Made by a program: the position numbers and the translations under genes. The notes below the pieces were generated by a model. The model was not told where the DNA came from. It was given only the letters and a program-made list of their open reading frames with translations, and did no database searches. Of a stretch of 64,000 nucleotides of DNA, positions 1 through 64,000 are shown one piece after another. The stretch's first letter is position 1, and each line of letters starts with the position of its first letter. Origin of the DNA: Candidatus Limnocylindrales bacterium (GTDB taxonomy: Bacteria > Chloroflexota > Limnocylindria > Limnocylindrales > CSP1-4); contig JBCLCL010000006.1 in NCBI GenBank assembly GCA_038915815.1, positions 279 through 64,278 on the forward strand, in the 5' to 3' direction.

Positions 1-75
1 CAACCAGGACCGGAGCTCGCCAACGGGGCCAGCGCCGTCGCAGCCGTCATCGACGAGCGGCGCTCGGGTCGATGA
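1..75 (+). CDS. 3' end of a probable type II antitoxin gene (partial, runs off the window start)
   Basis: The frame is open from base 1 (...AVIDERRSGR*). Its TGA (73-75) overlaps the ATG (72-74) of the downstream PIN toxin gene, which is the usual antitoxin-toxin coupling. The fragment is too short to assign a family. Confidence 0.4.
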   Translation, partial: QPGPELANGASAVAAVIDERRSGR

Positions 76-506
76 GGTTCTGGGACACTTCAGCAGTTGT
101 CCCGCTGCTCGTGTCCGAACCATCGAGTGCGGCCGTCCGGCTGGCATTCGCTCGCGACCCTGAGGTTGTCGCCTGGTGGGCGACCGAGTTGGAATGCGTT
201 TCAGCCCTCACCCGACTCGAACGAGAAGGCGCACTGACCGCGACCTCGATCGCCGATGCGCTCCATCGGCTCGATGAGCTCTCGATGGGTTGGCGCGAGG
301 TCCAGCCGATCGGCCGGATCCGGCAAATTGCATCACGGCTGCTCCGTGTGCATCCTCTGCGAGCCGGCGACGCACTCCAGCTGGGCGCGGCGATCGTCGC
401 CTCCGAGGACCAGCCCGCAACGCTTCCCTTCGTGACGCTGGACGACAGGCTCGCTACAGCGGCGGAACGCGAGGGCTTCGCGACGGTTCGGCCAGACCGC
501 CCGTAA
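72..506 (+). CDS. vapC: PIN-domain ribonuclease toxin (VapC family)
   Basis: 144-aa ORF. The N-terminal FWDTSAVVPLL contains the PIN acidic residue, and the C-terminal FVTLDDRLATAAEREGF is typical of VapC. It is coupled to an upstream short ORF. Confidence 0.85.
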   Translation: MRFWDTSAVVPLLVSEPSSAAVRLAFARDPEVVAWWATELECVSALTRLEREGALTATSIADALHRLDELSMGWREVQPIGRIRQIASRLLRVHPLRAGDALQLGAAIVASEDQPATLPFVTLDDRLATAAEREGFATVRPDRP

Positions 507-576
507 CAGGCTCGATGCCCGCGGCGTCACCCTGCTGACCATCAGCCGTAGGATCGTTGCCGTAGCGTCGGGGGGC

Positions 577-1992
577 GTGGAGCGTCGCATGGGCATGAAC
601 AGCCGAATCCGGAGCGTTTCGACGTCGCGCTCGCCCGGTGGCCTGAGCCGGCTCACGGTCGTGGTCGCCACGATGAGCCTGACCGTGGCCGCATGCAGCG
701 TAGCCGCCACGACGGTGACGCCGACGGAGCCGCTGCCGTCGGCGAGTGTCGCGCAGAGCCCTCGGCCCGAGACCCCTGCCTCTTCCCCGACGGCCGCCCC
801 GACATCGGAGCCGGTCTGGCAGCTGTCCTCGATCCCACCGATGTTCATCGGGTGTTGCTCGCACCCCGTCGCCGTGACACCAGGCGAGGCTGAGTTCGTG
901 GCGGTCGGCGACCGGACGTTCCGTGACAACGTGACACCGAGCGGTGGGACCGCGGGCGCCTGGCGGTCGGCCGATGGCCTGACCTGGGAGCCGGCGACGG
1001 CCAGCGCGGATCTCGCCGTCGGTGACTGGCTCCCGATCAGCGGGCCCGGTGTCGGCGCCGGGCTCGTCGACGTCGCCTGGGGACCGGCCGGGTTCGTGGC
1101 CGTCGGCTACGCGTTCGATCCGCTCGAGTCGACGACGGTGATCGGCGGCGTCTGGCAGTCGAAGGACGGCCGCGACTGGACCCGGTCCGAGCTGCCGATG
1201 CAGACCCTCGCCCGGCCGACGTCGGTGACCTGGAACGGGTCGCGCTACGTCATCGTCGGGGTCGTCGAGGCGAAGGACGCCCCGCGTGCTGCCGTGTGGC
1301 TGTCGTCGGACGGTCGGTCGTGGCGTCGCGTGACGGACGGGGCCGCGTTCCATATCGGCCACTACATCGAAACCGGCGAGTACCACGGCTGGGGCGGCCC
1401 GACCGACGTGACGAGCGGTGTCGACGGGATTGTCTACGCGGTCGGCCATACGTGCTCGGGGACGGCCGGTGCGTACGGCCCAACGACAGCTGACGTCGTA
1501 CGAGGCGACACAGGCGTCACGTGTCGGCCGCTGGTGTGGCGATCGGCAGACGGAGAAACCTGGACCCGGACCGCACCCGACGATGCGGCGACCGCGAGTT
1601 CGTTCAGGTCACTGGCCGCGTCGAGCGGCAGGGTGGTGGCCGTCGGCGGTTCGCAGCAGGACGTCAACGAGCCAGCCCGCGTCCTCATCGGCAGCGAGGC
1701 GGGCTGGCAGGTCATCGAGCCGGCCGGCGTGCCGCGCCTGCAGCGCGTCGTCGTCTTCGACCAGGGGTTCCTGGCGGCAGCGACGGCCGGCGGGAAGATC
1801 TCGCTCTGGGCATCGCCCGATGGCCTGGAGTGGGCAGCGGTATCCGGCGTGCCCCAACCCGCAGATGTGACCGCTCTGCGCGTCATTGACCTCGCCGTCG
1901 CCGGGGACCACGTGGTCCTCGTCGGATCGGCCGAGTTCAGCTCGGCGATCGGCGTCGGCGGCTTCGCCATCGTGTGGTCACCTCGTGGTTAG
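577..1992 (+). CDS. Secreted lipoprotein with Asp-box (BNR-like) beta-propeller repeats
   Basis: Has a signal peptide with the lipobox-like LTVAAC. Five W-x-S-x-D-G-x-x-W repeats are present (WRSADGLTW, WQSKDGRDW, WLSSDGRSW, WRSADGETW, WASPDGLEW). The start could instead be ATG 589 or 595. Confidence 0.7.
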   Translation: MERRMGMNSRIRSVSTSRSPGGLSRLTVVVATMSLTVAACSVAATTVTPTEPLPSASVAQSPRPETPASSPTAAPTSEPVWQLSSIPPMFIGCCSHPVAVTPGEAEFVAVGDRTFRDNVTPSGGTAGAWRSADGLTWEPATASADLAVGDWLPISGPGVGAGLVDVAWGPAGFVAVGYAFDPLESTTVIGGVWQSKDGRDWTRSELPMQTLARPTSVTWNGSRYVIVGVVEAKDAPRAAVWLSSDGRSWRRVTDGAAFHIGHYIETGEYHGWGGPTDVTSGVDGIVYAVGHTCSGTAGAYGPTTADVVRGDTGVTCRPLVWRSADGETWTRTAPDDAATASSFRSLAASSGRVVAVGGSQQDVNEPARVLIGSEAGWQVIEPAGVPRLQRVVVFDQGFLAAATAGGKISLWASPDGLEWAAVSGVPQPADVTALRVIDLAVAGDHVVLVGSAEFSSAIGVGGFAIVWSPRG

Positions 1993-3070
1993 GGTCGCGG
2001 TCGCCAGTCTCTGGGCGGCGATCCTGCTCGGTGGCTACGGGGCAGCTCAGCCGCCCGCCTCATCGTTGACGACACCCGCACCCGCAGGGTCCGTCGAGGT
2101 GTCGCCGAGTTCCGCGGCGACGTCCCTCTCATCGGCGTTGCCAGGCCTGCTCCCGGCGACCATGCGCCTACCAGACGGATCGGTGATCGCCTTCACTGAG
2201 GGTCTGGGCGAGCAGCGATCGATCCATCGGATCGATGGCGACGGGACCCACGAGATGACCCTGGCCGAGGGCGCGACACCGGCGTGGTCGCCGGACGGTG
2301 GGACCATCGCCTTCACCTGCCCGGCTCAGCCGCCGATCGCCGACCCGACCCAGGGCCGCGACGTCTGCGTCATGGCGGCCGACGGCAGCGCCGGCCGGCG
2401 GCTGGTCGAGGACGGTTTCTCACCCCACTGGGCGCCGTCGGGACGACGGCTTACGTTCGGGCGAGGGGTCATCGACACCGGTGATGCCTGGATCGTCGAT
2501 GCCGACGGCTCGCGCCCGGTCATGCTCATGGCGGGGACATCACCCATCTGGTCGCCCGACGGTCAGTGGCTGCACCTCCAGCCCGACTCAGGCGCCTTCG
2601 AAATCGCCGTGCTGCGGCCCGACGGCAGCGGCTTCCGGAGGCTGGCAGGCGGCTCCGACGGGGCCTGGAGTCCGGATAGCCGCCGGATCGCCGCGGTCGT
2701 CGCCGATGCGAGTGGCCGGGCTTCGCTCGGGATCATCGATGTCGCGACCGCCTCGGTCACGATGCTCGTCCACGCCCATTCATCGCTGCGCGCGCCGCTG
2801 TGGCTATCCGACGACCGGGTCGTGTTCGTCATGGACGGCGACCTCTACCGGCTCGACCTGGACGCCGGGCGCGTCACTCCGCTCACCGCTGGGCTGGGCC
2901 TCGGGGAACGCGCCGGCCGACTCAACGCGTCGCCCGACGGTCAGTGGCTCGCGTTCGCTGCCACCAGCGGGGATGCCCCAGCAGGCGACATCTTCGTCGC
3001 CTCGGTCGATGGCGGTTGGATCCGCCTTACTGCAACCGGGGCGTCATCTGAGCCGGTCTGGCGGCCGTGA
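1985..3070 (+). CDS. TolB-like PD40/WD40-type beta-propeller repeat protein, secreted
   Basis: Repeated WSPDG motifs (WSPDGGTIAF, WAPSGRRLTF, WSPDGQWLHL, WSPDSRRIAA, ASPDGQWLAF). The ORF opens at 1886, but GTG 1985 gives a hydrophobic signal (VVRVAVASLWAAILLGG) and only a small overlap with the upstream gene. Confidence 0.7.
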   Translation: MVRVAVASLWAAILLGGYGAAQPPASSLTTPAPAGSVEVSPSSAATSLSSALPGLLPATMRLPDGSVIAFTEGLGEQRSIHRIDGDGTHEMTLAEGATPAWSPDGGTIAFTCPAQPPIADPTQGRDVCVMAADGSAGRRLVEDGFSPHWAPSGRRLTFGRGVIDTGDAWIVDADGSRPVMLMAGTSPIWSPDGQWLHLQPDSGAFEIAVLRPDGSGFRRLAGGSDGAWSPDSRRIAAVVADASGRASLGIIDVATASVTMLVHAHSSLRAPLWLSDDRVVFVMDGDLYRLDLDAGRVTPLTAGLGLGERAGRLNASPDGQWLAFAATSGDAPAGDIFVASVDGGWIRLTATGASSEPVWRP

Positions 3071-3088
3071 GCGGCGAGGGCTGACGCG

Positions 3089-3457
3089 ATGTACTTCCCC
3101 GTCTCGGGCTGGTTTGCGGCGTTCGTGCTCACGCTGGCGGTCGAGGCTCCGATCGTGGCGTTCCTCCTCCGCCGAGCGGACCCCGACCTCCTCCGCCTCG
3201 GCACTCTCATCGTCTTCGCCAACCTCGCGACCCATCCGGTAGTCTGGTACGTGATCACCCAGTTGCTCCTCGTCGGGACCCTGGGCTACGCCCTCGTCGC
3301 CGAGGCATGGGCGATCGCCGCCGAGGCGGCCTTCTACGGGACCGTGATCAAGGGCCTCACGGTGCGTCGGGCGATCGCCGTCGCGTTCGCCGCGAACGCG
3401 ACCTCGTGGCTCACAGGTCGGCTGATCGCCGGGCTCTGGCCGGAGCTGTTCAGGTGA
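3089..3457 (+). CDS. Small integral membrane protein (about 4 TM), function unknown
   Basis: 122-aa ORF with high third-position G+C and four hydrophobic segments. It sits between two lipoprotein genes on the same strand. Confidence 0.5.
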   Translation: MYFPVSGWFAAFVLTLAVEAPIVAFLLRRADPDLLRLGTLIVFANLATHPVVWYVITQLLLVGTLGYALVAEAWAIAAEAAFYGTVIKGLTVRRAIAVAFAANATSWLTGRLIAGLWPELFR

Positions 3458-3531
3458 CGGCGCACCGCGCCTCCCGGGGGACCGGAGGCGCGTTCACGGG
3501 TCCGCACGGGACCCGGGGAAGGAGCCCTCGC

Positions 3532-5136
3532 ATGCGTACGCTGCGACCATCTCGGGTAGTCCGATCAGATCGGCCGCGCTCCTTGGCGGCGCTCGTGGCG
3601 GCCCTCGCGCTCGTGGCCGGCTGCCAGAGCTCGACGACCACGTCGGCGCCGACCGACCGTCGATCGCCGACGGCGTCCGCCTCGCTGCCGACGCAACCCT
3701 TGTCGACACAGCCCTTGCCGACGCAACCCTTGTTGACACAGCCCTTGCCGACGCAACCCTTGTCGACACAGCCCTTGCCGACACCGTTCGCGACGCGGAG
3801 CGATGTTGGAGGGCCGTGGCAGGCAGCGGGGACGATGGCCATAGGCCGCGCCGGCACGCACGCCGTCCTCCTCGGTGACGGTCGCGTCCTGATCGTCGGA
3901 GGCCCCGCCGTCTGGGGTCTGGAGGATGTCAGCGACGACAGCGCCATGGCGGAGCTGTGGGATCCTGCGACCGGCGCGTGGCACACGACAGAGAGCCTCA
4001 ACAAACCGCGCGGCGACTTTGTCGTCGTGCCGCTTGCGGACGGTCGCGTGCTGGTCACCGGCGGCGTCAACCAGACCCGGCAGTCGTACTCGAGCACGTA
4101 CGTCTACGACCCACGACCCGGCCACGAGACCTGGTCGAAGGCCGGCCTCCTGGGTACGGCCAGGACGGCCCCCGCCGCCGCGGCCCTGCCCGACGGTCGC
4201 GTGCTGGTCGCCGGAGGCTACTACCACGTCGAACCGACCTTCGGTCGCGACGCTGCACCCAAGGCCGTGCTCGCGGCGTACCGTCCTGCCTCGCTACCGG
4301 AAACCGGATCGTCCGGGTCTCGGCTCGCGGATGTGGGTCCGCCGAACGTCGGCTCCGCTCTGGCGACGGCGGAGGTCTTCGACCCAGCCACCGGCAGTTG
4401 GTCGGCGACCGGCCCCCTCACCTTCGCGCGGTTCGGAGCGGCCGCGGTCACGCTTGCCGACGGTCGGATCCTGGTCGTCGGGAGCCTCGGCTCGGATCAG
4501 GGTGTGACGGTCGATGATCGTGCGTACGACAGCGCCGAGATCTACGACCCGGAGACGGGACGGTTCAGCCTCGCCGGGCGGCTGCCGGACATCGACCGGT
4601 CGGCGCTCGAAAAGCAGGGCGTCCCGGGTTCCAACCCAGTTCCCGGCGGCGACCCGCAACCGGCTGACAACGGCACGCTCGTTGCGCTGAACGATGGCGG
4701 TGCCGTTCTCGTCGGTCACGCGGGATACTGGAAGCATGCCGGCGACATCACGCGGTCGTTCCGATTTGACGCCCGGGCGGGAAGTTGGACCGAGATCGGC
4801 CAGACCTACATCTTCGTCGGGGAGCCGGGGCGCGTGCCGTTGGTGACGCCGGGAGTTCGTCGCCCGACCGGTGCCTTGGTGGCCCGGCTGCCCGACGGGC
4901 GGGTCCTCGTTGCTGGGGGCGTCGAGGCGTACGTCGATTACCCCGACCCGTTCCCCACGGCCGCGGCCGAGCTGTATGACCCGGCGACGGACACGTGGTC
5001 GCCGCTTCCACCGATGCCCGAAGCCCGCGCCGGGGGCGCGGCCGTCGTCCTGACGGATGGGTCGGTCCTCCTCGTCGGCGGCTACAACGACTCGATCGTC
5101 CTGACGTCCGCGATCCGATTCGTTCCCTCGCCATGA
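3532..5136 (+). CDS. Kelch-repeat beta-propeller lipoprotein with a PTQPL-repeat linker
   Basis: ATG 3532 is preceded by GGAAGGAG. Has the lipoprotein signal LALVAGC, a (L/S)PTQPL x6 linker, and six DGR(V/I)L(V/I)xGG Kelch-type blades. Confidence 0.75.
   Translation: MRTLRPSRVVRSDRPRSLAALVAALALVAGCQSSTTTSAPTDRRSPTASASLPTQPLSTQPLPTQPLLTQPLPTQPLSTQPLPTPFATRSDVGGPWQAAGTMAIGRAGTHAVLLGDGRVLIVGGPAVWGLEDVSDDSAMAELWDPATGAWHTTESLNKPRGDFVVVPLADGRVLVTGGVNQTRQSYSSTYVYDPRPGHETWSKAGLLGTARTAPAAAALPDGRVLVAGGYYHVEPTFGRDAAPKAVLAAYRPASLPETGSSGSRLADVGPPNVGSALATAEVFDPATGSWSATGPLTFARFGAAAVTLADGRILVVGSLGSDQGVTVDDRAYDSAEIYDPETGRFSLAGRLPDIDRSALEKQGVPGSNPVPGGDPQPADNGTLVALNDGGAVLVGHAGYWKHAGDITRSFRFDARAGSWTEIGQTYIFVGEPGRVPLVTPGVRRPTGALVARLPDGRVLVAGGVEAYVDYPDPFPTAAAELYDPATDTWSPLPPMPEARAGGAAVVLTDGSVLLVGGYNDSIVLTSAIRFVPSP
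3688..3784. repeat. Tandem repeat: a 30-bp unit x3.2 (15-bp PTQPL sub-unit) inside the Kelch lipoprotein gene
   Basis: The unit ccgacgcaacccttgtcgacacagcccttg is repeated at 3688, 3718 (one C>T change) and 3748, followed by a partial fourth copy. Confidence 0.95.
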
Positions 5137-5232
5137 AGGGCATACGGCCCGCGATCGGCGAGGACGCCGTTCGTCTATCGGGCATTCGTCCCCGACCGGA
5201 TCGCCGCCGTCCGTCCGGCCCTCGCCGCAGAC

Positions 5233-6327
5233 GTGGTCGGCGAACTCGAAGCCGCTGCCGTGGAGGTGCGCCAACTCCAGACCGAGCCGGCCTTCAGCGG
5301 ACTCGAAGCCGCCAGTCGCCAGCTCCTGCGGGCGGAGGCGCTGGCATCGAGCCGGATCGAAGGCCTCGAAATCGGTCATCGTCGGATCGCTACCGCGCTC
5401 GCCGACGGCGCGGCTCCGGACGAGACCGCGAAGAGCGTCATCGCCAACATCCGGGCGATGGAGCGGGCCATCGAAATCGCGTCGGAGCTTCGGGTCATCA
5501 CCGTTGATGACCTCTTGGCGATCCACGACGCGCTTCTCGTCCTGCCCCGCGAGCGGCCATATGCCGGACGGATCCGTGAGGAGCAGAACTGGATTGGGAC
5601 GAGCTCGATCTCGCCACGGAATGCCGAGTTTGTCCCGCCGCCGGAGACGCTCGTCCCCGAGCTGCTGGAGGATCTCGTCGCATTCGTGAATCGGGACGAC
5701 CTCTCTCCGATCGTCCAGGCAGCGATCGCCCATGCCCAGTTCGAAACGATCCATCCGTTCGTGGACGGGAACGGCCGCGTCGGGCGCGCCCTGATCCATG
5801 TTGTCCTGCGGCGGGAGAATGTCGCACCCCGAGTCGTTCCGCCGATCTCGGTGATCCTCGCGACCAACCAGTCGCGTTACGTCGAGGCGCTGACGAACTT
5901 CCGGACTGGCGACCACGAGGGATGGATCGGGTTCTTCGCCCGGGCGCTCCGCGACGCAGCGACCGCCTCGCGCAGTCTCGGGGAACGGATCGCGGCGCTG
6001 GAGGGGGAGTGGCGGGCCGCCGCGGGGCCTCGCTCTGGATCGGCAGCCGAGGCGCTGATCCGTCGCCTTGCGGGCAGTCCCGTCGTGTCGGCGCGTCTGG
6101 TTCAACGCATGCTGGACGTCAGTTACCCGACGGCCAACAACGCGATCACGCAGCTGGAGCGCGCCGGGGTCCTCACGCCCGTGCGGGCCGCCTGGCGACG
6201 CAACCGACTGTGGGAGGCTCCGGGCGTGTTGGAACTCCTCGACGCCTTCGACGCGGCCCGAGCGACGCCCCCCCGCCACGACCAAGGACGGCGGCCAGCG
6301 CCGCGAACGCCCGAGTCCGGCGCGTAG
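5233..6327 (+). CDS. Fic/DOC family protein (probable AMPylase) with an N-terminal inhibitory SxxxEG motif; the 5' end appears truncated
   Basis: Has the canonical Fic motif HPFVDGNGRVGRAL and the inhibitory-helix motif SSRIEG upstream of it. The frame stays open back to 5137 (...YRAFVPDRI..., similar to the Fic_N domain) but has no in-frame ATG, GTG or TTG before GTG 5233. Confidence 0.8.
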   Translation: MVGELEAAAVEVRQLQTEPAFSGLEAASRQLLRAEALASSRIEGLEIGHRRIATALADGAAPDETAKSVIANIRAMERAIEIASELRVITVDDLLAIHDALLVLPRERPYAGRIREEQNWIGTSSISPRNAEFVPPPETLVPELLEDLVAFVNRDDLSPIVQAAIAHAQFETIHPFVDGNGRVGRALIHVVLRRENVAPRVVPPISVILATNQSRYVEALTNFRTGDHEGWIGFFARALRDAATASRSLGERIAALEGEWRAAAGPRSGSAAEALIRRLAGSPVVSARLVQRMLDVSYPTANNAITQLERAGVLTPVRAAWRRNRLWEAPGVLELLDAFDAARATPPRHDQGRRPAPRTPESGA

Positions 6328-6391
6328 CCGGAAGTCATCGTCTCCGCAGCCCGTACGACGCTGGTCTGACAGTCAACGTTACACGGGAGCC

Positions 6392-6469
6392 GTGACGCTT
6401 GACGATCGACTCGCCCAGGCGGCCGAGCGTGAGGGCTTCGCGGCCGTCCGGCCAGATCGCACCGCCTGA
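6392..6469 (+). pseudogene. Remnant of the C-terminus of a VapC/PIN toxin gene
   Basis: Encodes VTLDDRLAQAAEREGFAAVRPDRTA*. This is nearly collinear with the C-terminus of the intact VapC at 428-506 (VTLDDRLATAAEREGFATVRPDRP*). No PIN N-terminal region lies upstream. Confidence 0.7.
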
Positions 6470-6481
6470 ATCCACCGCTCG

Positions 6482-6871
6482 TCAGAGTGTTGTGAGCGAG
6501 ATGTCCAGCAGGGCGGCCGCCTCGGCCAGGCGGTGGTCATACGTGGCGAGCATCGGGCGTTGCCCGAGTCCACGCAGGAACTCGATCGACGCGAGGTGGA
6601 GGGCGTCGAGCGTCCGAACCGGGGTTGGGAACGGCTCGAGTGCGCGCGCGAGCACAGGGGGCGCGAGTTCGAGGAAGGCGAGGCGGCCGAGAAGGAGGCG
6701 AACGTCGTCCGCGTGGCTCGCGCCCAGCCCTCGACCATTGATCCGGTTCCAGACCTCGTATTCGAGCAGGCGGCTCGAGACGAACGGACCGTCCTGCCAG
6801 AAAGCTGCGTCCGGATATCGATCCTCGGCGAGCAGCTGAGCGAGGACGACCGAGCTGTCGACGTAGATCAC
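6482..6871 (-). CDS. vapC: PIN-domain toxin (VapC family)
   Basis: GTG start at 6871 gives VIYVDSSVVLAQLL... (PIN N-terminal Asp). Also contains ...TLDALHLASI...ATYDHRLAEAA. It has a 4-nt GTGA overlap with the upstream antitoxin gene. Confidence 0.85.
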   Translation of the reverse strand: MIYVDSSVVLAQLLAEDRYPDAAFWQDGPFVSSRLLEYEVWNRINGRGLGASHADDVRLLLGRLAFLELAPPVLARALEPFPTPVRTLDALHLASIEFLRGLGQRPMLATYDHRLAEAAALLDISLTTL

Positions 6872-7158
6872 GGATCCGCGCGGTCGCGCGCGAGCTCGGT
6901 GAGGAGGCGGTCGAGCGGCGCGACTGGTCGCCGCGGGACGGAACCATCCGCCGCACCGATGGCGGGCGTCAGCCATCCATTCCGAACAGCCTCGACCAGC
7001 ATCGCGTCCTGGACCGTTGTTGCCCGACCCTCCCGGGGAGGGATCAGCTCGGCGACCACACGTTCACGGTCGGTGACCAGTACGGTCTCGCCGGACGCCG
7101 CGAGTCGAACGTACTCGCTCAGCCTGTTTTTCAGGACCTTCAGTCCGACGGCTCGCAT
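6868..7158 (-). CDS. Phd/YefM-type antitoxin
   Basis: 96 aa. MRAVGLKVLKNRLSEYVRLAASGETVLVTDRERVVAELIPP is the typical Phd/YefM N-terminal fold signature. Its stop overlaps the vapC start. Confidence 0.8.
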   Translation of the reverse strand: MRAVGLKVLKNRLSEYVRLAASGETVLVTDRERVVAELIPPREGRATTVQDAMLVEAVRNGWLTPAIGAADGSVPRRPVAPLDRLLTELARDRADP

Positions 7159-7164
7159 CGACAA

Positions 7165-7193
7165 AAGGTAGCTTCTGGAAGCTACCTCGTCAA
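7165..7193 (-). promoter_or_regulatory. Promoter (TTGACG-N17-TACCTT) with an embedded 9+2+9 perfect palindrome operator for the Phd-VapC operon; probably leaderless
   Basis: On the minus strand, TTGACG is at 7193-7188 and TACCTT at 7170-7165. The ATG lies 6 nt after the -10 element. The palindrome GGTAGCTTC-tg-GAAGCTACC spans 7167-7186, between the -35 and -10 elements. Confidence 0.55.
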
Positions 7194-7299
7194 TGGAGTG
7201 GCTGGCTGGCGGTTCCCAGTGCGATGGCAGCGGCGAGAAGAACTCGCCTGCCTCCTCCTCGGGAACCTGCCAGCCGCCTTTGCCGGGTACCCTTGGGCC

Positions 7300-8427
7300 G
7301 TGCGAATCGTCAGCGTCGTCGGCACCCGCCCGCAACTGATCAAGGCGGCCGCGCTGTCGCCGGTGCTGCGGGCGCGCCACGAGGAGATCTTCGTGGACAC
7401 GGGCCAGCACTACGACGACGCGCTGGCCGGCAGCTTCTTCCGGGAGCTTGGGTTGGCCGCGCCCGACCACGCCCTCGAGGTGGGCGGCGGGACCCACGCC
7501 GAGCAGACGGCGGCGATACTTGTCGGCCTCGAACCGATCCTGATCGACCGCAACCCGGACGCCGTTCTCGTCTATGGCGACACGAACTCCACGCTGGCCG
7601 GGGCGCTCGTCGCGGCGAAACTCGGCATCGCGGTCGCCCACGTCGAGGCCGGCCTGCGCAGCTTCGATCGGCGGATGCCGGAGGAGATCAACCGGATCGT
7701 CGCCGACCACCTGTCGCGCTGGCTCTTCGCACCGACGCCGACAGCGGTCGAAAACCTCCGGGCCGAGGGCATCGAGGATGGCGTCGTCCTCGTCGGCGAC
7801 CTGATGCAGGACCTGGCGGCGCGGGTCGGCCGGGAGGTCGTCGCGGAGGCGGCGTTGCGCGAGGTTAGCGCCGGTCTCTCCGGGACGACGCCGGGACTCG
7901 ATCTCCAGCCAGGCGGTTACCTCTTTGCCACGGTCCATCGGGCCGAAAACCGCGAGCCGGCCGCCCTCCGGGCATGGGCCGCGCTGCTGGGGCGGGTTGC
8001 GAGCCCGGAGCGGCCGGTGATCCTGGCGATCCACCCCGGCACCCGCCTCGCCCTCGAGCGATCGGGGATCGCCCTCGCGCCGGCCGTCCGGCTCGTCCAC
8101 CCGCAGGGCTACCGGACCTCGCTGACGCTCCAGATGCACGCGGCGGCCGTCCTGACCGACTCCGGCGGCGTCCAGCGCGAGGCGGCCTGGCTGCGCGTGC
8201 CTTGCCTGATCCTGCGCGGCACCACCGAATGGGTGGAAGCCGTCGCCGAATCGGGCGGCCGGATGGTCGTCGTCGGGCTCGATGCCGAGAAGGCGCTCGA
8301 GGCGCTGGTCAGGCTCGCGCCGCCGGATCGAGCGCCCGCGATCGCTCGAGAGCGCGCCGCAGCGTTCGATCTCGCGCCCGCTGGCGCCGCCGACGCGATC
8401 GTGGCCGCTCTGGAAGGGGCAGCGTGA
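7300..8427 (+). CDS. wecB: UDP-N-acetylglucosamine 2-epimerase (non-hydrolysing)
   Basis: Family hallmarks are present: IVSVVGTRPQLIKAAAL, DTGQHYD, VYGDTNSTLAGAL, HVEAGLRSFDRRMPEEINR. The GTG 7300 start is preferred over the ORF-track start at 7198. Confidence 0.9.
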   Translation: MRIVSVVGTRPQLIKAAALSPVLRARHEEIFVDTGQHYDDALAGSFFRELGLAAPDHALEVGGGTHAEQTAAILVGLEPILIDRNPDAVLVYGDTNSTLAGALVAAKLGIAVAHVEAGLRSFDRRMPEEINRIVADHLSRWLFAPTPTAVENLRAEGIEDGVVLVGDLMQDLAARVGREVVAEAALREVSAGLSGTTPGLDLQPGGYLFATVHRAENREPAALRAWAALLGRVASPERPVILAIHPGTRLALERSGIALAPAVRLVHPQGYRTSLTLQMHAAAVLTDSGGVQREAAWLRVPCLILRGTTEWVEAVAESGGRMVVVGLDAEKALEALVRLAPPDRAPAIARERAAAFDLAPAGAADAIVAALEGAA

Positions 8428-9875
8428 CGGAGCCGACCTCGCAGCCTCAGCGCGTCGTGATGTTCGTCTACAACGACGTCAGCCGCGACTCGCGAGTCCT
8501 GCGCGAGGCGGCCAGCCTGGCCGCCGCTGGTCGCAGGGTCACCGTGATCGGTCGCCCTCACAGCGCCGACGAACGCCAGATCACGCGCCAGACGCGCGAC
8601 GGCTTCGAGATCGTCCTGGTGCCGATGCCGCATGCATGGCGGACCTGGTGGTATCGCTTTCGGAAGCCGTGGCGGATGCGTGGCTGGATCGGGCGCCGCT
8701 TCATGGTCGCCCTGCGCCGTGGCCCGGCCGGCTGGCCGAAGGCGCTCGCGTTCATCGGGGTCGGGATCGGGATGGTCGCCCTCTCGATCGTCCGCCTGCC
8801 GTTCATCGCGATCTCCGGTGGGCTCGACCAGACGACGCACGATTCGACCTTCGACTGGCTGATCCGCTGGCGCTTCGGGACGCTGGGCTGGGCCGGAACA
8901 GCCTCAGCCGCCGCGCCGGCAGCCGACGTCTACCACGGGCACGACCTGACCGGCCTGCCGGCGGCCGTCCGAGCCCAGGCTCGCAACGGCGGCCTGGTGG
9001 TCTACGACAGCCACGAGTCGTTCATGGACTCGGGTTCGAACGCGAACCGACCACGCTGGGCGAAGGCGATCCTTCGCCGATTCGAGCGCCGGCAAGCCGG
9101 GCACGCCGTGGCGCTGGTGACCGTCAATCGATCGCTCGGCGAGCTGCTTGGCGCGCGCTTCGGCCTGTCGCGGGTGGTCGTGGTGCACAACGCCCCCGCG
9201 CGTTGGGAGCCACCGGCCGAGCGCCCGGATCTGCTCCGCGACGCTGCCGGGCTCCCGCCTGGGACCGCGATCGCCCTCTATCACGGGGCATTCTCGGCGC
9301 ACCGGGGCCTGGAGGAACTGGCCGACGCCATCCTTGTCCCCGGCCTGGAGGCGGTCCACGCTGTCTTCCTCGGCTACGGGAGCCAGGAGGCGGCGCTGCG
9401 CAAGCGTGCAACGGATCCACGCTACGGCGGGCGGCTCCACGTCCTCGCCGCGGTCACCCCGGAGGTCCTCCCCGTCTGGGTGGCCTCGGCGGATGTCGGG
9501 GTGATGGCGATCCAGGCGAGCACGCTCAACCACCGACTGTCGAGCCCGAACAAGCTGTTCGAATCGATCGCGACCGGGCTGCCGGTCGTCGTCAGCGACT
9601 TCGTGGAGATGCGCCGCATCGTGCTCGAGGACCCGGACGGAGCACTCGGGGCTGTCTGCGATCCGGCCGACCCGGTTTCGATCGCGGCGGCGATCCGTTC
9701 GATCCTGGACCTGGGCCCCGACGAGCGGGAAGCGCTCCGGGCGCGCTGCCTGCGCGCCGCGCACGAACGCTGGAACTGGGAGACCGAGTCGGCGGGCCTG
9801 GTGGCGCTCTACGACTCGCTGGCGCTCGAACGGGCGGGCTTGGGGATGGGCGAGCCCGAGGCCGCCGCCGGCTGA
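8424..9875 (+). CDS. Family 4 (GT-B) glycosyltransferase with an inserted hydrophobic segment
   Basis: GTG 8424 overlaps the wecB stop (GTGA). The N-terminus is VVMFVYNDVSRDSRVLREAASLAAAGRRVTVIG. The C-terminal half is GT1/GT4-like (NKLFESIATGLPVVVSD). An insert contains one TM-like stretch. Confidence 0.8.
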   Translation: MTEPTSQPQRVVMFVYNDVSRDSRVLREAASLAAAGRRVTVIGRPHSADERQITRQTRDGFEIVLVPMPHAWRTWWYRFRKPWRMRGWIGRRFMVALRRGPAGWPKALAFIGVGIGMVALSIVRLPFIAISGGLDQTTHDSTFDWLIRWRFGTLGWAGTASAAAPAADVYHGHDLTGLPAAVRAQARNGGLVVYDSHESFMDSGSNANRPRWAKAILRRFERRQAGHAVALVTVNRSLGELLGARFGLSRVVVVHNAPARWEPPAERPDLLRDAAGLPPGTAIALYHGAFSAHRGLEELADAILVPGLEAVHAVFLGYGSQEAALRKRATDPRYGGRLHVLAAVTPEVLPVWVASADVGVMAIQASTLNHRLSSPNKLFESIATGLPVVVSDFVEMRRIVLEDPDGALGAVCDPADPVSIAAAIRSILDLGPDEREALRARCLRAAHERWNWETESAGLVALYDSLALERAGLGMGEPEAAAG

Positions 9876-11197
9876 ACCGCCGCCGCGTCCACGCCGGGGC
9901 GGCCGAGGCGCTCCACCTGGAGTCCGGCGGCCCGAGCCACCTCGACGTCCACCACGGCCCTCGTGTCATAGACGAGCCTCCCGCGCATCACGGCGGCCAG
10001 CGCCGACCAGTCGAGTCGCCGGTAGTCGGCCCATTCGGTGGCGACCACGACGGCATCGGCGTCGCGGACCGCGTCGAGCGGCGTGGAGGCGACCTCCAGA
10101 TGGGGATCGGCCAGGCGCGCCCGTGCCGCCGCGCGTGGGTCATGGGCCAGCACCCGTGCGCCAGCAGCACGAAGGGCGGCCGCGAGGGCAAGTGCCGGAG
10201 ACTCGCGGACGTCGTCCGTGTCGGCCTTGAAGGCCAGCCCGAGCAGTCCGATCCGGCGGTCCGCCAGCGAGCCCGGGCCGCCGAGCAGCGCCTCCAGCCG
10301 CGCCACGATCTGGCGCTGATGCACCGCATTGGAGCGATGGACCACGGAGAGCAGCGGCGCCTCCACGCCCAGCGCGATCGTCTGCAGTGAGATCGCGACG
10401 GCCTGCTCGGGAAGGCACGAGCCGCCGATCCCGGGGCCCGGCCGCAGGAACGCACTGCCGATCCGGCTGTCGAGGCCGATCCCTGCGAGCACCTGCTCGA
10501 TATCCGCGCCGGTCGCGTCGGCGACCCGAGCCAGCTCGTTGGCGAAGGAGATCTTCATCCCGAGGTAGACGTTGGAGCCGAGCTTGATCAGCGCCACCGA
10601 GCGGGCGTCCGCCACCAGCGACGGAGCTCCCAGCGGCGCGTAGAGATCGAGCACGGCCTGCGCGGCGGCGGCGTCCTGTGGCTCGAGCCAGCCGGTGACG
10701 ACCCGGTTCGGTCGATCGAAGTCCTCGAGCGCCTGGCCCTCGCGCATGAACTCGGGATTGGTGACGATCGACGGGCGATCCGGGCGGGCCTCGGCAAGCG
10801 CGAGGGCAGCGAGACGGCTCGGGCCATCGAGCGGCAGGGTCGAGCGCACGACGATGACGTGGTCCGACCCGACCCTGGTCAGGAGGCGTGCGATGGCCGC
10901 TTCCACGTGGATCGTGGAGAGTGGCCCATCCGGGCCGGTCGGGGTGTTGACGCAGACGAACGTGAACGGGGCGTCCGACGGCGGGTCGAGCTCGGTCGTG
11001 AAGGTCATCGAGCCGTCGGCGAGCCCGGCGCCGATCGCCTCGGTCAGGCCCGGCTCGAAGACGGGCGGCCGACCGTCGCACAGGCCGGCGATCCGGGCGG
11101 CGTCGAGATCGGCGACGGTGACGCGATGGCCGAGCCGGACGAGTCCGACCGCGGTGACCAGGCCGACGTGGCCGGCACCGAGCAGGAAGAGGTGCAA
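9809..11197 (-). CDS. Nucleotide-sugar dehydrogenase (UDP-glucose / UDP-ManNAc dehydrogenase family)
   Basis: Has the Rossmann motif LLGAGHVGLVTAVGL and a catalytic Cys region GIGGSCLPEQ. The likely start is TTG 11197, with GGAGA 9 nt upstream. An alternative start is ATG 11254. Confidence 0.85.
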   Translation of the reverse strand: MHLFLLGAGHVGLVTAVGLVRLGHRVTVADLDAARIAGLCDGRPPVFEPGLTEAIGAGLADGSMTFTTELDPPSDAPFTFVCVNTPTGPDGPLSTIHVEAAIARLLTRVGSDHVIVVRSTLPLDGPSRLAALALAEARPDRPSIVTNPEFMREGQALEDFDRPNRVVTGWLEPQDAAAAQAVLDLYAPLGAPSLVADARSVALIKLGSNVYLGMKISFANELARVADATGADIEQVLAGIGLDSRIGSAFLRPGPGIGGSCLPEQAVAISLQTIALGVEAPLLSVVHRSNAVHQRQIVARLEALLGGPGSLADRRIGLLGLAFKADTDDVRESPALALAAALRAAGARVLAHDPRAAARARLADPHLEVASTPLDAVRDADAVVVATEWADYRRLDWSALAAVMRGRLVYDTRAVVDVEVARAAGLQVERLGRPGVDAAAVQPAAASGSPIPKPARSSASES

Positions 11198-11313
11198 GAG
11201 GCGGAGTCTCCGGTCTGTCTCGGATGTTCCGGACGGGTCACGGAACGATAGCATCCGACGCCGGGAAGGCGCCCCGTGATGTGCGGCGAGGGCGGTCGGC
11301 TACACTCGCCGCC

Positions 11314-12720
11314 GTGCCTGACGAGATCGTGCCCCAGCGTTGCGTGGTCGTCCTGCCGTCCACCGGGGAGTTCGACTCGCGGACCTACCGGATCGCGCGC
11401 ACCCTGCATGAGCGCGGCCACGTGGTCACGGTCCTGGCGCGCTGGAAGCCGGGGCTGGCTCGGCGCGAGCTCCATCCGGTCGGCTATCCGATCCTGCGGG
11501 TCGAGGCGACGGCCGTGGATGGGGTCCCGTTCCGGGCCGTGACCCTGCCGATCCTGCGAGCGTTGCGTCTGGCTGCGCGGCCGATCCTGGGCCCGGTGCC
11601 CGCCGCGCCCGATGGGGCCGCCGCGCCCGCCGCGGATCTCGCCCGCCCGGCTTCCGGCCCCGACGCCGGCCCCGACGCCGGCCCCGACGAGGCCGACCCC
11701 GGCTGGGCCCACCCCGCTGCCCGGGACCCGGGCCGCTTCCGCGGCTACGTCCGCCGGGCTCGCATCTTCCTGATGATCCGCAGTCACCGTCGTCGCGCTC
11801 TCGAGGTCGCTCCGGCCGCCGACGTCTATCACGGCATGGCCTACATGGGCATCTCGGTCGCGCTCGCGCTCGGCAGACGGCACCGGGCCAGGGTCGTCTA
11901 CGACTCGCGCGACATCTACATGGTCGCCGCCAACCTGGCTCGCGTCCGCGGTCCGATCAAGGCGGTCCTCGCCCGGATGGAGCGCGGCTGGGCCCGCGCA
12001 GCGGACCGCGTCATCACCGTCAACGAGCCGTACGCGACGGAGCTGGCGCGGAGGTTCGGCGTGGCGATGCCGGTCATCGTGATGAACTGCTCGTATCGGT
12101 TCTCGCCGCCGGTTCCCGCGCCCCGTCGGTTCCACGAGCGTCTGGGCCTCGATCCCGGCACGCGGGTCGTGCTCTACCAGGGTGGCTTCTCGGTCGGCCG
12201 CGGCGTCGAGCAGCTGGTCCAGGCGATCCACCGCGTGCCGAACAGCGTCCTGGTCGTGATGGGCTACGGCGCGCTCGAGGCCGAATTTCGCACGGCGGCC
12301 GAGCAACCCGAGTACAAGGGCAAGGTCCACGTCCTGCCCGCGGTGCCCCCGACCGAGCTGCTCGATTGGGTCGCTTCGGCGGACGTGGTCGGCGTCCTCT
12401 TCCAGCACGACACGCTCAACAACTACCTCTCGACTCCCAACAAGTTCCTCGAGGCGATGGCGGCCGGCGTGCCGAGCGTCTGCTCGGACCATCCCGGGAT
12501 GGGCCCGATCGCCCGCGAGACCGGCTGCGGGATCCCGGTGAATCCGAGCGACATCGAGGCGATCGCGGCGGCGATCCGCTCGATCGTCGATGCGCCGCCC
12601 GACGAGCGGTCGGCGATGCGCGCCCGCGCCCTGGCGGCCGCCCACGACACCTACAACTGGGAGTCCCAGGTCCTGACGCTGCTCGCCGAGTACACCCGGT
12701 TGACTGGTCGTCGCTGGTGA
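11314..12720 (+). CDS. Family 4 glycosyltransferase
   Basis: GTG 11314. The N-terminus CVVVLPSTGEFDSRTYRIARTLHERGHVVTVLA is paralogous to the gene at 8424. The C-terminus contains NKFLEAMAAGVPSV. There is a low-complexity GPDAGPDAGPDE insert. Confidence 0.8.
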   Translation: MPDEIVPQRCVVVLPSTGEFDSRTYRIARTLHERGHVVTVLARWKPGLARRELHPVGYPILRVEATAVDGVPFRAVTLPILRALRLAARPILGPVPAAPDGAAAPAADLARPASGPDAGPDAGPDEADPGWAHPAARDPGRFRGYVRRARIFLMIRSHRRRALEVAPAADVYHGMAYMGISVALALGRRHRARVVYDSRDIYMVAANLARVRGPIKAVLARMERGWARAADRVITVNEPYATELARRFGVAMPVIVMNCSYRFSPPVPAPRRFHERLGLDPGTRVVLYQGGFSVGRGVEQLVQAIHRVPNSVLVVMGYGALEAEFRTAAEQPEYKGKVHVLPAVPPTELLDWVASADVVGVLFQHDTLNNYLSTPNKFLEAMAAGVPSVCSDHPGMGPIARETGCGIPVNPSDIEAIAAAIRSIVDAPPDERSAMRARALAAAHDTYNWESQVLTLLAEYTRLTGRRW

Positions 12721-14108
12721 GTGAGCCGCCCGAGGGCACCACCGAACCACGGTCGATGCGAGCCCCGCGGCCGCGCGCCGTCCTCCTCGTCGCCAACACC
12801 GCCGCGCCTTATTCCCGGGGGCTGCGCGTCGCCCGTAGCCTGGCCGATGCCGGCTGGGAGGTCGAGACCGCGGCCGTCGCCGGCGATGGCGCGCCTCGAG
12901 AGGAACGGGACGGCGACGTCGTCACCTGCCGGTACGTCCCCAGCGGACCGTTCAGGCGCTGGATCGGCCAGCCACCCCCGCCGCGCCCACGCTCGAAACC
13001 GCTCAGGATCCTCGCGCTGAACGCCGACAAGGCGCTCAAGGTCGCGCTCTGGCCGCTCCACGTGCGCGCCTGGTGGCGAACGCTCCGCCGCCAGCTCCCC
13101 CCTGCCGACCTCTACCACGCCTTCGGGATCCTGACCCTGCCCGTCGCCCTCGACCTCGCTGGGGCGGCGCGACGCGCTGGTCGGCGCGGCCTCGTCGTCT
13201 ACGACGTGATCGATGCCATCCTCGATTCGAACAACTACCAGAACGTGCCCGGGCCGGTCCTCGCGCGCTACCGACGCAAGGAGGCCGGCTGGGTCCGTCG
13301 CGCCGATGCGGTCGTGACCGTCAACGACGCGCTGGCCGATCACTGTCGGCGTCTCTGGCCCTTTCGCGAGCGCCCGACGGTCCTGCTCAATGGCCAGCCG
13401 CGCTGGACCCCGCCGGACGAGCGGCCGAACCTGATTCGCGAGGCGACCGGGCTCCCGGCCGAGCGCCGGATCGTCCTCTTCCTCGGCAGGCTCGGGCGCC
13501 AACGCGGGCTTGAGACGGCGGCCGAGGCGGTCGTTCGCCTGAAAGACGCTGCGCTGGTGATGCTCGGGGCGAGCGTGAATCCGGAGTGGGATGCGGCGCT
13601 GGAGGCCCGCTCGAACGATCCGCGCTTCCTTGGCCGGCACGTCGTCCTGCCGCCGGTCCACCCGGACGAGGTCCGGCCATGGGCCGCGTCCGCGGACGTC
13701 TCGATCATCGCCGTTCCGGCCACCTCGCTCAACCAGCGCCTCTCGACCCCGAACAAGTTCTGGGAGAGCCTGGCGGCGGGCACGCCGGTGGTGATCGGGC
13801 GCGACCTCGAGGTCATGCGCGCGATCGTCGGACAGGATCGACTGGGCGCGGTGGCGGATCCCGCGGACCCCGACGACCTGGCCCGGGCGCTGCGCGAGAT
13901 CCTCGAGCAGTCTGCGAGCGACTACGCGGCCATGCGCGAGCGCTGCCTCACGGTCTCGCGTGATCGGTACGCCTGGGAGACGGCGGTCGGGCCGTATCTC
14001 GCGCTCGTGGCGCGACTGGCCACCGGTCCCGGAGATGCCGGTTCAGCCCGGGGCGGTCGAGCCGCTCACGTGCCCGGTCGGCCGGCGGAAGAGGACGATC
14101 TTGCTTGA
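12717..14108 (+). CDS. Family 4 glycosyltransferase
   Basis: GTG 12717 overlaps the upstream stop (GTGA); ATG 12756 is an alternative start. Contains AVLLVANTAAPYSRGLRVARSLADAGWEV and NKFWESLAAGTPVV. Confidence 0.8.
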   Translation: MSEPPEGTTEPRSMRAPRPRAVLLVANTAAPYSRGLRVARSLADAGWEVETAAVAGDGAPREERDGDVVTCRYVPSGPFRRWIGQPPPPRPRSKPLRILALNADKALKVALWPLHVRAWWRTLRRQLPPADLYHAFGILTLPVALDLAGAARRAGRRGLVVYDVIDAILDSNNYQNVPGPVLARYRRKEAGWVRRADAVVTVNDALADHCRRLWPFRERPTVLLNGQPRWTPPDERPNLIREATGLPAERRIVLFLGRLGRQRGLETAAEAVVRLKDAALVMLGASVNPEWDAALEARSNDPRFLGRHVVLPPVHPDEVRPWAASADVSIIAVPATSLNQRLSTPNKFWESLAAGTPVVIGRDLEVMRAIVGQDRLGAVADPADPDDLARALREILEQSASDYAAMRERCLTVSRDRYAWETAVGPYLALVARLATGPGDAGSARGGRAAHVPGRPAEEDDLA

Positions 14109-14900
14109 CGGAGCTGCGCCGCGGGCCAGCGCCACGCGATCTAGGGTCAGCATCAGCGGACCGAGCCAGTGGATGCTCGTGGGCGACGACTTCGCCCGGC
14201 GGGCGACCCAGCGCCACCAGCGGAGGTAGCGGTCATATGCGGCGCGCGAGCCGGCCTCGATCGGATTGTTCGCCATGGCCAGCGCGCCCCGCAGCTCGAC
14301 GAGCTCCAGGCCGGCGGCGAGGAGTGGATCGCGATAGGCGGCCAGCGCCCGGGCGCGCGAGGTCTGCGTCTCGGTGGGTGGGCGTTCGTAGGTGGCATCC
14401 AGCAGGATCGGCTCCACCAGGAGGAGCGATCCGCCCGGCCCGACCAGCCCGGCGATGTTCGTGAGTGCCCGCCGGAATGCCGCGTCGTCCGTGAGGTGGA
14501 GGAGGACGTTCATCACCGACACGAGACCGTACGGTCCGACCGGCAGGCCCGCGTCGGGCGCCCCGATGTCGGCGGCCACGAATCGGTCGCCGCGCGAGCC
14601 GAACTCGGCCCCGAGCCGCTCGACCGCCGCGGGGACGAGGTCGCAGCCGTCGACCCGAGCCACCCCGAGGTCGTGCCAGACCCGGGCCCAGTAGCCGGTT
14701 CCCGAGCCGACATCGAAGGCCGTCTCCACGCCCTGGAGCGCTTGGTGCCGGCGAACGAACCAGCGGACGCGCCGTTCGAGGGCCCGGTAGAGCCAGCCGT
14801 TCAGGTCGGCGGGCAGGCCGGACTGGCCGACGCTGGACAGATCGCCGCGGGCGTGGAGTCGTGCCCAGTGATCGCGCGGGTCGTAGAACATGGTCGCCAT
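14043..14900 (-). CDS. Class I SAM-dependent methyltransferase
   Basis: Has SAM-binding motif I (AFDVGSGTGYWARVW) and a post-I acidic residue (VDGCDL). ATG 14900 (MATMFYDPRDHW) is preferred over the ORF-track start at 14963. Confidence 0.8.
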   Translation of the reverse strand: MATMFYDPRDHWARLHARGDLSSVGQSGLPADLNGWLYRALERRVRWFVRRHQALQGVETAFDVGSGTGYWARVWHDLGVARVDGCDLVPAAVERLGAEFGSRGDRFVAADIGAPDAGLPVGPYGLVSVMNVLLHLTDDAAFRRALTNIAGLVGPGGSLLLVEPILLDATYERPPTETQTSRARALAAYRDPLLAAGLELVELRGALAMANNPIEAGSRAAYDRYLRWWRWVARRAKSSPTSIHWLGPLMLTLDRVALARGAAPSSKIVLFRRPTGHVSGSTAPG

Positions 14901-14989
14901 GGTGGCACACGGGCCGGGCGGTTCGAGCGTGGGGCGGCGGCGCCTGGCCGCCCCAGTGGTCACTCCTGGTGGTCACTCCTGGTGGGCCC

Positions 14990-15183
14990 GTTCTTCGGGG
15001 AAGGACAAAACCCGTGTCTTGGCGTCTGGCGGGCCTGGATCCTGCACTGCGCTGGGCGTATGACCCAAGGGACGTGGGTGAAGTGGCCAGATCTGCGTTG
15101 TCGGCGCGTCCCTTGTGGACCAAGGAACCCTCGAATGGACGATGCGCCGCCCGATTCGCGCGGTTTGTTCTCCCATGAAGAAC
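14990..15183. other. 194-bp intergenic element bounded by inverted AT-rich 18-nt motifs (copy A)
   Basis: The left end is GTTCTTC-GGGGA-AGGACA (14990-15007). The right end is TGTTCT-CCCAT-GAAGAAC (15166-15183). The same end architecture recurs at 36405-36608. Confidence 0.6.
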
Positions 15184-15205
15184 ACCAGCTGGAGCGCGAG
15201 GGCGG

Positions 15206-17044
15206 TTACTGTCGCGCGCCCATCTCAGCGTCCCAGCGATCGGCTAGCCAGCGGAGGGCGCCCGGAGCGAGGCGGATGCCCCTCCCGGCGAGGCGCGCGA
15301 TGAGCACCGCGGCCGGGGCGTCGAGGGCGACCAGCTCGACCGGCCCGACCGGCCCGACCGGCTCGACCGGCTCGACCGGCTCGCCCTTCGTTCTGGCGTC
15401 ACGGGCCGCAGCCAGCATGGCTTCGAGCAGCAGCTGCTCTCCGGCAGGAGCGGGCCGATCCAGGGCGCGCTGGAGCCGGGCGAGCGGACCCCGCCCACGC
15501 GGTCGCGGCTTCGGCGGCGGCACGCGAGCCGCCTCGTTCAGCCGGACCGGCCATTCGGTGTTGGGAGCTTCGGTGGCGCCCTCCTGCCACGCTGGAACGA
15601 CGAGCAAGAGGCGCGCCCGGAGATCGGCCGGGAGTTGGGCGACGAGGGGCAGGGCGTGGTCACGGCCGGTCGCCACCAGCACACGCGGCAGGCTGGAGGT
15701 CAGGGCGGAACCTGTCGCCGCGGGCGCGGTCGGGCGCTCGGCGCCGGGACCTGGCGCCCCACCCGTGACCCCGCTCGGATCGACCGTCGCCACGTCCGTC
15801 GCGGCGCTATCGGCCATCGCTCGCCGATAGATCTCCAGCGCCTGGCCGGCCACCGCCGCCTCGCCGACCGCGTGGACGAGCCGATCCCGCGCCGTGGCCG
15901 CGTCCAGTGGGACCGCCCCGGCAAGGAGAGCCTCGATGGCACTGGCGAACGCGTCGGCGTCGTTGCCATCGGCCACACTCCCGTACCCACCAGACAACCC
16001 GATGATCCATGGCACGCCGCCCGATCGCCGGGCGGCGACCGGCAGTCCGGTCAGGATCGCCTCCGCTGCGGCGACCCCGAACGTCTCGGATGGGCTCGGG
16101 TGGACGAGGACGGCCGCTCGCCCCATGGCCGCGGCCACGCCATCGCGGCCGAGCCAACCATCGAAGACGACCGCGCCGGCGACGCCCAGCTCGGCGGCCA
16201 GCGCCTCCCACCTTGCGCGTTCGCCGGCGGTCCGCTCGCGACCCACGAGGCGGAGTCGGAGGGTGGCTCTCGAAGCCTGCGATCGGGCGAATGCCCGGAG
16301 CAGGACGTCGATGCCCTTGTGCTCGCCGAGCGACCCGACCCAGAGCAGTTCGTCGGGATCCCGGCCGGCGGGATCGGCTAGCGGGAACGCCATGTCGGGG
16401 ACCGGGTTTGGCAGCACACCGATCCGGTCGGCAGGAACGCCAAGGAGCATCGCCAGGCGACCGGAGAGGGAGGGACTGACCCCGACCAACCGGACGCCCG
16501 GCCTCAGCAGGCCGCGATAGCACTCGAGCGCGACCGGGTCTGCCAGCTCGGTCTCGATCGTGCTCATGTGTTCGGTCACGACGACCGGGATCCCGAACTC
16601 CTGCCCGATCTCCGCGGCGACGATCCCGTCGGGCAGGCCGGTGTGGGCGTGGATCACGTCCGGACGCCACTCCTCGACGAGGCGCCCAACGAACGGTCGC
16701 AGCGCAGCCAGGTGGTCCTCGACCAACGCCGCTGGGTCGCCCGAACCCGGTCGGCGGACGACGGGGATACGCGCGACCGGCACGCCGGGAGCCCCGCGCG
16801 AGCGCGGTGTCGTGAAGAGCGCAGCCGGGGATGCGACCTGCTCGTACGCCACCCGGGCGGCCAGCAGCGCCGCATCGCGCTCCTCCAGGCGACCCCGGAC
16901 CAGCACGCGATCGAACGAAACGACCCGGGCCTCGACACCCGCCGCGACCGTGGCCGCCACGAGGTCGGCCACGAACGAGCCGCGCCCCGGCGAGTCATGC
17001 GACGGATACCAGCGGGCGACCGTCAGGACGCGCAGGGTTGGCAA
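15206..17044 (-). CDS. Family 4 glycosyltransferase with a roughly 200-aa C-terminal extension of unknown function
   Basis: The N-terminal 400 aa or so are GT4-like (LRVLTVARWYPSHDSPGRGSFV..., HPSPSETFGVAAAEAILTGLPV). The C-terminal part matches no motif I recognise and contains an EPV/GPV repeat. Confidence 0.8.
   Translation of the reverse strand: MPTLRVLTVARWYPSHDSPGRGSFVADLVAATVAAGVEARVVSFDRVLVRGRLEERDAALLAARVAYEQVASPAALFTTPRSRGAPGVPVARIPVVRRPGSGDPAALVEDHLAALRPFVGRLVEEWRPDVIHAHTGLPDGIVAAEIGQEFGIPVVVTEHMSTIETELADPVALECYRGLLRPGVRLVGVSPSLSGRLAMLLGVPADRIGVLPNPVPDMAFPLADPAGRDPDELLWVGSLGEHKGIDVLLRAFARSQASRATLRLRLVGRERTAGERARWEALAAELGVAGAVVFDGWLGRDGVAAAMGRAAVLVHPSPSETFGVAAAEAILTGLPVAARRSGGVPWIIGLSGGYGSVADGNDADAFASAIEALLAGAVPLDAATARDRLVHAVGEAAVAGQALEIYRRAMADSAATDVATVDPSGVTGGAPGPGAERPTAPAATGSALTSSLPRVLVATGRDHALPLVAQLPADLRARLLLVVPAWQEGATEAPNTEWPVRLNEAARVPPPKPRPRGRGPLARLQRALDRPAPAGEQLLLEAMLAAARDARTKGEPVEPVEPVGPVGPVELVALDAPAAVLIARLAGRGIRLAPGALRWLADRWDAEMGARQ
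15335..15379. repeat. 9-bp tandem repeat x5 (cYcgaccgg) inside the GT4 C-terminal extension
   Basis: The sequence is ctcgaccgg cccgaccgg cccgaccgg ctcgaccgg ctcgaccgg. It encodes (E/G)PV repeats on the minus strand. Confidence 0.9.
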
Positions 17045-17055
17045 AGGGAGCTCCC

Positions 17056-17937
17056 CTAGCCGTCGAGCAGTTTGCTTCCGGCCGCGTCCGGGGGGAGCCC
17101 CCCGCCGCCCGACGAGTCGAGCGCCTTCGCGATGGCCGCTTCGCGCTCGATCTTGGCCTGGCGCGAATGCTCCTTGTGGATGGCCACGACCTCGGCCGGA
17201 TCGCCCTCGGCGACGATCCGCCCCTTCTGGAGCAGGATCGCGCGATTGCAGAACTCGACCACCCAGTTCATGTCGTGGGTCACGAAGACCACGCCCTTCG
17301 CCTGCCGCACCAGATCGAGGACCCGCTGCTTCGACTTCGCCCGGAAGACCTCGTCGCCGGTGGCGAGGACCTCGTCGAGCAGCAGGATGTCCGGGTCCAC
17401 CGAGGTGGCGATCGAGAAGCCCAGCCGGGCGCGCATCCCCGACGAGTAGGTCCGGATCGGCGCGTCGATGAACGGGCCGAGGTCGGCGAACTCGATGATC
17501 CCGGGCGTGCGAGCGGCCATCTCGCGACCCTGGATCCCCAGGAACGCCCCGGCCAGCCGGATGTTCTCGCGGCCGGTCAACTCCTGGTCGAAGCCGGCCC
17601 CCAGGGTCAGCAGGCTGGAGATCAACCCATCCACCTCGACCGAGCCCTCCGACGGAAGGATGATCCCGGCGAGCACCTGGAGGAGCGTGCTCTTGCCGGC
17701 GCCGTTGGGCCCGATGACCGCCAGCGATTCGCCGTGGACCAGGTCGAAGCGGACGTCGCGCAGCGCCCAGAACTCCTCGGCAGGCTGGCGTACGAACAGG
17801 TTGACGAAGGTGCGATGGAGGGTGGTCTTGCGGGTGAAGCGGAGGCTGTACTTGACCCCGACCCCCTCGACGCGGATCGCCACCCGGGCGTTCGGCAGCG
17901 GTTCGGCCGGATGGGCGGGGCTGATCTCGGTGGCCAT
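17056..17937 (-). CDS. Polysaccharide/teichoic-acid-type ABC exporter, ATP-binding subunit (Wzt/TagH-like)
   Basis: Has Walker A (GPNGAGKST), the ABC signature (YSSGMRARL) and Walker B (ILLLDE). ATG 17937 lies 2 nt after the permease gene stop. Confidence 0.9.
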   Translation of the reverse strand: MATEISPAHPAEPLPNARVAIRVEGVGVKYSLRFTRKTTLHRTFVNLFVRQPAEEFWALRDVRFDLVHGESLAVIGPNGAGKSTLLQVLAGIILPSEGSVEVDGLISSLLTLGAGFDQELTGRENIRLAGAFLGIQGREMAARTPGIIEFADLGPFIDAPIRTYSSGMRARLGFSIATSVDPDILLLDEVLATGDEVFRAKSKQRVLDLVRQAKGVVFVTHDMNWVVEFCNRAILLQKGRIVAEGDPAEVVAIHKEHSRQAKIEREAAIAKALDSSGGGGLPPDAAGSKLLDG

Positions 17938-17939
17938 CG

Positions 17940-18806
17940 TCAGAGGACCTTGGCGAACGACGGCTCGACCCGCTTGAACAGGAGGGTGGTCAGCGCGAGC
18001 AGGACGAGCGAGGCGATGAGGAGGGCGGCCAGGCCGACCCAGTCCGGCGATCGTCCGCCGTAGATGACGTCGCGGTAGGCCGTGAACAGGATCGCGAACG
18101 GGTTGGCGAGGAGAAGCTGGCCGACCACCGGGATGTGGGCCGTGGCCGTTCGCAGGTCCTCGATCGCGTAGAGGCCCGGCGACAGGTAGAACCAGAGGCG
18201 AAGGGCGTGGCGCGACAGGTTGCCGATGTCGCGGTAGAAGACGTTGAGGGCCGCGAGACCGACCGCCAAGGCGAGGTTGAAGAAGAACTGGACCACCGCG
18301 ATGACCGGGATCAGCACGAGCCAGACCGACAGTCGATCCCGGTAGAGCAGCAGGATCAGGGCCGCCAGCGGGACCAGCCCGAACACGAAGTTGACCACGC
18401 CCGCGAAGACCGAGGCGAGCGGCAGGACCAGCTTCGGGAACTGGATCTGGCGGATCAGGCGATCCGCGCCGGTGACGGAGGTGATGGCGTCCTGGACCGT
18501 GGACTGGAACCACTTCCAGGGCAGGATCGCGGCAAAGATGAAGAGCGGATAGTCCGGCCCACCGCGATCGAAGACGACCGAGACGAGGACGACATAGACG
18601 GCCATCTGGAGGAGCGGATCGAGGACCCACCAGAGGTTGCCGAGCAGCGTGTCGGCGCCTTTCTTGCGGATGTCGGCCTGGACCAGGTAGCGGATCAACC
18701 GGCGGCGCTGGCTGACCTCGACGACGGCCTCGCGGAGGAGTCCGATGGGTCCGGGTCGGGCGGCGCCGCGGCGGAAATGGGCTGGCGCGTCGGCCGTCGC
18801 ACTCAT
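17940..18806 (-). CDS. ABC-2 type polysaccharide exporter permease (Wzm/TagG-like)
   Basis: 288 aa with six hydrophobic segments. The N-terminal RRLIRYLVQADIRKKGADTLLGNLWWVLDPL is typical of the ABC-2 permease family. Confidence 0.85.
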   Translation of the reverse strand: MSATADAPAHFRRGAARPGPIGLLREAVVEVSQRRRLIRYLVQADIRKKGADTLLGNLWWVLDPLLQMAVYVVLVSVVFDRGGPDYPLFIFAAILPWKWFQSTVQDAITSVTGADRLIRQIQFPKLVLPLASVFAGVVNFVFGLVPLAALILLLYRDRLSVWLVLIPVIAVVQFFFNLALAVGLAALNVFYRDIGNLSRHALRLWFYLSPGLYAIEDLRTATAHIPVVGQLLLANPFAILFTAYRDVIYGGRSPDWVGLAALLIASLVLLALTTLLFKRVEPSFAKVL

Positions 18807-18862
18807 GGGGCAGGCAGCGTACCACGGCCGAAGTGACGGTTGGGGTACGCTGCCCGACGCTC

Positions 18863-20107
18863 ATGACGCCCGCCCTCAGGCACTCCCTCCGGCACCCCAC
18901 CCCGCGACCCGTCGCCATGCTGACGCACTCCTATTACGAGGAGGACCCGCGCGTCAGGCGCGAAGCGGAGGCCCTCGCGGCGACCGGCCGACCGGTGGAT
19001 GTCTACGCCCTCCGACGACCCGGCGACCCACCGACCGAGCTGCTCGACGGCGTGACGGTTCGCCGCCTCGGCGTGCAGCGCCACCAGGGCGCCGGCCTTG
19101 GGACCTACCTGGGCGAGTACCTCGCATTCCTGGTCCGCGCCGGCTTCGCTCTCACCCGGGCACATCGTGGTCGACACTACGGCCTGGTCCAGGTCCACAC
19201 CCTGCCGGACTTCCTGGTCTTCGCCGCTCTCCCGCTCCGGCTGATGGGCGTGCCGGTCGTCCTGGACCTCCACGAGGCGATGCCCGAGTTCTTTCGCAGC
19301 CGGTTCCACGGGCGAGCGGGTCGCCTCGGGTACGCCCTGCTGCGGGTCCTGGAGAAGGCCGCGACCGGGTTTGCCAGCGCGGTCCTGACCGTCAACGACG
19401 CGCTGGGCGACCGGCTGATCGCGATCGGCGTGCCCGCTGCGAAGGTGACGATCGTGCGCAACGCACCGTCGCTCGCCCGCTTCGACCCTGCGCGCCATCC
19501 CGCGCGCCCGTTCATGACGGACGGCACGCTCCGACTGGTCTACGCCGGCGCGCTGAGCCCGATCTACGAGCTGGACGTGGTCCTCGAGGCGATCGCCCGC
19601 CTGGTGCAGCGGCGGCCGGGATTGCCGGTCAGCCTGGACCTGTACGGCCGCGACTTCGCCGAGGTGCCGCTCCGCGAGCGGGCCGGCGCGCTGGGGATCG
19701 GCGATCGGGTCGTCTTTCGCGGTCGAGTCCCGATCGAGGCGGTCCCGGCCGCGATCGCCGCCGCCGACGTCGGCCTCGCTCCCACGCGACGATCCGACTT
19801 CACCGACTTCTCGCTCTCGACCAAGGCCTACGAGTACGCCGCGATGGGCCGCACGGTGGTCGCCTCGCGCCTGCCGATGGTCGAGCGGACGTTCGGTGAC
19901 GACGCCGTGACCTACGAGCCGGGCGACCCCGACGATCTTGCCGCAGCCCTGCTCCGACTCGTCGACGACCCCGAAGCCCGCGAGGCGCGGATCGCTCGTG
20001 CGCTCGTGCGGGTTCGCGACCTTGGCTGGGAGCACGAGGCGGCGCACTACCTCGCCCTGATCGAGCGTCTCGCTGACGGGCCTCTGGTCGCCCGGTCCGC
20101 CGGGTGA
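18863..20107 (+). CDS. Family 4 glycosyltransferase
   Basis: Contains VAMLTHSYYEEDPRVRREAEALAATGRPVDVYAL and a C-terminal GT1 motif (STKAYEYAAMGRTVVAS). The start is uncertain (GTG 18833, ATG 18863 or ATG 18917). Confidence 0.75.
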   Translation: MTPALRHSLRHPTPRPVAMLTHSYYEEDPRVRREAEALAATGRPVDVYALRRPGDPPTELLDGVTVRRLGVQRHQGAGLGTYLGEYLAFLVRAGFALTRAHRGRHYGLVQVHTLPDFLVFAALPLRLMGVPVVLDLHEAMPEFFRSRFHGRAGRLGYALLRVLEKAATGFASAVLTVNDALGDRLIAIGVPAAKVTIVRNAPSLARFDPARHPARPFMTDGTLRLVYAGALSPIYELDVVLEAIARLVQRRPGLPVSLDLYGRDFAEVPLRERAGALGIGDRVVFRGRVPIEAVPAAIAAADVGLAPTRRSDFTDFSLSTKAYEYAAMGRTVVASRLPMVERTFGDDAVTYEPGDPDDLAAALLRLVDDPEAREARIARALVRVRDLGWEHEAAHYLALIERLADGPLVARSAG

Positions 20108-22308
20108 CCGGGACCCTCGCCTCGGGCGCCGGCACCGTCGAGCGGGAACGCTTCCGCCCGGACATCGAAGGCCTCCGTGCCATCGCGGTCGTACTGGTCC
20201 TGCTCTACCACGCGGCGGTCCCGGGCTTCGGCGGGGGATACGTCGGGGTCGACGTCTTCTTCGTCCTGTCGGGCTTCCTGATCAGCGGCCTGCTGCTCCG
20301 CGAGCTCGAGGCGACCGGGACGATCTCGCTGCCGTCCTTCTACGCCCGCCGCCTGCGCCGGCTGCTGCCGGCCGTGGCCCTGCTCATCCTGGTGACCGTC
20401 GCCGCGAGCGTCCTGGTCCTCTCGCCGTTGCGTGCCGGTGACGTCGCGGCCGACGGGGTCGCCGCTTCGCTCTACGCCTCCAACCTGCGCTTCGCCTTCC
20501 AGGCGACCGACTACCTCCAGTCCGAGCTGGCGCCCTCGCCGCTGCTCCACCTCTGGTCGCTCGGCGTCGAGGAGCAGTTCTACCTCTTCTGGCCGGCGCT
20601 CCTCCTGATCGTCACCCGCGGCGCACCCGGTGTCGCCCGCCGCGTCGGCATCCTGGCCGCCGCGGTGCTGGTCTCCTCGTTCGGCCTCTCGCTCTGGCTC
20701 ACCACGGCCAGTGCCCCGTGGGCCTTCTTCTCGCTGCCGACCCGCGCCTGGGAACTGGGCATCGGCGCGCTCCTGGCGGTCGGGGCCGCGCGGCTCGCGG
20801 CGCTTCCCGGCCCCCTCGCCGCCGGCGCCGGATGGACTGGCCTGGCGATGATCGGAGCGGCGGGCCTGGTCATCGATACGAGCACACCGTTTCCGGGCGT
20901 CGCCGCCCTGCTGCCAACGATCGGCACGGCGCTGGCGATGCTCCCCGGGATGGCCCGGTCGGCCGTCGGGCCCGCCGCTCTCCTGGTCCGACTCCTCGGC
21001 TGGCGCCCGGCACGGTTCCTGGGGCGCATCTCCTATTCACTCTACCTGTGGCACTGGCCGTTGCTCGTCATCCCCACCGCGGTGGCCGGTGAAGCGCTGC
21101 CGCTGCCCGTGCGTGTCGGCCTGATGCTGGTGGCGATCCCGATCGCTTACGCCAGTCAACGCTGGCTGGAGGACCCGATCCGTCGCGGCCGCCTCGTCGG
21201 CACTGTGCCGCGACGCAACCTGGCGCTCGCCGGGGCCCTCTCGATCGCGGTCGCAACGACGTCGCTCGGCCTCGGCCTGATAACCACCGGGCGACTCGCC
21301 GGCGCCGGTGATGGAGGATCGGGGAACCTGCCAGGTTCTGATGAGCCGCTCCCCGAGCTCGGCGGCCTCGCCCCGACGCCCGCCCGGACGCCAGCCACGC
21401 CGACCGGGCCGACCGAGCCGACCGGGCCGACCGAACCGCCCGCCAGCTCGTCGTCGGCGACGACCGCCCAGCCCTCGACCCTGCCCGCACCGCCGGGCGG
21501 GCCCGTGCCGGCTGACCTCATCCCGTCCCTGGCCGCCGCACGCGACGACATCCCGGCCATCTACGGCAACGGCTGCCATCTCTCCCAGCCCGCCACCGCC
21601 ATCCCCGAGTGCGCCTTCGGTGACCCGGCATCGTCCACGGTGGTGATCCTGTTCGGCGACTCACATGCCGCCCAGTGGTTCCCGGCGCTCGAGCGGCTGG
21701 CGATCGAGCGATCGTGGCGCCTCGTTTCATTGACCAGGAGCGGCTGCACGCCGGCGGCGATCAGCGTCTGGAGCACGAACCTGAAGCGGCCCGACACCGA
21801 GTGCGACGGCTGGCGGGACCGGGTCATCGAGCGTGTCGCCATGGAGCGGCCGGACCTTGTGATCGTCGCCGGCAGCCATCCCTATCCATCGGCGGGGAGT
21901 GGCGGACCGGCGACCCCGGACGGCGGGGAGGCCCTGGCGGCCGGCCTGGGCGCGACCCTCGAGCGACTGACGCCGTGGGCGGGAGCGGTCGTGCTGATCG
22001 GGGACACCCCCAAGTTCGACTTCGATCCCCCCGACTGCCTCTCCCGGCATCTCGACGACATCCTGGCGTGTACGGAGCCGCGCGCCCGGATGCTCGATCT
22101 CGCCTGGGCCCGGTCTGAGGCGAGCGTCGCAGAAGCGAGCGGTGCGGCGTTCGTGGATCCGACCGACTGGGCCTGCCCCACCGACCCGTGCCCCGCGGTC
22201 GTCGGGCGCTACCTGGTCTACCGCGACCGGCACCACCTCGCGACGCCCTACGTCAGCGCGCTCCGGGGCCGCCTGGCGGCCGCGCTCCCCGACCCGGGCC
22301 TGCGCTAG
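20104..22308 (+). CDS. Acyltransferase family 3 (OafA/YrhL-type) membrane O-acyltransferase fused to a C-terminal SGNH domain
   Basis: The N-terminus FRPDIEGLRAIAVVLVLLYHA...GYVGVDVFFVLSGFLI is followed by about 10 TM segments, a PT-rich linker (PTGPTEPTGPTEP), and a C-terminal SGNH-like VVILFGDSHAAQW. GTG 20104 overlaps the upstream stop. Confidence 0.85.
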   Translation: MTGTLASGAGTVERERFRPDIEGLRAIAVVLVLLYHAAVPGFGGGYVGVDVFFVLSGFLISGLLLRELEATGTISLPSFYARRLRRLLPAVALLILVTVAASVLVLSPLRAGDVAADGVAASLYASNLRFAFQATDYLQSELAPSPLLHLWSLGVEEQFYLFWPALLLIVTRGAPGVARRVGILAAAVLVSSFGLSLWLTTASAPWAFFSLPTRAWELGIGALLAVGAARLAALPGPLAAGAGWTGLAMIGAAGLVIDTSTPFPGVAALLPTIGTALAMLPGMARSAVGPAALLVRLLGWRPARFLGRISYSLYLWHWPLLVIPTAVAGEALPLPVRVGLMLVAIPIAYASQRWLEDPIRRGRLVGTVPRRNLALAGALSIAVATTSLGLGLITTGRLAGAGDGGSGNLPGSDEPLPELGGLAPTPARTPATPTGPTEPTGPTEPPASSSSATTAQPSTLPAPPGGPVPADLIPSLAAARDDIPAIYGNGCHLSQPATAIPECAFGDPASSTVVILFGDSHAAQWFPALERLAIERSWRLVSLTRSGCTPAAISVWSTNLKRPDTECDGWRDRVIERVAMERPDLVIVAGSHPYPSAGSGGPATPDGGEALAAGLGATLERLTPWAGAVVLIGDTPKFDFDPPDCLSRHLDDILACTEPRARMLDLAWARSEASVAEASGAAFVDPTDWACPTDPCPAVVGRYLVYRDRHHLATPYVSALRGRLAAALPDPGLR

Positions 22309-22410
22309 CCAGGCGTTCCAGCGCGTGGCGTCCAGCGGACTTCGGGTACCATACCTTGCCCGTCGTACCCCGGCGTCAGCCGGTCATGCCAACAGGGAAC
22401 TGCTCAGCCC

Positions 22411-24147
22411 ATGACCCTCAAAGCCAAGCCCGCCGTCAAACGCGCCCAGCGTCCCTCGTGGGAGGGCCAGGACCGGCGGAACTTCTACCTCAACATCGCC
22501 TTCGGCCTGGTGGTCGCTGCCGCCGTCGTCATCCTCGTCATCGCCGCCGCCATCACCTGGTACGACGCGCACCTCGCGTCCGTCGGCAGCGTCAACGGCC
22601 AGTCGATCACCAAGGACGAGTTCCGCGATCGCTTCAAGATCGAGTCGTGGCGGGTCGACGAGGCCGAGCGGCGCATCCGGACCGCCGTGGCGGGCGGCCA
22701 GCTGAGCGAGGCGGACGCGCAGGCCCAGCTCTCGTCCCTGGGCAACACGCGAAACCAGCTGGCCACGACCGCCCTGGAGCGGATCATCGACGCCAGGCTC
22801 CAGGCGAGCCTGGCCGTCGAGGAGGGCGTCAGCGTGACGCCAGCCGATGTCGATGCCCGGCTGCTCGAGGAAGCCACGACACCCGAGCAGCGCCATGGCT
22901 GGGTCATCGAGCTGGCACCCGAGTCCGATGTCGGCGCGGTCGGCGCGACCTCGGCCCAGAAGGCCGTGGCCCGGACCGCCGCGGAGGCCGCCCTCAAGCG
23001 GCTCCAGGGGGGCGAGGCCTGGGAGGACGTGGCGAAGGCCGTCTCCACGGACTCGACGACCGCCCCGCAGTCGGGCGACCTCGGCTGGATCCAGAAGGAC
23101 GACAGGCAGCTCGATGAGCCGTATCTGACCGCGATCTTCGCCGCCGAGCTGAACACGCCGACGGCAGTGATCGAGGGCGGCGATGGGATCTTCCGGATCG
23201 GCCGTGTGACGGAGATCGCCCCGGAAGTCGTGGACGACGTCTACCAGGCCAAGCTGACCAACGACGGGATCGACCTGGTCAAGTACCGCGCGGTCCTGGA
23301 GGCGGATGTCATCCACTCGAAGCTCGAGGACAAGATCCTGGCCCAGGTGAGCGGCCCGGGTCCGCAGCGCCATGTCCAGGAGATCTACATCAAGGAGGCG
23401 GATCCGTCGCTCGGCGCGGACGCGATCAAGGTGCGCCACATCCTCTACTCGCCCAAGGACGATCCGTCCGGCGCGTCCACCCTGGATGCCGCGGACCCCG
23501 CCTGGGCGGCTGCCGAGGTGGAGGCAAACGCGACCCACGCAAAGCTCGTCGCGGATCCGGCCCTGTTCGACTCGATCGCCCGCACGGAGAGCGACGAGGG
23601 GAGCGCCCTGGGCCCAACGGGAAGCGGAGGCAAGCTGCCCTACTTCGACAAGAACAGCGGCATCGACGAGGCGTTCAAGACCGCCATCGTTGCCCCGGGC
23701 CTCAAGGCGGGCGACCTCCTCGAGCCGGTCAGGTCGTCGTTCGGCTGGCACGTCATCCAGGTGATGTACCTGCCGCTGGACCTCGGCCGGATGAACTCGC
23801 TCAAGACGAAGGCGGATTCCGGAGCCGACTTCGCCGTGCTCGCCCGCGACGACTCCGAGGCCGATTCGGCCGGAGCCGGCGGGGATCTCGGCTGGATCGC
23901 CAAGGGCCAGCTCGACGAGCGCCTCATCAGCGCGATCTTCGCTGCGGGGATCGGCGGGACGACGGACCCCATCGGCGTCGTCGGCGACGGCCTCTACCTG
24001 TTCAAGGTGCTCGGCGAGGAGGTTCGGACGCCGGATGGGCGGCAGCTCGAGGTGCTCCGCTCGTCCGCCTTCGCCGATTGGTACCAGGTCAGGAAGGCGG
24101 CGGCCGAGATCGTCCGGGACGAGTCCATCGCAGGCAGCCTCACGTAG
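22411..24147 (+). CDS. Membrane-anchored PpiC/parvulin-type peptidyl-prolyl isomerase (PrsA/SurA-like)
   Basis: Has an N-terminal TM anchor (IAFGLVVAAAVVILVIAAAITW) and two rotamase-like segments (GDLGWIQKDD..., IKVRHILYSPKDD...FGWHVIQVMY, GDLGWIAKGQL). Confidence 0.8.
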   Translation: MTLKAKPAVKRAQRPSWEGQDRRNFYLNIAFGLVVAAAVVILVIAAAITWYDAHLASVGSVNGQSITKDEFRDRFKIESWRVDEAERRIRTAVAGGQLSEADAQAQLSSLGNTRNQLATTALERIIDARLQASLAVEEGVSVTPADVDARLLEEATTPEQRHGWVIELAPESDVGAVGATSAQKAVARTAAEAALKRLQGGEAWEDVAKAVSTDSTTAPQSGDLGWIQKDDRQLDEPYLTAIFAAELNTPTAVIEGGDGIFRIGRVTEIAPEVVDDVYQAKLTNDGIDLVKYRAVLEADVIHSKLEDKILAQVSGPGPQRHVQEIYIKEADPSLGADAIKVRHILYSPKDDPSGASTLDAADPAWAAAEVEANATHAKLVADPALFDSIARTESDEGSALGPTGSGGKLPYFDKNSGIDEAFKTAIVAPGLKAGDLLEPVRSSFGWHVIQVMYLPLDLGRMNSLKTKADSGADFAVLARDDSEADSAGAGGDLGWIAKGQLDERLISAIFAAGIGGTTDPIGVVGDGLYLFKVLGEEVRTPDGRQLEVLRSSAFADWYQVRKAAAEIVRDESIAGSLT

Positions 24148-24160
24148 ACGAGGGGAGCCG

Positions 24161-25321
24161 GTGCTCGACGCGCTGGTCGCGGAGGCGCGGCTCCGCTGGG
24201 GGTTCGAGCCCGCGGACGGGCTGCAGATCGTGACGGCCGAGCGCCTCGTCGCCAGCCCGATCGAGGCATCTCGGCCGGTCCTGATCGTGCCCCTGGCGGT
24301 ACTGCGCCCGGGCGCTCCAGCCGACGCGGTGGTGCCCGAGCCCCTGCCCGGGCGCGCCGGGCCGGCTTCGGACGATCCGCTCAGCCTGCTCCGCCGGCTC
24401 TACCCGGCGGATCACCCGGTCGGCCGTTTCGGTGCCGCGGACGGTGCCACGGTCGACTCACTCGTCACCGATCACCTCGGCGCGCCGCTCTACATCGGCC
24501 CGCTCCCCCCGGATCTGGCGCTGTCGGGACCCTGGGCGATGCCCTGGATCTCCGCGCGCCTGCGCCGCCCCGACGGCTGCCCATGGGACCGCGAACAGAC
24601 CCACGGCTCGCTGCGCAAGCACCTGCTCGAGGAGGCCTACGAGGTCTACGATGCTCTCGAGGCCGGGGCGACGCCGAAGCTGGCCGGGGAGCTGGGCGAC
24701 CTGTGGCTCCAGATCGTGCTGCACGCACAGCTGGCCGCCGAGGCCGGCGTCTTCGACCTGACCGACGTCCAGGCGGCGATCGCCTCGAAGATCGTCCGTC
24801 GTCACCCGCATGTTTTCGCCGATGCGGAGGCGCGGACCGCGACCGACGTGAATCGCCAGTGGGAGCGGATCAAGGCCGACGAGCGAACCGCCGCGGCCGC
24901 GGACGAGGTCGGCGGCGATGGGCTGCCCGGGAGCGCCCTGGACGGGATCAGCCCGTCCCTGCCCGCCCTGGCTGCCAGCCAGGAGATGCAGGAACGGGCC
25001 GCCAATCTCGGCTATGACTGGCCGTCGATCGATGGCGTGCTGGACAAGGTGGTCGAGGAGGCCGACGAGCTGCGCCGGGCGGCCAGCGACGCCGAGCGGA
25101 GTGAGGAGTTCGGCGACCTGCTGTTCGTCCTCGTCAACGTCGCGCGTCGTCGCGGGATCGAGGCCGAGGCTGCCGTCCGCGCGGCCAACGACAAGTTCCG
25201 GCGCCGGTTCGCCAGCGTCGAGCGCGGTGCCGCCGCACAGGGCGTCGCCCTGCGCGACCTCGACTTCGCGGCGCTCGACGCACTGTGGGATGCTGCCAAG
25301 GCTGAGGAGAAGACGATATGA
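24161..25321 (+). CDS. mazG: Nucleoside triphosphate pyrophosphohydrolase MazG with an N-terminal extension
   Basis: GTG 24161 follows GAGGGGAG. MazG hallmarks are present: [26 protein letters not shown], and a second repeat [22 protein letters not shown]. Confidence 0.85.
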
Positions 25322-26055
25322 CCATCGGCAATCGGCCGCCCATTATGCGAGCCGACGGGCGCGGACCCAACGACCTTCGACCGGTCAGCTTCACGCTCGG
25401 GGTCCAGAAGTGGGCCGAGGGCTCGTGTCGGATCCGGGTCGGCGACACCGAGGTCCTGTGCGCCGCGACGATCGTGGATCGGGTGCCGCCGCACCTGCGC
25501 GGGAAGGGGACCGGCTGGGTCACCGCCGAGTACTCGATGCTCCCGCGTGCCACGGCGGAGCGGACCGATCGCGAATCGGTCAAGGGCCGGATCGGCGGGC
25601 GGACCCACGAGATCCAGCGGCTGATCGGGCGCTCGCTGCGCGGCGTGGTCGATCTGACCCGGCTGGGAGAGCGGACCATCACGATCGACTGCGACGTCCT
25701 CCAGGCCGATGGCGGGACGCGGACGGCGTCGATCACCGGCGGATACGTCGCCCTCGCCGCGGCGCTGATCACCTACGGGATGGAGCGCCACCTTGTCGCC
25801 AAGGTCGCCGCCGTCTCGGTCGGCCTGGTCGATGGCGTCCCGTACCTCGACCTCGACTACCCGGAGGATTCGCGGGCGGACGTGGACTTCAACGTGGTCG
25901 GCACGGACGCCGGCGCCTACGTGGAACTGCAGGGGACCGCGGAGGGCAAGCCGTTCGACCGAGCGGCCGCCAGCGGCCTCCTGGACCTGGCCGACGCGGG
26001 GCTGGCCCGCCTGTTCGAGGCACAGGCCGCCGTGCTCGCCACCGTCCGACGGTGA
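25318..26055 (+). CDS. rph: Ribonuclease PH
   Basis: 245 aa. Contains [27 protein letters not shown] and [18 protein letters not shown]. Has an ATGA overlap with mazG. Confidence 0.95.
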
Positions 26056-26684
26056 GCCGCCGGCGACTCCTGGTCGCCACCCACTCCGAGCACAAGCTGC
26101 GCGAACTGCGCGAGTTGCTCGACCTGCGCCATACGGACCTCGTCTCGCTGCTCGACCTGGGCATCGCCGACGATCCGATCGAGGACGGGGCCACGTTCGA
26201 GACCAATGCCGCGATCAAGGCCCGTTTCGGCGCGCGGGTCTCCGGACTGCCGACGCTGGCCGACGATTCGGGCCTGGAGGTGGAGGCGCTCGGCGGCGGT
26301 CCGGGCGTGCGGACCCGCCGCTACGCGGGCGAGCACGCCAGCGATACCGACAACAACGCCAAACTGCTGGGCGCGCTGCGCGGCCTGCCGCCGGACCGCC
26401 GAGGCGCCCGGTACGTGTGTGTGCTGGCCCTGGCCCTCCCGGGTCCGGTGGGGCCTCGCGGCGGGCTTGCGGTGATCCTCTCCCGTGGGACCTGCCGCGG
26501 GCGGATCGCGACCGAGCCGCGTGGTGCCGGCGGCTTCGGCTACGACCCGATCTTCGAGCCGGCCTCGGAACCGCCCGGCGGCCGCACGCTGGGGCTGTGG
26601 AGCCCCGCCGAGAAGCACGCGATCTCCCACCGTGCCCGGGCCGCGCGTCGGATGACCCCCCACCTGGCCGCCCTCCACTTCTGA
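26052..26684 (+). CDS. rdgB: Non-canonical purine NTP pyrophosphatase (RdgB/HAM1 family)
   Basis: GTG 26052 overlaps the rph stop. Contains [44 protein letters not shown] and [10 protein letters not shown]. Confidence 0.9.
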
Positions 26685-26719
26685 CGATCCGGGCCCTGGG
26701 GTCGCCCACAGAGCAGGTA

Positions 26720-26747
26720 TTGACGCGGCAGCTGACTGGCATATGCT
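26720..26747 (+). promoter_or_regulatory. Candidate sigma-70-type promoter (TTGACG-N16-TATGCT) for the phospholipid operon
   Basis: The hexamers are at 26720-26725 and 26742-26747, 18 nt upstream of ATG 26765, in the only gap after rdgB. Confidence 0.35.
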
Positions 26748-26764
26748 CCGGGACGGCCAGCTGG

Positions 26765-27403
26765 ATGGACCGTTCCATTCCTGGTGGATATGGCTCCGGG
26801 GCTGCCGTGGACCTGTACCGATCCAAATCGACCGTCGCGCGCCGGCTGGAGCCCGTGATCGACCAGCTCGCGCGACGTGGTGTAAGTGCCGACACGCTGA
26901 CCCTGGCCGCCATTCCGGTCGGCTTCGTGGCTGGCGGGTGCCTCCTCCTGTCGCCGGTCATGCCCGTGGTCCTGTTGGCCGTCCCGCTGCTCGCCGCCGC
27001 CCGACTCATCCTGAATCTGCTCGACGGCGCGGTCGCCCGGCGGACTGAGCGGACCCATCCACGCGGCGAGCTCTACAACGAGCTGGGCGACCGGTTGACC
27101 GACGTCGCCTTTCTGGCGCCGGTTGCCTTCCTGCCGGGCGCGGACCGTACGATCGTGCTTCTCGGTGTGACGGGCGCCGTATTCGCGAGTTTCGCTGGGC
27201 TGGCTTCCCGGGCCGCCGGCGGCGAGCGAATCTATCGAGGCATCCTGTCCAAGCCAGGGCGGATGGTGCTCCTCGCCGTCTCCGCCGTCGCCGCCTTCGT
27301 CCTGGGCCCGCAAGCCTGGGGTCCATTCGGGCCCTTGTTGCTCCTCGGGACGGTGCTGACCGCCGCAGAGCGGATCTTCGTCGCGATTCGGAAGCTCGCG
27401 TGA
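26765..27403 (+). CDS. CDP-alcohol phosphatidyltransferase family protein (head-group specificity unknown)
   Basis: Has the family motif D-G-x2-A-R-x8-G-x3-D-x3-D, seen as LDGAVARRTERTHPRGELYNELGDRLTD. Multi-pass membrane protein. Confidence 0.8.
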   Translation: MDRSIPGGYGSGAAVDLYRSKSTVARRLEPVIDQLARRGVSADTLTLAAIPVGFVAGGCLLLSPVMPVVLLAVPLLAAARLILNLLDGAVARRTERTHPRGELYNELGDRLTDVAFLAPVAFLPGADRTIVLLGVTGAVFASFAGLASRAAGGERIYRGILSKPGRMVLLAVSAVAAFVLGPQAWGPFGPLLLLGTVLTAAERIFVAIRKLA

Positions 27404-28320
27404 TCGTCATCGATAGTGTGCCCGCGATCCTCCTGGTCGGTTCGGCTGCCGGTATCGCCGGAGCGAGCGTCTGGGCCCTGCTCCGGCACCTTCGGCCCCG
27501 GCCCGGCCTGACTGGGTGGACAGCCCTCCAGCGGTCGATGAGCTATGCGGCGCTCGCCCTGGTCCTGGCCGGCGCCGCCCAGCTGGGAACACCCGGGGTC
27601 GCCCTGCTGGTCGCCGGGCTCGGCGCGATCGGGTTGCTGGAATGGTCGCAGCTGATGGACCTGCCGGTTCACCACCGGGTCGCGTTGCAGGTGGCGAACG
27701 TGGCGATCGTCGCCTCGGCGGCGGTTCTCGGCACGGCTGCCGCCGAGTGGCTGATCGGCGGTCTGGTGCTGGTGGGGATCGCCTGGCCTGTGATCCGCGC
27801 CGATACCGGTCGGGCGCTGCGGGATCTGGGTTTGGCGGCCGTGGGCTGCGTAGCCATCCCGGTCCTGCTCGTCCACGGGGTCCTGCTCTCGGTGGAGCGC
27901 GGGGTGGCGGGGGTCACGTTGTTCACCGCCCTCGCGGTCGCCTGCGCGGGTTCGGATATCGGGGCGTTCATCGTCGGCCGGCGGTTCGGGCGAACGCCCC
28001 TGGCGCCGCGGCTCTCGCCCAGCAAGACTCGCGAGGGCGTCGTGGGTAACGTGCTGGGCGCGGCCATCGGCCTCGCCCCCTTCGCCGGTCTGCTCGTTCC
28101 CGAGTTCGGCCTCGCGTCGATCCTGGTGATCGTCGGGCTGGTCGCCGTCGGTGCGCTGTGGGGCGACCTGTTCGAATCGGCGGTGAAGCGCGAGGCCGGC
28201 GTGAAGGACGCGGCGCGGTGGCTGCCGGGCTTCGGCGGCATCCTCGACCGGATCGATTCCCTGCTCCTGGTCGTGCCCCTCGTCTACTGGGCGCTGCGAG
28301 TCGGGGAGGTGGCCGGGTGA
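27400..28320 (+). CDS. cdsA: Phosphatidate cytidylyltransferase (CDP-diacylglycerol synthase)
   Basis: Has the C-terminal signature SPSKTREGVVGNVLG...GDLFESAVKREAGVKD...LPGFGGILDRIDSLL. Its start overlaps the upstream stop. Confidence 0.9.
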   Translation: MIVIDSVPAILLVGSAAGIAGASVWALLRHLRPRPGLTGWTALQRSMSYAALALVLAGAAQLGTPGVALLVAGLGAIGLLEWSQLMDLPVHHRVALQVANVAIVASAAVLGTAAAEWLIGGLVLVGIAWPVIRADTGRALRDLGLAAVGCVAIPVLLVHGVLLSVERGVAGVTLFTALAVACAGSDIGAFIVGRRFGRTPLAPRLSPSKTREGVVGNVLGAAIGLAPFAGLLVPEFGLASILVIVGLVAVGALWGDLFESAVKREAGVKDAARWLPGFGGILDRIDSLLLVVPLVYWALRVGEVAG

Positions 28321-28970
28321 TGCGCGGCTGGCAATTCAGCACGGCCGCGATCCTGGCCCGCGAGGTGACCGCCTGGCTGTTCGGACCGATCGTCGTCTGG
28401 CTCCTGCACGGTCCACGGGTTCGCGGACGCGAGCACCTGAGATCGCTCGAGCACCCGTTCCTGCTCTGTCCAAGCCACGCCAGTCATCTCGATTTTTCGG
28501 CGGTGCGCCTCGCCCTGCGCTCTCGTCATCGGCAGAAGATCGTGGCTGCCGTCGCGGCGGACTACTTCACCGTCAGCCGACTCCGCTGGTTCATCGCGGC
28601 GTGGCTCGGTGCCTTCCCGTTCAACCGAACCGGACATGGCGGGCACGAAACCATCGACCAGGCGCTCGGCCTGCTCGAAGCCGGCTGGAGCGTCCTGGTC
28701 TTCCCCGAGGGGACTCGTAGCCGGACAGGCACGATGGCTCCATTCCGGCCCGGCATCGGGCTGATCGCGGTGAAGAGCGGCCGACAGGCGCTGCCGGTCC
28801 GGATCGTGGGCATCCACCGGGTGCTCCCACCCGGCGCCCGACGTCCACATCGCTCGCGAGTGGAGGTTCGCTTCGGCGCCCCCCTGCGTGCCGCGCCCGG
28901 CGAGGGCCCGCGAGCGTTCGCCGCGCGGCTGGAAGCGGCGGTCCGGGCCCTTGGCGACGATGACCGGTGA
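28320..28970 (+). CDS. plsC: 1-acyl-sn-glycerol-3-phosphate acyltransferase (LPLAT family)
   Basis: Has the HxxxxD motif (SHASHLD) and FPEGTRSRTG. The ATG at 28320 shares 1 nt with the cdsA stop. Confidence 0.85.
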   Translation: MRGWQFSTAAILAREVTAWLFGPIVVWLLHGPRVRGREHLRSLEHPFLLCPSHASHLDFSAVRLALRSRHRQKIVAAVAADYFTVSRLRWFIAAWLGAFPFNRTGHGGHETIDQALGLLEAGWSVLVFPEGTRSRTGTMAPFRPGIGLIAVKSGRQALPVRIVGIHRVLPPGARRPHRSRVEVRFGAPLRAAPGEGPRAFAARLEAAVRALGDDDR

Positions 28971-29536
28971 GGGTCCTCGACGGCCTGACGCGTTTCGCCC
29001 GCCAGCCGGCCGCTATCGCGACGATCGGTCTGTGGGCGATGGCAGAAGCGGTCGTCCTGCCGATCGTCCCCGACGTCGGGCTGTTGCTGCTCGTCCTCGC
29101 CGCACCGCGTCGGGCCGTGCACTTGTTCGCGGCGGTGGTCGTCGGCGGACTCGTCGGCACGGCGCTCCTGGCCGCCCTTTCCGCGGCGGCGCCCGAAACG
29201 GTGCGAGCCATGCTGCTCAGCCTGCCCGGGATCGACCCAGCGGTGCTGGCCGAGGCCGAGGGGACGCTGGCTCGGCACGGGATCGCCGGTTTCGCGCAGT
29301 TTGGGCCGGGCGAGCCGCTGAAGGTCTCCACGGTCGCATGGGTCGGCCAGGGTGGCGAGATCCCGGGCTTGCTTGCAGGGGCGCTGCTCAACCGGCTCAC
29401 GCGGATCGGCCCCGCCTTGCTTGTCTCGGTCGCGATCGGCTCGCTCCTGGGTCGGTGGATCCGCCGGCACGAGCGTCTGACCCTGTCGGTCTACGGCGTC
29501 ACGTGGCTCCTGGTCTACGCCGTCTACCTGGGCTGA
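28967..29536 (+). CDS. DedA/YqaA-like (SNARE-associated) membrane protein
   Basis: 189 aa and hydrophobic. The N-terminal GLWAMAEAVVLPIVPDVGLLLLV resembles the YqaA/DedA re-entrant motif. Has a GTGA overlap with plsC. Confidence 0.55.
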   Translation: MRVLDGLTRFARQPAAIATIGLWAMAEAVVLPIVPDVGLLLLVLAAPRRAVHLFAAVVVGGLVGTALLAALSAAAPETVRAMLLSLPGIDPAVLAEAEGTLARHGIAGFAQFGPGEPLKVSTVAWVGQGGEIPGLLAGALLNRLTRIGPALLVSVAIGSLLGRWIRRHERLTLSVYGVTWLLVYAVYLG

Positions 29537-29546
29537 CCGCGGCCAC

Positions 29547-30620
29547 TCAGGCGGGCCCGTTGCGCCGCAGGAGCTCCACCCTTCCATAGAGTGCCGTCCG
29601 CTCCTCCTCGACGAGATCCCGCGGTCCGTCCTCGGCGACCAGATCCGGGTGTGGAGGCAATCCGCCGTCCCGCAGGATGCTCCGCACAAGAACGCGTCCG
29701 CCAGGTCGCACTGCGTGGACAAGGGCGATCGCAAGACGCGTTCCGCTGGCCGGGTCGAGCCAATCCGGCACGTTCGAGACGGTGACCGCGTCGAATCGCC
29801 CCGGCGGCATCCCGGCGAGCACCTGGGCCAGATCGCCCCGAACGAGGCGGATCACGGCGGCGGACTCGGCTACCTCCGTCGCGATGGCCCGATCGAGCCA
29901 GCACGCCCCGTCCCCGGGGTCGGCGGCGCGGCCGCTGAACGCCGGCCGCCACCAGGGATGGCGTCGGGCCAGCGTCCGGCCGAGCACGCCGTCGATCCGT
30001 CCGGCGATGGCCACCGAGTAGCCGCCTTCCCGCATCCGCCGCAGCTCGTGGCCGTTCGGTGCCAGGGGCGACAGGACCGCGGTGTGTCGGGCCAGCCAAT
30101 GGGTCAGCGGACCGAACAGGCGAGGCTGGACGTGGGACCGCCACCAGCGCTGTTGCTCCCGCTGATCGTCGAATGCCTCGATCTGCCGACCCAGGCTCGG
30201 CACGATCAGCCGCAGCGCGCGCCCGAACCAGGCGAATGACCGCCCCACCCCGGCGTGCCGATGGAAGTCGTGCTCGAAGGCGCCGATATGGACGTCCCAG
30301 AATGCGGCATCGGCAGACGCCAATCGCGGGCGGATCACCCGTCGATAGCGACCGACCGGATCGGCCACCCGGCCGACCTCGAACCAGCGGTAGCGCTCGT
30401 CCGGGTCGAGTCCGGCGGCCGCGATCTTGAGCGCCGACAGGTGGAGCTGGGCGGCGTTGAGATCGACCGCCACGACTTCCGCCGCGCCGGCCGCGGCGAG
30501 GGCCAACGGGACGTCGCCGGCAGCCGCGATGCACAGCACTCGTTCTCCAGGGGTGATCGCGAGGGCGGCCATGTCGAGGCGGTCGTCCTCCCATGCCCGG
30601 GTGAACACGATCCCGCTCAT
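29547..30620 (-). CDS. DUF3419 / BtaA-like SAM-dependent (3-amino-3-carboxypropyl-transferase-like) protein
   Basis: The N-terminus FTRAWEDDRLDMAALAITPGERVLCIAAAGDVPLALA...VVAVDLNAAQLHLSALK matches the conserved W-E-D ... GxGD ... DlN..Q core of the BtaA/DUF3419 family. The C-terminus has SNVPDWL. Confidence 0.75.
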   Translation of the reverse strand: MSGIVFTRAWEDDRLDMAALAITPGERVLCIAAAGDVPLALAAAGAAEVVAVDLNAAQLHLSALKIAAAGLDPDERYRWFEVGRVADPVGRYRRVIRPRLASADAAFWDVHIGAFEHDFHRHAGVGRSFAWFGRALRLIVPSLGRQIEAFDDQREQQRWWRSHVQPRLFGPLTHWLARHTAVLSPLAPNGHELRRMREGGYSVAIAGRIDGVLGRTLARRHPWWRPAFSGRAADPGDGACWLDRAIATEVAESAAVIRLVRGDLAQVLAGMPPGRFDAVTVSNVPDWLDPASGTRLAIALVHAVRPGGRVLVRSILRDGGLPPHPDLVAEDGPRDLVEEERTALYGRVELLRRNGPA

Positions 30621-31936
30621 CAGAAGTCGCGGAAGACGGTCGCCCGTTTGCCGCTCGCTGGACGAGGGATGGCCTCGACCGGACGGACACGGATGGTCAG
30701 CCCGGTCCCGATCAGCTCCCTCCGGAGGGAGTCGCCGATCACGTCCTCGATCCCCGGATCGAAGCTCAAGCCCGGCACGAACTCGAAGTCAGCATGGGCA
30801 GGATCGGCCTGGACGAAGCGATAGGCACTTGCGGCGCCTTCGCCGGCCGCGATGAGGGCGCGATAGCAGACATCGAGCAGGAAGCCGGGGGCAAGGGGTC
30901 GACCGTCGCCGAGCACGAAGCCGTCGTTACTGCGACCGGCCAGATCCACGAGCAGGCGCGTCTGGCGCCCGCACGTGCACCGCTCGTCGCTGATCCGGGC
31001 CAGGTCTCCCTGCCGATATCGAACGAATGGCATCGTTCGGTTATGGAACTCCGTCCCGACGATCTCGCCGATCCCGTCGGTCGGCAGCCCGTCCGGGTCG
31101 AGCGTCTCGATGTGGACGACATCCTCGTGGAGGTGGTATCGGCCGTCGGGGCATTGGGAAGCGATCCGGCCGAGTTCCTCGGAGCTGTATTCGTCGCGGA
31201 CCCGGCAACCGAGCGCGTGCTCCCAGCCGTCGCGCTCCTCCTGCGTCGAGAGTTCCGAGCCGACCGACACGCCCTTGAGACCCAGCCGCCGCATCCGCTC
31301 CGGGTCGAGCGACACCAGGTCCCGCAATACCGATGGATATGTGTGGAGGAGGTGCGGGCGGAATGCGATCAAGCCGGCGAGGATCACCTCGGGTTGGCCG
31401 GAGGTCGGGATGAATCGCATCGGGTAGAGCAGAGGGACACGGAGCAGCGGGTACTCGGAGGTGTAGACATACGCCTGGCGCCACCAGAATGGATAGCTTC
31501 CCCCCGCGGCCCAGCGCAGCATCCGCTGGCCGGACAGGAGGTACGGCCAGAAGCGGTCGGCCCGGTGCGGGACCGTCATCATCCGTCCGCTCGACCCGGA
31601 GCTGGTGGAGAGCAGGCAGGCGGCGAGGTCGCTGCCGCGAGCGATCGAGCGATCGGGATAGCCGTCGACGATCGTCGGCTTGTCCATCAGCGGCAGGCGA
31701 TGGACGTCTTCCCAGGTGTGGATCGCGACGGGGTCGATGCCTGCTTCGCGGTAGCGCTCGGCGTAGACGGGGACCGTCAGGCCGGCGTGCACGGCCATCT
31801 CACGGGTGCGCCGCAGGGCGAACGCGTCCAACCGCTCACGATCCGCCCACTCGCGGCGCGCGTAGAGCGGCCAGCAGCCCGCGGTCATGGCCAGGTTGAT
31901 CGCATATTCGCGAGCGGTCAGACGGCGCAGTGGCAT
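30620..31936 (-). CDS. PaaK / coenzyme F390 synthetase-like adenylate-forming enzyme
   Basis: Has the adenylation P-loop TSSGSSGRMMTVPH and IVGTEFHNRTMPFVRYRQGDL. The size (438 aa) is typical of the PaaK/CapK-like family. ATG 31936 is preferred. Confidence 0.7.
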   Translation of the reverse strand: MPLRRLTAREYAINLAMTAGCWPLYARREWADRERLDAFALRRTREMAVHAGLTVPVYAERYREAGIDPVAIHTWEDVHRLPLMDKPTIVDGYPDRSIARGSDLAACLLSTSSGSSGRMMTVPHRADRFWPYLLSGQRMLRWAAGGSYPFWWRQAYVYTSEYPLLRVPLLYPMRFIPTSGQPEVILAGLIAFRPHLLHTYPSVLRDLVSLDPERMRRLGLKGVSVGSELSTQEERDGWEHALGCRVRDEYSSEELGRIASQCPDGRYHLHEDVVHIETLDPDGLPTDGIGEIVGTEFHNRTMPFVRYRQGDLARISDERCTCGRQTRLLVDLAGRSNDGFVLGDGRPLAPGFLLDVCYRALIAAGEGAASAYRFVQADPAHADFEFVPGLSFDPGIEDVIGDSLRRELIGTGLTIRVRPVEAIPRPASGKRATVFRDF

Positions 31937-31955
31937 CGGCCCCTCCCAGACGGCA

Positions 31956-34472
31956 TCACAGGCCGGCCACGGCCTGCTCGAGGCGGGTCGTGGCCTCGGC
32001 ATGGTCCATGTCCGCAGCGAACCAGATCGGCGCCCCGATGACGAGTTCCACGTCGCCGCGCAACGGCGCCGGGAAGCGTCGCGCGTCCACGAACGACATC
32101 CGGTTGATCCGGAGCTTGACCGGCACGATGGCCGTCGCCCCTTCGACCGCGATCAGTCCGGCTCCCGCCTTGAACGGCTGCAGCGGCCCGCCGACGGTGA
32201 GCTTCCCCTCCGGGTAGATCAGGATGTTGAAGCCCCGGTCGAGGCGGATCCCGAGCATCTCGAGGCTCCGTCGAACCGAACCCTCGCGCGCCAGCGGGAA
32301 CGCATTGGCGATGACCGAGGCAAGGATCCCCTGGATCGGGTTGTCGTAGATGGTGTCGGCGGCAGCGGCGACCGACAACTTCCAGCGGACGCCGAGCGGC
32401 AGCCGAGTCAGGATGATCGCGTTGTCCAGGTGGAGGCAGTGGTTGGGCGTGAACAGGACTGGTCCGTCGATCCCGTCAAGGTGCTCCAGGCCGGTCGTCC
32501 GGACGCGGTAGAAGAGGCGCACGAAGGGATAGATCAACAGGACCTGGAACGCCAGCCCCAGCGCACGGACCGCGGGACTCAGCGGCCAGTTCCAGGACTG
32601 TGGCTTGCGTTTCGCGTCGCGGGCCGCCTCGACCAGCGCGATGAGGTCGGCCACCGTGGCATCCGGCTCGAGGGCGTCGTCGTCGATGAAGACGCCCAGA
32701 TCCTCCTCGATCAGGCCGAGAAGCTCGACCCGCTGGAGCGAGTCGAGGTTCAGATCGCTTGACAGGCGTGCGGTGGGCAGCACGAGCGCCACGGACAGCC
32801 CGCCGAGGCTTGCCACCAGGGTGGTCACCGGGTCGGCCTGGGCGGCATCCGCGCCGTCCCGATGGGTCCCCGCCCCAGCGGCCACCTGACCATGTGCTGG
32901 CGATCGCGCCTCCGCAACCTCGAGGAGCGCGAGGCGAGCCAGCACCTCCTGCTTGCGGACCTTCAGGGTGTGGGTCCTGGGCAGGTCCTCGTCCGGCCAG
33001 ATCGTTGACCCGCGGATCTGCTGGTGCGGCGCGAGTCGCCCGTTCGCCATGCGCACGATCTCCCGCGCCGACTCCGGCTCGGTCGTGAGCAGCACGGCGT
33101 GAACCTTGAGGTCCGGGCCGGGCGGCCAACCCACGACGGTGGCGTCCTTCAGCCGGTCATCAAGGTGCAGGACGGCCTCCACGTCCTCCGGGTAGACCTT
33201 CTGGCCGTCGGGCAGGGCGAGCATGTCCTTCTTGCGCCCCCGGAAGGTGAGGAAACCGTCTCCGGTCAGTTCACCAAGATCGCCCGAGTGATACCAGCCG
33301 TCGGCATCGATGGCCGCGGCGGTCGCCTGCGGGTTCTGCCAATAGCCCTGGAACCGATTGGGTCCCCGGGCAAGGATCTCGCCGTCCGCGGCGATCCGGA
33401 TCTCGACCCCCGGGATGGCCTCGCCCACGGTCCCGACCCGGTTCCGGGACGGCCGGGTGAAGCTGATCACCGGACCCATCTCCGTCATGCCGTACCCCTG
33501 TAGGACGTCGACGCCCATGTCCATCCACCGATCGGCGAGTTCGACCTCCATGGCGGACGCCCCGACGCCCACGGTGTGCAGCCGGCCACCGAACTGGGAG
33601 AGCACGGGCCGGAAGGCCAGGCGTCGAAGCGGCCGCGGGAGGCGCCGGGCGATGCGATGGAGCGTCTCGAACCCAGTCCGCCTGCCCGACTCATCCACCC
33701 GGCGCTCGATCGCGTTGTCGAGCAGGCGAAGGCCCTGCGGGACGATCAGCAGGACCGAGATCTTGAAGTCCCGGAACGTGCGAAGCAGCACGGACGGCTG
33801 GCGGCTGACCGGGTAGACGATGCTCGCGCCGATCAGCAGCGGGGTGATGAAGCCAAGGGCCTGCTCGAACAGGTGCGACAGCGGCAGGACGGACAGCAGG
33901 CGGTCCGAAGGGCCGAAGGGAAGGACGGTGACGAGCGATCGAGCGCACGAGACGAGATTGCCGTGGCTCAGCATCGCCCCCTTGGGCTCGCCGGTCGTCC
34001 CGCTGGTGAAGACGATCTCGGCAAGGGTGTCTTCGTCGATCGGTGCGGGGTCCATGGCCTCTGCCTGGCGCGCCAGGTCGGGGAGCGTCTCGACCCAGAC
34101 GATGGGCAGGCCCAGCTGTCGCGCCGACGCCGCGGTCTGGCGACTGGCCACGACGACGCGGGCGCCGGTCTGGGTCGCGATCTTCAGGCCGAAGTCCACC
34201 GTGTGGCGGACGTCGAGCGGGACCGATACCGCGCCCAGGTGGGCGACACCCAGGAAGGCGAGACCCCACTCGGGACGATTGACGGCCCAGATGATCACCC
34301 GGTCGCCGCGCCCGACGCCGGCATCGGCAAGGACCCGGGCCACCCGAGGGACCGTGCGGGCGAGGTCGCGGTAGCGCCAGACACGCGTCCGGAAGGATGG
34401 CCTGATCAGCAGAGCGGGTCGCGTGTCGAAGCGCTCTGCGCCGTCGGCCACCAGTCGGATCAGGGTATCCAT
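31956..34472 (-). CDS. Tri-domain fusion: AMP-dependent acyl ligase + phosphopantetheine carrier domain + lysophospholipid acyltransferase (PlsC-like)
   Basis: The AMP-binding domain has FTSGTTGEPKGAMLSHGNL and YGMTE. The carrier motif is LNLDSLQRVELL (Ser578). The LPLAT domain has NHCLHLD (HxxxxD) and YPEGKLT. Confidence 0.85.
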   Translation of the reverse strand: MDTLIRLVADGAERFDTRPALLIRPSFRTRVWRYRDLARTVPRVARVLADAGVGRGDRVIIWAVNRPEWGLAFLGVAHLGAVSVPLDVRHTVDFGLKIATQTGARVVVASRQTAASARQLGLPIVWVETLPDLARQAEAMDPAPIDEDTLAEIVFTSGTTGEPKGAMLSHGNLVSCARSLVTVLPFGPSDRLLSVLPLSHLFEQALGFITPLLIGASIVYPVSRQPSVLLRTFRDFKISVLLIVPQGLRLLDNAIERRVDESGRRTGFETLHRIARRLPRPLRRLAFRPVLSQFGGRLHTVGVGASAMEVELADRWMDMGVDVLQGYGMTEMGPVISFTRPSRNRVGTVGEAIPGVEIRIAADGEILARGPNRFQGYWQNPQATAAAIDADGWYHSGDLGELTGDGFLTFRGRKKDMLALPDGQKVYPEDVEAVLHLDDRLKDATVVGWPPGPDLKVHAVLLTTEPESAREIVRMANGRLAPHQQIRGSTIWPDEDLPRTHTLKVRKQEVLARLALLEVAEARSPAHGQVAAGAGTHRDGADAAQADPVTTLVASLGGLSVALVLPTARLSSDLNLDSLQRVELLGLIEEDLGVFIDDDALEPDATVADLIALVEAARDAKRKPQSWNWPLSPAVRALGLAFQVLLIYPFVRLFYRVRTTGLEHLDGIDGPVLFTPNHCLHLDNAIILTRLPLGVRWKLSVAAAADTIYDNPIQGILASVIANAFPLAREGSVRRSLEMLGIRLDRGFNILIYPEGKLTVGGPLQPFKAGAGLIAVEGATAIVPVKLRINRMSFVDARRFPAPLRGDVELVIGAPIWFAADMDHAEATTRLEQAVAGL

Positions 34473-34503
34473 CGCGCCACCTCTGCTGAGTCGTCTCGTC
34501 CTG

Positions 34504-35172
34504 TCAGTCTGCGGATGCCTTCCCGACCAGATCGGCGAGGGTCTGGGCCGCTCCTTCGCGCAGGGGCGGATAATGGCTGAATACGATCATCTGGACGTCC
34601 AGCCCGGCGAGTCGTTTCACGCTCGCCCGTGCGGCCACCACGTCGTCGCTGTAGAGCCAGCTGGCGAAGACCACGCCCGTGCGACGCCGTTGCAGCACGT
34701 CACCCACGAACAAGAGCCGGTCGCGCCGGGCGTACAGGCAGACGCTCCCGGGGGTGTGCCCTGGGGTGTGGATCACCTCGAGTCCGCCCGCCACCGGCAG
34801 GACGTCGCCGTCGGCCAGCGGGATGACCGCGTCCGGCATGGGCGTCATGGCCGCGAACAACCGGCCTCGGGTCGGGCGGCGCAGCGCCTGGCGCATGTCC
34901 ACCCGCAGTCCGTCGTGGTCGGCCGGATGCATCAGGACGTCGGCGCCGCGGGCCGCCAGCTCCCGGGCCCCGCCGGCGTGATCCGGGTGGCCGTGCGTGC
35001 AGACGATCCGGGCGATGTCGTCCAAGGTCCGCCCGTGGTGAGCGAGGTAGGCCGCCATGAGTCGGCCGGACCCTGGGAGCCCGGCATCGATCAGGGTCGG
35101 ACGCGGCTCCAGGAACAGATGCCCCTGCGCGCCAAGGAGCTGGACGGCGTGGACGCCCGGCCAGATCTCCAT
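34504..35172 (-). CDS. Metallo-beta-lactamase-fold hydrolase
   Basis: Has the HxHxDH motif (CTHGHPDHAGG) and the downstream TPGHTPGS. ATG 35172 (MEIWPGVHAV) is preferred over the 454-aa ORF-track call. Confidence 0.85.
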   Translation of the reverse strand: MEIWPGVHAVQLLGAQGHLFLEPRPTLIDAGLPGSGRLMAAYLAHHGRTLDDIARIVCTHGHPDHAGGARELAARGADVLMHPADHDGLRVDMRQALRRPTRGRLFAAMTPMPDAVIPLADGDVLPVAGGLEVIHTPGHTPGSVCLYARRDRLLFVGDVLQRRRTGVVFASWLYSDDVVAARASVKRLAGLDVQMIVFSHYPPLREGAAQTLADLVGKASAD

Positions 35173-35297
35173 CCCTCTCCTCGGTCCGTCGGCCCGCGAC
35201 TCGAGATCGGGCTCGCGATTCGTCGAACCCGCCCGTAGGTATGATGGGCGACGCCGCGTGGGACGCAGTCTACGGCCGTTCGTGAACGCGAGATCGT

Positions 35298-35374
35298 CGG
35301 GGAGTAGCGTAGCCTGGTAACGCACGTGCTTTGGGAGCACGAGATCGTGGGTTCGAATCCCGCCTCCCCGACCA
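35298..35374 (+). tRNA. tRNA-Pro (anticodon UGG)
   Basis: Hand-folded cloverleaf: acceptor CGGGGAG/CTCCCCG, D stem GCGT/ACGC, anticodon stem CGTGC/GCACG with loop TTTGGGA, T arm GTGGG-TTCGAAT-CCCGC, and an encoded CCA. Confidence 0.9.
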
Positions 35375-35520
35375 ATCCCCGCGGCCGTCGCCCTCGATCC
35401 GTCGAGGCGTGGTAGGGTGGAACCTCGCCGCACTGCGCGGCGAACCGTCGCGTGGTCACCCCTCTTCTCGAACGGACCGTGCGCTGTGCAATCCCAGTTC
35501 GGGGAATGTTGGAGGTCATC

Positions 35521-35724
35521 ATGGCCACCGGTACCATCAAGAAGGTCGTTTCGGACCGCGGCTTCGGCTTCATCGCCGCAGAGGATGCGAAGGAATACTT
35601 CTTCCATCGCGACGGCCTGGACGCTTCGCTCAACTTCGATCGCCTGATCGGCGGCGAGCGCGTCGAGTTCGAAGTCGAAGCCAGCCCGAAGGGCCCGCGC
35701 GCCACCAAGGTGCGCGCCGCCTGA
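35521..35724 (+). CDS. Cold-shock domain protein (CspA family)
   Basis: 67 aa. MATGTIKKVVSDRGFGFIAAED carries the RNP-1 motif (RGFGFI). ATG follows GGAGGTCATC. It has a long (about 145 nt) upstream untranslated region. Confidence 0.9.
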   Translation: MATGTIKKVVSDRGFGFIAAEDAKEYFFHRDGLDASLNFDRLIGGERVEFEVEASPKGPRATKVRAA

Positions 35725-35746
35725 GCGTACGGCCTGACCGTATGAT

Positions 35747-35770
35747 GTGGCCCGTCTTCGGACGGGCCAC
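35747..35770 (+). terminator. Intrinsic terminator hairpin after the csp gene
   Basis: A perfect 10-bp stem (GTGGCCCGTC / GACGGGCCAC) with a TTCG loop lies 23 nt after the stop, followed by a T-containing tail (aactcgttctt). Confidence 0.65.
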
Positions 35771-35824
35771 AACTCGTTCTTGACCCACGAGGCTCGTTCG
35801 CAAACCGCCAGCCCGGAGGCCGCG

Positions 35825-36241
35825 ATGCCCGGCGAACCGACCGTTCGCGAGATGCGTGTCGTCGTCACGGCGACTGACTACGTCGAAGCCGTCCACTTCT
35901 ACCGCGACGTGCTGGGTCTTCCCGAACTGGCCGATTACTCTTCCGCGGACGGACGGGTCGTGCTCCTCGGCGCAGGGCGCGCCACCCTCGAGATCGTCGA
36001 TCCCGCGCAGGCCGAGTACATCGATCGGGTGGAGGTCGGTCGGCGGGTGGCGGGGCACATCAGGGTCGCCCTTGAAGTGGCCGACTCGGCCGCGACGTCT
36101 CGACTGCTGGCTGCCGATGGCGCCATGCTGCTGGCCGACGCCACCCTGACGCCGTGGCAGTCCGTCAACGCACGCCTGGAAGCTCCGGCGGGGCTCCAGC
36201 TCACACTCTTCACCGAAGCCTCGGCCGTCTTGCCGGACTGA
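35825..36241 (+). CDS. VOC (glyoxalase/bleomycin-resistance/dioxygenase) family protein
   Basis: The sequence VVVTATDYVEAVHFYRDVLGL...ATLEIVD...IRVALEV shows the typical paired beta-alpha-beta-beta-beta module pattern. ATG 35825 is preferred. Confidence 0.65.
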   Translation: MPGEPTVREMRVVVTATDYVEAVHFYRDVLGLPELADYSSADGRVVLLGAGRATLEIVDPAQAEYIDRVEVGRRVAGHIRVALEVADSAATSRLLAADGAMLLADATLTPWQSVNARLEAPAGLQLTLFTEASAVLPD

Positions 36242-36404
36242 CTGCCGACCGCCCGGCTGCCGGGTAGCCGTGCACGCCGTGCCCGGCCCCGCTCAAGTCG
36301 CGCCGGGTCGTGCCCCAGCCGCGCCCAGCAAGGTCCCCGCTCGGGCTCCGTCCAGCCCCCGCAGGGAGTCTCGCTGGTCCCCGCTCGCGCCCGCACGGGC
36401 GCCC

Positions 36405-36608
36405 GTTCTTCCCAGCAGGACAAACGCGCGATTCGCCACGCTCGAGGGTGGCCGGCAGGGCGCGAACCGCTCATCGCGCGCCCATCTGGCCTCGTTTCGT
36501 GGTCAGGGGAGCGGTTTGCCAGCGTCGATCGGGGGTTTGGGAGCTCCTGCCGGCGTTCAGCAGCGTCCCAGTGCCCCGATCGACGTAGTCTGTTCTCCCG
36601 GGAAGAAC
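36405..36608. other. 204-bp intergenic element bounded by the same inverted AT-rich 18-nt motifs (copy B)
   Basis: The left end is GTTCTTC-CCAGC-AGGACA (36405-36422). The right end is TGTTCT-CCCGG-GAAGAAC (36591-36608). It lies in a 440-bp gap between convergent genes. Confidence 0.6.
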
Positions 36609-36684
36609 ACACGCCGTCTGCGCACCTGCTCACGCTGCATCCCTGTCTCGTTGCGATTCGGGCCGGCGGCCCGAGGCGCTGGCC

Positions 36685-37121
36685 TCAGGCCACCGCCGAG
36701 ACGATCGAGACGACCGCAAAGCCCCCGATCGTGACTCCGGACGCGAGGTTGGTCCGCCGGATCCAGCTCGGCGTCACCCGCGTCCGCACGGCCGACACCG
36801 TGGACGTGAGCGGCACCCACCAGGCGCTCGAGCATGTGGCGAGCTTCGTGCCGTGTTCCAGGCCAGCCAGAGCAGGAAGATCCCACCAGCGAGGGCGAGG
36901 CCCTGGCGCGCATCCACCAGGACCTGGCTGATCGCCCCGAGCCCGAAGGCCGCGATCGCACCGTAGGTGGCATCGGCTGTCGCGACGCCCAGGCCGGACA
37001 CCAGCCCCACGATGCGACCCTCGGCCAGCGTCCTCCGGATGACGAGCAGGCTGATCGGACCGACGGCAGCGGCGATCGTGAAGCCGAGGATGAAGCCGCG
37101 AAGCGCGACCCCGGGATCCAT
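36685..37121 (-). pseudogene. LysE/RhtB-family amino-acid exporter, frameshifted and internally deleted
   Basis: The N-terminal frame (ATG 37121 after GGGAGGA) reads MDPGVALRGFILGFTIAAAVGPISLLVIRRTL...WLAWNTAR and is LysE-like, then runs into junk. The LysE-like C-terminus (WWVPL...GVTIGGFAVVSIVSAVA*) is in another frame ending at 36685. The total is about 145 codons, against roughly 200 expected for this family. Confidence 0.5.
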
Positions 37122-37263
37122 CGGTCCTCCCTCTGCAGGCATGGCGGGCGCCTTGTCGCCTGGGACTGGCCATGATCGACCCTCTCGGGTTACTCTCTCG
37201 TCACACAGCGTTCGGCGTGGTGCGGGTCGCCACCCACGCCGGCAAGGTCATCGAGGTACGCGC

Positions 37264-37569
37264 GTGTCCATCAACGAGCCGCCCGTCGCCCTTCCGAAGC
37301 TGTACGGCGCGCCAGCCTACGCCCGCCCGGCCTCGCCGGTGGCGATATCGCCGCGCGCGTTCGACCCGGATCAACTCCCGTTGCAGGTCTACCAGACCGA
37401 GGAGGAGCAGCGGTTCGCGGCCTACCCACAGGCCCGTGCCTATGAGTCGATCAGCAGCGGACTGCATGGCGCCCAGCGCGACCCGGGTGGCAACGGCACC
37501 GGCGGTGGCCTGCGTCCCCGGGCGTTCAACTTTCGGGCGATCGCCGGACGCCTTTTGGGTGGCGACTGA
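37264..37569 (+). CDS. Hypothetical protein (101 aa)
   Basis: Starts at GTG 37264. Third-position G+C is high throughout the frame. I recognise no motif. Confidence 0.4.
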   Translation: MSINEPPVALPKLYGAPAYARPASPVAISPRAFDPDQLPLQVYQTEEEQRFAAYPQARAYESISSGLHGAQRDPGGNGTGGGLRPRAFNFRAIAGRLLGGD

Positions 37570-37620
37570 TCCTGGCCCGCTCGAGCGGGATGTAGCATCC
37601 TCCTGGGCGCGGTACCCGAC

Positions 37621-37697
37621 GGGGGAGTAGCTCAATCGGTCAGAGCGGCGGGCTTATATCCCGCTGGTTCCAGGTTCGAGTCCTGGCTCCCCTACCA
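37621..37697 (+). tRNA. tRNA with anticodon UAU (tRNA-Ile reading AUA)
   Basis: Hand-folded cloverleaf: acceptor GGGGGAG/CTCCCCT (G1-U72), D stem GCTC/GAGC, anticodon stem GCGGG/CCCGC with loop CTTATAT (positions 34-36 = TAT, A37), T arm CCAGG-TTCGAGT-CCTGG, and an encoded CCA. Confidence 0.8.
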
Positions 37698-37828
37698 ATC
37701 CCGGGACCCGGGGTGTACGGTCGTCCAGACGGCTGGTCGCACCCGGACCCCCGTACCATTGCTGCGCCCACGTCTCCGGCCCATCCTCGGCCTGTACCGG
37801 GAGCTTGTCCCGGGCGTGGAGGCGCTGA

Positions 37829-39352
37829 GTGCTGGTCACCATGGGAGACAGGCGAGGGAGGCGAGGCGCATCGTCGTGGGCCAGGGCCGTGGCCGCCGCC
37901 GCGTTCCTGCTCCTGACCCTGGCCCTGCCCGTGGCTGCCACCAGCGGCCCGAACCGGCTCTTCGACCCTGCCGTTTCCCCGCGAACCGGCACGACCACGA
38001 CCGCGATCACCGCTGTCATCTGGTATCGCAGCGCGGACGCCTCCGAAGCCGACTGGGTCCGCGTCAGCTTCGATGGCGTGTCATATGAGATGACGGCCCA
38101 GCCCGGGGGCACCTGGAAGGACGGGATCGAGTTCCGCTGGTCCGGGACCCTGGCAGTCGGTACGGGCGCCGTCGTCTTCTCAGCGCAAGGCCGCGACCAC
38201 TTCTTCGGGACCCTCGCCGCCGGGACGGTCTCGATCGTCGCGCCGACCCCGAGCCCGACCCCGACCCCCACCGTGATCGCGACGCCGGGGCCAACGCCCC
38301 AGGCCGGCGCCACGCCGACGGCGACCCCGAAGGGTCCGGCAGCGGCTGCGCCGACACCGCCCCCGACTGGTGGCCCCGCCGGTCCATCCACGTCCGACCC
38401 GAATGCCAGCCCGTCGGCCGCCGGCACCACCGCGGTCCCCGGACAGCCGGCTCCGGGCGACTCGCCCGTGACGTCCGTGCCCGGCTCCACCGGCGACACA
38501 GACAGCGACACGTCCGTGACGGCAGTGACCGGATCCACCGGCGGCACCGGATCCACCGGATCCACCGGCGGCAGCGGACCCGATGGTCCGTCAGACAGCC
38601 CGACCGGCAGCCCGGACTCGACTGGTTGGGGCCCGGGCGGCGGTCACACGACCTGGGGCCCGCTCACGAGCGCCCTGTCAGCCCTCGGGATCAACGGCCC
38701 ATCGTTCGGCGGACTGAGCATGGGGCCGATGCTCGTCACCTCCACCGGCGCCGTCGCCATGGCGATGGCCTTCGGGATCTTCGGCAAGCGTCGTCGCGAC
38801 GGTGAGCCGCCAGCCCCCGACGTTCTGCTGGCCGCCGCCGCCGCCGCACGTGTCGCGGTCAAGGAGATCCTCGTCGCGCCCGACACGGTCGAAGATCTCG
38901 AGGCGGCGATGCCGCGCTGGCGCAGGCCCTCGCTGATCCAGGCTCGCAAGGCCGACCCGATCCGGGACACCACCCCGACACCGCGGCTTGCCTTCGATCA
39001 GGCGCTGGTCGGTCCACTCGACGGCCACGTCCGTCGTCTGATCCGGTATCGCGTGGTTCGCCTGCTGGACGCACCCGATGAGCTGCGCGGCAGGGAGACC
39101 GGCTATCTCGACCGGGACGACGAGGTCGAGCTGCTCGAGAAGCACGGCGCCTACTGGCTGGTCCACTGCCCGGACGGACGGCAGGGCTGGGTCCACAACA
39201 TGACCCTCGGCGAGGTCGTCGGGCAGCAGGTCCAGCGCGACGGGCCGGTGGCAACGATGCCCATCGCGGCCGAGACCTGGACGATGGGCGACTCGGACGC
39301 CGATACCGATGTCTTCGAGGCCTACCTGGAGTCGCGCCGCCGGGCTACCTGA
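37829..39352 (+). CDS. Single-pass membrane protein: secreted Ig-like N-domain, Pro/Thr/Gly-rich linker, TM segment, cytoplasmic SH3-like C-terminus
   Basis: Has a signal peptide (AAAAFLLLTLALPVAA), a PTPSPTPTPT linker and TGSTGGTGSTGSTGG repeats, a TM segment (GAVAMAMAFGIFGKRRRD), and a C-terminal EVELLEKHGAYWLVHCPDGRQGWVHNMTL that resembles bacterial SH3. Confidence 0.6.
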   Translation: MLVTMGDRRGRRGASSWARAVAAAAFLLLTLALPVAATSGPNRLFDPAVSPRTGTTTTAITAVIWYRSADASEADWVRVSFDGVSYEMTAQPGGTWKDGIEFRWSGTLAVGTGAVVFSAQGRDHFFGTLAAGTVSIVAPTPSPTPTPTVIATPGPTPQAGATPTATPKGPAAAAPTPPPTGGPAGPSTSDPNASPSAAGTTAVPGQPAPGDSPVTSVPGSTGDTDSDTSVTAVTGSTGGTGSTGSTGGSGPDGPSDSPTGSPDSTGWGPGGGHTTWGPLTSALSALGINGPSFGGLSMGPMLVTSTGAVAMAMAFGIFGKRRRDGEPPAPDVLLAAAAAARVAVKEILVAPDTVEDLEAAMPRWRRPSLIQARKADPIRDTTPTPRLAFDQALVGPLDGHVRRLIRYRVVRLLDAPDELRGRETGYLDRDDEVELLEKHGAYWLVHCPDGRQGWVHNMTLGEVVGQQVQRDGPVATMPIAAETWTMGDSDADTDVFEAYLESRRRAT

Positions 39353-40269
39353 CGTCCCGGCGCTTCCTTGCGCAGCACGAGGACGTGCTGGTGGACGATG
39401 TTCGGGACGAACGCCCGCGGATACCCATATGGCCGCAGCCGTGTCCCGGCCTGATACCAGATCAGGTCGCCCTTGGGGACGAAGCCGACCGTCGCCGCGC
39501 GGCCGGCCAGGTCGGACCCGGTGAAGATGTAGCGCCCACCCTGGTAGGCGTCGCGCACGATGACCACGGCATAGCCACCGTCGCGCAGGATGCGGTAGAG
39601 CTCCGCGAAGACGAGCCCCATCCGGTCCAGGAAGGCCGGGTAGTCGGCGGCATTGGCGAGGTCGTCCGCCGAATCGGTGACCATCGCATAGTCCGTCCTC
39701 CGGTTGGCATGCGCCTCGGCGAGCGCTCCCCCGGCCATCGTCATCGGCAGCTGGAGGTTGTAGGGCGGGTCCGTTGCCACCATGTCCACCGATCCGGCCT
39801 CCAGGCGAGGAAGCAGGGCCGACGCATCGCCCACCCGGAGTTCGAGCCCTGCCGGGTCGAATCCCCGAGGACCTCCGGGATCCGCGCTGCCCAGATCGAC
39901 CAGCTCGGGACCCAGTCCGCCCCGTTCGGCGGCCAGCTCGCCGACGACCCGCTGGTAGACCGCAGCCCAGCGCGGATCGAGCTCGATGCCGATGGCACGT
40001 CGCGGGCCGCGCGCGATCGCCGCTCCCAGCAGGGTTCCGCCGACGCCCGCGAACGGGTCGAGTACCAGCTCGCCCGACCGGCTGAAGAACTCGATCAGGC
40101 GCGCCATCAGCCGGGGCGGCTTGTTCGCGCCATGGGCTTTCCGGGCAGCGTGCCCGAGCTCCGACGGATAGGCCGTCGTCAGGAGCGACTTCGTGAAGTA
40201 GAGCCACTCGTCGCCAGGCAGCTCGTTCAGGGTGTTGGCGGGGTGGGGAGGTCGTCGGTCGTCGGTCAT
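39322..40269 (-). CDS. N6-adenine/N4-cytosine DNA methyltransferase (PF01555-like) with permuted motif order; no cognate nuclease nearby
   Basis: ATG 40269. The AdoMet motif KPPRLMARLIEFFSRSGELVLDPFAGVGGT (aa 50-79) precedes the catalytic DPPY (VATDPPYN, aa 167-170). Only the C-terminal 315 aa of the 1186-aa ORF-track entry look real. Confidence 0.8.
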   Translation of the reverse strand: MTDDRRPPHPANTLNELPGDEWLYFTKSLLTTAYPSELGHAARKAHGANKPPRLMARLIEFFSRSGELVLDPFAGVGGTLLGAAIARGPRRAIGIELDPRWAAVYQRVVGELAAERGGLGPELVDLGSADPGGPRGFDPAGLELRVGDASALLPRLEAGSVDMVATDPPYNLQLPMTMAGGALAEAHANRRTDYAMVTDSADDLANAADYPAFLDRMGLVFAELYRILRDGGYAVVIVRDAYQGGRYIFTGSDLAGRAATVGFVPKGDLIWYQAGTRLRPYGYPRAFVPNIVHQHVLVLRKEAPGRQVARRRDSR

Positions 40270-40295
40270 CAGCGAGCAGCCTAGCCCAGCGGGTC

Positions 40296-40387
40296 GCCTG
40301 CGTGGCCGGCTGCGTGGCCGGCTGCGTGGCCAGCCGTGGCCGGCTGCGTGGCCAGCCGTGGCCGGCTGCGTGGCCGGCTGCGTCTCC
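40296..40387. repeat. Tandem array of 12-nt units (GGCTGCGTGGCC) with interspersed 10-nt variants, in a divergent intergenic region
   Basis: The array reads gcctgcgtggcc ggctgcgtggcc ggctgcgtggcc agccgtggcc ggctgcgtggcc agccgtggcc ggctgcgtggcc ggctgcgtctcc. It fills more than half of the 171-bp gap between the methyltransferase and LAL regulator starts. Confidence 0.9.
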
Positions 40388-40440
40388 CCGCCACGAACGC
40401 ACGTCCGTTCCGACTCCCGGCCCGCCCGTAGAATGCCGGC

Positions 40441-43400
40441 ATGCCCGGCAGGTACACGAGCGCGCGGTTCGTGGGGCGCGAAGAGGCCTTCGCGCGGCTT
40501 GCGGCCGCCCTCGACGACGCGGCCCGCGGCCGCGCGCGCTCGATGCTGATCGGTGGGTCGGCCGGCGTCGGGGTCACGCGGCTGCTGGACGAAGCGGTCG
40601 GTCGGGTGGCATCGCTGGCCGAGCCCTTGACGATCCTGCGTGGGGGCGCCTGGCCCGCCGGCGACGACGAGCCCTACGGTCCGCTCATCCGGGCGATCGG
40701 CCCGACCCTTCGGGCTCTCCCGCCTGCCACGCTCGCCGACCGTCTGGGTCCGGCCACACCGGAGGTCCTGCGCCTCATCCCGGACCTGGCCGCCGAACTC
40801 GACGAGGCCGGGGTCGCGGAGCCCCGGGAACAGATCGCGACCGCCCCGGAACGTCGGCAGGCCCGCACGCTCGAGGGCATCCTCGGGTTGCTCGGACGGC
40901 TGGGGGAGCGGCAGCCGGTCGTCCTGATCCTGGAAGATCTCCATCGTGCCGACGCCGCGACTCGGACCCTCGTCACCTTCCTGGCGCGGATCGCGCGCAC
41001 CCAGCGACTGGCGATCATCGGGACGCACCAGCCCGATGTCGTCATGCGCGACGACCCCTGGTCGGCGGATCTGGCGACCGTGGCGTCGGCGCCGCAGCCG
41101 ATCGAACGCTGGACCCTGCCCCCGCTCGATCGGGACGAGCTCGCCGCCCTGATCGAGGGGATCGAAGGCGAGCGAGCGTCGGCCGGTCTCCTGCTGCTCG
41201 TTGCCGAGCGTTCCCGCGGAGAGCCGCTCGTCGCGGAGGAGTTGCTGGCCGCCCGTCGCGAGCTCCCCGACGCCTCGCTGACCGGCTCGTTCGACGACCT
41301 CGTGATAGCGCGCCTGGCTGCCCGCTCGCTGGAGTGTCGACGGGTGCTCCGCCTGGTCGCTGCCGCCGGGCGCCCGTTGAGCGCGATCCAGGTCGCGGCC
41401 GCCGCGGCCGCGTTCGAAGCCGAGACGAGCCGGCCGGCACCGCGCTCTGGTGGCGGGCCACGCCAGGGTGACGGCGTGCTCGGCGCCGATCTGCTGGCCG
41501 GCCGCGCCGAGGCCCTCGACCACGGATTCATCGTGGAGAGCGATGACATGATCGCGATGCGCCACGAATCGATCGGTCGTGCCGTGGAACGTGATCTGCT
41601 GCCGGAGACGCGGGCTCGCCATCATGCCGCCCTGGCGACCGGCATCGGGGGGCCGCCTTCGGCGGTCGCACGGCACTGGCTTGCAGCGCACGACCCGCAC
41701 TCGGCGCGAAGCGCGGCGATCGATGCTGCCGACCTCGCCGCGACTCGCCATGCGGCGGCCGACGAACTCGCCGCCCTGGAACTCGCCCTGGCCATCCCGG
41801 AGGATCGCGAGACGGGCTTTGTACGGCCCTGGGCGGACGCGCCGGCGTGGGATCGGATCGGTCTCCAGGTGCGAGCCTCGGAGGCCGCCTTCGCGGTCGG
41901 GCGGACGGCCCGGGCGACGGCCTATCTCGAGGTCGCCATCGGGGCGCTGGACACCCGCGACGACCGGGTCCGCCTCGCCCTGCTGCACGAGCGGCTGGCC
42001 GCCGTGCGTCGTGCCGCAGGCGATCCGGTCGGAGCGATGCAGTCCGCACGGCGGGCGATCGAACTCATCCCGCGTGGACCCAGCCCGGACCGGGCGAAGA
42101 TCCTGGCGACGCTCGCCCAGTTGCTGATGCTCGACGGGATCTTCTCGGACGCCCAGCGCATCGCCCGGGAGGCGATCGAGGTCGCCCGGGCGTGCGAACC
42201 GGTCGCCCGCCAGCACGAGATCCATGCGATGACGACGCTTGGCGTCGCGCTCGCCTGGGGCAGCGATCCGAGCGCCGCGATCGAGCTCCTGCGTGACGCC
42301 GAACGAGCCGCCCGCGAGATCGCCGATCCTGATGCGCTCTTCCGGGTCACGGCCAACATGACGACGGTCCTCGACCTCGTCGGACGTCGGTCCGAGGCGG
42401 TCGAAGTCGCATACCGCGGGATCGAGGACGCGCGCCGAAATGGCCACGAGGCCATCTATGGCAGCCCCTTGGCCGGCAACGTCATGGAATCGCTGATCCT
42501 GCTCGGTCGCTGGGCCGAGGCCCGCACGCTCAGCGGCCGGGCGCTGGCCTGGCTCCCGGTCGGCGTGGAGTTCCTCATGAGCCTGGTGCAGCTCGCGGCG
42601 GTCGAGATCGAGATCGACGCCGGCGAACGGGCCGCCCGCCTGCTCGGCCGGACGGTCCTCGAGTTCGATGCCCTGCGTGAGCCGCAACTCGCCGGGCCGT
42701 ACTACCTCGCCGCGTCCTCGTATGCCCTGTGGCGCGGCGACGTCGTCGACGCGAGCCGGTCCGTCGAACGCGGTTGGTCCGTGGTGAGTGCCACAGAGGA
42801 GTGGGTCCTCGCGGCTCGGATGGCAGCAATGGTCGCGCGCGTGGACGCCGCGACCGGCGACGAGGCCCTTGAACGCCGGCATCTCGCGCCGCTGGCGGGG
42901 GCGCGCAGCCGGACCGCCGACGTGCTGCGAAAGGCGGCCGCGCTCGTCGAGGCAAGCGGCGCCCCGCCGACCGCCGGTTCACGCCGCGTCGCCGAGGCCT
43001 ACCTCGCCACGGCCGGTGGCTATCAGCGGCGTCTCGAAGGCGACGACGATCCGGCCGTCTGGGACCGGATTGCGACGATGTGGACGGGTCTCTCTGCCCC
43101 GTATGAAGCCGGGCTCGCCCAGTGGCGCCAGGCCGAGGCGACGCTCGGGGGCGGCGCCGGACAAGCCGGTCGCTCCGAGGCCCGCGAGCCGCTACTTGCC
43201 GCGACCCGGGCCGCCCTCCATCTCGGGGCGGCGCCGTTGCTGCGGGCGCTGCGGGAGCTCTCCGGTCGAGCGCGGATCACTCTTCCGGCTGAGGTCGACG
43301 CATTCCTGGAGGCGGCGTCGGGCGCCGCACGCACGGCCATGCCGGTCGACGTCGGCCCGGGGGGTGTTGGCGACGCGGGCCACGACGACGGGTCTACGAA

Positions 43401-43686
43401 CGGACACGGTAACGGGCACGAGCGCTCGGCCCTGGTCCGCACGATCGCGGGCGATGGCGCGACAGCGGGACGTCGGCCGGACACGTTCGGGCTATCCAGA
43501 CGCGAACGTGAGGTGCTGGTGCTCGTCGCCCAAGGCCGGACAAATCGCGAGATCGGCGAGCGCCTCTTCATCAGCCAGAAGACGGTCGGCGTGCACGTCG
43601 GCAATATCCTGTCGAAGCTGGCGGTCTCAGGCCGGGTGGAAGCGGCCGCCGTGGCGATCCGCCTCGGGCTCACCGAACCGGGCTGA
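40441..43686 (+). CDS. Large ATP-binding LuxR-family regulator (LAL/MalT-like: AAA+ NTPase, TPR-like middle, C-terminal HTH)
   Basis: The N-terminus is [11 protein letters not shown]...[15 protein letters not shown] (a P-loop with Val in place of the Walker A Lys). The C-terminus is the Lux[47 protein letters not shown]. Confidence 0.85.
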
Positions 43687-43704
43687 TTCGGGCCCCGGAT
43701 GCCG

Positions 43705-43734
43705 CGAGACCCGGAGGGAGGGCTCCGGGTCTCG
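43705..43734. terminator. Bidirectional terminator-like hairpin (12-bp perfect stem)
   Basis: The stem CGAGACCCGGAG, loop ggaggg and stem CTCCGGGTCTCG lie 19 nt after the LAL stop, between convergent ORF ends. Confidence 0.6.
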
Positions 43735-43796
43735 GTCGGTATCGGGTTCGCCTCCTCCGGATGGGCACCGGTCGAGGCGGCGATGTGGTGGGTCGG

Positions 43797-43898
43797 CTAA
43801 CGCCACTTGATCCCGGCTGCGAGGGTCAGGGCGATTACGACGAGCGGGCCGATGGTGACGGCGAGGCGCCAGGCTCGGGCGATGAGGTCTTTGGCCAT
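43797..43898 (-). CDS. Possible 33-aa single-TM peptide
   Basis: Encodes MAKDLIARAWRLAVTIGPLVVIALTLAAGIKWR. It is the only coherent part of a 318-aa antisense ORF and has no recognised family. Confidence 0.25.
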   Translation of the reverse strand: MAKDLIARAWRLAVTIGPLVVIALTLAAGIKWR

Positions 43899-44096
43899 CT
43901 GGGTGGGCTCCGATCTGATGAGTCTCACAGGACACCACTCCTGGATGAGGTGGAACCCGAGACTAGGGCTGATCCCACGCAGTACAACCGACCCGATGGT
44001 ACTGGTACCCGCGACCCAGCCGTACCATCGACCACCCAGGACCACCCCGGACCACCCGCCCGCGACACGAGCCCGGCGGGCGCGATAGATTGGGGC

Positions 44097-44849
44097 ATGA
44101 CCCAAACCGGCGAGCAGCTCTGCTACACGGACGCCTACCTCCGCTCGGTCGAGGCACGTGTCGCCGCGGTCGAGCCCGGCGAGTCCGGCGAGCCGGTACT
44201 GCTGGTCCTGGACCGGACGGTCTTCTATCCGGGCGGCGGGGGCCAGCCGTCGGATCGAGGTCTGGCGCTGCGGGCACCGGACGGCCGCTCCTGGACGGTC
44301 CGCGGCGCCCACAAGTCGGCCGGCGAGATCGTCCACGAACTCGAGCCTGCCGACGGCGATCCGCCGGCGGTCGGCGATCTCCTTCGGGTGGATATCGACT
44401 GGGCTCGCCGGTTTTCCCTGATGCGGACGCACACCGCCCTGCACGCCCTGTGCGGCGTCGTCTGGCGCGACTACGGCGCGCAGGTGACCGGCGGCAACAT
44501 GGAGCCCGGCTCGGGCCGGATGGATTTCGAGTTCCAGCGGATGTCGGGCGACCTTGTCGATGCCATCGAGGTGGCCGTCAACGTGGAACTGGCGGGCGCC
44601 CGGGAGATCCGCGTCGCGGTCCTGCCGCGGGACGAGGCATTCGCCATCCCCGACCTCATCCGGACCAAGGTCAACCTCCTGCCGCCCGGGATCGAGCGGA
44701 TCCGGACGATCGAGATCGTCGGGCTCGACCTGCAGGCGGATGGCGGGACCCACGTGGCGAACACCCGTGAAGTCGGCGCGATCCGCGTGACGGGCTATGA
44801 GAGCAAGGGCCGGATCAACAAGCGCATCCGGATCGAGCTGGTCAGGTAG
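44097..44849 (+). CDS. alaX: Alanyl-tRNA editing protein (AlaX-M type, Thr/Ala-tRNA synthetase second additional domain)
   Basis: Contains TVFYPGGGGQPSD, the zinc motifs RTHTALHAL and ...ADGGTHV, and a C-terminal KGRINKRIRIEL. ATG 44097 lies 5 nt after the -10-like TAGATT. Confidence 0.8.
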   Translation: MTQTGEQLCYTDAYLRSVEARVAAVEPGESGEPVLLVLDRTVFYPGGGGQPSDRGLALRAPDGRSWTVRGAHKSAGEIVHELEPADGDPPAVGDLLRVDIDWARRFSLMRTHTALHALCGVVWRDYGAQVTGGNMEPGSGRMDFEFQRMSGDLVDAIEVAVNVELAGAREIRVAVLPRDEAFAIPDLIRTKVNLLPPGIERIRTIEIVGLDLQADGGTHVANTREVGAIRVTGYESKGRINKRIRIELVR

Positions 44850-45018
44850 ACGAACGAGTCGTCGAGCCTATTGACAACGGTTCTACGATCGAGGCTGGTA
44901 AGCGGGAGCGGAGGCGATGCCTGCCGGTGAGACAGACACATGGGCCGCAGGTGATCCGGAGGCGTCCATCGGTCGACGCCCATCGGCGTCTCGTCCTGGT
45001 CGGCCATCCTGATGATCC

Positions 45019-46224
45019 GTGGCTGCGGCGCACCGGTCGGGTGACGTGGCCAACCGGGTGATCGAGGCTCTGCAGAGGCTGAGACTCAGGTGGTTCCTCG
45101 CACGAGGGGCGCTCGGGTTCACCTCTGCCCTGCTCGAGACGAGTTATCGCATCTATTTGAATCACGCCAAGGTGATCCACTACCGCGACGGACACCCCGT
45201 CTACTCACTCTCCACTCCCGCCCTCTACAGCAAGCCCTCGGCGAATCTGCTGGCGCGATCGCTATATCGCACGATCCAGAACAGGAATCTGCCGAACATG
45301 ATGAGCCTGGCGGTGAACGACATATGCAACGCCATGTGCGAACACTGCAGTTTCTTCGAGGGCGTCGAGGACCTGACCCGGACGGTCCTGACGACGGGGC
45401 AGGCGTCCAAGGTCATCCGGCAAGGGCAGGAGCTGGGGGTCTCCGTCCTCAACTTCGTGGGCGGCGAACCCCTCCTCAGGGAGGATCTCCCCGAGCTTGT
45501 CAGTGCCGTCGACAAGGATCTCACGACAACGGTCATGTTCACCAATGGGTCGATCCTCTCGGACCGAGCTGCGAGCCTCCGCAAGGCTGGCCTCGACAGC
45601 GTCTACGTGAGCATCGATTCTGCTGATCCCGCCCAGCACGACCACTTCCGTGGCACTCCGGGCCTTTTCGACCAGGCCGTGTCGGGCATCGAAAAGGCGC
45701 TTCGCCTCGGGTTGTCGACGGGCATCTCCTGCACCATCACGCCCGAATCCTTCAAGCGGGGCGAGGTGGGTCGCATCATCGAGCTTGGCAAGGCGCTCGG
45801 CGTGCACGAAGTCCTTCTGTTCGATGCGATGCCGACGGGGCGCTACAGCGGACGGGCGGATCTCATCGACAACCAGGTCTGGGTCGAGGAGATGATCCAG
45901 GCCGCCGTGCCCTATAACCAGGATGCGTCGTGCCCGGGCGTCCTCGTCTGGGCCTACACGTCCGGCTACCGGGCGGTGGGCTGCTCGTGCGGTACGAGCT
46001 ACTTCTATGTCTCTCCCTACGGGGATGTCATGTCATGCGATTTCAACCACGCCGTCTTCGGGAATGTGCTTACCACACCGCTCTACCAGATCTGGGATTC
46101 GCTGACGTCGCGCGATGAGTTCAACCATTCGGCGTGGGGTGGTTGCAAAGTGAAGAATTCGGAGTTCCGCGAGTTGGAGTCCGTGGTCACCGGCGTCAGG
46201 GAACGGAGCGTGATGTCGAGATGA
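45019..46224 (+). CDS. Radical SAM enzyme with a C-terminal Cys-containing twitch/partial-SPASM-like domain
   Basis: Has the radical-SAM cluster AVNDICNAMCEHCSF (CxxxCxxC), the GGEPLL motif (NFVGGEPLL) and the tail GCSCGTSYFYVSPYGDVMSCDF...GGCKV. The start is uncertain (GTG 45019, 45046 or 45058). Confidence 0.85.
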   Translation: MAAAHRSGDVANRVIEALQRLRLRWFLARGALGFTSALLETSYRIYLNHAKVIHYRDGHPVYSLSTPALYSKPSANLLARSLYRTIQNRNLPNMMSLAVNDICNAMCEHCSFFEGVEDLTRTVLTTGQASKVIRQGQELGVSVLNFVGGEPLLREDLPELVSAVDKDLTTTVMFTNGSILSDRAASLRKAGLDSVYVSIDSADPAQHDHFRGTPGLFDQAVSGIEKALRLGLSTGISCTITPESFKRGEVGRIIELGKALGVHEVLLFDAMPTGRYSGRADLIDNQVWVEEMIQAAVPYNQDASCPGVLVWAYTSGYRAVGCSCGTSYFYVSPYGDVMSCDFNHAVFGNVLTTPLYQIWDSLTSRDEFNHSAWGGCKVKNSEFRELESVVTGVRERSVMSR

Positions 46225-47321
46225 CTTGGGAGCAGATCCAGGAACATGTCCGGGAGCACTACGCCAACTGGCCGACACCTGAGATCCTCCTGTTCGAGAT
46301 CTCGGTGGTCGTGGTGGCGGTCCTCGCCTATCGCTTCCTCGATGCCAGGGTCCTCAGGCTTCGGCAGCACTTCACACTTGTCGCCGTGGGCGTGTTCGCC
46401 CTGGAGTTCTTCACCGGGCCGATGTGGGAGAACCGGAATCTCGGCGTATGGGCCTACGTCTACAGCGACGTGAGCTGGATCTTCACCATCGCCTGGTCGA
46501 CGCTGATCCTGCTGACGGTGTATGGCGTGGACAACGTAGTCCGCCCACCGCGGAGCTGGCAACGTTTTGCGCTGTACCTGCTCGTTCTGACTCCGGTGAC
46601 GCTGCTTTTCGATGGCCTCTCCAAGGCCCTCGGGATCCGCGTCTACAGCCCCGAGGTCCTGGAGGCGGCCGGTCCCGCGCGGATCCCCGTCCTCGACGTA
46701 CCGGCGGCGGGCCTCTACTACATCCCGGTCTTCATGATCCTGGTGCTCTCCTTCTACAAGCACTGGCTGCCGATCGTCGAGCCCGGCGGGATGCCCGGTG
46801 ACCGGCTGCCGCTTGTCAACCGGTTGATCCTGACCACGGCCGCGGTGTTGCTGTTCGAGATCGTCGTCGAGCCGATGGCGACGAACCAGAACTTCCCGGC
46901 GTGGTCGTACGTCTTCCGTGACATCACGATCGTCATGACCGGGTTCTGGGTGCTGCTCGTGACGCTGTGCACGCTGGCGGTCGACCGGCTGCTGAGCGGA
47001 GTGGACTTCCGCCTGCGCTTTGCCGCCTACCTCGGGCTCATCGCCATCATCGCAACTCCGATCGAAGGCTGGTTCATCCAATCCGGCTATCGCGTCTATG
47101 GTCCGAGCGCGACGGCGGACTTCATCGGCTTCCGGACCCTGATCGGCGATCTCCCCCTCGAGGTCGTCGCGGCGATACCGATCTACCTTGCGCTCGTTAT
47201 CTCATTCGTCCGCTACTGGGACGGCAGCGTTGACCGGGGACTGGGCCTTCGGCCCCGTCGGTCGGCAGCTCACAGCGTCCCGGCCATGGACGCGGCAAGA
47301 CCGGTCGCGGGCCAGATCTGA
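46221..47321 (+). CDS. Polytopic membrane protein built from two homologous halves (internal duplication); unknown family
   Basis: Has an ATGA overlap with the radical SAM gene. Half 1 reads LEFFTGPMWENRNLGVWAYVYSD...GIRVYSPE...YYIPVFMILVLSFYKHW. Half 2 reads LFEIVVEPMATNQNFPAWSYVFRD...GYRVYGPS...AAIPIYLALVISFVRYW. Confidence 0.7.
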   Translation: MTWEQIQEHVREHYANWPTPEILLFEISVVVVAVLAYRFLDARVLRLRQHFTLVAVGVFALEFFTGPMWENRNLGVWAYVYSDVSWIFTIAWSTLILLTVYGVDNVVRPPRSWQRFALYLLVLTPVTLLFDGLSKALGIRVYSPEVLEAAGPARIPVLDVPAAGLYYIPVFMILVLSFYKHWLPIVEPGGMPGDRLPLVNRLILTTAAVLLFEIVVEPMATNQNFPAWSYVFRDITIVMTGFWVLLVTLCTLAVDRLLSGVDFRLRFAAYLGLIAIIATPIEGWFIQSGYRVYGPSATADFIGFRTLIGDLPLEVVAAIPIYLALVISFVRYWDGSVDRGLGLRPRRSAAHSVPAMDAARPVAGQI

Positions 47322-47346
47322 CTTCGGAGCCCGAGGAGGACGAGCG

Positions 47347-47670
47347 ATGGACAGCGAGCAGGAACGCCGCGGCGACTTGCCTGATCAGGCACCTTCGCCG
47401 TCTGACTCGGGGCCACCAGCCAAGAAAGGATGTGGCTTGTTTTTCGCGCGTTTGTTCGCGCGTTTGTTTGTCGGGGCGGTCGTCTCCTTCGTCTTCATGT
47501 CGGTGTTGTATGGGCCGGGCCAGGCTGTTCAAATCGTAGGCTTGGCCGTGATCTGCACGGCCGGCTTGAGCCTGATCGTGATCCTGCCCATGTGTTGGGT
47601 CGTGGGCTGGATCGTCATGGCCGCCTGGAGGGGGGTCTCGGGGCCGCGGGGCGTGCCCTCGGCATCCTGA
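47347..47670 (+). CDS. Small membrane protein (107 aa, 2 TM)
   Basis: ATG 47347. A polar N-terminus is followed by FFARLFARLFVGAVVSFVFMSVLYG and GLAVICTAGLSLIVILPMCWVVGWIVMAAW. Confidence 0.5.
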   Translation: MDSEQERRGDLPDQAPSPSDSGPPAKKGCGLFFARLFARLFVGAVVSFVFMSVLYGPGQAVQIVGLAVICTAGLSLIVILPMCWVVGWIVMAAWRGVSGPRGVPSAS

Positions 47671-47705
47671 CCAAGGGGCGAAACACCGCCGTGAGTCCAC
47701 AGGCG

Positions 47706-48692
47706 ATGACCCGGCCCTCACGTGTGACACGTGATCGGGCGCCGCTGCCCCCTTTCCTGATGGGCACGGACCGCCAGAGCGCCGATACCGCGTCTCTCCG
47801 CCGATCGTGGCTGCTCAAGCGGCTGGGTCGATTCGTCCTCGAGCGCTTCCCATTGCAGTCCTACGGGCCGCTCATCGTGGCGCTCGTGATCTGCGGCAGG
47901 GCGGCCGCCGCACTGGCCTCGGACGTGCCTCTCAGGGTGAATTGGGAAACCGCGGCGATCACGCTGGCCGTGGCATCCGCGTTCCTCCAGCTGCGGATCC
48001 TGGACGAGCTCAGGGACGAGGATCTTGACAGGGCAGGACGCCCTCAACGGCCCCTGCCCAGGGGACTGGTGACCGTGGCCGAACTGCGGGGTTTCGCAGC
48101 TGTCGCTGCTGTCTTCGGCCTTGCTTTTGCGGTGCCCCTCGGCGTCCCGGCGTTCGCCTGTTACCTGCTTGCGCTCGTCTCGATCTGGCTGCTCGGCGTG
48201 GACCTGCCACGCCGGCTCCCGATCGGCCATGGAGTTCTCACGTACGCGCTGATCCACTCCATCATCGCCCCCGAGATCCTGCTCTTCGTGTGGGCGACCG
48301 GGGCCGACCTGGCCGGAGGTGCCACCTTGGCGGCCGCGCTCCTGCTCGTATGGGCGGCCGGTCTTGCGATGGAGGTCGCACGGAAGATCCTGATGCCCAG
48401 CGAGGAGCGGAAAGGAGTGGAAACGTACTCGGCCGTACTCGGCCGCCCTCGCGCCATCCTGCTGGCGGCGACGGCACTGTCGGCCGCCTACCTTGGGGCC
48501 GGCGCCCTTGCGAGCTCGGTGCGGGCCCCGCTGGAGATATCGATCGTTCCCCTCCTCGCCGCGGGTGCCATCCCCCTGCTCGCCCGACAGTTTGGATACC
48601 GGATCGAGACAGCTGCCATCCAGTCCGCGGCTTCGATCCTGGTGCTGAGCGTGCTGCTATGGCCGCTGGTGATCGCGCTGGCAATGCCGTGA
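47706..48692 (+). CDS. UbiA-superfamily prenyltransferase-like membrane protein (divergent second motif)
   Basis: The first Asp-rich motif with its RP-loop is present (RILDELRDEDLDRAGRPQRPLPRGLV). The second-motif region reads MPSEERKGVETYSAVLG, with Glu where Asp is usual. About 8 TM segments. The start may be 47706 or 47760. Confidence 0.7.
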   Translation: MTRPSRVTRDRAPLPPFLMGTDRQSADTASLRRSWLLKRLGRFVLERFPLQSYGPLIVALVICGRAAAALASDVPLRVNWETAAITLAVASAFLQLRILDELRDEDLDRAGRPQRPLPRGLVTVAELRGFAAVAAVFGLAFAVPLGVPAFACYLLALVSIWLLGVDLPRRLPIGHGVLTYALIHSIIAPEILLFVWATGADLAGGATLAAALLLVWAAGLAMEVARKILMPSEERKGVETYSAVLGRPRAILLAATALSAAYLGAGALASSVRAPLEISIVPLLAAGAIPLLARQFGYRIETAAIQSAASILVLSVLLWPLVIALAMP

Positions 48693-51295
48693 CGGATTCC
48701 AAAGTCGGCGGAGAGCGCTCGCCGATCTACGAACCTGCCTCCAGGGCTGCCGTGCCTTCGGACGTGGGCGGCAAGGCACTTGGCCTGCTCGCCATTGCCG
48801 AGGCGGGCCTGGACACGCCGCCGTGGTTTGCAATGCTTCCCGGGTCAGTGCAGGCGGACGGGTCAGTCTCCGAGGCAGTCAGAGTCCAGGTCGCGGAGGC
48901 GTGCCAGCGACTCGGATCCGGTGGCGCAGAGAGCTTCGCTATTCGGTCGTCAGCTCAGGACGAGGACGCGCCAGGGCAGTCGTTTGCCGGGCAGTACCTC
49001 AGCAGGCTCGACGTTCGGGGCGTCGACAACGTTCTCGAGGCGATCGTGAGCTGCGCCCAGTGGCCAACTCGGGGAGGCGTCGACGCCTATCGGCGCGCAC
49101 AGGGACAGGGCTCGACCAACCTTCCGCTCGCCGTGATCGTTCAGCTGTTCGTGCCTCCCGGCAGCGCCGGGGTGGCGTTCAGTCGCGCGCCGCTGTCGGG
49201 AGATGACGAGGTGGTGATCGCCGCCACGCGCCGGGCCGGCGCGCTGACAGGCGGCGCAGTAAACGGCGACGAGTACCGCGTCGCAGCCGATGATCGGGTA
49301 GCCGTCGTCCGGGTCGACCCGGAGGAGTCGCCTCCGATGCCTGGTCAGGGCGGGACCCTCGGGCGGGTGGACGGCGGTCCGCACAACGGGCGCGTCCTCG
49401 CCGACGAGCAGGCGCGCTTCGTGGCTCAGGCAGCGAGGCTGCTCGAGCGACGGCGCGGCGCACCGCAGGATATCGAATGGGCGTACTCGGCGACGGGGCA
49501 GCTCTTCGTCCTCCAGGCGCGACCCATCACAGCGCTCCCTCCGGCGTCATCTCCGCGGGCGCAGGTCCGACTCTGGGACAACGCCAACATCGTCGAGAGC
49601 TTCCCGGAGCTCACGCTTCCCCTCACCTTTTCGGTGGCCGTCGGAGTGTACGCAACGGTGTATCGCGCCGCATGCCTCGCATTGGGCGTGCCGCGCGCGA
49701 CCGTGGAGCGGGAAGCGCCTGTGTTCGTGCAGATGCTCGGGCTCCTTCAGGGACGGGTCTACTACAACCTGACAAGCTGGTATCGCGTCCTGGCCCTGCT
49801 GCCGGGGTTCCGGCTGACTGCGGGCTTCCTCGAGGCCATGATGGGAACCGCACGACCGGGCGCCAAGCCCAATGAGCGGACCGTCCCCGTCGTTGCCCGG
49901 GCCACGCGCTGGTGGGAGATCGCCGGGATGACCGTGCGTTTGTCATACCGGCTGCTCCGGTTCGGCTCCGACGCAGCGCGCTTCCAGGCATCCATCGCCC
50001 AGCTGCTTGAGATCCATCGCGAGGCCCCGGCTCCGGGCGCGTCACCCGAGGCACTCCTGGCCGACTTCGATCGGTTCCGCGCGAGCGCCCTCCGGGATTG
50101 GCGTGCGCCCATCATGAATGACCTCTTTCTGATGTTGTCGCACGGCGCCCTGAGGCGCGTGGCCGACCGCTGGCTCGGGACCGACGCACGAAGCCTCGTC
50201 AATGCCCTCATCGTCCAGGGGACCGTCGTGAGCGCGTTGCCCGGGAAGGATCTCCTCCGGATCGCTGCCGCCATTCGCGAGCGAAGCGATTGGTACGACG
50301 TCATCATGTCGACGCCGCCCGAGACACTCCGCGCACGCCTCGACGCCGAGCCCGAGCTCGCTGGGCTTTCTGCGCTGATCGAGGGCTATCTCGAGACCTG
50401 GGGCGACAGGTCTCCCCGTGAATTGCAGCTGGAGCGTCCCAGCTACCGAGACGATCCCCTGCCGCTGCTCCGCGCCGTACGCTCACTGGTCAGCGCTTCG
50501 TCGACCGGGCGGGAAGGAGTCGCCGTTCAGGCCGCACTGCACGTCCGCCGTCGCTTGCTCACCCGTCAGCTGGGGCTGCTCCGCGTGGCGGTCTTCTCGG
50601 TCCTCCTTCGCGCAACTCGCCGGCACATCGGGTGGCGGGAGGAGATGCGACTGGCAAGGGGGCAGGTGTTCGGGGTTGGACGACGGATCTTCCGACGCCT
50701 GGGCGAAGCGTTGAGCGACCAGGGAGCCCTCGAGCGACCCGAGGACGTCCACTACCTGTCCCTGGACGAACTCCGCGGGATGATCACGGGCACGGCGGTC
50801 GTCGGCGATCCTCGAGCACTCGTGCGCCTGCGTCGAGCTCAGTACGACGACTATGCCTCCCGCCCCCGGCTGCCATCCCGATTCGAAACCAGAGGCCTTG
50901 TAGTCGACCCTCTCGGCCTGGACCCTTCGATCGGCACCCCGGCACCGAACCGCGGGCTCCGTGCGTGGAAGGGTATCGGCACCTCGAACGGGCGGGCGAG
51001 AGCCCCGTGCCTCGTCGTGCGCGATCCGACCCAAGTGACCCTCATGCCCGGGCATATCATCGTGGCCCGCACGACGGACCCCGGATGGGTCCCTATCCTC
51101 GTGGGCGCAGCGGGACTGCTCGTCGAGCAAGGAAGCCTGCTGTCGCATTCCGCGATCGTCGCGCGGGAGCTTGGGATCCCGATGGTCGTTGGCCTGGACG
51201 GCCTGCTTGATCTCGTGCGGACTGGGGACGTCCTCGAACTGGATGGTTCCACCGGGGAGGTGAGGATGGAGACCGCGCTGGACGGAGCCGCGTGA
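48689..51295 (+). CDS. PEP-utilising-enzyme family phosphotransferase: ATP-grasp (PPDK_N-like) N-terminus + swivel phospho-His C-terminus, no PEP/pyruvate barrel (rifampin-phosphotransferase-like architecture)
   Basis: GTG 48689 overlaps the upstream stop. The N-terminus has GGKALGLLAI...FAIRSSAQDEDAPGQSFAGQY. The C-terminus has IIVARTTDPGWVPILVGAAGLLVEQGSLLSHSAIVARELGIPMVVGL. Length is 868 aa. Confidence 0.8.
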   Translation: MTDSKVGGERSPIYEPASRAAVPSDVGGKALGLLAIAEAGLDTPPWFAMLPGSVQADGSVSEAVRVQVAEACQRLGSGGAESFAIRSSAQDEDAPGQSFAGQYLSRLDVRGVDNVLEAIVSCAQWPTRGGVDAYRRAQGQGSTNLPLAVIVQLFVPPGSAGVAFSRAPLSGDDEVVIAATRRAGALTGGAVNGDEYRVAADDRVAVVRVDPEESPPMPGQGGTLGRVDGGPHNGRVLADEQARFVAQAARLLERRRGAPQDIEWAYSATGQLFVLQARPITALPPASSPRAQVRLWDNANIVESFPELTLPLTFSVAVGVYATVYRAACLALGVPRATVEREAPVFVQMLGLLQGRVYYNLTSWYRVLALLPGFRLTAGFLEAMMGTARPGAKPNERTVPVVARATRWWEIAGMTVRLSYRLLRFGSDAARFQASIAQLLEIHREAPAPGASPEALLADFDRFRASALRDWRAPIMNDLFLMLSHGALRRVADRWLGTDARSLVNALIVQGTVVSALPGKDLLRIAAAIRERSDWYDVIMSTPPETLRARLDAEPELAGLSALIEGYLETWGDRSPRELQLERPSYRDDPLPLLRAVRSLVSASSTGREGVAVQAALHVRRRLLTRQLGLLRVAVFSVLLRATRRHIGWREEMRLARGQVFGVGRRIFRRLGEALSDQGALERPEDVHYLSLDELRGMITGTAVVGDPRALVRLRRAQYDDYASRPRLPSRFETRGLVVDPLGLDPSIGTPAPNRGLRAWKGIGTSNGRARAPCLVVRDPTQVTLMPGHIIVARTTDPGWVPILVGAAGLLVEQGSLLSHSAIVARELGIPMVVGLDGLLDLVRTGDVLELDGSTGEVRMETALDGAA

Positions 51296-52413
51296 CTGCG
51301 ACCCGCGGGCCGGAGACACTCGGTCGCGACCTGCTCTACTCCCAGTGCTGGGAAGATGTCGACGTCGCGCGGGCAGCGCTCCGGATTCGACCCGGGAACA
51401 CGGTGCTGACGATCGGAGCCGCGGGCGACAACACGCTCGCCCTCCTGCAGGACGACCCCGGCTGCGTGCTGGCCCTTGATGTGAACCCGTCGCAGACGGC
51501 CCTGATGCATCTCAAGATGGCCGCCATCGGGCGCCTGGTCGATGCCGGGCAGGTCAGCCGTTTCCTGGGGGGAACATCCTCCCCGGATCGAACCGCGGTC
51601 TACAAGACCCTGCGCACAACGCTCGCGCCGGAGGCGCAGCGCTACTGGGATGGCAATCTGCCGATGATCGAGGGCGGGGTGATCCACGCAGGAAGATTCG
51701 AACGCTACCTCTCAGGTTTCCGACGCGCGGTCCTACCCCTTGTGCCCGGGCGACGAGCCGTTCGAGAGATGCTGCGCGCGACAAGCCTCGACGTGCAGCG
51801 CCGCATCTACCATGAGAGCTGGGACACGAGTCGCTGGCGGCTGCTGTTCAGGCTCTTCTTCAGCCGGAGCCTCATGGGACGCTTCGGACGAGACCCGGCC
51901 TTCTTCGCCCAGTGCGAGATCGCCGACATCGGCGATCACTATCTGTTGCGGGCTGAGCATGCACTCACCAACCTGCCGATCTGGACCAACCCATACCTCA
52001 CCTACATGCTCAGTGGGAGATTCGGCACCGACCGGCGGATTCCTGATTACCTGCGGCCCGCGGTGCAAGCGATCGTGCGTGAGCGGATCGACCGCGTCGT
52101 GGTCCAGACGGCAAGCCTCGACGACGTGCTCAGGGACCTGCCCTCGGACTCCGTCGACGCGTTCTACCTCTCGGACGTCTTCGAGCTCTCCACGATGACG
52201 GAGTACTCTTCGACGCTCACAGAGATCGCCAGGGTTGGCCGGGTGGGTGCCCGCATCTGCTACTGGAACAATCTCGTCACCCGCCGTCGCCCAGACGCGC
52301 TGGCGGGTGCGCTCGTGAGCCATCAGGACGAGGCCAGGTCACTCCACGCACAGGACAGGGCCTTTCTCTACTCGAGGTTGGTCATCGAGTCCGTGCGGAG
52401 TCGCGCTGGATGA
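51292..52413 (+). CDS. DUF3419 / BtaA-like SAM-dependent protein (second paralogue in the window)
   Basis: Contains LLYSQCWEDVDVARAALRIRPGNTVLTIGAAGDNTLALL...VLALDVNPSQTALMHLK and a C-terminal LSDVFE. Has a GTGA overlap with the upstream gene. Confidence 0.75.
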   Translation: MTATRGPETLGRDLLYSQCWEDVDVARAALRIRPGNTVLTIGAAGDNTLALLQDDPGCVLALDVNPSQTALMHLKMAAIGRLVDAGQVSRFLGGTSSPDRTAVYKTLRTTLAPEAQRYWDGNLPMIEGGVIHAGRFERYLSGFRRAVLPLVPGRRAVREMLRATSLDVQRRIYHESWDTSRWRLLFRLFFSRSLMGRFGRDPAFFAQCEIADIGDHYLLRAEHALTNLPIWTNPYLTYMLSGRFGTDRRIPDYLRPAVQAIVRERIDRVVVQTASLDDVLRDLPSDSVDAFYLSDVFELSTMTEYSSTLTEIARVGRVGARICYWNNLVTRRRPDALAGALVSHQDEARSLHAQDRAFLYSRLVIESVRSRAG

Positions 52414-53198
52414 TGGGCGAGACATGGGCGCCGATGCTCCTCGTGGCCGGCTCATACCTGGCCATGTTCGGGATCGGCGAACTGTTGCGCCGGGCACGAC
52501 TCGCCCGCGCCGAGGTGACCCGCAGGTCCAACCACGTCGGCGCGGGTGTCATCGCTCTGGCCTTGCCGCTGCTCTTTGATTCACCCTGGCCCGTTCTCGC
52601 CCTTGCAGTCCCATTTGTGGCGTTTCTGTTGGCAACCAAGCTCATCGGATGGCTTGGCTCGGTGCATGGGATTTCGCGCCGAAGCGCCGGGGCCTTCCTC
52701 TACCCAGTGTCGATCGCCGCCACCTTCGTGATCGCTTCGGATAACTACCCTCACTACGCGATCGCCGTTCTTGCGCTGGCCCTCGGAGACCCCGCGGCCG
52801 GGGTTGCCGGCGAACGCTGGAAGCAGCACTCGTATTCTGCCTGGGGACAGGTGAAGACGTGGGAAGGATCGCTTGCGGCGTTGACCGTCACGACCGCGCT
52901 GTCCAGTTCCGTTCTCGTGCTCATTGGCGTTCCACCCGTGGGCGCGTGCGTGACGGGGGCCTTCATCGGCGTCGTGGTTGCCCTGATCGAGGGCGCGCTG
53001 CCGTGGGGGTTGGACAATCTCGGGATCCCCCTCGCGACACTTGCTTCCCTGAGCGCTGCGGGGTCGGCCGTGTCCGCCGTCCTCACGGTGCTGGGCGCCG
53101 CAGCGCTGTTCGGACTGGCCCTGACTGCACCGCGGCTGCCAGGCGCTCGCCGCCGTGGGCGCCCCACGCAACGAGCGGTCGGCTCCGATGCAGAGTGA
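52410..53198 (+). CDS. CTP-transferase-1 superfamily membrane protein (phytol/dolichol-kinase or CdsA/CarS-like)
   Basis: ATGA overlap with the upstream gene. About 7 TM segments. Has the signature LGDPAAGVAGERW...GQVKTWEGSLA (GD...G...K-T/S-x-E-G-S). Confidence 0.65.
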   Translation: MMGETWAPMLLVAGSYLAMFGIGELLRRARLARAEVTRRSNHVGAGVIALALPLLFDSPWPVLALAVPFVAFLLATKLIGWLGSVHGISRRSAGAFLYPVSIAATFVIASDNYPHYAIAVLALALGDPAAGVAGERWKQHSYSAWGQVKTWEGSLAALTVTTALSSSVLVLIGVPPVGACVTGAFIGVVVALIEGALPWGLDNLGIPLATLASLSAAGSAVSAVLTVLGAAALFGLALTAPRLPGARRRGRPTQRAVGSDAE

Positions 53199-54231
53199 GC
53201 TGCTCGAGTTCGGTTCCCGAAACCCCGGCCCGATAGCGCCGCTCCTGTCGCTGTCGCCCATGGAGGCGGCACTGCTGGCGCCCGATCACCCATTCCTGCA
53301 GTTCGGGGAGTGGCGAGCATTCGCGGTCCAGCTTGGAGGCATCGTCGTCGCTCGCCTGGTCGCCAGCATCGACTCCCGGCAGCGGACAACGGCGAGGACG
53401 GTGGGCTGCATCGGATTCGCAAACGTGCGCACGCGGGAAGCTGGATCCCCTCCCGCCCGGGCGGCCGCGGAGCGGGTCCTCACAGCGGCGGTCAGATGGC
53501 TCCAGGACCGGGGAGTCAGCGTGATCCGGTGCCCGGTGCAGTTTTCGACGTGGTACGGCCATCGCGCCATGACGGCCGGCTTCCCGAGCTCGGGCGGCGC
53601 GCCGGCGTTTCCGATGGAACCTCAAGACGATCGCGACCTCGTCGATCTCGTGCTGGCGAGCGACTTTGCTCCCGTGCATCGCGCCGTCTCTTACGCTGTC
53701 CGGTCCGACGCGGTCATCGCCAGCGCAGGTCCCGCGCTCGACCGGCTGGGCAAGGCCGGCCTCCATGCCAGGCCCATCCGGATCTCCCAGTTGGAGGAGG
53801 AACTCCGCCTGCTCCACCAGTTGTCGGTCGATGTCTTCCGAGACAGTTGGGGGTTCAGCGAGATCTCGTTCGATGAATTCTCGTCGTTGTACCGTCCGAC
53901 GGCGGATCTCGCCGACGCTGAACTCATTCGGATTCTCGAGACCGCCAACGAGCATGCGCTCGGATTCGCATTCGCGATGCCTCACTTCCCGGGTCACACC
54001 GGAGCCGGCGGCTTCATCGTGAAGACACTCGGGTTGTTACCCGAGGCACGCCGGCGGTATCCGGGGGTCGGCGCAGGTCTGACAGCGTGGATCCATCAGG
54101 CTGCCCTTGAGCGCGGGCATGTGGGTGGCATCCACGCGCTGATGGCCCAAGGATCGATGGCGCACCGGATGACGATGCGCTGGGGGACACAACTACGGTC
54201 GTACGCGACCTTTGAGCGAGCGAACCCGTGA
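53188..54231 (+). CDS. Two-lobed GNAT-like N-acyltransferase
   Basis: The N-lobe has VGCIGFANV...AAERVLTAAVRWLQDRGVSVIRCP. The C-lobe has LGFAFAMP...IVKTLGLLPEARRRYPGVGAGLTAWIHQAALERG (a Q/R-x-x-G-x-G/A acyl-CoA loop). Overlaps the upstream gene by 11 nt. Confidence 0.55.
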   Translation: MQSELLEFGSRNPGPIAPLLSLSPMEAALLAPDHPFLQFGEWRAFAVQLGGIVVARLVASIDSRQRTTARTVGCIGFANVRTREAGSPPARAAAERVLTAAVRWLQDRGVSVIRCPVQFSTWYGHRAMTAGFPSSGGAPAFPMEPQDDRDLVDLVLASDFAPVHRAVSYAVRSDAVIASAGPALDRLGKAGLHARPIRISQLEEELRLLHQLSVDVFRDSWGFSEISFDEFSSLYRPTADLADAELIRILETANEHALGFAFAMPHFPGHTGAGGFIVKTLGLLPEARRRYPGVGAGLTAWIHQAALERGHVGGIHALMAQGSMAHRMTMRWGTQLRSYATFERANP

Positions 54232-55787
54232 CCGACAGCGCGGCGGCGACGCCCAACGTTGCCGTTCACCTCGAACGCTCCGCTGCTCGTCGCGGGAGCG
54301 CGGCGGGCATCGTTTCGACCGACGGACGTGTCCTTTGGACGTTCGAAGATCTCGCTGAAGCCGCCGCGCGCCTCGCCGGCGGGCTGGTCGAGCTTGGGCT
54401 TGGGGACGGCGACCGGGTCCTCGTCCTCGAACCGGACCCTCGCGAACTCTTCCGAGTCGTCGCCGGCGTCATCTGGGCCGGAGCGTCCGTGGTTCTCCCT
54501 CCCGGGTCATTGCCCTTGCCTCGCGCTCTCGAGGCGGCCGCGGCATCCAGACCGCAAGCTGTGGCCGCGAGCCTCCTGCTGTGGCCGGCGGCTCTCGCAT
54601 ACAACGAGCTGAGGAAGGCCCCTATCCGCGTTGCGAGCGGGAGCTGGCGGTTTCTCAACGCGGCGAGTGTGCAGGCCCTGAGTCGCCATCAACCGATCGC
54701 GCCACAAACCGTTTCGGCGCAGAGTCCCGCGCTGTTGTCCTTCACGACCGGCAGCACCGGACCCGCGAAGGCCGTGATGCGCACCCACGCAGTGCTGCAG
54801 GCACAACATCACGCACTCAGGAGCCTGCGTGGGCTCGGCGACACCGACCGTGACTTCGCGGGATTGCCCCTGCTCGTCCTTCACAACCTGGGGTCGGGTG
54901 TGACGAGCGTTCTTGCGCCGAGGGGCCCCGGTTCACGGCAGTACGGTCGGAAGGTTCGCGAGACGCTTGCCCGCTCGCGTGCCACGTCCGCGGCGGGCTT
55001 CCCGCATCTGTTCGAGTCGGTTGTCAACGGGGCAGGCGACGGCGACCTCGATGGCCTTCGCTCGATCTACATCGGCGGCAGTCACACTCGCCCCGAGCTG
55101 TTGGCGGCTCTGAAAGCCGTCGCCCCGAACGCCGCGATCACGGTGGTATACGGCAGCACCGAGATCGAGCCGATCGCCGCCATCGACGCTGAGGAGTACC
55201 TCGACCTGTTGGCACGAAGCGATCCAGCGGATGGAACGTGCGTCGGCATGGTGCTCGATGGCCTCGACCTGCGGGTCCAGCCACACCCCGAACGGCCCGG
55301 AACGTCGCCAGCGCGCCGCGCAGGTGGGAGGATCCTGCTGCGTGGTCCCCGGGCATCACGACGATCGGGAGCCGGCGAATGGGTGGATACCGGCGACGCC
55401 GGTCGCGTCGATCGCGATGGGCGACTGTGGCTGCTGGGACGCGCCGACAACGCCGTCGGCAACCTCTACCCAGTCGAGGTCGAGCGCGTCGTCGAGGCTC
55501 TGCCATGGGTCAGCCGCGCGGCCCTCGTGCGCGTCGGGTCCAGTCCTCGAACCAAGGCGCTTCTCGCTGTGCAGCCGCTCCAGTGGGGCAGTGCCGGCGC
55601 ACGTGCCGAGCAGCTTCAGCGGCTCAAGCGCATCGCGCGGGAACGAGATTGGTCGCTTGACGACGTCGTCCTGCTCAGACGGTTGCCGGTGACACGTGGT
55701 GCCGCGGCGAAGGTCGACGATGGCCGTCTCAGGAAGCTCGCCGCGACGGCGGGGCTGCCGCGATCCGCGAACCCGACTCAGGATTGA
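54228..55787 (+). CDS. AMP-dependent synthetase/ligase (adenylate-forming enzyme)
   Basis: Has an AMP-binding core (LLSFTTGSTGPAKAVMRTH, VYGSTEIEP, WVDTGDAGRVDRDGRLWLLGR). GTGA overlap with the upstream gene. Confidence 0.8.
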   Translation: MTDSAAATPNVAVHLERSAARRGSAAGIVSTDGRVLWTFEDLAEAAARLAGGLVELGLGDGDRVLVLEPDPRELFRVVAGVIWAGASVVLPPGSLPLPRALEAAAASRPQAVAASLLLWPAALAYNELRKAPIRVASGSWRFLNAASVQALSRHQPIAPQTVSAQSPALLSFTTGSTGPAKAVMRTHAVLQAQHHALRSLRGLGDTDRDFAGLPLLVLHNLGSGVTSVLAPRGPGSRQYGRKVRETLARSRATSAAGFPHLFESVVNGAGDGDLDGLRSIYIGGSHTRPELLAALKAVAPNAAITVVYGSTEIEPIAAIDAEEYLDLLARSDPADGTCVGMVLDGLDLRVQPHPERPGTSPARRAGGRILLRGPRASRRSGAGEWVDTGDAGRVDRDGRLWLLGRADNAVGNLYPVEVERVVEALPWVSRAALVRVGSSPRTKALLAVQPLQWGSAGARAEQLQRLKRIARERDWSLDDVVLLRRLPVTRGAAAKVDDGRLRKLAATAGLPRSANPTQD

Positions 55788-55943
55788 TGGAACTCCCTCC
55801 ACTCCGAGAGGGCGCGGCCTGGTCGACGCCTCCGCTAACCTCCAGACGTCCGTCGTCGGCACGCCCGCTGTCACCCCGCCTCCTCCGACCCCATAGACTG
55901 GCGACCTGACCGCCGACCCCCGCCAAAGCGGAGATCGCCCGAC

Positions 55944-56642
55944 ATGCCGCCCGTTGATCTCGTCCTGCAGCTCGACATCTCGGTCCGGCTGCTCATCGCG
56001 TCCCTGCTCGGGGCGGCGATCGGGCTGGAGCGCGAGATCCACGCTCACCCGGCCGGGATGCGGACGCACCTGCTCGTCTCGCTCGGGTCTGGCGCGTTCA
56101 CCGTCCTGTCGATCTTCTTCTTCGCGACGGCGACCGCTCCGAACGGCTCGCTCCCGACCGATCCATCACGGATCGCCGCCCAGATCGTCTCGGGCATCGG
56201 CTTCCTTGGCGCCGGGGCGATCCTCAAGTACGGCTCGTCAGTGCGCGGCCTGACGACTGCGGCCAGTCTGTGGGCGACGGCGGCGGTCGGCATGGCTGCC
56301 GGGGCGGGGGCGTGGGTCGTCGCCGCGGTGACGACCGTCCTGATCGTCCTTTCGCTCGGGCCGCTCAACCGGCTCATCGCCAGGTTCCGGATCCGCGAGC
56401 CACAACTGTTCCGGCTGCGGCTCCTGGCCGGCCGACTCGAAGCGCTCGGCGAGATCTCCCGGACACTCGCCAGCAACCGGATCGAGATGGCCGGTGTGAG
56501 CAGCCAGCGCCTCGGCAAGGGCCGCTACGAGATCGAGCTCGACCTCCGCCCGCCGGCCGGCACCAAGCCCGAGACGATCATCGCGGCGGTCTCGTCGGTG
56601 GCCGACGTCGAGATCCTCGAGGCCGGCGCCCCGACCGAGTGA
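55944..56642 (+). CDS. mgtC: MgtC/SapB family membrane protein
   Basis: The sequence RLLIASLLGAAIGLEREIHAHPAGMRTHLLVSLGSGAF is the family's N-terminal signature. Has a C-terminal ACT-like domain. Confidence 0.85.
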   Translation: MPPVDLVLQLDISVRLLIASLLGAAIGLEREIHAHPAGMRTHLLVSLGSGAFTVLSIFFFATATAPNGSLPTDPSRIAAQIVSGIGFLGAGAILKYGSSVRGLTTAASLWATAAVGMAAGAGAWVVAAVTTVLIVLSLGPLNRLIARFRIREPQLFRLRLLAGRLEALGEISRTLASNRIEMAGVSSQRLGKGRYEIELDLRPPAGTKPETIIAAVSSVADVEILEAGAPTE

Positions 56643-56667
56643 CCTCGGGTTGGCCGAAGGCCGGCCG

Positions 56668-58089
56668 TCAGACCGCCTTGACTGCCGCCACGAGCGCCGC
56701 GAGACCCTCCTTCGCGTCGGCGAAGAGCATCCCGGTCTTGGGATTCGAGTAGAGCTCGTTGTCGATTCCGGCGTAGCCGCGGCCCATCGAGCGCTTGATC
56801 ACGACGATGGACTTCGCGTGGTCGACGTCGAGGATCGGCATCCCGGAGACCGGCGAACCGGGCCGGCGAGCGGCTGGATTGGTGACGTCATTGGCGCCGA
56901 CGACGAGGGCCACGTCGCAGCGGTCGAACTCCGGGTTGATCTCGTCCATCTCCTTGAGCTGCGGGTACGGCACGTTCGCCTCAGCGAGGAGGACATTCAT
57001 GTGCCCGGGCATCCGGCCGGCCACCGGGTGGATCGCGTACTTGACGTCCACGCCGCGCGACTCGAGCAGCTCGGCCAGCTCGCGGACCGCATGTTGGGCC
57101 TGGGCCACGGCCAGGCCGTAGCCGGGCACCACGATGACATGCTGGGCATAGGCCAGCTGGATCGCCACGTCGTCCGCGCCGATCGCCCGGACGGACCCGC
57201 CGGCTCCGGTGGTGGGGCCGATGGTCCCCTCGCCGCCACCGAATCCGCCGATCATGATGTTGAGCACCGAGCGGTTCATCGCGTCAGCCATCAGCTTGGT
57301 CAGGATCGCGCCAGACGCGCCGACGAGGGCGCCGGCGATGATCAGGACATCGTTCCCGAGCACGAAGCCGGCCATCGCCACGGCCGTCCCGGTGAACGAG
57401 TTGAGCAGCGAGATCACGACCGGCATGTCGGCACCGCCGATCGGCAGGACCATCGTCACGCCGAAGATCAGGGCCGCGGCAAGGATGATCAGCATGACCG
57501 GGACGCTCAGGTTGCCGGCCCACAGGTAGGCGGCCCCGAGCACGGTCACGATGGCCAGCGCCGCGGTGACGATCCGTCCGCCGGGGATCAGGATCGGCTT
57601 CCCGGCGATCAGCCCCTGGAGCTTGCCCGAGGCGATGAGCGAGCCCGTGAAGGTGATGCTGCCGATGACGATATCGAGCACGGTCGCCACGTTGATCTGG
57701 GGCGTCGGAGCGGCCGTCAGTCCCAGGTAGTCGTCGATCGCGATGAGCGCCGCGGCGCCGCCGCCGACCGCATTGAACAGCGAGACCAGCTGCGGCATCG
57801 CGGTCATCTTCACGGTCCTGGCGCTGTACAGGCCGACGCCACCGCCGATGACGATGCCGACGACGATGATCATCCAGCCCATGCTGTTGAAGCCGGCACC
57901 GCCCTCGGTCGGGCGGGCCAGCAGGAAGATCGCCGTCGCGACGATGGCGATGACCATGCCGGCGGCCGACAGCAGGTTGCCGTTGCGGGCCGTGGCCGGC
58001 GAGTTCATGCGCATCAACCCGAGGACGAAGGCCGAGGCACCGGCCAGCCAGGCGAGTCGGACGAGGATGGAGAGCGTGTCGAAATCCAT
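56668..58089 (-). CDS. pntB: NAD(P) transhydrogenase subunit beta
   Basis: 473 aa with multiple TM segments. The C-terminal dIII domain has VIVVPGYGLAVAQAQH, GRMPGHMNVLLAEA and VVGANDVTNPAA. Confidence 0.95.
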   Translation of the reverse strand: MDFDTLSILVRLAWLAGASAFVLGLMRMNSPATARNGNLLSAAGMVIAIVATAIFLLARPTEGGAGFNSMGWMIIVVGIVIGGGVGLYSARTVKMTAMPQLVSLFNAVGGGAAALIAIDDYLGLTAAPTPQINVATVLDIVIGSITFTGSLIASGKLQGLIAGKPILIPGGRIVTAALAIVTVLGAAYLWAGNLSVPVMLIILAAALIFGVTMVLPIGGADMPVVISLLNSFTGTAVAMAGFVLGNDVLIIAGALVGASGAILTKLMADAMNRSVLNIMIGGFGGGEGTIGPTTGAGGSVRAIGADDVAIQLAYAQHVIVVPGYGLAVAQAQHAVRELAELLESRGVDVKYAIHPVAGRMPGHMNVLLAEANVPYPQLKEMDEINPEFDRCDVALVVGANDVTNPAARRPGSPVSGMPILDVDHAKSIVVIKRSMGRGYAGIDNELYSNPKTGMLFADAKEGLAALVAAVKAV

Positions 58090-58092
58090 GGC

Positions 58093-58410
58093 TCAGCCCT
58101 CCGCCTGCTCGGCCGGCTTCGGCGCCACGGGCCTGCGCTTGAACATCTGGAGCATCCGGTCGGTGACGACGTAGCCGCCCACGACGTTCATCGTCGCGAA
58201 GGCGACCGCGATGAGCGACAGGATCTGGCTGACCGGGTCGGTGGCCTCGACCGCGATGAACATCGAGCCGACGAGGACGATGCCGTGGATCGAGTTCGCC
58301 CCGGACATCAGTGGCGTGTGGAGGGTCGCCGGGACCTTGCTGATGACGGCGAAGCCGACCAGGATCGCCAGGACGAAGACCGTTACGGCGGAGAGCAGTT
58401 CGGGGCTCAC
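58093..58410 (-). CDS. pntAB: NAD(P) transhydrogenase subunit alpha part 2 (membrane)
   Basis: 105 aa with 3 TM segments. Contains VFVLAILVGFAVISKVPATLHTPLMSGANSIHGIV. Confidence 0.9.
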   Translation of the reverse strand: MSPELLSAVTVFVLAILVGFAVISKVPATLHTPLMSGANSIHGIVLVGSMFIAVEATDPVSQILSLIAVAFATMNVVGGYVVTDRMLQMFKRRPVAPKPAEQAEG

Positions 58411-59573
58411 GCGGGACCTCCGGCCTCGGCCGCCGGGGCCGGTTCAAGCAGCTTCCTGACCGGCTCGGACACGACAACGCCGCCGTGCGTGATCACGGTC
58501 GACCTGGTGACCTCGTCCTCGAAATCGAGATGGAGCGCGCCGTCCTTGACCATCCCGAGGAGCAGCGTCGAGATGTTGCGAGCGTAGAACGCTGAGGCGC
58601 CGGCCGGCATCGAGGCCGGCAGGTTGTCCGGGGCGATGATCGTCACGCCGTTGGGCGATTCGATCGTCTCGCCGGCCCGACTCAGCTCGCAGTTGCCACC
58701 GAGCGCAGACGCCGCCATGTCCACGATCACCGAGCCCGACTTCATCCGGGCGACGGCGTCGGCGGTCACCAGTAGCGGCGGCTTGCGCCCGGGCACCTGG
58801 GCCGTGGTGATGACCACGTCCATGCCGCCAATCACCTCGTTGAGCTCGGCCTGCTGGGCGGCCCGCTCCTCGGCCGTCAGCTCGCGGGCGTAGCCGCCGG
58901 CGCCGGTCGCGTCGATCGTCGTCCTGAGCTTGACGAACTGGGCGCCGAGCGATTCCGCCTGCTCGCGCGTCTCGGGCCGGACATCGTAGGCCTTGACCAC
59001 CGCCCCGAGGCGCCGGGCCGTGCCGATCGCCTGGAGCCCGGCCACGCCGATCCCCAGGATCAGCACGTTCGCCGGCTTGGCCGTGCCGGCCGCCGTCGTC
59101 AGCAGCGGGAAGTAGCGGCCGTAGGCATTGGCCGCCAGGAGGACGGCCTTGTAGCCGCCGACGTTGGCCTGGGAGCTGAGGGCGTCCATCGTCTGCGCGC
59201 GCGACAGGGTCCGCGGGATGGCGTCGAGGCTGATCGCGGTCACGCCATGCGTCGCCAGCGCCTGTGCGGTGGCCGGGTCGATCAATGGGGCCAGGAAGCC
59301 CACGAGGGCCTGGCCGGAGCGCATCACGCTGATCTCCGCCTCGGACGGCTTGGCGACGCGGAGGATGACATCCGACTGGCCGAACAGCTCGACAGCCGAG
59401 ACGATCGTCGCGCCGGCCTCGGCGTAAGCCGCGTCCGGGATCGCCGAGCCGGCACCCGCGCCGGCCTCCACGAGCACGTCCAGCCCGGCCGCCTGCAGCT
59501 TGCCGAGCACCTCGGGGACCAGGGCGACACGCCGCTCACCGGGCGCAGTCTCCTTGGCGACACCGACCTTCAT
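58407..59573 (-). CDS. pntAA: NAD(P) transhydrogenase subunit alpha part 1 (dI, Ala-dehydrogenase-like)
   Basis: ATG 59573 gives MKVGVAKETAPGERRVALVPE. Has the Rossmann motif VLILGIGVAGLQAIGTARRLGA. The ORF-track N-terminal 70 aa look spurious. Confidence 0.9.
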   Translation of the reverse strand: MKVGVAKETAPGERRVALVPEVLGKLQAAGLDVLVEAGAGAGSAIPDAAYAEAGATIVSAVELFGQSDVILRVAKPSEAEISVMRSGQALVGFLAPLIDPATAQALATHGVTAISLDAIPRTLSRAQTMDALSSQANVGGYKAVLLAANAYGRYFPLLTTAAGTAKPANVLILGIGVAGLQAIGTARRLGAVVKAYDVRPETREQAESLGAQFVKLRTTIDATGAGGYARELTAEERAAQQAELNEVIGGMDVVITTAQVPGRKPPLLVTADAVARMKSGSVIVDMAASALGGNCELSRAGETIESPNGVTIIAPDNLPASMPAGASAFYARNISTLLLGMVKDGALHLDFEDEVTRSTVITHGGVVVSEPVRKLLEPAPAAEAGGPA

Positions 59574-59910
59574 GGGCACCACCTGACTCGAACGATCATG
59601 CAGCCGCGAACAGGGAGGTTCGCGGGGACACCTGGGGTCGCCGGACAGGATAGCGCCTGTGGGGCGCACCTTGCGCCCCGGCAGAGGTTGCGGTTCGGGC
59701 GCGACCAGCGGATCCGGCGCGGCAGGCGCATCCGGCGCGGCCTTCAGCATGATCCTGGAGCGCATCATCGCGGAGCTATCCACGCTCAGCGGTCGTTGGA
59801 TTCCGACAGAAGTCGACCGGCACCAAGCATGAATGGCCGGACATTGATGCTGGCCGGGATCACCGACCCCCGGATCACGACCACCCGGCCTACCGCCGGC
59901 ACCGGGCCGA

Positions 59911-60195
59911 TCAGCGGCCGGGGTGGAGGCTGATGATCAGCATCGCACCCTCTTCGTCCCCGAGCACTTCGGCGTCGTGCGGGATGGTCCCGTCCCAGCG
60001 GACGTAGTCCCCTGGTCCGACCTCGATGACATGGTCGCCCTGCGTCATCCGGAAGCGGCCCCGCAGGACGACATGGTGCTTGGCAGTCCGGCTGGAAGCT
60101 GGTGGGTGCTCCCGCCTCCGTCCCGACGGCTGTCTGACCCGGGTTGCATCGATGACGGAAACTGTTCCCATGCCGATCCCGGTCGCTCGCCTCAA
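59911..60195 (-). CDS. Cupin-domain protein
   Basis: The sequence HHVVLRGRFRMTQGDHVIEVGPGDYVRWDGTIPHDAEVLGDEEGAMLII shows the cupin motif pattern G-x5-H...G-D...P-x3-H. The start is uncertain. Confidence 0.6.
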   Translation of the reverse strand: MRRATGIGMGTVSVIDATRVRQPSGRRREHPPASSRTAKHHVVLRGRFRMTQGDHVIEVGPGDYVRWDGTIPHDAEVLGDEEGAMLIISLHPGR

Positions 60196-60661
60196 CCACG
60201 CCGTCCTGTTCGTCCGCGACGCGGGTCTGGCCGCGGAGTTCTACGGTCGGGTCTTCGGGTTCGAGGTGGTCGGCCGCGAGTTCGGTGCAAAAGCCGTCTT
60301 CATGCGGGCGCACGGCGGCGACAACCACCATGACCTCGGGTTGTTCTCCGTGGGCCCCGACGCCCAGCGTCCCGGTCGCGGTTCGGTCGGGCTCTACCAC
60401 CTGGCCTGGGAGGTCCCCACGATGGACGATCTGGCCGATGCCGCGAAGATCCTGTCGGAAGCGGGTGCGCTTGGCGGCGCCTCGGACCACGGCGTCTCCA
60501 AGTCACTCTACGGCGCCGATCCCGACGGCAACGAATTCGAGATCATGTGGCGCGTCCCGCGCGAGGCGTGGGGCGAGTACGAGCAGCACGGTGCCGTCAT
60601 GCCGCTGGACATCGAGGCGGAAGTGGCGCGTTGGGGCGCCGGAGCTTCCACCGACTCCTGA
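60152..60661 (+). CDS. VOC family enzyme (glyoxalase / extradiol-dioxygenase-like)
   Basis: Contains ARLNHAVLFVRDAGLAAEFYGRVFGFEV...GDNHHDLGLF...LYHLAWEV...SKSLYGADPDGNEFEI. The start is ATG 60152 or 60170. Confidence 0.8.
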   Translation: MTETVPMPIPVARLNHAVLFVRDAGLAAEFYGRVFGFEVVGREFGAKAVFMRAHGGDNHHDLGLFSVGPDAQRPGRGSVGLYHLAWEVPTMDDLADAAKILSEAGALGGASDHGVSKSLYGADPDGNEFEIMWRVPREAWGEYEQHGAVMPLDIEAEVARWGAGASTDS

Positions 60662-60781
60662 ACATGTCCCGGCAGCCGCCGGGAGCGCCACCCGCAGTGC
60701 CAAGGCCGAAGCATCACCGGCCGCCTCCCTGTCGCGGCATACTGGCCACGACGCTGACGAGCCCCGGCCGGAGGAGAGAAC

Positions 60782-61354
60782 GTGGCGATCCTGATTCGCA
60801 AATGGGTGACTTTCTGCGAGGAGATCCTGTCCGACGGCGGTCGCGACCTGAAGCGGCCGCTTCGCCGGGTCGCCGTCGGAGTCGTCTGCTCGAACCCGTA
60901 CGCCGGGCGCTGGTCGGAAGATCTCTCAGAGCTGATCGACTTCGGGGAGTACCTGGGTGACGAGCTGATGCGGCGCTGCCAGGAAGCGCTTGGCGATCCG
61001 GTCGAGGCCTACGGCAAGGGCGGCATCGTGGGCGAGCACGGCGAGCTGGAGCACGTGGCGGCCGTCCTGCACCCCAAGTTCGGGGCACCCACCCGTGGCC
61101 GGGTCGGCGGCGTCTCGATCCTCCCGTCGGTCAAGAAGCGGGCGGCGATGGGGGCGACCCTGGACATCCCGGTCCACCACATCAAGGCGATACTGGTCCG
61201 CTCGCACTTCGATGCCGTCGAGCTGCGCGTCCCGGACGCGCCCGGTGCCGATGAGCTGCTGCTCGCGCTGGCGGTCACCGACGGCGGACGGCCGCACGCC
61301 CGGGTCGGTGGCCTCCTGGCAGTGGACGCCGTCGGCGAAGACGGCCTGCGCTGA
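60782..61354 (+). CDS. Amino-acid-synthesis family protein (PF06684-like, DUF1185)
   Basis: 190 aa. The sequence IRKWVTFCEEILSDGGR...RVAVGVVCSNPYAGRW...YGKGGIVGEHGELEHVAAVLHP...ILPSVKKRAAMG matches the family's conserved blocks as I recall them. Confidence 0.65.
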   Translation: MAILIRKWVTFCEEILSDGGRDLKRPLRRVAVGVVCSNPYAGRWSEDLSELIDFGEYLGDELMRRCQEALGDPVEAYGKGGIVGEHGELEHVAAVLHPKFGAPTRGRVGGVSILPSVKKRAAMGATLDIPVHHIKAILVRSHFDAVELRVPDAPGADELLLALAVTDGGRPHARVGGLLAVDAVGEDGLR

Positions 61355-61364
61355 GGCGTCGTCT

Positions 61365-62546
61365 GTGCGCACGCTGATCATCGGGATCGCCCAGCTCGTC
61401 TCGGGCGACATCGCGCGGCCGCTTCTGGATGCCGATTCGATCCTCATCGAGGAAGGACGCATCGTAGCGATCGGGCGCGGGCTGGGCGACGACACCGACG
61501 TCGTCATCGACGCCCACGGGACGACCGTCATCCCGGGCCTGATCGACTCGCATGCCCATCCGGTCTTCGGCGACTACACGCCCCGCCAGCGCACCTTCGA
61601 CTTCATCGAATCGTCGCTCCACGGCGGTGTCACCACGATGATCTCGGCCGGCGAGGTCCACCTGCCCGGTCGGCCGAAAGACATCGTGGGCCTGAAGGCC
61701 CTCGCCATCGCCGTCGCCCACAGCTACGCGAACGTCCGGCCCGGCGGCGTCAAGGTCCGGGCCGGCGCTCCGATCCTGGAGCTCGGGATGGTCGAGGCCG
61801 ATTTTGCCGAGATGGCCGCCGCCGGCGTGGGCCTCATCGGCGAGATCGGATTGGGCTCGGTCAAGACCGGCGCCGACGCGGCCCCGATGGTCGGCTGGGG
61901 GCGTGCCCACGGGATGATCTCGACGTTCCACACCGGTGGACCCTCCCTGCCGGGATCAGGTGCGATCGGCGCCGACGCCGTCCTGGAGGCGGGCCCCGAT
62001 ATCGCCGGTCATATCAACGGTGGGACCACCTCCCTCTCCGAGCGCGACATCGACCGGCTCGTCGAGTCCGAGTCCGGGATCGCCCTGGAACTCGTGCATT
62101 GCGGGAACGGCCGCACCGCGCTCGTGGCGCTCGCCCGAGCTGCCGAAGCGGGAGCGCTTCGCCGGGTCATCCTCGGCAACGACGCCCCGTCCGGGACCGG
62201 CGTGGTTCCGCTCGGCATCCTCCGGCTCATCACGCACCTGGCCTCACTGGGCGAGGTGGCCCCGGAGACGGTGCTCTGCCTTGCCACGGGCAATACCGCG
62301 CGGGTCCACGGTCTGGAGACCGGGATCCTCACGCCCGGGAGGGCGGCCGACCTGTGCATCGTGGACGCGCCGGTCGGCTCGGTCGCGGGGACGGCCCTGG
62401 CGGCGCTGGCGAATGGCGACCTGCCCGGGATCTCGATGGTCCTCATCGACGGCGTCGCCACCATCGGTCGAAGCCGCAACACCGCGCCGGCCGGACGGAT
62501 GGCCGAGGTGGTCAAGGGTCCGCCACCGGCCGGCGGCGGACACTGA
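61365..62546 (+). CDS. Metal-dependent amidohydrolase (enamidase/dihydroorotase-like)
   Basis: GTG 61365. Contains GRIVAIG...VIDAHGTTVIPGLIDSHAHPVFG (H-x-H metal motif). The later HTGGPS and GHINGG motifs are also present. Confidence 0.8.
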   Translation: MRTLIIGIAQLVSGDIARPLLDADSILIEEGRIVAIGRGLGDDTDVVIDAHGTTVIPGLIDSHAHPVFGDYTPRQRTFDFIESSLHGGVTTMISAGEVHLPGRPKDIVGLKALAIAVAHSYANVRPGGVKVRAGAPILELGMVEADFAEMAAAGVGLIGEIGLGSVKTGADAAPMVGWGRAHGMISTFHTGGPSLPGSGAIGADAVLEAGPDIAGHINGGTTSLSERDIDRLVESESGIALELVHCGNGRTALVALARAAEAGALRRVILGNDAPSGTGVVPLGILRLITHLASLGEVAPETVLCLATGNTARVHGLETGILTPGRAADLCIVDAPVGSVAGTALAALANGDLPGISMVLIDGVATIGRSRNTAPAGRMAEVVKGPPPAGGGH

Positions 62547-63529
62547 TGCGGTTCGGGCTGCGCCTGCCCAGCTTCGCGCTGGGCGACCGGACGGCCAGCC
62601 TGGCGGAGATGGGCGCCTACCTCCGACACGCGGAGGACCTCGGCTTCGAGAGCGCCATGCTGATCGACCATCTGCTCGTGGCGCCGCCGGCCTACCGGAC
62701 GACCTGGCTGGAGCCGATCTCCCTGCTGTCCGCCCTGGCCGGCGTCACCCGGACGATCCGGCTGGGGACCCTGGTCCTGGTCCTGCCCTTCCGGGATCCC
62801 GTCGCGTTCGCCAAGGAATGGGCGACCCTGGACGTCCTCTCCGGTGGGCGGTCCATCCTGGGGGTCGGCGTGGGCTGGCACGAGGGAGAGTTCGCGGCGC
62901 TGCGGATCCCGTTCCGCGAGCGCGGCCGCCGGATGAACGAGATGCTGGAGGCAGTCACCGCGCTGTGGGCCGGCGATCACGTCACGTACGAGGGCCAGTT
63001 CTACCGCTTCAGCGACCTCTCCCTGGAGCCCAGGCCAGTCCAGCGACCCCACCCACCGATCTGGATCGGTGGCGGCACGCAGCCGTCGGAGAAGGTCTAC
63101 GGCCAGCAGGTGAACGACATCCGGCCGGTCCTCCGGCGGATCGCGAAGTACGCCTCCACCTGGGTCCCACATTCGTCGGCGACCGCCGAGATGGTCGCCT
63201 CCGACTGGGCCGTCATCCGCGAGGAGATGATCGCGTTCGGGCGGGATCCGGACGAGATGACCAAGGTCTACTCGAACTTCATCCACGTGCTGCCGCCGGG
63301 TGGATCGCCGGCCGACGCCGGCGCGAAGTTCCGCGCCTTCTCCGGGATGGACCTGGAGTACTGGCAGGAGTTCTACCTGCTCGGCGAGGCGGAGGCCGTC
63401 GCCGAGCGGATCCGCGCCAAGATCGCGGCCCTCGGGGGCGTGGAGCAGGTGATCCTCAACCCGCTCGACTGGAGCCACGCGACGCTCGAGATGCTGGCGT
63501 CGGACGTCCTGCCGCTCATCGGGGACTAA
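62546..63529 (+). CDS. Luciferase-like monooxygenase (LLM class, probably F420- or FMN-dependent oxidoreductase)
   Basis: Contains MRFGLRLP...GFESAMLIDHL...LGTLVLVLPFRDPV...SGGRSILGVGVGW...HPPIWIGG. The ATG shares 1 nt with the upstream stop. Confidence 0.85.
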   Translation: MRFGLRLPSFALGDRTASLAEMGAYLRHAEDLGFESAMLIDHLLVAPPAYRTTWLEPISLLSALAGVTRTIRLGTLVLVLPFRDPVAFAKEWATLDVLSGGRSILGVGVGWHEGEFAALRIPFRERGRRMNEMLEAVTALWAGDHVTYEGQFYRFSDLSLEPRPVQRPHPPIWIGGGTQPSEKVYGQQVNDIRPVLRRIAKYASTWVPHSSATAEMVASDWAVIREEMIAFGRDPDEMTKVYSNFIHVLPPGGSPADAGAKFRAFSGMDLEYWQEFYLLGEAEAVAERIRAKIAALGGVEQVILNPLDWSHATLEMLASDVLPLIGD

Positions 63530-63536
63530 CGGGGCG

Positions 63537-64000
63537 GTGGCCAGCTACCTGCGCCCGGCGAGCCTGGACGAGGCGCTGGCCGCGCTCGTGGTCCTGCCGC
63601 GCACGCTGCTGGCCGGTGGCACGGACATCTATCCGGCTCGGGTGGGACGCTCGGTGAATGACGACATCCTGGATGTCACCGGGCTGCCGGACCTGCGCGA
63701 GATCGTGGTGCGGGACGGCGTCTGCCGGATCCCCGCGCTGGCCACCTGGACGGACCTCCTTCGCCACGACCTGCCGCCCCGCTTCGGCGGCCTGAAGGCG
63801 GCGGCGCGGGCCGTCGGCGGTGTCCAGATCCAGAACCGGGCCACGGTCTGTGGCAACGTCTGCAACGCCTCGCCCGCGGCGGACGGACTGCCGAACCTGA
63901 TGGCCCTGGACGCGCGGGTCGAGCTGGTCTCCGCCGCCGGGCGACGCCAGGTCCCGGTCGGCGAGTTCGTGATCGGCAACCGGAGGACCGTCCGGCGCGA
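63537..64000 (+). CDS. FAD-binding (medium) subunit of a xanthine-dehydrogenase/CO-dehydrogenase-family molybdoenzyme (partial, runs off the window end)
   Basis: My own translation from GTG 63537 gives VASYLRPASLDEALAAL...LLAGGTDIYPARV...IQNRATVCGNVCNASPAADGLPNLMALDARVEL. This is the CoxM/XdhB FAD_binding_5 signature. The ORF is not in the track because it has no stop inside the window. Confidence 0.75.
   Translation, partial: MASYLRPASLDEALAALVVLPRTLLAGGTDIYPARVGRSVNDDILDVTGLPDLREIVVRDGVCRIPALATWTDLLRHDLPPRFGGLKAAARAVGGVQIQNRATVCGNVCNASPAADGLPNLMALDARVELVSAAGRRQVPVGEFVIGNRRTVRR

Follow-up and report, generated by a model that had tools for sequence, protein, structure and literature searches.

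A putative family of helically phased, non-coding DNA elements of about 200 bp in Chloroflexota, with a copy in a glycan locus

Proteins that bind two separated DNA sites can close the DNA between them into a loop, as AraC does between O2 and I1 (about 210 bp), GalR between OE and OI (113 bp, with HU), and DeoR. For looped operators and for short IS50 derivatives, the two sites need to lie on the same face of the helix, the spacing has a period of about 10.5–11 bp, and bending of the DNA between the sites aids closure. Goryshin, Kil and Reznikoff reportedly found in 1994 that very short IS50 derivatives transpose with an efficiency that is periodic with length, at about 10.5 bp. Dyad-symmetric termini are commoner for operators and recombinase core sites than for the ends of DDE transposons, and the repeats of invertons contain an identical crossover core of 2 bp (serine recombinases) or 6–8 bp (tyrosine recombinases). 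Phased ~10-bp GC/AT variation is the signature of the extended binding motif of gyrase, whose footprint is roughly ±65 bp; gyrase sites are overrepresented in the palindromic BIME-2 elements and on the downstream side of transcribed operons (PMC6379681).

Here we analysed a 64-kb stretch of DNA (the window), in which a sequence-only reading had picked out a 194-bp segment within a glycan locus and had offered three hypotheses for it, namely a structured RNA, a MITE or an invertible switch. The end motifs it described, GTTCTTC-GGGGA-AGGACA (14990–15007) and TGTTCT-CCCAT-GAAGAAC (15166–15183), do bound 194 bp, and the flanking genes have the GT4 and methyltransferase identities that it gave them (Pfam). 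Its estimate that the ends could pair over about 20–25 bp agrees with the 25-nt arms given by a repeat finder (14990–15014 and 15159–15183), which are 76% complementary (19/25 nt). That reading missed that each end is itself palindromic and that the segment is a member of a dispersed, helically phased family. We refer to the segment as element A and to a second member in the window as element B, and the features are as follows.

14043–14900, minus strand: gene for a class I SAM-dependent methyltransferase of 285 aa, downstream neighbour of element A (Pfam)
14927–15227 (boundaries approximate), no strand: species-specific DNA around element A, for which six related species have no counterpart between the GT4 and methyltransferase genes
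14956–14981, plus strand: perfect 13-bp tandem duplication, GTGGTCACTCCTG x2, ending 8 bp before GTTCTTC (14990), the left end of the element
14983–15010, plus strand: left terminus of element A, 28-bp site (positions -6 to +21), PWM score 34.3 bits; motif G-n-C-nnn-Y-GTTCTTC-nnn-G-n-AGGACAAAA, dyad GTTCTTC/GAAGGAC with its centre at 14998
15011–15162, no strand: interior of element A, 152 bp, non-coding, with A/T patches at 10.5-bp intervals that are in register with the two termini
15163–15190, minus strand: right terminus of element A, the same 28-bp site inverted, GTTCTTCATGGGAGAACAAAC on the minus strand, PWM score 37.9 bits; dyad centre at 15175
15206–17044, minus strand: gene for a GT4-family glycosyltransferase, upstream neighbour of element A (Pfam)
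36398–36615, no strand: element B, termini starting at 36405 (plus) and 36608 (minus), span 204 bp, PWM scores 37.5 and 34.2 bits

The start of the methyltransferase was set at the ATG at 14900 because the 285-aa product is 100% identical, over its full length, to the database protein P0001. On the other side, the last few codons and the stop of the GT4 gene fall within the species-specific DNA, as seen in the junction alignment. The spacer that holds element A has a GC content of ~63% versus ~73% in genes, and its GC3 (GC by codon position) is flat, as expected of non-coding DNA. Two open reading frames in this region were rejected: a 70-aa frame on the minus strand (14973–15185) spans A exactly, with flat GC3 and no Pfam match, but the frame is not common to B, which differs in length by 10 nt, and B and its orthologue L001 show 1-nt indels; a 553-aa frame on the plus strand (14169–15830) has no Pfam match and the wrong GC3 phase and is spurious. 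No sigma-70-like promoter was found in 14700–15400 and no terminator was found at element A, and blastn with the element against plasmid and phage collections gave no match. The perfect 13-bp duplication that had also been pointed out is present but strain-specific; four sibling assemblies are missing it and have a different 12-bp duplication adjacent, and it is one of eight perfect tandem duplications of 10 bp or more in the window. It is a strain-specific slippage product that lies outside the element.

The end motifs, whose AT-rich 7-mers had been noted to stand out in this G+C-rich DNA, occur beyond chance in the window. GTTCTTC is present four times and GAAGAAC five times in the 64 kb, and two of each belong to elements A and B. 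With up to two mismatches, the 18-nt pattern has seven matches, which correspond to four sites, versus 0.89 expected, and 0 of 100 shuffles reach seven. Element B sits where a glyoxalase/VOC gene (35747–36241, plus strand) and a LysE-family gene converge at their 3′ ends, and differs from its orthologue L001 by indels that are not multiples of three. An estimate of constraint from comparing the window with L023 was dropped; the divergence between the two is uninformative because it is a recombination mosaic.

Elements A and B, together with nine further loci from at least six other MAGs or metagenomes of Chloroflexota type, make up a family of 11 elements with 22 termini. Members outside the window were found by patterns that demanded intact ends and a span of 181–214 bp, and the genome and metagenome pattern scans covered spacings of 145–180 bp. 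Ascertainment therefore accounts in part for how well the forced bases are conserved and for where the length range ends; read in this way, the consensus over 22 of 22 termini is G-n-C-nnn-Y-GTTCTTC-nnn-G-n-AGRACAAAC, each terminus with its own dyad (GTTCTTC/GnAGRAC) made of two 7-bp arms whose centres are 10 bp apart around an odd, 3-bp centre. Conservation also extends to bases that the patterns did not force, with G at position -6 in 18 of the 22 termini, C at -4 in 17 of 22, a pyrimidine at position 0 in all 22, and R15 and A18–A20 conserved as well. Each end is a putative binding site of ~28 bp for a sequence-specific protein.

The terminal sites occur only as inverted pairs, with PWM scores of 27–39 bits, and no solo or degenerate site was found above thresholds of 6–14 bits in the ~384 kb scanned. 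Apart from the opposite strand of the same sites, nothing else in the window reaches 6 bits; ~180 kb of related genomes contained no sites, and a pattern scan of a viral contig collection gave no matches. Left and right ends are identical at the central positions 8, 9, 10 and 12 in 3/10, 2/10, 6/10 and 2/10 independent elements, respectively, and at the variable positions the two ends of an element match no better than ends taken from different elements. The ends would be recognised in trans and not through end-to-end pairing. At least eight of the 11 elements abut the 3′ end of a gene and five lie between convergent genes, and the neighbours are unrelated housekeeping genes with no common function and not surface-glycan loci, for which A is the exception. 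L008 and L010 had been candidates for distant orthologues of A or B and were rejected, since L008 has as its neighbours a transaldolase and a protein of 573 aa that is unrelated to GT4, and the VOC protein flanking L010 is of a different subfamily. An asymmetric head module at one end (CCGAWTCGG...CTCGRGGG) was likewise dropped, as an HMM built on it missed the other members and its GAWTC is the first A/T rung at +29, which is found on both sides. No consistent direct repeat that could be a target-site duplication was found in 10 elements at offsets of 0–15 and lengths of 2–9. Searching the literature for the motif gave only primer noise, and for MITEs in Chloroflexi nothing relevant; the family, made up of non-coding Chloroflexota DNA elements of ~200 bp, is apparently undescribed so far.

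The spans of the 11 elements are 193, 194, 194, 204, 205, 205, 205, 206, 207, 214 and 214 bp, which form classes of 193–194, 204–207 and 214 bp. When these spans were subjected to a Rayleigh test, the best period was 10.5 bp with R = 0.80 (p = 0.0004 for a fixed period and 0.0015 with the period scanned). Measured from dyad to dyad, the distances are 176–177, 187–190 and 197 bp, so that the inverted ends are ~17, 18 or 19 helical turns apart and therefore on the same face of the helix. The length classes could in part be subfamilies by descent.

The interiors between these ends have no detectable sequence homology; A and B align with scores at z = -0.9 and 0.4 versus shuffles, and the sole pair of interiors that does align is the orthologous pair, B and L001 (z = 8.5). 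What the interiors have in common is a periodicity in A/T content of 10.5 bp, which gives a sharp peak with z = 12.6 when the elements are pooled, is individually significant in eight of the 11 with phases that cluster, and for element A alone reaches p = 0.004 versus shuffles. Counting inward from each terminus, the A/T peaks fall at about +8, 18.5, 29, 40, 51, 61, 71, 82, 92 and 102. The ladder that they form keeps step with the dyad centres (its peak is at 8.0 mod 10.5, the dyad at position 9) and runs unbroken through the middle of the element (z = 2.9 for the central 63 nt). As a blind scan, we ranked some 64,000 windows of 160 bp across the 64 kb by their 10.5-bp periodicity, and B (36422–36581) came first and A (15007–15166) second. 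In most other loci, the elements likewise rank first or close to it; L002 lacks the 10.5-bp periodicity. With a wedge model, whose curvature we count as supportive only, nine of the 11 elements are in the most curved 10% with moderate absolute curvature, and B is the most curved 190-bp window in the stretch. Judging from its base sequence, the interior DNA is patterned to bend, with an A/T patch at each helical turn.

Conservation of the motif at the orthologous locus in relatives had been put forward as a test. Six related species have no element A at their orthologous GT4-methyltransferase junction; in these species, the two genes overlap or are 34–51 bp apart. Element B was found in two species and is missing from four others, and in the closest of these four the convergent stops are 52 bp apart. 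Both A and B show insertion polymorphism at orthologous sites. At A, the gained DNA exceeds the repeat-bounded unit by ~100 bp; from the junction alignments it consists of the 194-bp element plus ~44 nt and ~63 nt of extra flank. Exact insertion boundaries and an empty-site footprint were set aside since the GC-rich spacers align ambiguously; the ACGC repeat of 4 bp that may be present at A is too weak to be taken as evidence. That this copy lies in a glycan locus is incidental. It is a species-specific insertion that splits a normally overlapping gene pair, and element A is no evidence for phase-variable glycan expression.

From these results, we put at about even the chance that the 194-bp segment is a copy of a dispersed, dispensable family of non-coding, double-stranded DNA elements in Limnocylindria-type Chloroflexota, that this family is MITE-like, and that it does not act as RNA. 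A dimeric protein of the helix-turn-helix type would fit the 10-bp spacing of the arms at each end. The interior would bend preferentially toward the face on which the protein is bound, and therefore one protein complex could bridge both ends in a loop or wrap of ~190 bp. Most likely, the element would be a MITE-like, non-autonomous mobile element that is insertion-polymorphic. A transposase or recombinase encoded in trans would have to synapse the two ends across a stiff segment of 200 bp, which would account for a length that is quantised and an interior that can bend. A copy in this genome would have landed between two glycan-pathway genes that normally overlap.

Among the three original hypotheses, the MITE therefore survives in an atypical form only, and the invertible switch and the structured RNA do not. 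Several observations speak against a classical MITE: there is no target-site duplication, the interiors of A and B are unrelated within one genome, the apparent copy number is low (two in 64 kb and zero in ~180 kb of relatives), decayed or solo ends are lacking, the DNA gained at A exceeds the repeat-bounded unit, no autonomous element or cognate transposase came to light with pattern scans at spacings of 145–180 bp, and the termini have a dyad symmetry that is less typical of DDE transposons. A more tentative reading, which we would not favour but take seriously, is that the elements are a new device, a stretch of ~200 bp of DNA selected for its mechanics, in which A/T rungs would pre-bend the helix toward two palindromic clasps on the same face. 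Such a device could be a mobile element that makes no target-site duplication and is handled by a dimer-of-dimers recombinase, with only the ends and the bending code under constraint, or it could be a domesticated chromatin or topology element, a microloop or wrap clasped by protein at the ends of transcription units in Limnocylindria.

Somewhat unlikely, in our view, is that the elements are not selfish DNA at all but high-affinity host sites of an architectural or topological kind at the ends of transcription units for a DNA-wrapping or looping protein, such as gyrase, a nucleoid-associated protein or a tetrameric bridging protein, with the palindromes as clasps. The A/T phasing of the elements resembles the gyrase-motif signature (PMC6379681), their preference for gene 3′ ends (≥8/11) and for positions between convergent genes (5/11) would suit such a role, the element is symmetric about its centre, and where sites occur they are intact and paired, while elsewhere they are missing altogether, without decayed relics. 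However, the positions differ between close species, which is odd for a site that the host needs, and the copies seen are very few. The termini would call for more than gyrase, because they are ~100 bp from the centre and so outside the ±65-bp footprint, and the periodicity passes through the centre without a break and without a distinct cleavage motif there. An improbable reading, by analogy with paired operators, is that a repressor or activator loops the DNA at A and would control the methyltransferase or read-through from GT4. The dyad-symmetric sites with arm centres 10 bp apart, the integral number of turns that puts them on one helix face, and the position of A directly upstream of a gene are all consistent with it, but no promoter was detected, the five members between convergent ends have no gene to regulate, the neighbours are functionally unrelated, and the site pair is not kept at orthologous loci.

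The invertible promoter favoured by the geometry of the glycan locus fares slightly worse still and is quite improbable. It would require that a recombinase encoded elsewhere flips the interior of 150–170 bp, with the phasing and bendability serving assembly of the invertasome. Inverted, dyad-symmetric sites ~200 bp apart do look like recombinase core sites, several loci per genome carry one end consensus, and helical phasing with a bendable interior would help an invertase to synapse its sites. Yet the central positions 8–10 and 12 match only at chance level in the 10 independent elements, and because of this there is no common crossover core and no homogenisation by repeated exchange; the centre of the terminal palindrome is also odd, at 3 bp. 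There is no promoter-like site inside A, and a switchable promoter would have no target at the many copies that lie between convergent 3′ ends (5/11), in contexts that are not glycan loci. In the assemblies that we compared, the orientation of A is constant across five of this species, and B has one orientation in three genomes (the window, L023 and L001), one of which is from another species. In line with the earlier observation that the window has no recombinase gene, no recombinase domain was found among the window ORFs tested or in the precomputed Pfam annotation of L016 and L023. Least probable by far is a structured RNA, that is, a small RNA, a 3′-UTR element or a processing stem with pairing ends or terminal hairpins. 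The ends pair over 19 of 25 nt, each end forms a 7-bp hairpin, and R15 lies opposite T3, where a G-U wobble is possible on one strand, but on the same strand the wobble argument breaks at the other end. The RNA folding check that had been suggested gave fold energies no better than those of shuffles on both strands (z = +0.48 and +1.25), and Rfam gave no match even at E ≤ 10, the best within the A region being noise and the only matches in the window being two tRNAs outside element A. The interiors cannot be aligned, neither the closing stem nor the rest shows covariation (RNAalifold covariation term -0.21 kcal/mol), and no promoter or terminator was found. A length quantum of 10.5 nt with an A/T ladder is natural for duplex DNA, and we know of no meaning that it would have for RNA.

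With this family, bacteria may provide a clean natural case of selection on DNA mechanics: sequences that are otherwise unrelated vary in length by steps of one helical turn and carry, between two candidate protein sites, a phase-locked A/T ladder with a 10.5-bp period. Constraints on looping and synapsis that come from engineered lac, ara and IS50 constructs become testable on natural elements. The 28-bp site is a precise bait for the partner protein in an abundant, uncultivated lineage of soil and freshwater, and the 28-bp PWM combined with the spacing rule can be used to detect and annotate these elements with specificity.

Compared with known systems, the family is most like MITEs such as the Correia elements of Neisseria, which are also ~200 bp long and non-coding with inverted repeats of ~25–28 bp, are dispersed in intergenic DNA, especially at gene ends, are present or absent between related genomes, and are presumably handled by a protein encoded elsewhere. 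Unlike MITEs, the family has no target-site duplication, its copies share ends but not interiors even within one genome, it is low-copy with no decayed copies, each terminus is dyad-symmetric, element length changes in steps of a helical turn, and the A/T ladder of the interior is phase-locked at 10.5 bp. REP, BIME-2 and REPIN sequences are similar in being inverted, extragenic palindromic units at 3′ ends and between convergent genes whose positions vary between species, and BIME-2 and the strong gyrase site of phage Mu are similar in their link to a DNA-wrapping enzyme through a phased ~10-bp motif (E. coli; PMC6379681). In contrast to these, the family has no GTAG or CGTC tag and its termini begin with (Y)GTTCTTC, it is not high-copy (four sites in 64 kb and none in ~180 kb of relatives), its units are ~160 bp apart instead of adjacent, with termini outside a gyrase-sized footprint, and it lacks the long hairpin of REP doublets, as interior self-complementarity is weak. 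The invertons fimS of E. coli and those of Bacteroides capsule loci are likewise segments of ~150–300 bp with inverted repeats, found at several loci per genome with one repeat consensus, and one copy here is in a glycan locus; unlike invertible promoters, the family has ends with no identical core, no promoter, a single orientation in the assemblies, no recombinase nearby, and contexts that are often the convergent 3′ ends of housekeeping genes. Finally, what would be a protein-bridged loop in the family resembles the operator loops and IS50 in its same-face sites, helical spacing and bending between the sites. Unlike in operator loops, the sites of the family are not at promoters, the phasing is found in natural sequence variation, and the intervening DNA itself carries what appears to be a bending code.

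At the junction of a GT4 glycosyltransferase gene and a class I methyltransferase gene, the sequence-only reading had pointed to a segment with inverted end motifs, and this observation is confirmed: GTTCTTCGGGGAAGGACA lies at 14990-15007 and TGTTCTCCCATGAAGAAC at 15166-15183, enclosing 194 bp (element A), and a repeat finder recovers the perfect 13-bp tandem duplication reported at 14956-14981. The flanking genes are also as reported:

15206..17044, minus strand: GT4 glycosyltransferase, adjoining element A
start ATG 14900: class I methyltransferase, 285 aa, adjoining element A

Identity of the 285-aa product with database protein P0001 places the methyltransferase start at ATG 14900. The arms of element A are 25 nt long by the repeat finder with 76% complementarity, and each end is also palindromic in itself (GTTCTTC-nnn-GnAGRAC, two 7-bp arms, 10 bp centre to centre). 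The spacer has a GC content of ~63% overall, compared with 70% for the window, and its codon-position GC is flat at 0.62-0.70 versus a GC3 of ~0.88 in genes, which marks it as non-coding; ORFs across the element were rejected as genes (wrong codon statistics, no family matches). Within the GT4 gene, positions 15330-15375 hold five in-frame 9-bp tandem repeats (CGACCGGCC/T), in a ~240-aa C-terminal extension where no Pfam domain was found.

A 7-mer search of the window found a second end pair at 36405-36608 (element B), 21 kb away from the glycan locus, where a glyoxalase/VOC gene and a LysE-family gene converge with their 3′ ends on either side of it. Allowing two or fewer mismatches, the window holds 7 matches to the 18-nt pattern, representing 4 sites, versus 0.89 expected, and 7 was reached by no shuffle. 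Four further members came from an exact-pattern scan of GTDB species genomes (three Chloroflexota MAGs, one of them a Limnocylindrales bin, and a 1.6-kb contig binned as Thermoanaerobaculia), and five additional distinct loci came from metagenome contigs with a relaxed pattern, giving a family set of 11 elements and 22 termini; none was found in viral contigs, plasmids, or phages. The 1.6-kb contig (L004, JBBQDQ010000359.1) is binned within Acidobacteriota, reflecting either a binning error or a phylum-crossing element.

The consensus of the 22 termini is G(-6)-n-C(-4)-nnn-Y-GTTCTTC-nnn-G-n-AG-R-ACA-A-A-C. Conservation extends to positions that the search patterns left free (-6 G in 18/22, -4 C in 17/22, and A18-A20), and in all termini position 0 is a pyrimidine and position 15 a purine, neither of which was forced by the patterns. 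Real sites score 27-39 bits with a terminus PWM, and the rest of the window scores <6 bits, the opposite strand of the same palindromes excepted. Scans of ~384 kb of sequence at thresholds of 6-14 bits found no solo or degenerate sites, and therefore sites occur only as inverted pairs. The interiors are non-homologous (A versus B, z ~0); the sole aligning pair is B and L001 (z = 8.5), which are one locus in two species. An apparent conserved module at one element end failed an HMM test.

Close homologues of the methyltransferase number in the hundreds. Six related species (81-86% protein identity) have GT4 and methyltransferase genes that either overlap, by 1-11 nt, or leave a gap of 34-51 bp, with no terminus sites at the locus. 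From these element-free junctions, we conclude that the lineage of this species gained the ~300 bp at 14927-15227, which splits a gene pair that is otherwise probably translationally coupled. The gain exceeds the repeat-bounded unit by ~100 bp, and no target duplication is evident at A. Four additional MAG assemblies from this species have an identical A in the same orientation; strains differ only just outside it, by the 13-bp duplication in the window and a different one, of 12 bp, in the other four. Tandem duplications of 12-16 bp lie no more than ~35 bp from a terminus at three independent elements (window 14956-14981 and 9928 in L016, a related stretch for locus A; 2850 in L003; 12578 in L008). 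The palindromes close by could have provoked these through slippage, or their position could be coincidental, given that 8 perfect duplications ≥10 bp long occur in the window.

Besides the window, element B occurs in a sibling genome (96.5% identical) and in one Limnocylindrales MAG, where the flanks are 83% and the element ~70% identical, and it is absent in four other lineages, the closest of which has 52 bp between the convergent stops. Across the family, convergent 3′ ends flank 5 of the 11 elements, and at least three more adjoin one 3′ end. The genes next to the elements are housekeeping genes unrelated to one another (transaldolase, formate-tetrahydrofolate ligase, TsaE, FAD oxidoreductase, DUF885, VWA protein, aldehyde dehydrogenase); the 573-aa neighbour at L008 is unrelated to GT4 and presumably resembles CTP synthase in its N-terminal sequence. 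The family is dispersed and dispensable, and a local paired operator is unlikely.

Several other features lie around B, including two tRNA genes ~1 kb either side of its neighbourhood:

35298-35371: tRNA gene
37621-37694: tRNA gene

A metallo-beta-lactamase-fold ORF, 34504..35868(-), overlaps the first tRNA, so its true start must be downstream. To the right of B, the LysE-family gene (36685-37173) appears disrupted, with a GC3 phase switch near 36.85 kb between ORFs 36685..37173 and 36774..37142, and the call in the sibling genome is only 115 aa versus 204-222 aa in relatives. Against the sibling stretch (L023), window 25827-44843 shows mosaic divergence, almost identical at 27-35 kb and with up to 100 differences/500 bp at 40-45 kb, a pattern that indicates recombination tracts. 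An 11-kb segment (~44850-55870) is missing from L023, where the flanking genes are contiguous, marking a strain-variable island; it carries UbiA-like and PPDK-like genes and a second DUF3419/AMP-binding set paralogous to that at 29.5-34.5 kb. Perfect tandem repeats of 12 and 22 bp (CGTGGCCGGCTG-type) cluster at 40298-40380, near the boundary between an N6/N4 DNA methyltransferase gene and an AAA_16/GerE regulator gene.

The spans of the 11 elements are 193, 194, 194, 204, 205, 205, 205, 206, 207, 214, and 214 bp, where the searches admitted 181-214 bp only. By Rayleigh test the best period is 10.5 bp (R = 0.80). Leaving out the orthologue, p is 0.0004 for a period fixed at 10.5 bp and 0.0015 when periods of 9.5-11.5 are scanned, and the length classes may partly be shared descent. 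Dyad-to-dyad distances (span minus 17) are 176-177, 187-190, and 197 bp, which equal 17, 18, and 19 turns at ~10.4 bp per turn, and therefore both palindromes lie on one helical face.

The interiors, too, are patterned in a way that would favour bending. With the 21-nt termini removed, pooled interiors show a 10.5-bp A/T periodicity over shuffles (z = 12.6 for W and 8.6 for WW), with no signal at 10.0 or 11.0; it is individually significant in 8 of 11 elements, whose phases relative to the terminus cluster at 1.3 to 2.6 rad. Anchored on the terminus, A/T peaks fall at about +8, 18.5, 29, 40, 51, 61, 71, 82, 92, and 102, with troughs of 1-3/20 between them, and thus the ladder is in phase with the dyad centre (position 9). 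It is weaker yet present at the element centre (z = 2.9), and it is compositional, with no sequence repeat. In a blind sliding scan of the 64-kb window (~64,000 windows), the top two, 36422-36581 and 15007-15166, are B and A, and ranks 3 and 4 are coding DNA. Elsewhere, L004, L005, and L007 rank first, L008 at 0.02%, L006 at 0.8%, and L010, L001, and L003 at 3-5%, so that most other loci are at or near the top; L002 has no periodicity signal. As supporting evidence only, a static wedge model ranks B as the most curved 190-bp stretch of the window and 9 of 11 elements in the top 10%; because the curvature is moderate in absolute terms, it is safer to speak of anisotropic bendability. GAWTC, a subset of GANTC, is enriched 7-10-fold inside elements, chiefly at the first A/T rung at +29. 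An N6_N4 DNA methyltransferase gene (L023 13504-14451, window ~39.3-40.3 kb) lies ~3 kb from B, and an element-free glyoxalase-LysE spacer (L034 764-1056) has three CCGAATC/GGAATC motifs close together, a motif that may thus occur in these genomes independently of the element.

At every variable position, in or outside conserved blocks, the left end of an element agrees with its own right end no better than with ends taken from other elements. This argues against selection for intramolecular pairing, whether as RNA or as a single-strand closing stem, against a shared crossover core, and against homogenisation through recombination between ends; the independent fit of each end to the consensus is what recognition by a sequence-specific protein would predict. 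A structured RNA, as the sequence-only reading had suggested, is unlikely on this ground and because both strands fold with the same energy as shuffles, RNAalifold added only trivially invariant pairs, and Rfam found only two tRNAs over the window, away from the element, and nothing relevant at E ≤ 10. An inverton is improbable, although phasing would aid synapsis there too: it fails on core identity, promoter (14700-15400 has no sigma-70-type promoter or intrinsic terminator), and context, and the assemblies compared show a single orientation, which leaves the suggested phase-variable switch of the glycan locus unsupported.

Judged from sequence, the family is defined by two protein-type sites on one helical face with a phased, bendable spacer between them, an unusual and quantifiable DNA-mechanics signature in a family that appears undescribed so far, as far as searches could show. 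We infer that a dimer would bind each end and that the ends would be bridged to form a loop or wrap of ~190 bp, with the A/T minor grooves and the dyad-centre minor groove at each end facing one side and the DNA bending toward protein bound at the palindromes. Biologically, a non-autonomous mobile element of a MITE-like kind is the likeliest reading, since insertion polymorphism, intergenic and 3′-end bias, and size all fit. A transposase or recombinase that has to synapse ends only 200 bp apart would impose both the length quantum and the bendability; Goryshin et al. (1994) reportedly found such a 10.5-bp dependence in short IS50 derivatives. The strongest competing reading is a site with an architectural or topological role for the host: the published gyrase motif has phased 10-bp GC variation, and enrichment of gyrase sites is described both downstream of operons and at palindromic BIME-2 elements (PMC6379681). 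Counting against it, the elements turn over fast in position and their termini lie outside a gyrase footprint. The MITE-like reading is the nearest of the three first proposed, with points that count against it: the family comes without target duplication, interior homology between copies, relics, or a known parent element, and it is low in copy number with dyad-symmetric ends.

Follow-up and report, generated by a model that had tools for sequence, protein, structure and literature searches.

Paired palindromic ends, helical-turn lengths and phased A/T positions in a family of intergenic DNA elements of Limnocylindria

REP and BIME sequences, including the IHF-containing RIB/RIP type, and REPINs are short, dispersed, intergenic elements that often lie at gene 3' ends and are bound by IHF and gyrase. 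To our knowledge, neither length classes spaced by the helical turn nor a 10.5-bp phasing has been described for REP/BIME elements. Operator-pair loops, such as lac O1-O3, gal OE-OI with HU, araO2-I1 and deo, are single regulatory loci around a promoter. Alternation of A/T-rich and G/C-rich positions at about 10.5 bp over more than 150 bp is known from the nucleosome positioning code and from the arms of strong gyrase sites. The internal eliminated sequences (IESs) of Paramecium and other ciliates are conserved at their ends only, have unrelated interiors and show a length period equal to the helical repeat (PMC3464196). Such a length period is the accepted sign that two protein-bound sites have to come together over a short and stiff DNA segment; repressor loops, transposon ends and invertasomes have shown it in helical-twist experiments, and the ciliate IESs provide a natural example (PMC3464196). 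While REP, BIME, MITE and Correia repeats are usually defined by conserved sequence or hairpins, what is conserved in the bacterial family described here is geometry.

The window (the whole 64,000-nt stretch of DNA that was analyzed, with a G+C content of 70%) looks like ordinary chromosome in content, carrying a polysaccharide glycosyltransferase cluster, RNase PH, MazG, a transhydrogenase and a LuxR-type regulator; a megablast search for a plasmid or phage origin of the region gave no match. Two copies of the family were located in it. Element B (36405..36608, 204 bp) is bounded by two inverted end sites, the left one (36405..36424, plus strand, GTTCTTCCCAGCAGGACAAA) combining an imperfect palindrome of 17 bp, GTTCTTC-NNN-GNAGRAC, with AAA on its inner side, and the right one (36589..36608, minus strand) reading GTTCTTCCCGGGAGAACAGA on the minus strand and scoring 31.5 bits. 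The initial annotation of this DNA had given the termini of B as GTTCTTC-CCAGC-AGGACA (36405-36422) and TGTTCT-CCCGG-GAAGAAC (36591-36608) and had mentioned a second locus with the same ends; the bases are as described, and the second locus is element A (14990..15183, 194 bp). It is likewise bounded by inverted end sites, namely GTTCTTCGGGGAAGGACAAA on the left (14990..15009, plus strand, 36.0 bits) and, in minus-strand reading, GTTCTTCATGGGAGAACAAA on the right (15164..15183, 37.1 bits). The ends of A and B are all inverted copies of GTTCTTC-NNNGN-AGRACA-AA. When the pattern TGTYCT-N5-GAAGAAC was counted, a check that the initial annotation had proposed, it was found in the 64 kb at exactly the four ends of A and B, with 0.02 expected by chance; two extra matches are the right-hand palindromes read from the other strand. 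The interiors of the two elements, which had been judged unlike by eye, indeed give no alignment.

Element B is placed in a 443-bp gap between the convergent ends of a VOC/glyoxalase gene (35825..36241, plus strand; Pfam PF00903; orthologues of 138 aa, P0001 and related proteins) and a LysE-type translocator gene (36685..37173, minus strand; Pfam PF01810 match at 36774-37142), both of which have their 3' end towards B. The LysE-type gene appears frameshifted or truncated here, with a switch of the high-GC3 frame near 36800, and its relatives are 204-224 aa long. Element A is located within an operon, just upstream of the start of a SAM-dependent methyltransferase gene (14043..14900, minus strand), whose start codon is 89 bp downstream of the element. 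On its other side, the stop codon of a GT4 glycosyltransferase gene (15206..17044, minus strand; the end coordinate is that of the ORF, the start not being fixed) is 22 bp from A. The earlier argument that a convergent location speaks against a simple promoter or operator role is valid for B, whereas A has the position just described.

Further copies were sought in databases with the paired end pattern, leaving the spacers and the interior free and requiring exact ends, so that the sample is biased to intact copies. A scan of the species-representative genome collection (GTDB, gaps of 148-178 allowed) yielded 4 loci, three of them in Chloroflexota/Limnocylindria MAGs and one on a 1.6-kb contig binned as Thermoanaerobaculia, while the JGI metagenomes (gaps of 150-180 allowed) yielded 14; total lengths of 184-216 bp are covered by the two scans together. 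After removal of orthologues and duplicates (L015 = L002, L017 ~ L006, L008 ~ L007, L018 ~ L013 and L001 ~ element B), 15 independent loci were obtained, 13 of them beyond A and B. The copies are all in or near Limnocylindria (Chloroflexota). Their end sites are always paired (16/16 site pairs), and no solitary site above 12 bits was present in about 350 kb of Chloroflexota DNA. As a negative control, a single-site scan of viral contigs returned 72 matches in low-GC DNA, all of them solitary, with 0 pairs; chance single sites therefore do not pair up, and these matches look like chance. Whereas the 64-kb window contains two copies, about 175 kb of sequence from related genomes yielded no further one. 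Accordingly, only part of the lineage has the family, copy numbers are modest, and the element cannot be an essential general feature of the chromosome. All copies are intergenic and fill nearly the whole gap between their neighbors, which, where the arrangement could be assigned, are convergent at 4 loci (B and three others), tandem at 5 and divergent at 1. The flanking genes are ordinary, unrelated housekeeping genes. No transposase, recombinase or obvious regulator gene was seen beside the elements in the window or at the 15 loci, nor did these regions suggest a candidate gene for a binding protein, and a literature search found no published description of this family.

A weight matrix built from 30 end sites has 16 invariant or near-invariant positions and corresponds to the motif Y-GTTCTTC-VNRGV-AGRACA-RA-H-C. 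Throughout the family each end is the 17-bp imperfect palindrome seen at B, with AAA on the inner side; C7, which is invariant, and G11, present in 27/30 sites, are symmetric partners. A palindrome of this sort is the usual form of the site of a homodimeric DNA-binding protein. The DnaA box, parS, the LexA/Cheo box, the Rex site and the PhoP/GlnR box were considered for comparison, and none of them appears to fit. The two palindromes of an element are mirror-oriented, and their dyads are 176-177, 187-190 or 197-199 bp apart, equivalent to 17, 18 and 19 helical turns at 10.4-10.5 bp per turn. Being separated by a whole number of turns, the 17-bp palindromes face the same side of the helix, as the two sites of an operator-pair loop do.

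The total lengths are distributed accordingly. The 15 independent elements measure 193, 194 and 194 bp, then 204, 204, 204, 205, 205, 206 and 207 bp, and finally 214, 215, 215, 216 and 216 bp, i.e., they fall into classes of 193-194, 204-207 and 214-216 bp that are about one helical turn apart (Rayleigh p ~1.5e-5 at 10.5-11 bp), with lengths of 195-203 and 208-213 bp absent. This regularity is found in interiors that are otherwise unrelated, given that local alignment of independent interiors reached at most 25 (of about 165) and that of orthologues or duplicates 40-165. The interior of B (36425..36588) is likewise without homology to the other copies.

Measured from the end, the interior A/T positions keep a common phase from element to element, with a period of 10.55 bp (half-maximum 10.3-10.85). 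The strength of the phasing (nR2 = 25.6) can be compared with a maximum of 9.7 over all periods in 2000 shuffles and of at most 5.9 in random genomic windows. Twelve of the 15 elements contribute at z >= 1.5, and the remaining three (L002, L009 and L013) show no individual phasing; both the length class and the phasing are common to the family as a whole. In B, the A/T positions lie on the family's 10.5-bp lattice, with a projection on the common phase of z = 2.67. In phase the A/T fraction is 0.47, as compared with 0.17 in antiphase, a contrast that holds in each turn from 2 to 9 counted from either end, and the G/C-rich positions are in antiphase to the A/T-rich ones. The averaged A/T profile peaks at 19, 29, 40, 50, 60, 71, 82 and 92 bp from the end and is flat outside the ends. 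A period-3 signal is absent from the interiors, indicating that they are non-coding. The lattice phase of 8.1-8.3 coincides with the dyad of the palindrome (position 9), and since the lengths are ~5 mod 10.5, counting from the left or from the right end gives one and the same lattice, which ties the length classes to the phasing. Both are a property of double-stranded DNA and have no rationale in a single strand.

The pentamer GAWTC (GATTC/GAATC) is enriched 11-fold inside the elements (p = 4e-16) and is present in 14/15 of them, with its centers on the same lattice (R = 0.81, p ~5e-7). In B, GATTC is found at 36430..36434, with its center 28 bp from the left end, and in A at 15153..15157, with its center 29 bp from the right end, in both cases on the lattice. 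Of all N-WWW-N pentamers, 42% are GAWTC inside the elements vs 9.8% outside, which makes GAWTC a motif in its own right. The phasing remains when GAWTC is masked (nR2 = 11.8).

Phased A/T positions are normally taken to mark a narrowing of the minor groove on the inside of a bend, and in the usual complex of a helix-turn-helix dimer the central minor groove of the site faces the bound protein. In the family, the central minor groove of the palindrome falls in phase with these A/T positions. On the analogy of helix-turn-helix dimers, a bound protein would thus be expected on the concave side of the bend.

The history of the two loci was examined in related genomes. Site B has the gene order CSD - glyoxalase, element, convergent LysE gene. 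Apart from the window, this site carries the element in assembly GCA_038916155.1 (L019), where the copy is identical, and in the orthologue L001:1518-1722; the site is empty in L021 and L026-L029, where the two genes overlap or are 5-11 bp apart. Site A is empty in four relatives (L102-L105), in which the GT4 and methyltransferase genes overlap or are 30-51 bp apart; one of these contigs, L105, belongs to the same genome as L001. Three sister assemblies carry an identical element A in unchanged orientation. In the window lineage, the insert at site A amounts to about 250 bp, comprising 22 bp, the 194-bp element and about 37 bp. Given that both window copies are absent at the orthologous sites of relatives, the copies are insertions.

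Two orthologue pairs allowed the fate of the elements in place to be followed. Between B and L001, 19/20 and 16/20 positions of the end sites are identical, as compared with 58% of the interior and 49-57% of the flanks. L003 and L011 both lie 3' of a DUF885 gene, 88% identical in protein, with different left-hand neighbors, and in this pair 16/20 and 17/20 end-site positions are identical, with 47% in the interior and 37-50% in the flanks. The end-site differences of both pairs are all at degenerate positions of the motif. In optimized alignments, flank identities of 37-57% are about those of unrelated GC-rich sequence, and thus the non-coding flanks in both pairs look saturated. Conservation of the ends beside an interior and flanks near saturation, with changes confined to degenerate positions, argues for purifying selection acting on the ends in place, as far as can be judged from two orthologue pairs that were themselves found with the exact-end pattern.

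The most economical model for a length periodicity combined with a bending code in phase with the palindromes is a nucleoprotein loop or wrap. We would give an even chance to the reading that the element consists of double-stranded sites for a dimeric protein and that this protein holds about 180 bp of anisotropically bendable DNA in a bridge or wrap. In such a complex, a homodimeric sequence-specific protein would bind each end palindrome, and the end-bound proteins would either bridge the two ends or belong to a single oligomeric core. The ~165-185 bp between the sites would curve tightly, as a loop or wrap that has the protein on its inner, concave face, and the in-phase GAWTC motifs might be preferred bending points or secondary contacts. 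The copies arrived as insertions in one Limnocylindria lineage, and from then on their ends were retained while the interior and flanks drifted to apparent saturation. The dependence on helical phase that is expected of a loop of this size is visible as an evolutionary pattern only, in the length gaps and in a lattice that is coherent from both ends. It might act between genes as an insulator or as a barrier to transcription or supercoiling, or serve a recombinase or transposase as its synapse. A barrier that strongly blocks transcription sits awkwardly with the position of A in an operon, where relatives have 0-51 bp between the co-directional genes, and this position argues against such a block.

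A very different view, proposed by the initial annotation, is that of a plus-strand RNA of roughly 200 nt closed by a long terminal stem, to which a single-stranded DNA hairpin or cruciform may be added. In its favor, the two arms can pair over some 20 nt, B is more stably folded than its own shuffles (z = -4.3), and in the plus strand of both window copies a G-U pair is formed rather than an A-C mismatch; the rule of AGGACA on the left and TGTTCT on the right is true within the window. However, when 14 independent elements were compared, 72.3% of the cells of the terminal stem were paired vs 73.7% in shuffled arms (432/500 shuffles were as high), and the covariation score of the arms was 0.135 vs 0.158 in shuffles. 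At variable positions, the left arm agrees with the complement of the right arm no more than it does between different elements. The R/Y position that underlies the supposed asymmetry combines independently at the two ends (GG 5, AA 2, mixed 8), and in L001, which has the same flank orientation as B, it is flipped, AGAACA standing on the left and TGTCCT on the right, so that A-C is found where B has G-U. The change at helix positions 8 and 9, which had been taken as partly compensatory, concerns spacer positions that are mostly unpaired across the 14 elements. The fold of element A is no more stable than those of its shuffled versions (z = -0.13). With Rfam 15 at the gathering threshold, only two tRNAs were reported in the window, and at E <= 10 only chance-level matches; neither element matches 6S RNA (RF00013) or any other family. 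Beyond the core, complementarity is marginal in the outer flanks (p = 0.048) and nil in the inner flanks (p = 0.46). Terminator-like hairpins are not consistently present at the ends, where one hairpin followed by GTTTGT was flagged and folding energies equal those of interior windows. An integron attC site would need RYYYAAC...GTTRRRY, the opposite arrangement to the GTTCTTC...GAAGAAC found here, and is also disfavored by the length of about 200 bp and by the lack of stem covariation. Considering in addition that a single strand offers no rationale for the 10.5-bp A/T phasing or for length steps of a helical turn, we find the RNA or hairpin reading hardly credible.

Two readings in terms of mobile or invertible DNA have to be weighed against the protein-closed loop. 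In one of them, which we regard as rather unlikely, the element is a MITE-like, active or recently active cut-and-paste transposon of the non-autonomous kind; its cognate transposase would bind the terminal inverted repeats and pair them across a short loop, and the length classes and the bendable interior would be what remains mobilizable, as in ciliate IESs. All copies have terminal inverted repeats of about 20 bp and lie at dispersed intergenic loci, both window copies are missing from the orthologous sites of relatives, one element is found where gene order differs (L003 vs L011, with different left-hand neighbors), and length periodicity is known for transposon-derived elements excised through a loop and for short bacterial transposons (PMC3464196). 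The earlier description of a MITE-like element with only its termini conserved therefore stands as a description of insertions, whereas a plain MITE is not supported, given the lack of target-site duplications, of homologous interiors and of a nearby transposase. Target-site duplications at many copies had been named as the mark of a plain MITE; when they were searched for at 2-9 bp, with boundary offsets of 0-4 bp, matches were no more frequent than in mismatched flank pairs. Interior homology is lacking even between two copies in one genome, and no motif pair was seen 0.1-3 kb apart around a transposase gene in the loci examined. Retention of both ends beside non-coding DNA at chance identity is unexpected for dead selfish copies, and the insert at site A, as already mentioned, is longer than its repeat-bounded 194 bp. 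In the other reading, an inverton, a site-specific recombinase would flip the ~165-bp interior and thereby switch a promoter or terminator. Polysaccharide clusters are the classic setting of invertons (Bacteroides, fim systems), and the gene downstream of A belongs to a polysaccharide glycosyltransferase cluster; an intergenic segment of about 200 bp between inverted repeats of about 20 bp, with the same consensus at several loci and each repeat itself a palindrome of two half-sites, would also suit such a system. However, the two repeats of an element do not resemble each other in their spacers more than repeats from different elements do, so that no identical crossover core is evident. Relative to its flanks, the interior is never inverted among 5 contig pairs (orthologues or duplicates) or among 4 sister assemblies of the window's population, four loci are between convergent gene ends, no sigma-70-like promoter was detected in A or B, and there is no recombinase gene nearby. 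We thus consider an inverton improbable.

Returning to the protein-closed loop, its nearest parallels can be compared feature by feature. Like REP/BIME elements, the family is intergenic and has two inverted, imperfectly palindromic units around a region that in REP/BIME is bent by protein and in the family would be so. REP units form hairpins that show compensatory changes, whereas the arms of the family show no compensatory pairing; the central motifs of BIMEs are conserved in sequence, whereas the interiors here are unrelated, and the end motif itself is unrelated to REP/BIME. Repeats of the REP/BIME/REPIN type typically go with a RAYT (IS200/IS605-like TnpA) gene and number in the hundreds. 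With operator-pair loops the family shares palindromic dimer sites placed whole helical turns apart, and the activity of such loops depends on helical phase below a separation of about 200 bp (review cited in PMC3464196). It differs from them in being dispersed over at least 15 loci, several of them convergent, in having no promoter detected in A or B and in being phased for bending over the whole loop. Ciliate IESs, the traits of which were given above, are eukaryotic, TA-bounded, mostly shorter than 150 bp and removed by a domesticated transposase, while the family is bacterial and intergenic, shows neither TA boundaries nor target duplication nor evidence of excision, and has a phased A/T code inside. 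MITEs resemble the family in having terminal inverted repeats, a length of about 200 bp, non-coding content and presence or absence at orthologous sites, and are set apart from it by their target-site duplications, interior homology and parent elements, none of which was found in the loci examined. The sequences that position wrapped DNA have a similar ~10.5-bp alternation of A/T and G/C over more than 150 bp, but in the family the phased tract is delimited by two sequence-specific palindromes and has no gyrase-like central cleavage motif. In addition, the period of 10.55 bp (range as above) fits near-planar bending better than the left-handed wrap of the nucleosome (10.0-10.2 bp).

Overall, REP/BIME elements with an IHF bend and operator-pair loops come closest in kind, and ciliate IESs come closest in pattern. 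None of them combines all the features of the family, namely palindromic ends as the only conserved sequence, unrelated interiors, helical-turn lengths and a phase-locked bending code. We know of no described bacterial repeat family with this architecture.

The family represents a natural helical-twist experiment, and it predicts a specific nucleoprotein complex that can be tested. If the loop or wrap is real, bacteria carry positioned, protein-clamped DNA loops as dispersed genome elements, and the family provides a compact set of natural sequences for the energetics of tight DNA looping. A more far-reaching proposal, in our opinion less likely than not but with a real chance, is that a dedicated palindrome-binding protein clamps bend-tuned micro-loops or wraps that have spread to intergenic sites and are under selection in a chromatin-like role, e.g., as barriers to read-through or supercoiling. 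In that case the in-phase GAWTC motifs may be secondary binding or methylation sites, and bacteria would have a type of genome element for which no description is known. A gene for an orphan N6/N4 methyltransferase is situated nearby, at 39328-40275 of the window. The host lineage is abundant and uncultured, and occurs in soil and freshwater. For genome scanning, our results illustrate that long-range complementarity of conserved ends need not mean an RNA helix, and that tests of covariation and periodicity discriminate between the two.

Two observations made at individual loci may be added. L020 and L022 carry at site B a different palindromic inverted-repeat element, which was considered as a member of the family; it has no 10.5-bp phasing and is a different kind of element. 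On L011, a tandem duplicate copy that is decaying was identified at L011:1872-2076.

The junction of the convergent glyoxalase and LysE-type genes, which is occupied in the window by element B (36405-36608), seems to be an insertion hot spot for palindromic elements. In two relatives, the same site (contig loci L020:10444-10635 and L022:10560-10790) holds a different inverted-repeat element, whose outer arms are approximately 192 bp apart and which contains several 17-bp palindromes of the form CTTGCG-N5-CGCAAG. No phasing of A/T at 10.5 bp was detected in this element. A short repeat, GGAGGGCCCGACC, similar to the CGACCGGCY repeats of the GT4 glycosyltransferase gene in the window, was also observed in the intergenic region of the latter contig (L022:10860-10915).

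Element B is followed on its right by a LysE-type gene (window 36685-37173) that seems to be frameshifted or truncated. The reading frame with high GC3 changes near position 36800, and the product called in the near-identical assembly GCA_038916155.1 is only 115 aa long, while those of the relatives range from 204 to 224 aa. Two tRNA genes are located at about 1 kb on either side of element B, namely tRNA-Pro (TGG) on the left (window 35298-35374) and tRNA-Ile with anticodon TAT on the right (window 37621-37697). A TAT anticodon seems unusual in a genome of 70% G+C.

At a distance of 2.7 kb from element B, the minus strand carries a gene for an N6/N4 DNA methyltransferase of 316 aa (window 39328-40275; PF01555), next to which no restriction enzyme was noticed. 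GAWTC, which is overrepresented inside the elements, is a special case of GANTC, the site of CcrM/HinfI-type enzymes, which belong to the same family as the PF01555 methyltransferase. Across the window GAWTC is not depleted: base composition predicts about 53 occurrences, and 66 are present.

Concerning element A, the element itself has the same sequence in the window and in three sister assemblies, but its left flank is unstable. In the window, two copies of the 13-bp sequence GGTCACTCCTGGT lie in tandem at 14958-14983, 6 bp to the left of the end of the element. At the same spot the three sister assemblies carry two copies of a different 12-mer, CCACTGGGGCGG (written on the opposite strand). 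Short tandem repeats with a 9-10-bp unit, CGACCGGCY, were additionally observed in the 3' part of the neighboring GT4 gene (window 15340-15390).

Tandem duplications were also found at the family copies on two other contigs, L003 and L011. In L011 the element has been duplicated together with its flank (1872-2076 and 2163-2366; unit of approximately 290 bp). The outer arms of the upstream copy are decaying (GTTCGCC and GTTCTCC), and one of its ends is now a near-perfect 23-bp palindrome, TTTGTTCTCC-TGG-GGAGAACAAA. In L003 a unit of about 17 bp, CCGCACGAACCGTCGTC, is repeated four times in tandem next to the element, on the side of its DUF885 gene (2836-2900). The DUF885 genes to the right of the element are 88% identical between the two contigs, whereas the left neighbor encodes a DAO oxidoreductase in L003 and a class-III aminotransferase in L011, so that the two genomes differ in gene order at the position of the element.

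Follow-up and report, generated by a model that had tools for sequence, protein, structure and literature searches.

The nine genes that fill positions 45019–55787 on the forward strand of the window, the 64,000-nt stretch of DNA analysed here, represent one copy of a modular pathway that occurs widely and has not been characterised so far. On balance, we consider that it probably makes or remodels a polar membrane lipid of isoprenoid origin whose head group is of the amino-acid type. The observations behind this reading are gene order, coupling, domain identities, conservation, co-occurrence and two alternative modules. The original prediction, made from the sequence alone, had matched the gene combination to no characterised pathway, and our literature search agreed, as it found no paper or characterised pathway with this gene set.

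Organization of the operon

Most of the genes overlap by 4–11 nt, with ATGA at 46221–46224, GTGA at 48689–48692, GTGA at 51292–51295, ATGA at 52410–52413, ATGCAGAGTGA at 53188–53198 and GTGA at 54228–54231; the two non-overlapping junctions are gaps of 25 and 35 nt. The six junctions reported in the original prediction match the sequence exactly, and its description of nine same-strand genes separated by overlaps or gaps of less than 40 nt is borne out. Public assemblies of the same species carry the identical nine gene calls. A scan found no sigma-70-type promoter consensus, and terminator-like sites did not exceed their frequency in shuffled sequence; coupling and conservation indicate that the nine genes are a real operon, probably expressed as a single transcript. 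The arrangement goes beyond chance, since dozens of distant genomes have the gene set in the same order. The upstream genes for a LAL-type regulator and an AlaX-like protein lie outside the unit.

Integral membrane proteins and members of lipid-enzyme families account for six of the nine products. Pfam matches above the curated cut-offs were obtained for five genes (Radical_SAM and SPASM; UbiA; PPDK_N and PEP-utilizers; DUF3419; AMP-binding), and all NCBIfam equivalog-level models were below their cut-offs for the operon products. Together with orthologue, profile, fold and PDB matches, these results largely confirm the domain assignments first made.

The core genes

The first gene (45019–46224, +) encodes a radical SAM enzyme of 401 aa with a SPASM/twitch-type C-terminal cysteine region (Pfam Radical_SAM, E 7e-21; SPASM, E 4e-7), and the CNAMCEHC (CxxxCxxC) motif is visible in its translation. 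No NCBIfam equivalog reached its cut-off, the best being NirJ2/AhbD-like (about 124 bits, cut-off 500), and the best PDB sequence matches are BlsE, SkfB, MoaA and PqqE. This gene lies directly 5′ of the following one in 79 of 90 loci.

The second gene (46221–47321, +) encodes an integral membrane protein of 366 aa, here called dupTM, which is the marker of the whole system. Its halves are 29% identical over 145 aa (E 2e-17), so that the internal duplication predicted for this membrane protein is real, but it concerns one gene only. The protein has no match in Pfam or NCBIfam. Its AF2 model (pLDDT 88.5) has about nine transmembrane helices and short beta-hairpins, and a comparison with PDB folds gave no match (best E 0.4, TM <0.3). 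Many conserved polar residues occur within the membrane helices in the family alignment. Among 46 members of the family, eight weakly match Pfam Lycopene_cyc and two Caroten_synth; these matches, at 12–18 bits against Pfam cut-offs of 25–27, are sub-threshold, weak yet consistent. From the model and the alignments, dupTM appears to have a new fold, with a faint relationship to lycopene cyclase and carotenoid hydratase. The family is tiny, with 86 clusters among 5.8 billion proteins and, in a second count, 119 representatives among 1.84 billion, and the rarity of this marker makes the gene association specific.

The third gene (47347–47670, +), which the original prediction left unnamed, encodes a membrane protein of 107 aa with two helices and the conserved motif S-I-I-C-T-x-G-I-x-L-V-x-W-x-P. 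Its ATG is preceded by the Shine-Dalgarno-like GAGGAGG, and it is annotated as a gene in public assemblies. A homologue follows dupTM in 76 of the 90 loci, and some genomes carry two to five tandem paralogues; the gene is missing from several otherwise complete clusters (L020, L027, L032 and L047). The transmembrane hairpin is the most conserved part; the alignment has a Gly that is invariant and a Cys-Thr that is nearly so, the Cys being substituted in some members, such as those of L019 and L031. Most other phyla have a C-terminal soluble domain that the protein of the host clade lacks. The adjacency of a SPASM-type radical SAM enzyme and a conserved small protein is an observation that runs counter to the lipid reading.

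The UbiA-like and RPH-like genes

A membrane protein of 328 aa resembling UbiA-superfamily prenyltransferases is encoded at 47706–48692 (+; Pfam UbiA, 46.8 bits, cut-off 34.2). An alignment of 25 orthologues upheld the predicted combination of an intact first motif and a degenerate second one: the first Asp-rich motif and RPxPRG are retained, and an invariant E-x-x-R-K stands in place of the second Asp-rich motif. Since the canonical second motif is absent, the protein may not use prenyl diphosphate in the usual way. Its best solved relative in profile searches is the DGGGP synthase of M. jannaschii (6m31, E 1e-9), and every NCBIfam equivalog scored far below its cut-off.

The next gene (48689–51295, +) encodes an RPH-like dikinase of 868 aa with an ATP-grasp domain, a central domain and a swivel phospho-histidine domain (Pfam PPDK_N, E 1e-39; PEP-utilizers, E 1e-22; Rph_4th in addition in the precomputed Pfam list). 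Public gene calls use an alternative start at 48656, 33 nt upstream. Pfam reported no PEP/pyruvate-binding domain, in agreement with the absence of this barrel in the original prediction, and the His motif LSHSAIVAR is present. The best PDB matches are rifampin phosphotransferases (5fbs/5hv1, E 2e-47), and the RPH equivalog scored 221 bits against a cut-off of 999. The RPH-like gene adjoins UbiA in 53 loci and is split in two in Patescibacteria.

The putative head-group genes and the KTWEGS gene

The gene at 51292–52413 (+) encodes a DUF3419/BtaA-like SAM-dependent transferase of 373 aa that matches Pfam DUF3419 over its full length (E 8e-62). JGI automatically names its homologues S-adenosylmethionine-diacylglycerol 3-amino-3-carboxypropyl transferase; DUF3419 genes in rhizobial records, with 26–30% identity over about 94% of the length, are called "DUF3419 family protein", not BtaA, where annotated. 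A second, divergent DUF3419 gene is found elsewhere in the window, beside canonical phospholipid genes.

At 52410–53198 (+) is encoded the KTWEGS membrane protein of 262 aa, which orthologue and fold matches relate to CdsA and dolichol-phytol kinases. The window protein has no Pfam match, but CTP_transf_1 is weakly matched by 5 of 17 orthologues, two close homologues have a precomputed PF01148 match, and the JGI name for the family is dolichol or phytol kinase. For its AF2 model (pLDDT 90.8), the top four PDB fold matches are all the CDP-DAG synthetase TmCdsA (probability 0.6–0.77, E 0.14). It is 32% identical to a Patescibacteria cluster member.

The GNAT-like acyltransferase (53188–54231, +; 347 aa, two domains) also has no Pfam match in the window. 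Its homology to the orthologue of locus L007 extends over the full length (E 8e-20), this orthologue matches Acetyltransf_1 (E 2e-8), and in the family profile the C-terminal domain matches GNAT structures. The last gene (54228–55787, +) encodes an AMP-binding (ANL) adenylating enzyme of 519 aa, acyl-CoA ligase-like (Pfam AMP-binding, E 6e-36), with PRK09274, fatty acid CoA ligase family, as best NCBIfam model (208 bits, cut-off 478). The DUF3419 and GNAT genes each occur in 31 of 90 loci and the adenylase gene in 16, always with the GNAT gene and usually with DUF3419 too.

Distribution and modules

A search with the dupTM profile revealed 80 loci in which these genes recur, in many cases with their order kept. 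The loci come from at least six phyla (Chloroflexota, many Cyanobacteria, Patescibacteria, Planctomycetota, Verrucomicrobiota/Lentisphaerae and Bacteroidota), and cultured carriers include Oscillatoria sp. PCC 10802, Calothrix sp. NIES-4105 and Microseira wollei NIES-4236. The genes thus recur together in other genomes, the check that had been proposed for the original prediction. The near-universal core is the triad of the radical SAM, dupTM and small membrane protein genes, then usually the UbiA-like and RPH-like genes. This triad, rather than the head-group enzymes, is, judging from its conservation, the apparent heart of the system; since some loci contain the triad alone, its role could be distinct from that of the lipid enzymes.

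Two alternative sets are added to this core: the DUF3419/BtaA-like, GNAT and adenylase genes, as in the window, or a CDP-alcohol phosphatidyltransferase (CDP-OH_P_transf) and a CarS-like gene, found in clusters that lack DUF3419 and AMP-binding, such as those of Patescibacteria, where a thioester reductase and PlsC are also present. NAD_binding_4 thioester reductases and a PlsC acyltransferase are seen in L020, L028 and L039, and in L020 a thioester reductase occupies the place of the radical SAM gene. Five loci, from Chloroflexota, Verrucomicrobiota, Lentisphaerae and Bacteroidota, have an HMG-CoA reductase translationally coupled inside the cluster (E 1e-104 to 1e-120). In L010, a CrtI/CrtD-type FAD oxidase adjoins the triad, with tblastn matches in L042 and L075.

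Proposed pathway

We infer every catalytic role, and the product, from superfamily membership. The UbiA-like enzyme would attach a prenyl or alkyl group to an acceptor in the membrane. The RPH-like dikinase, with ATP and its swivel histidine, would phosphorylate a hydroxyl of the lipid intermediate, and the KTWEGS protein, as a putative member of the CdsA/polyprenol-kinase superfamily, would perform a CTP-dependent phosphorylation or activation. At the membrane, the radical SAM enzyme, dupTM and the two-helix partner would modify the hydrocarbon chain; since dupTM faintly resembles lycopene cyclase/carotenoid hydratase, this may involve cyclisation, hydration, cross-linking or saturation. In the window genome, the DUF3419/BtaA-like enzyme would then add a SAM-derived 3-amino-3-carboxypropyl head group (homoserine-type, phosphorus-free), and in Patescibacteria the CarS-like protein and CDP-alcohol phosphatidyltransferase would provide a phosphodiester head group instead. 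The adenylating enzyme would supply the GNAT, which in turn would N-acylate the amine of the head group.

The isoprenoid link is supported by the embedded HMG-CoA reductase, the apparent kinship with DGGGP synthase, the weak likeness of dupTM to Lycopene_cyc and Caroten_synth and the CrtI/CrtD-type oxidase; the lipid link, by the CarS-like/CDP-OH_P_transf pair, NAD_binding_4, PlsC and the likeness of KTWEGS to CdsA. The lipid or isoprenoid reading of the original prediction thereby gains independent support from the HMG-CoA reductase and from the CarS-like and CDP-alcohol phosphatidyltransferase clusters. Its "self-contained route" is not supported: no lipid-acceptor or backbone gene was identified, and the window operon showed neither a glycerol-phosphate backbone gene nor a polyprenyl diphosphate synthase gene.

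Other explanations were considered. The genes could serve the tailoring of a carotenoid, polyprenoid or meroterpenoid end group, adding polar groups to a pigment or signalling terpenoid. In C50 carotenoid synthesis, a UbiA-type elongase pairs with cyclase or hydratase membrane proteins, and here a UbiA-family enzyme accompanies dupTM with its weak likeness to Lycopene_cyc and Caroten_synth; the oxidase of L010, with its tblastn matches in L042 and L075, and the LAL-type regulator upstream in the window also fit. We regard such a specialised metabolite as rather unlikely, since phytoene synthase/desaturase is absent in and beside the window operon, the regulator is not conserved even in a sister strain, and pigment pathways are not expected in Patescibacteria, whose clusters hold the lipid-type genes described above. 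These bacteria are generally considered to rely on lipids from outside, and their possession of the cluster, the two predicted kinase-type activities without backbone-synthesis genes, and the PlsC and thioester reductase accessories would suit a salvage or remodelling route. Free alcohols (polyprenols, fatty alcohols) or lysolipids would be taken up or recycled, re-phosphorylated by the KTWEGS and RPH-like proteins and re-attached to acceptors, with no new lipid class made de novo. However, the embedded HMG-CoA reductase implies a de novo isoprenoid supply, and a core of radical SAM and dupTM does not readily fit a pure salvage role, which makes this route very unlikely.

Modification of a protein or peptide appears improbable to us as well. 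The small protein would be the substrate (RiPP- or lipidation-target-like), altered by the radical SAM/SPASM enzyme and dupTM, for example at Cys-Thr, and the UbiA-like and other enzymes would attach and decorate a lipid. Peptide maturation is the typical role of SPASM/twitch radical SAM enzymes, which act more often on peptides, and SkfB and PqqE are among the nearest relatives; the small gene regularly follows dupTM, has tandem paralogues, as precursor genes often do, and encodes a nearly invariant Cys-Thr-x-Gly. Yet its best-conserved part is a membrane hairpin with no leader/core arrangement, the Cys can be replaced, the gene can be absent, and in L020 the radical SAM gene itself is exchanged. 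The CarS-like, CDP-alcohol transferase, BtaA-like, HMG-CoA reductase and PlsC genes point instead to small-molecule lipid chemistry. High-G+C DNA gives many long spurious ORFs on both strands, and promoter and terminator signals are not above background, as chance neighbours or ORF artefacts without a common function would have it. This has a negligible probability: five genes have curated domain matches, most are joined by overlapping start and stop codons, and synteny kept across phyla with G+C from 37% to 72% effectively refutes it.

Comparison with known systems

The proposed lipid pathway shares elements with several known systems. As in the C50-carotenoid end-group machinery (the UbiA-type lycopene elongase CrtEb/LyeJ with the cyclase CrtYe/Yf or the hydratase CruF), a UbiA-family enzyme occurs with a membrane protein of two repeats or two subunits, and dupTM has weak matches to Lycopene_cyc and Caroten_synth. 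However, all these matches are below Pfam cut-offs, the operon lacks crtB/crtI, and enzymes such as its radical SAM, RPH-like and head-group proteins are not known from carotenoid pathways. The RPH-like protein resembles RPH and PigC/RedH in its ATP-grasp, central domain and swivel His without the PEP/pyruvate barrel, but it scores 208–230 bits against PigC/RedH cut-offs of 1300–1350, and its gene lies beside the UbiA-like gene in a lipid-type cluster and is split in some phyla.

The archaeal phospholipid route proceeds from DGGGP synthase, which forms the archaeal ether bond, through the CDP-archaeol synthase CarS and CDP-alcohol phosphatidyltransferases to the radical SAM tetraether synthase Tes/GDGT-MAS. 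The solved relative of the UbiA-like protein, the CarS-like and CDP-OH_P_transf genes of the Patescibacteria version and a radical SAM enzyme that could act on lipid tails recall this route. On the other hand, the cluster has no GGGP synthase or G1P dehydrogenase; the DGGGPS equivalog gives about 30 bits (cut-offs 296–353) for the UbiA-like protein, with its second Asp-rich motif replaced; the radical SAM enzyme shows no more than a remote similarity to GDGT-MAS (E 1e-5); no archaeal counterpart is known for dupTM or for the small, RPH-like and GNAT proteins; and the window version lacks CarS and the CDP-alcohol transferase. Compared with betaine lipid synthesis (BtaA/BtaB; DGTS), the window operon lacks the BtaB N-methyltransferase, and to our knowledge GNAT, adenylase, UbiA and RPH-like partners are not known in DGTS synthesis. 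Nevertheless, the full-length DUF3419 domain is that of the BtaA family, and the idea of phosphorus-free versus phosphate-containing head groups fits the two alternative modules.

Organization of the operon and its surroundings

The operon occupies positions 45019–55787 on the + strand and encodes, in this order, a radical SAM protein, a 366-aa internally duplicated membrane protein (dupTM), a 107-aa small two-helix protein, a UbiA-like protein, an RPH-like protein, a DUF3419 protein, a membrane protein with weak similarity to CdsA and dolichol or phytol kinases (the KTWEGS protein, after its motif), a GNAT-like protein and an AMP-binding protein. Translation of the region reproduced every junction of the original prediction, namely ATGA at 46221, GTGA at 48689, GTGA at 51292, ATGA at 52410, GTGA at 54228 and the 11-nt overlap at 53188–53198; the remaining junctions are gaps of 25 and 35 nt. 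The prediction of nine translationally coupled ORFs thus holds, while the list of names that accompanied them lacked the small gene, which lies between the dupTM and UbiA-like genes (47347–47670) and has GAGGAGG before its ATG. In public assemblies of the same species the encoded proteins are identical, and nine genes are called across the operon. A promoter and terminator scan was uninformative.

The G+C content is about 70% for the whole window and 64–69% for the operon region. Within positions 44001–56000, the operon (64–69%) can be compared with flanking DNA of 70–74%; the lower value is a mild hint of horizontal acquisition. Directly upstream, on the same strand (40441–44849), are a LAL-type regulator (AAA_16 + GerE, 1081 aa) and an AlaX-like tRNA_SAD protein. 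These were considered as members of the cluster and rejected, since they are not conserved: the sister assembly L002 (L-numbers denote loci in other assemblies) has a DDE transposase at their position, which places both genes outside the conserved unit.

Assignment of the gene products

Five products exceeded Pfam cut-offs, in agreement with the domains predicted for them: Radical_SAM + SPASM, UbiA, PPDK_N + PEP-utilizers, DUF3419 and AMP-binding. The dupTM, KTWEGS and GNAT-like proteins had no Pfam or NCBIfam match of their own, and the small protein had sub-threshold Pfam matches only. No NCBIfam equivalog model reached its cut-off for any gene of the operon, so that equivalog-level names were rejected and the enzymes are assigned to known superfamilies without a named functional family.

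The radical SAM protein contains CNAMCEHC, of the CxxxCxxC type (PF04055, 75.6 bits against a cut-off of 29.5). Its tail matches PF13186 (30.6 bits, cut-off 21.5) with about five visible Cys against seven in a full SPASM domain, and from its sequence the C-terminus resembles a twitch or partial SPASM domain more closely.

The UbiA-like protein (PF01040, 46.8 bits, cut-off 34.2) belongs to a family in which D-E-x-x-D-x-x-x-D followed by R-P-x-P-R-G is kept across 25 orthologues. The second Asp-rich motif (DxxxD), which in UbiA enzymes binds Mg2+ and diphosphate, is missing in all 25 and an invariant E-x-x-R-K is present instead. The best solved relative of the family profile is the DGGGP synthase of M. 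jannaschii (6m31), at only E 1e-9, and the DGGGP synthase models NF009521 and NF009522 gave 26–30 bits against cut-offs of 296–353.

In the RPH-like protein, an ATP-grasp domain, a central domain and a swivel-His domain with the motif LSHSAIVAR are present and the PEP/pyruvate domain is absent. Its best solved relatives are rifampin phosphotransferases (E 2e-47), yet it lies far under the equivalog cut-offs for RPH, PigC and RedH (220.7 bits against 999 for the RPH model NF041857). Identity with PEP synthase or PPDK is not indicated either, as Pfam finds PPDK_N and PEP-utilizers without the C-terminal TIM-barrel, and the PEP_synth equivalog gives 157 bits against 740.

The DUF3419 protein covers positions 8–382 of the 385 of PF11899 (E 8e-62) and contains QCWED...LTIGAAGDN, which corresponds to the W-E-D and GxGxN-type SAM motif of BtaA; the operon contains no methyltransferase gene that could stand for the partner BtaB. 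The AMP-binding protein (PF00501, E 6e-36) contains TTGSTGPAK, the TGSTGxxK core of ANL enzymes.

For the KTWEGS family, 5 of 17 orthologues matched CTP_transf_1 weakly (best E 0.029), two homologues carry a precomputed PF01148 assignment, and the JGI family name is dolichol or phytol kinase. A structure predicted from homologues gathered by protein search (AF2, pLDDT 90.8) had the CDP-DAG synthetase TmCdsA as all four of its top PDB fold matches, which are weak (probability 0.6–0.77, E 0.14, TM 0.30). The family profile matched no PDB sequence, and hhalign of the KTWEGS and CarS-like alignments paired only the K-T-W-x-G motif (14 columns, probability 3%). Members of about 450 aa (L019:18796–20124, L047:10508–11872, L083:5981–7339) have an extra hydrophobic C-terminal extension of about 230 aa, and in L019 a second KTWEGS paralogue adjoins a gene for HMG-CoA reductase.

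The GNAT-like protein, by itself below Pfam detection, has the acyl-CoA-binding loop R-R-Y-P-G-V-G-A-G and is homologous over its full length (E 8e-20) to an orthologue that matches Acetyltransf_1 at E 2e-8. A Fem/MprF-type aminoacyl-tRNA-dependent transferase, suggested by the AlaX-like gene upstream, was rejected: the family profile matches classical acyl-CoA GNAT structures in the C-terminal domain, and the AlaX-like gene is not conserved.

The duplicated membrane protein and its small neighbour

The two halves of dupTM are 29% identical (E 2e-17), which reflects an internal duplication. The protein belongs to a very small family (86 clusters in 5.8 billion proteins; 119 representatives at 50% identity in 1.84 billion), in which every named member is a "hypothetical protein". 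The closest relatives come from a Chloroflexi MAG (64%) and Ca. Limnocylindrales (60%), and on this basis the window most likely belongs to an uncultured member of the Chloroflexota. A confident AF2 prediction (pLDDT 88.5) shows about nine helices and short hairpins. It matched no fold in the PDB (best E 0.4), solved structures of the Lycopene_cyc or Caroten_synth families did not surface in that search, and kinship with Insig, MFS or transporters was rejected at TM scores of 0.3 or lower.

Among 46 diverse members of the family, eight matched PF18916 (Lycopene_cyc) below threshold (best E 0.0045; 12–18 bits against a cut-off of 27) and two matched PF04240 (Caroten_synth), also below threshold (E 0.002); families other than Lycopene_cyc recurred in two members at most, and dupTM of the window itself matched neither model. 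Half-size relatives with a single repeat were observed among metagenomic proteins (P0258–P0293), and fall into first-repeat and second-repeat types. Ten of them were compared with the same models: three weak Lycopene_cyc matches, spanning most of the 92-position model, were all in first-repeat-type proteins, and two weak Caroten_synth matches were in second-repeat-type halves. The existence of two half-size types suggests that the ancestors of dupTM may have been heterodimeric, like CrtYc/CrtYd. The Lycopene_cyc and Caroten_synth matches are weak but coherent evidence that dupTM descended from membrane enzymes acting at the terminal isoprene unit of carotenoids.

In the small protein, two helices form a hairpin that bears the conserved motif S-I-I-C-T-x-G-I-x-L-V-x-W-x-P, and the transmembrane part is the best conserved. 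Most phyla have, in addition, a conserved helical domain at its C-terminus, absent from the clade of the window. Up to five tandem paralogues occur (L008:11028–12919; L007:11028–11839), each with this C-terminal domain, whose consensus among them (Y-I-x-x-A-x-x-x-G-x-S-D-x-x-I-x-x-x-L-x-x-x-G-W) is missing from the window copy.

Conservation across phyla

A dupTM profile scan with one genome per species recovered 80 loci. In Chloroflexota they occur in Limnocylindrales, Anaerolineae, Caldilineaceae and Dehalococcoidia; many others belong to Cyanobacteria, including cultured Calothrix, Oscillatoria sp. PCC 10802, Spirulina subsalsa, Microseira wollei and Synechococcus, and the remainder to Patescibacteria, Planctomycetota, Verrucomicrobiota/Lentisphaerae and Bacteroidota. 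Co-occurrence was scored by tblastn within 10 kb of dupTM at 90 loci, including six copies from the window's own species. With dupTM present at 90/90, the radical SAM gene was found at 79, the small two-helix protein at 76, the UbiA-like gene at 58, the RPH-like gene at 53, DUF3419 and GNAT at 31 each, KTWEGS at 28, the AMP-binding gene at 16, CDP-OH_P_transf at 12 and a CarS-like gene at 11. These families also emerged from unbiased clustering of all neighbourhood ORFs against one another. The gene-neighbourhood check that the original prediction had called for shows that the gene set recurs across phyla.

The conserved genes form three layers. The core is a triad of radical SAM, dupTM and small protein genes, nearly always in this order, and the second layer is the pair of UbiA-like and RPH-like genes. 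Some Patescibacteria and Dehalococcoidia have two genes in place of a single RPH-like gene, one encoding the ATP-grasp domain and the other the central and His domains. The third layer comprises two alternative sets. One, with DUF3419 and GNAT and sometimes the adenylase and KTWEGS, is found in the window and in cyanobacteria, Verrucomicrobiota, Dehalococcoidia and Bacteroidota; the other, in Patescibacteria, consists of a CDP-alcohol phosphatidyltransferase, a CarS-like gene, KTWEGS and GNAT. GNAT accompanies both. In Anaerolineae, the triad is immediately preceded by a class IV aminotransferase gene (L013:7263–8246, L015:234–1157, L016:6295–7275, L017:7393–8379), an identity that Pfam shows for L013 and L016, and at these four loci UbiA and RPH-like genes are absent within 10 kb.

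Associated genes and a second lipid-type operon

HMG-CoA reductase genes (E 1e-104 to 1e-120) are tightly packed inside homologous clusters at five loci from four phyla (L014:2776–4062, L019:12830–14116, L047:12967–13983, L074:5551–6828, L083:8451–9728), in Caldilineaceae, Verrucomicrobia, Victivallales and Cyclobacteriaceae. The CarS-like protein and CDP-alcohol phosphatidyltransferase of the patescibacterial set are lipid head-group enzymes. Genes for NAD_binding_4 thioester reductases are present at L020, L028 and L039, and one for a PlsC acyltransferase at L028. In L020, from one Dehalococcoidia genome, the reductase ("male sterility" type, 8663–9922) takes the usual radical SAM position directly upstream of dupTM, and both the radical SAM gene and the small protein are absent from the locus. 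In L010 a gene for a CrtI/CrtD-like FAD oxidase borders the triad, and L042 and L075 give tblastn matches to this oxidase.

The window also holds a second lipid-type operon on the − strand (29547–34472), divergent from a cdsA gene (PF01148, E 7e-42) and a PlsC gene at 27400–28970 (+). It includes a fusion of AMP-binding, PP-binding and PlsC-acyltransferase domains (838 aa), a protein of 438–460 aa with no Pfam match, and a second, divergent DUF3419 gene (357 aa), whose product is only 32% identical to the copy of the nine-gene operon over the N-terminal 168 aa. As this gene lies beside canonical lipid genes, the two BtaA-like genes of the genome stand in different lipid contexts.

Proposed pathway and alternative explanations

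On balance, we favour the view that the operon encodes a pathway building a polar isoprenoid lipid, with each of the individual steps less certain than the whole. The UbiA-like enzyme would transfer a prenyl or alkyl group within the membrane; the RPH-like and KTWEGS enzymes would carry out ATP- and CTP-dependent phosphorylation or activation; and the hydrocarbon chain would be altered by the radical SAM enzyme, which would dock on dupTM together with the small subunit. The head group could be SAM-derived, through the BtaA-like enzyme, and thus phosphorus-free and of homoserine type, or could be installed by CDP activation and a CDP-alcohol transferase. GNAT, supplied by the adenylase, may then N-acylate an amine of the head group. 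An amine-bearing head group is suggested chiefly by the alternation of the DUF3419 and CarS-like/CDP-alcohol sets, both of which GNAT accompanies. The HMG-CoA reductase genes and the kinship of the UbiA-like family with DGGGP synthase are clues to an isoprenoid, and the CarS-like, CDP-alcohol phosphatidyltransferase, thioester reductase and PlsC genes are clues to a lipid. The lipid or isoprenoid interpretation of the original prediction finds partial support here, strengthened by the conservation data. A more specific and tentative proposal, which we regard as possible but doubtful, is that the cluster makes an unrecognised, phylum-spanning class of bacterial isoprenoid lipid, perhaps ether-type and archaeal-like, in which a phosphorus-free homoserine-type head group can be exchanged for a phosphodiester and the chain is remodelled by a new membrane fold (dupTM and its small subunit) with the radical SAM enzyme.

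Among the alternatives, a cluster for carotenoid or meroterpenoid tailoring rather than bulk lipid synthesis is rather unlikely: the analogy of dupTM and UbiA with C50-carotenoid genes speaks for it, but it fits the patescibacterial version poorly, and crtB and crtI are absent. Modification of a protein or peptide, with the small membrane protein as target, would account for the SPASM-type radical SAM enzyme, the tandem small genes and their near-invariant Cys. This Cys is not universal, however, the conserved part of the small protein is transmembrane, some complete clusters lack its gene, and in L020 a reductase stands in place of the radical SAM enzyme; we consider the explanation quite unlikely. 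Nor does the small protein answer to a RiPP precursor with leader and core beside its maturase, being a conserved two-helix membrane hairpin. Salvage or remodelling of external alcohols or lipids is judged very unlikely, and the chance of accidental neighbours or ORF artefacts is next to nil, as synteny across phyla excludes it.

Significance and comparison with known systems

If the polar isoprenoid lipid pathway is correct, ecologically dominant groups would share a conserved route to an undescribed lipid: freshwater and soil Chloroflexota, filamentous cyanobacteria and picocyanobacteria, Planctomycetota/Verrucomicrobiota and also Patescibacteria. Patescibacteria are usually described as incapable of synthesizing their own membrane lipids; on the more specific and tentative proposal, they, the cyanobacteria and the Chloroflexota would gain a lipid pathway that bears on the "lipid divide" between bacteria and archaea. 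The cluster is relevant to open problems concerning the isoprenoid and ether lipids of bacteria and the membranes of Patescibacteria, and could aid the assignment of orphan lipids in environmental lipidomes. It would add a new membrane-protein fold with a radical SAM partner, RPH-type dikinases in a context beyond antibiotic resistance, and a natural case in which head-group modules with and without phosphate are exchanged on a single lipid core. The lipid hypothesis is directly testable, because several cultured cyanobacteria have the full cluster.

A search of the full-text literature found no description of this gene combination, and the one cyanobacterial paper in which DUF3419 appears names it solely as a flanking gene. 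In parts, the operon resembles the archaeal phospholipid pathway, betaine-lipid synthesis, the RPH-type dikinases and the end-group enzymes of C50 carotenoids, but it differs from each of these four systems in the equivalog or partner tests. It is a lipid or isoprenoid biosynthetic operon of largely known superfamilies with two new protein families at its core, and the cluster may be categorically new if its product is a new lipid class.
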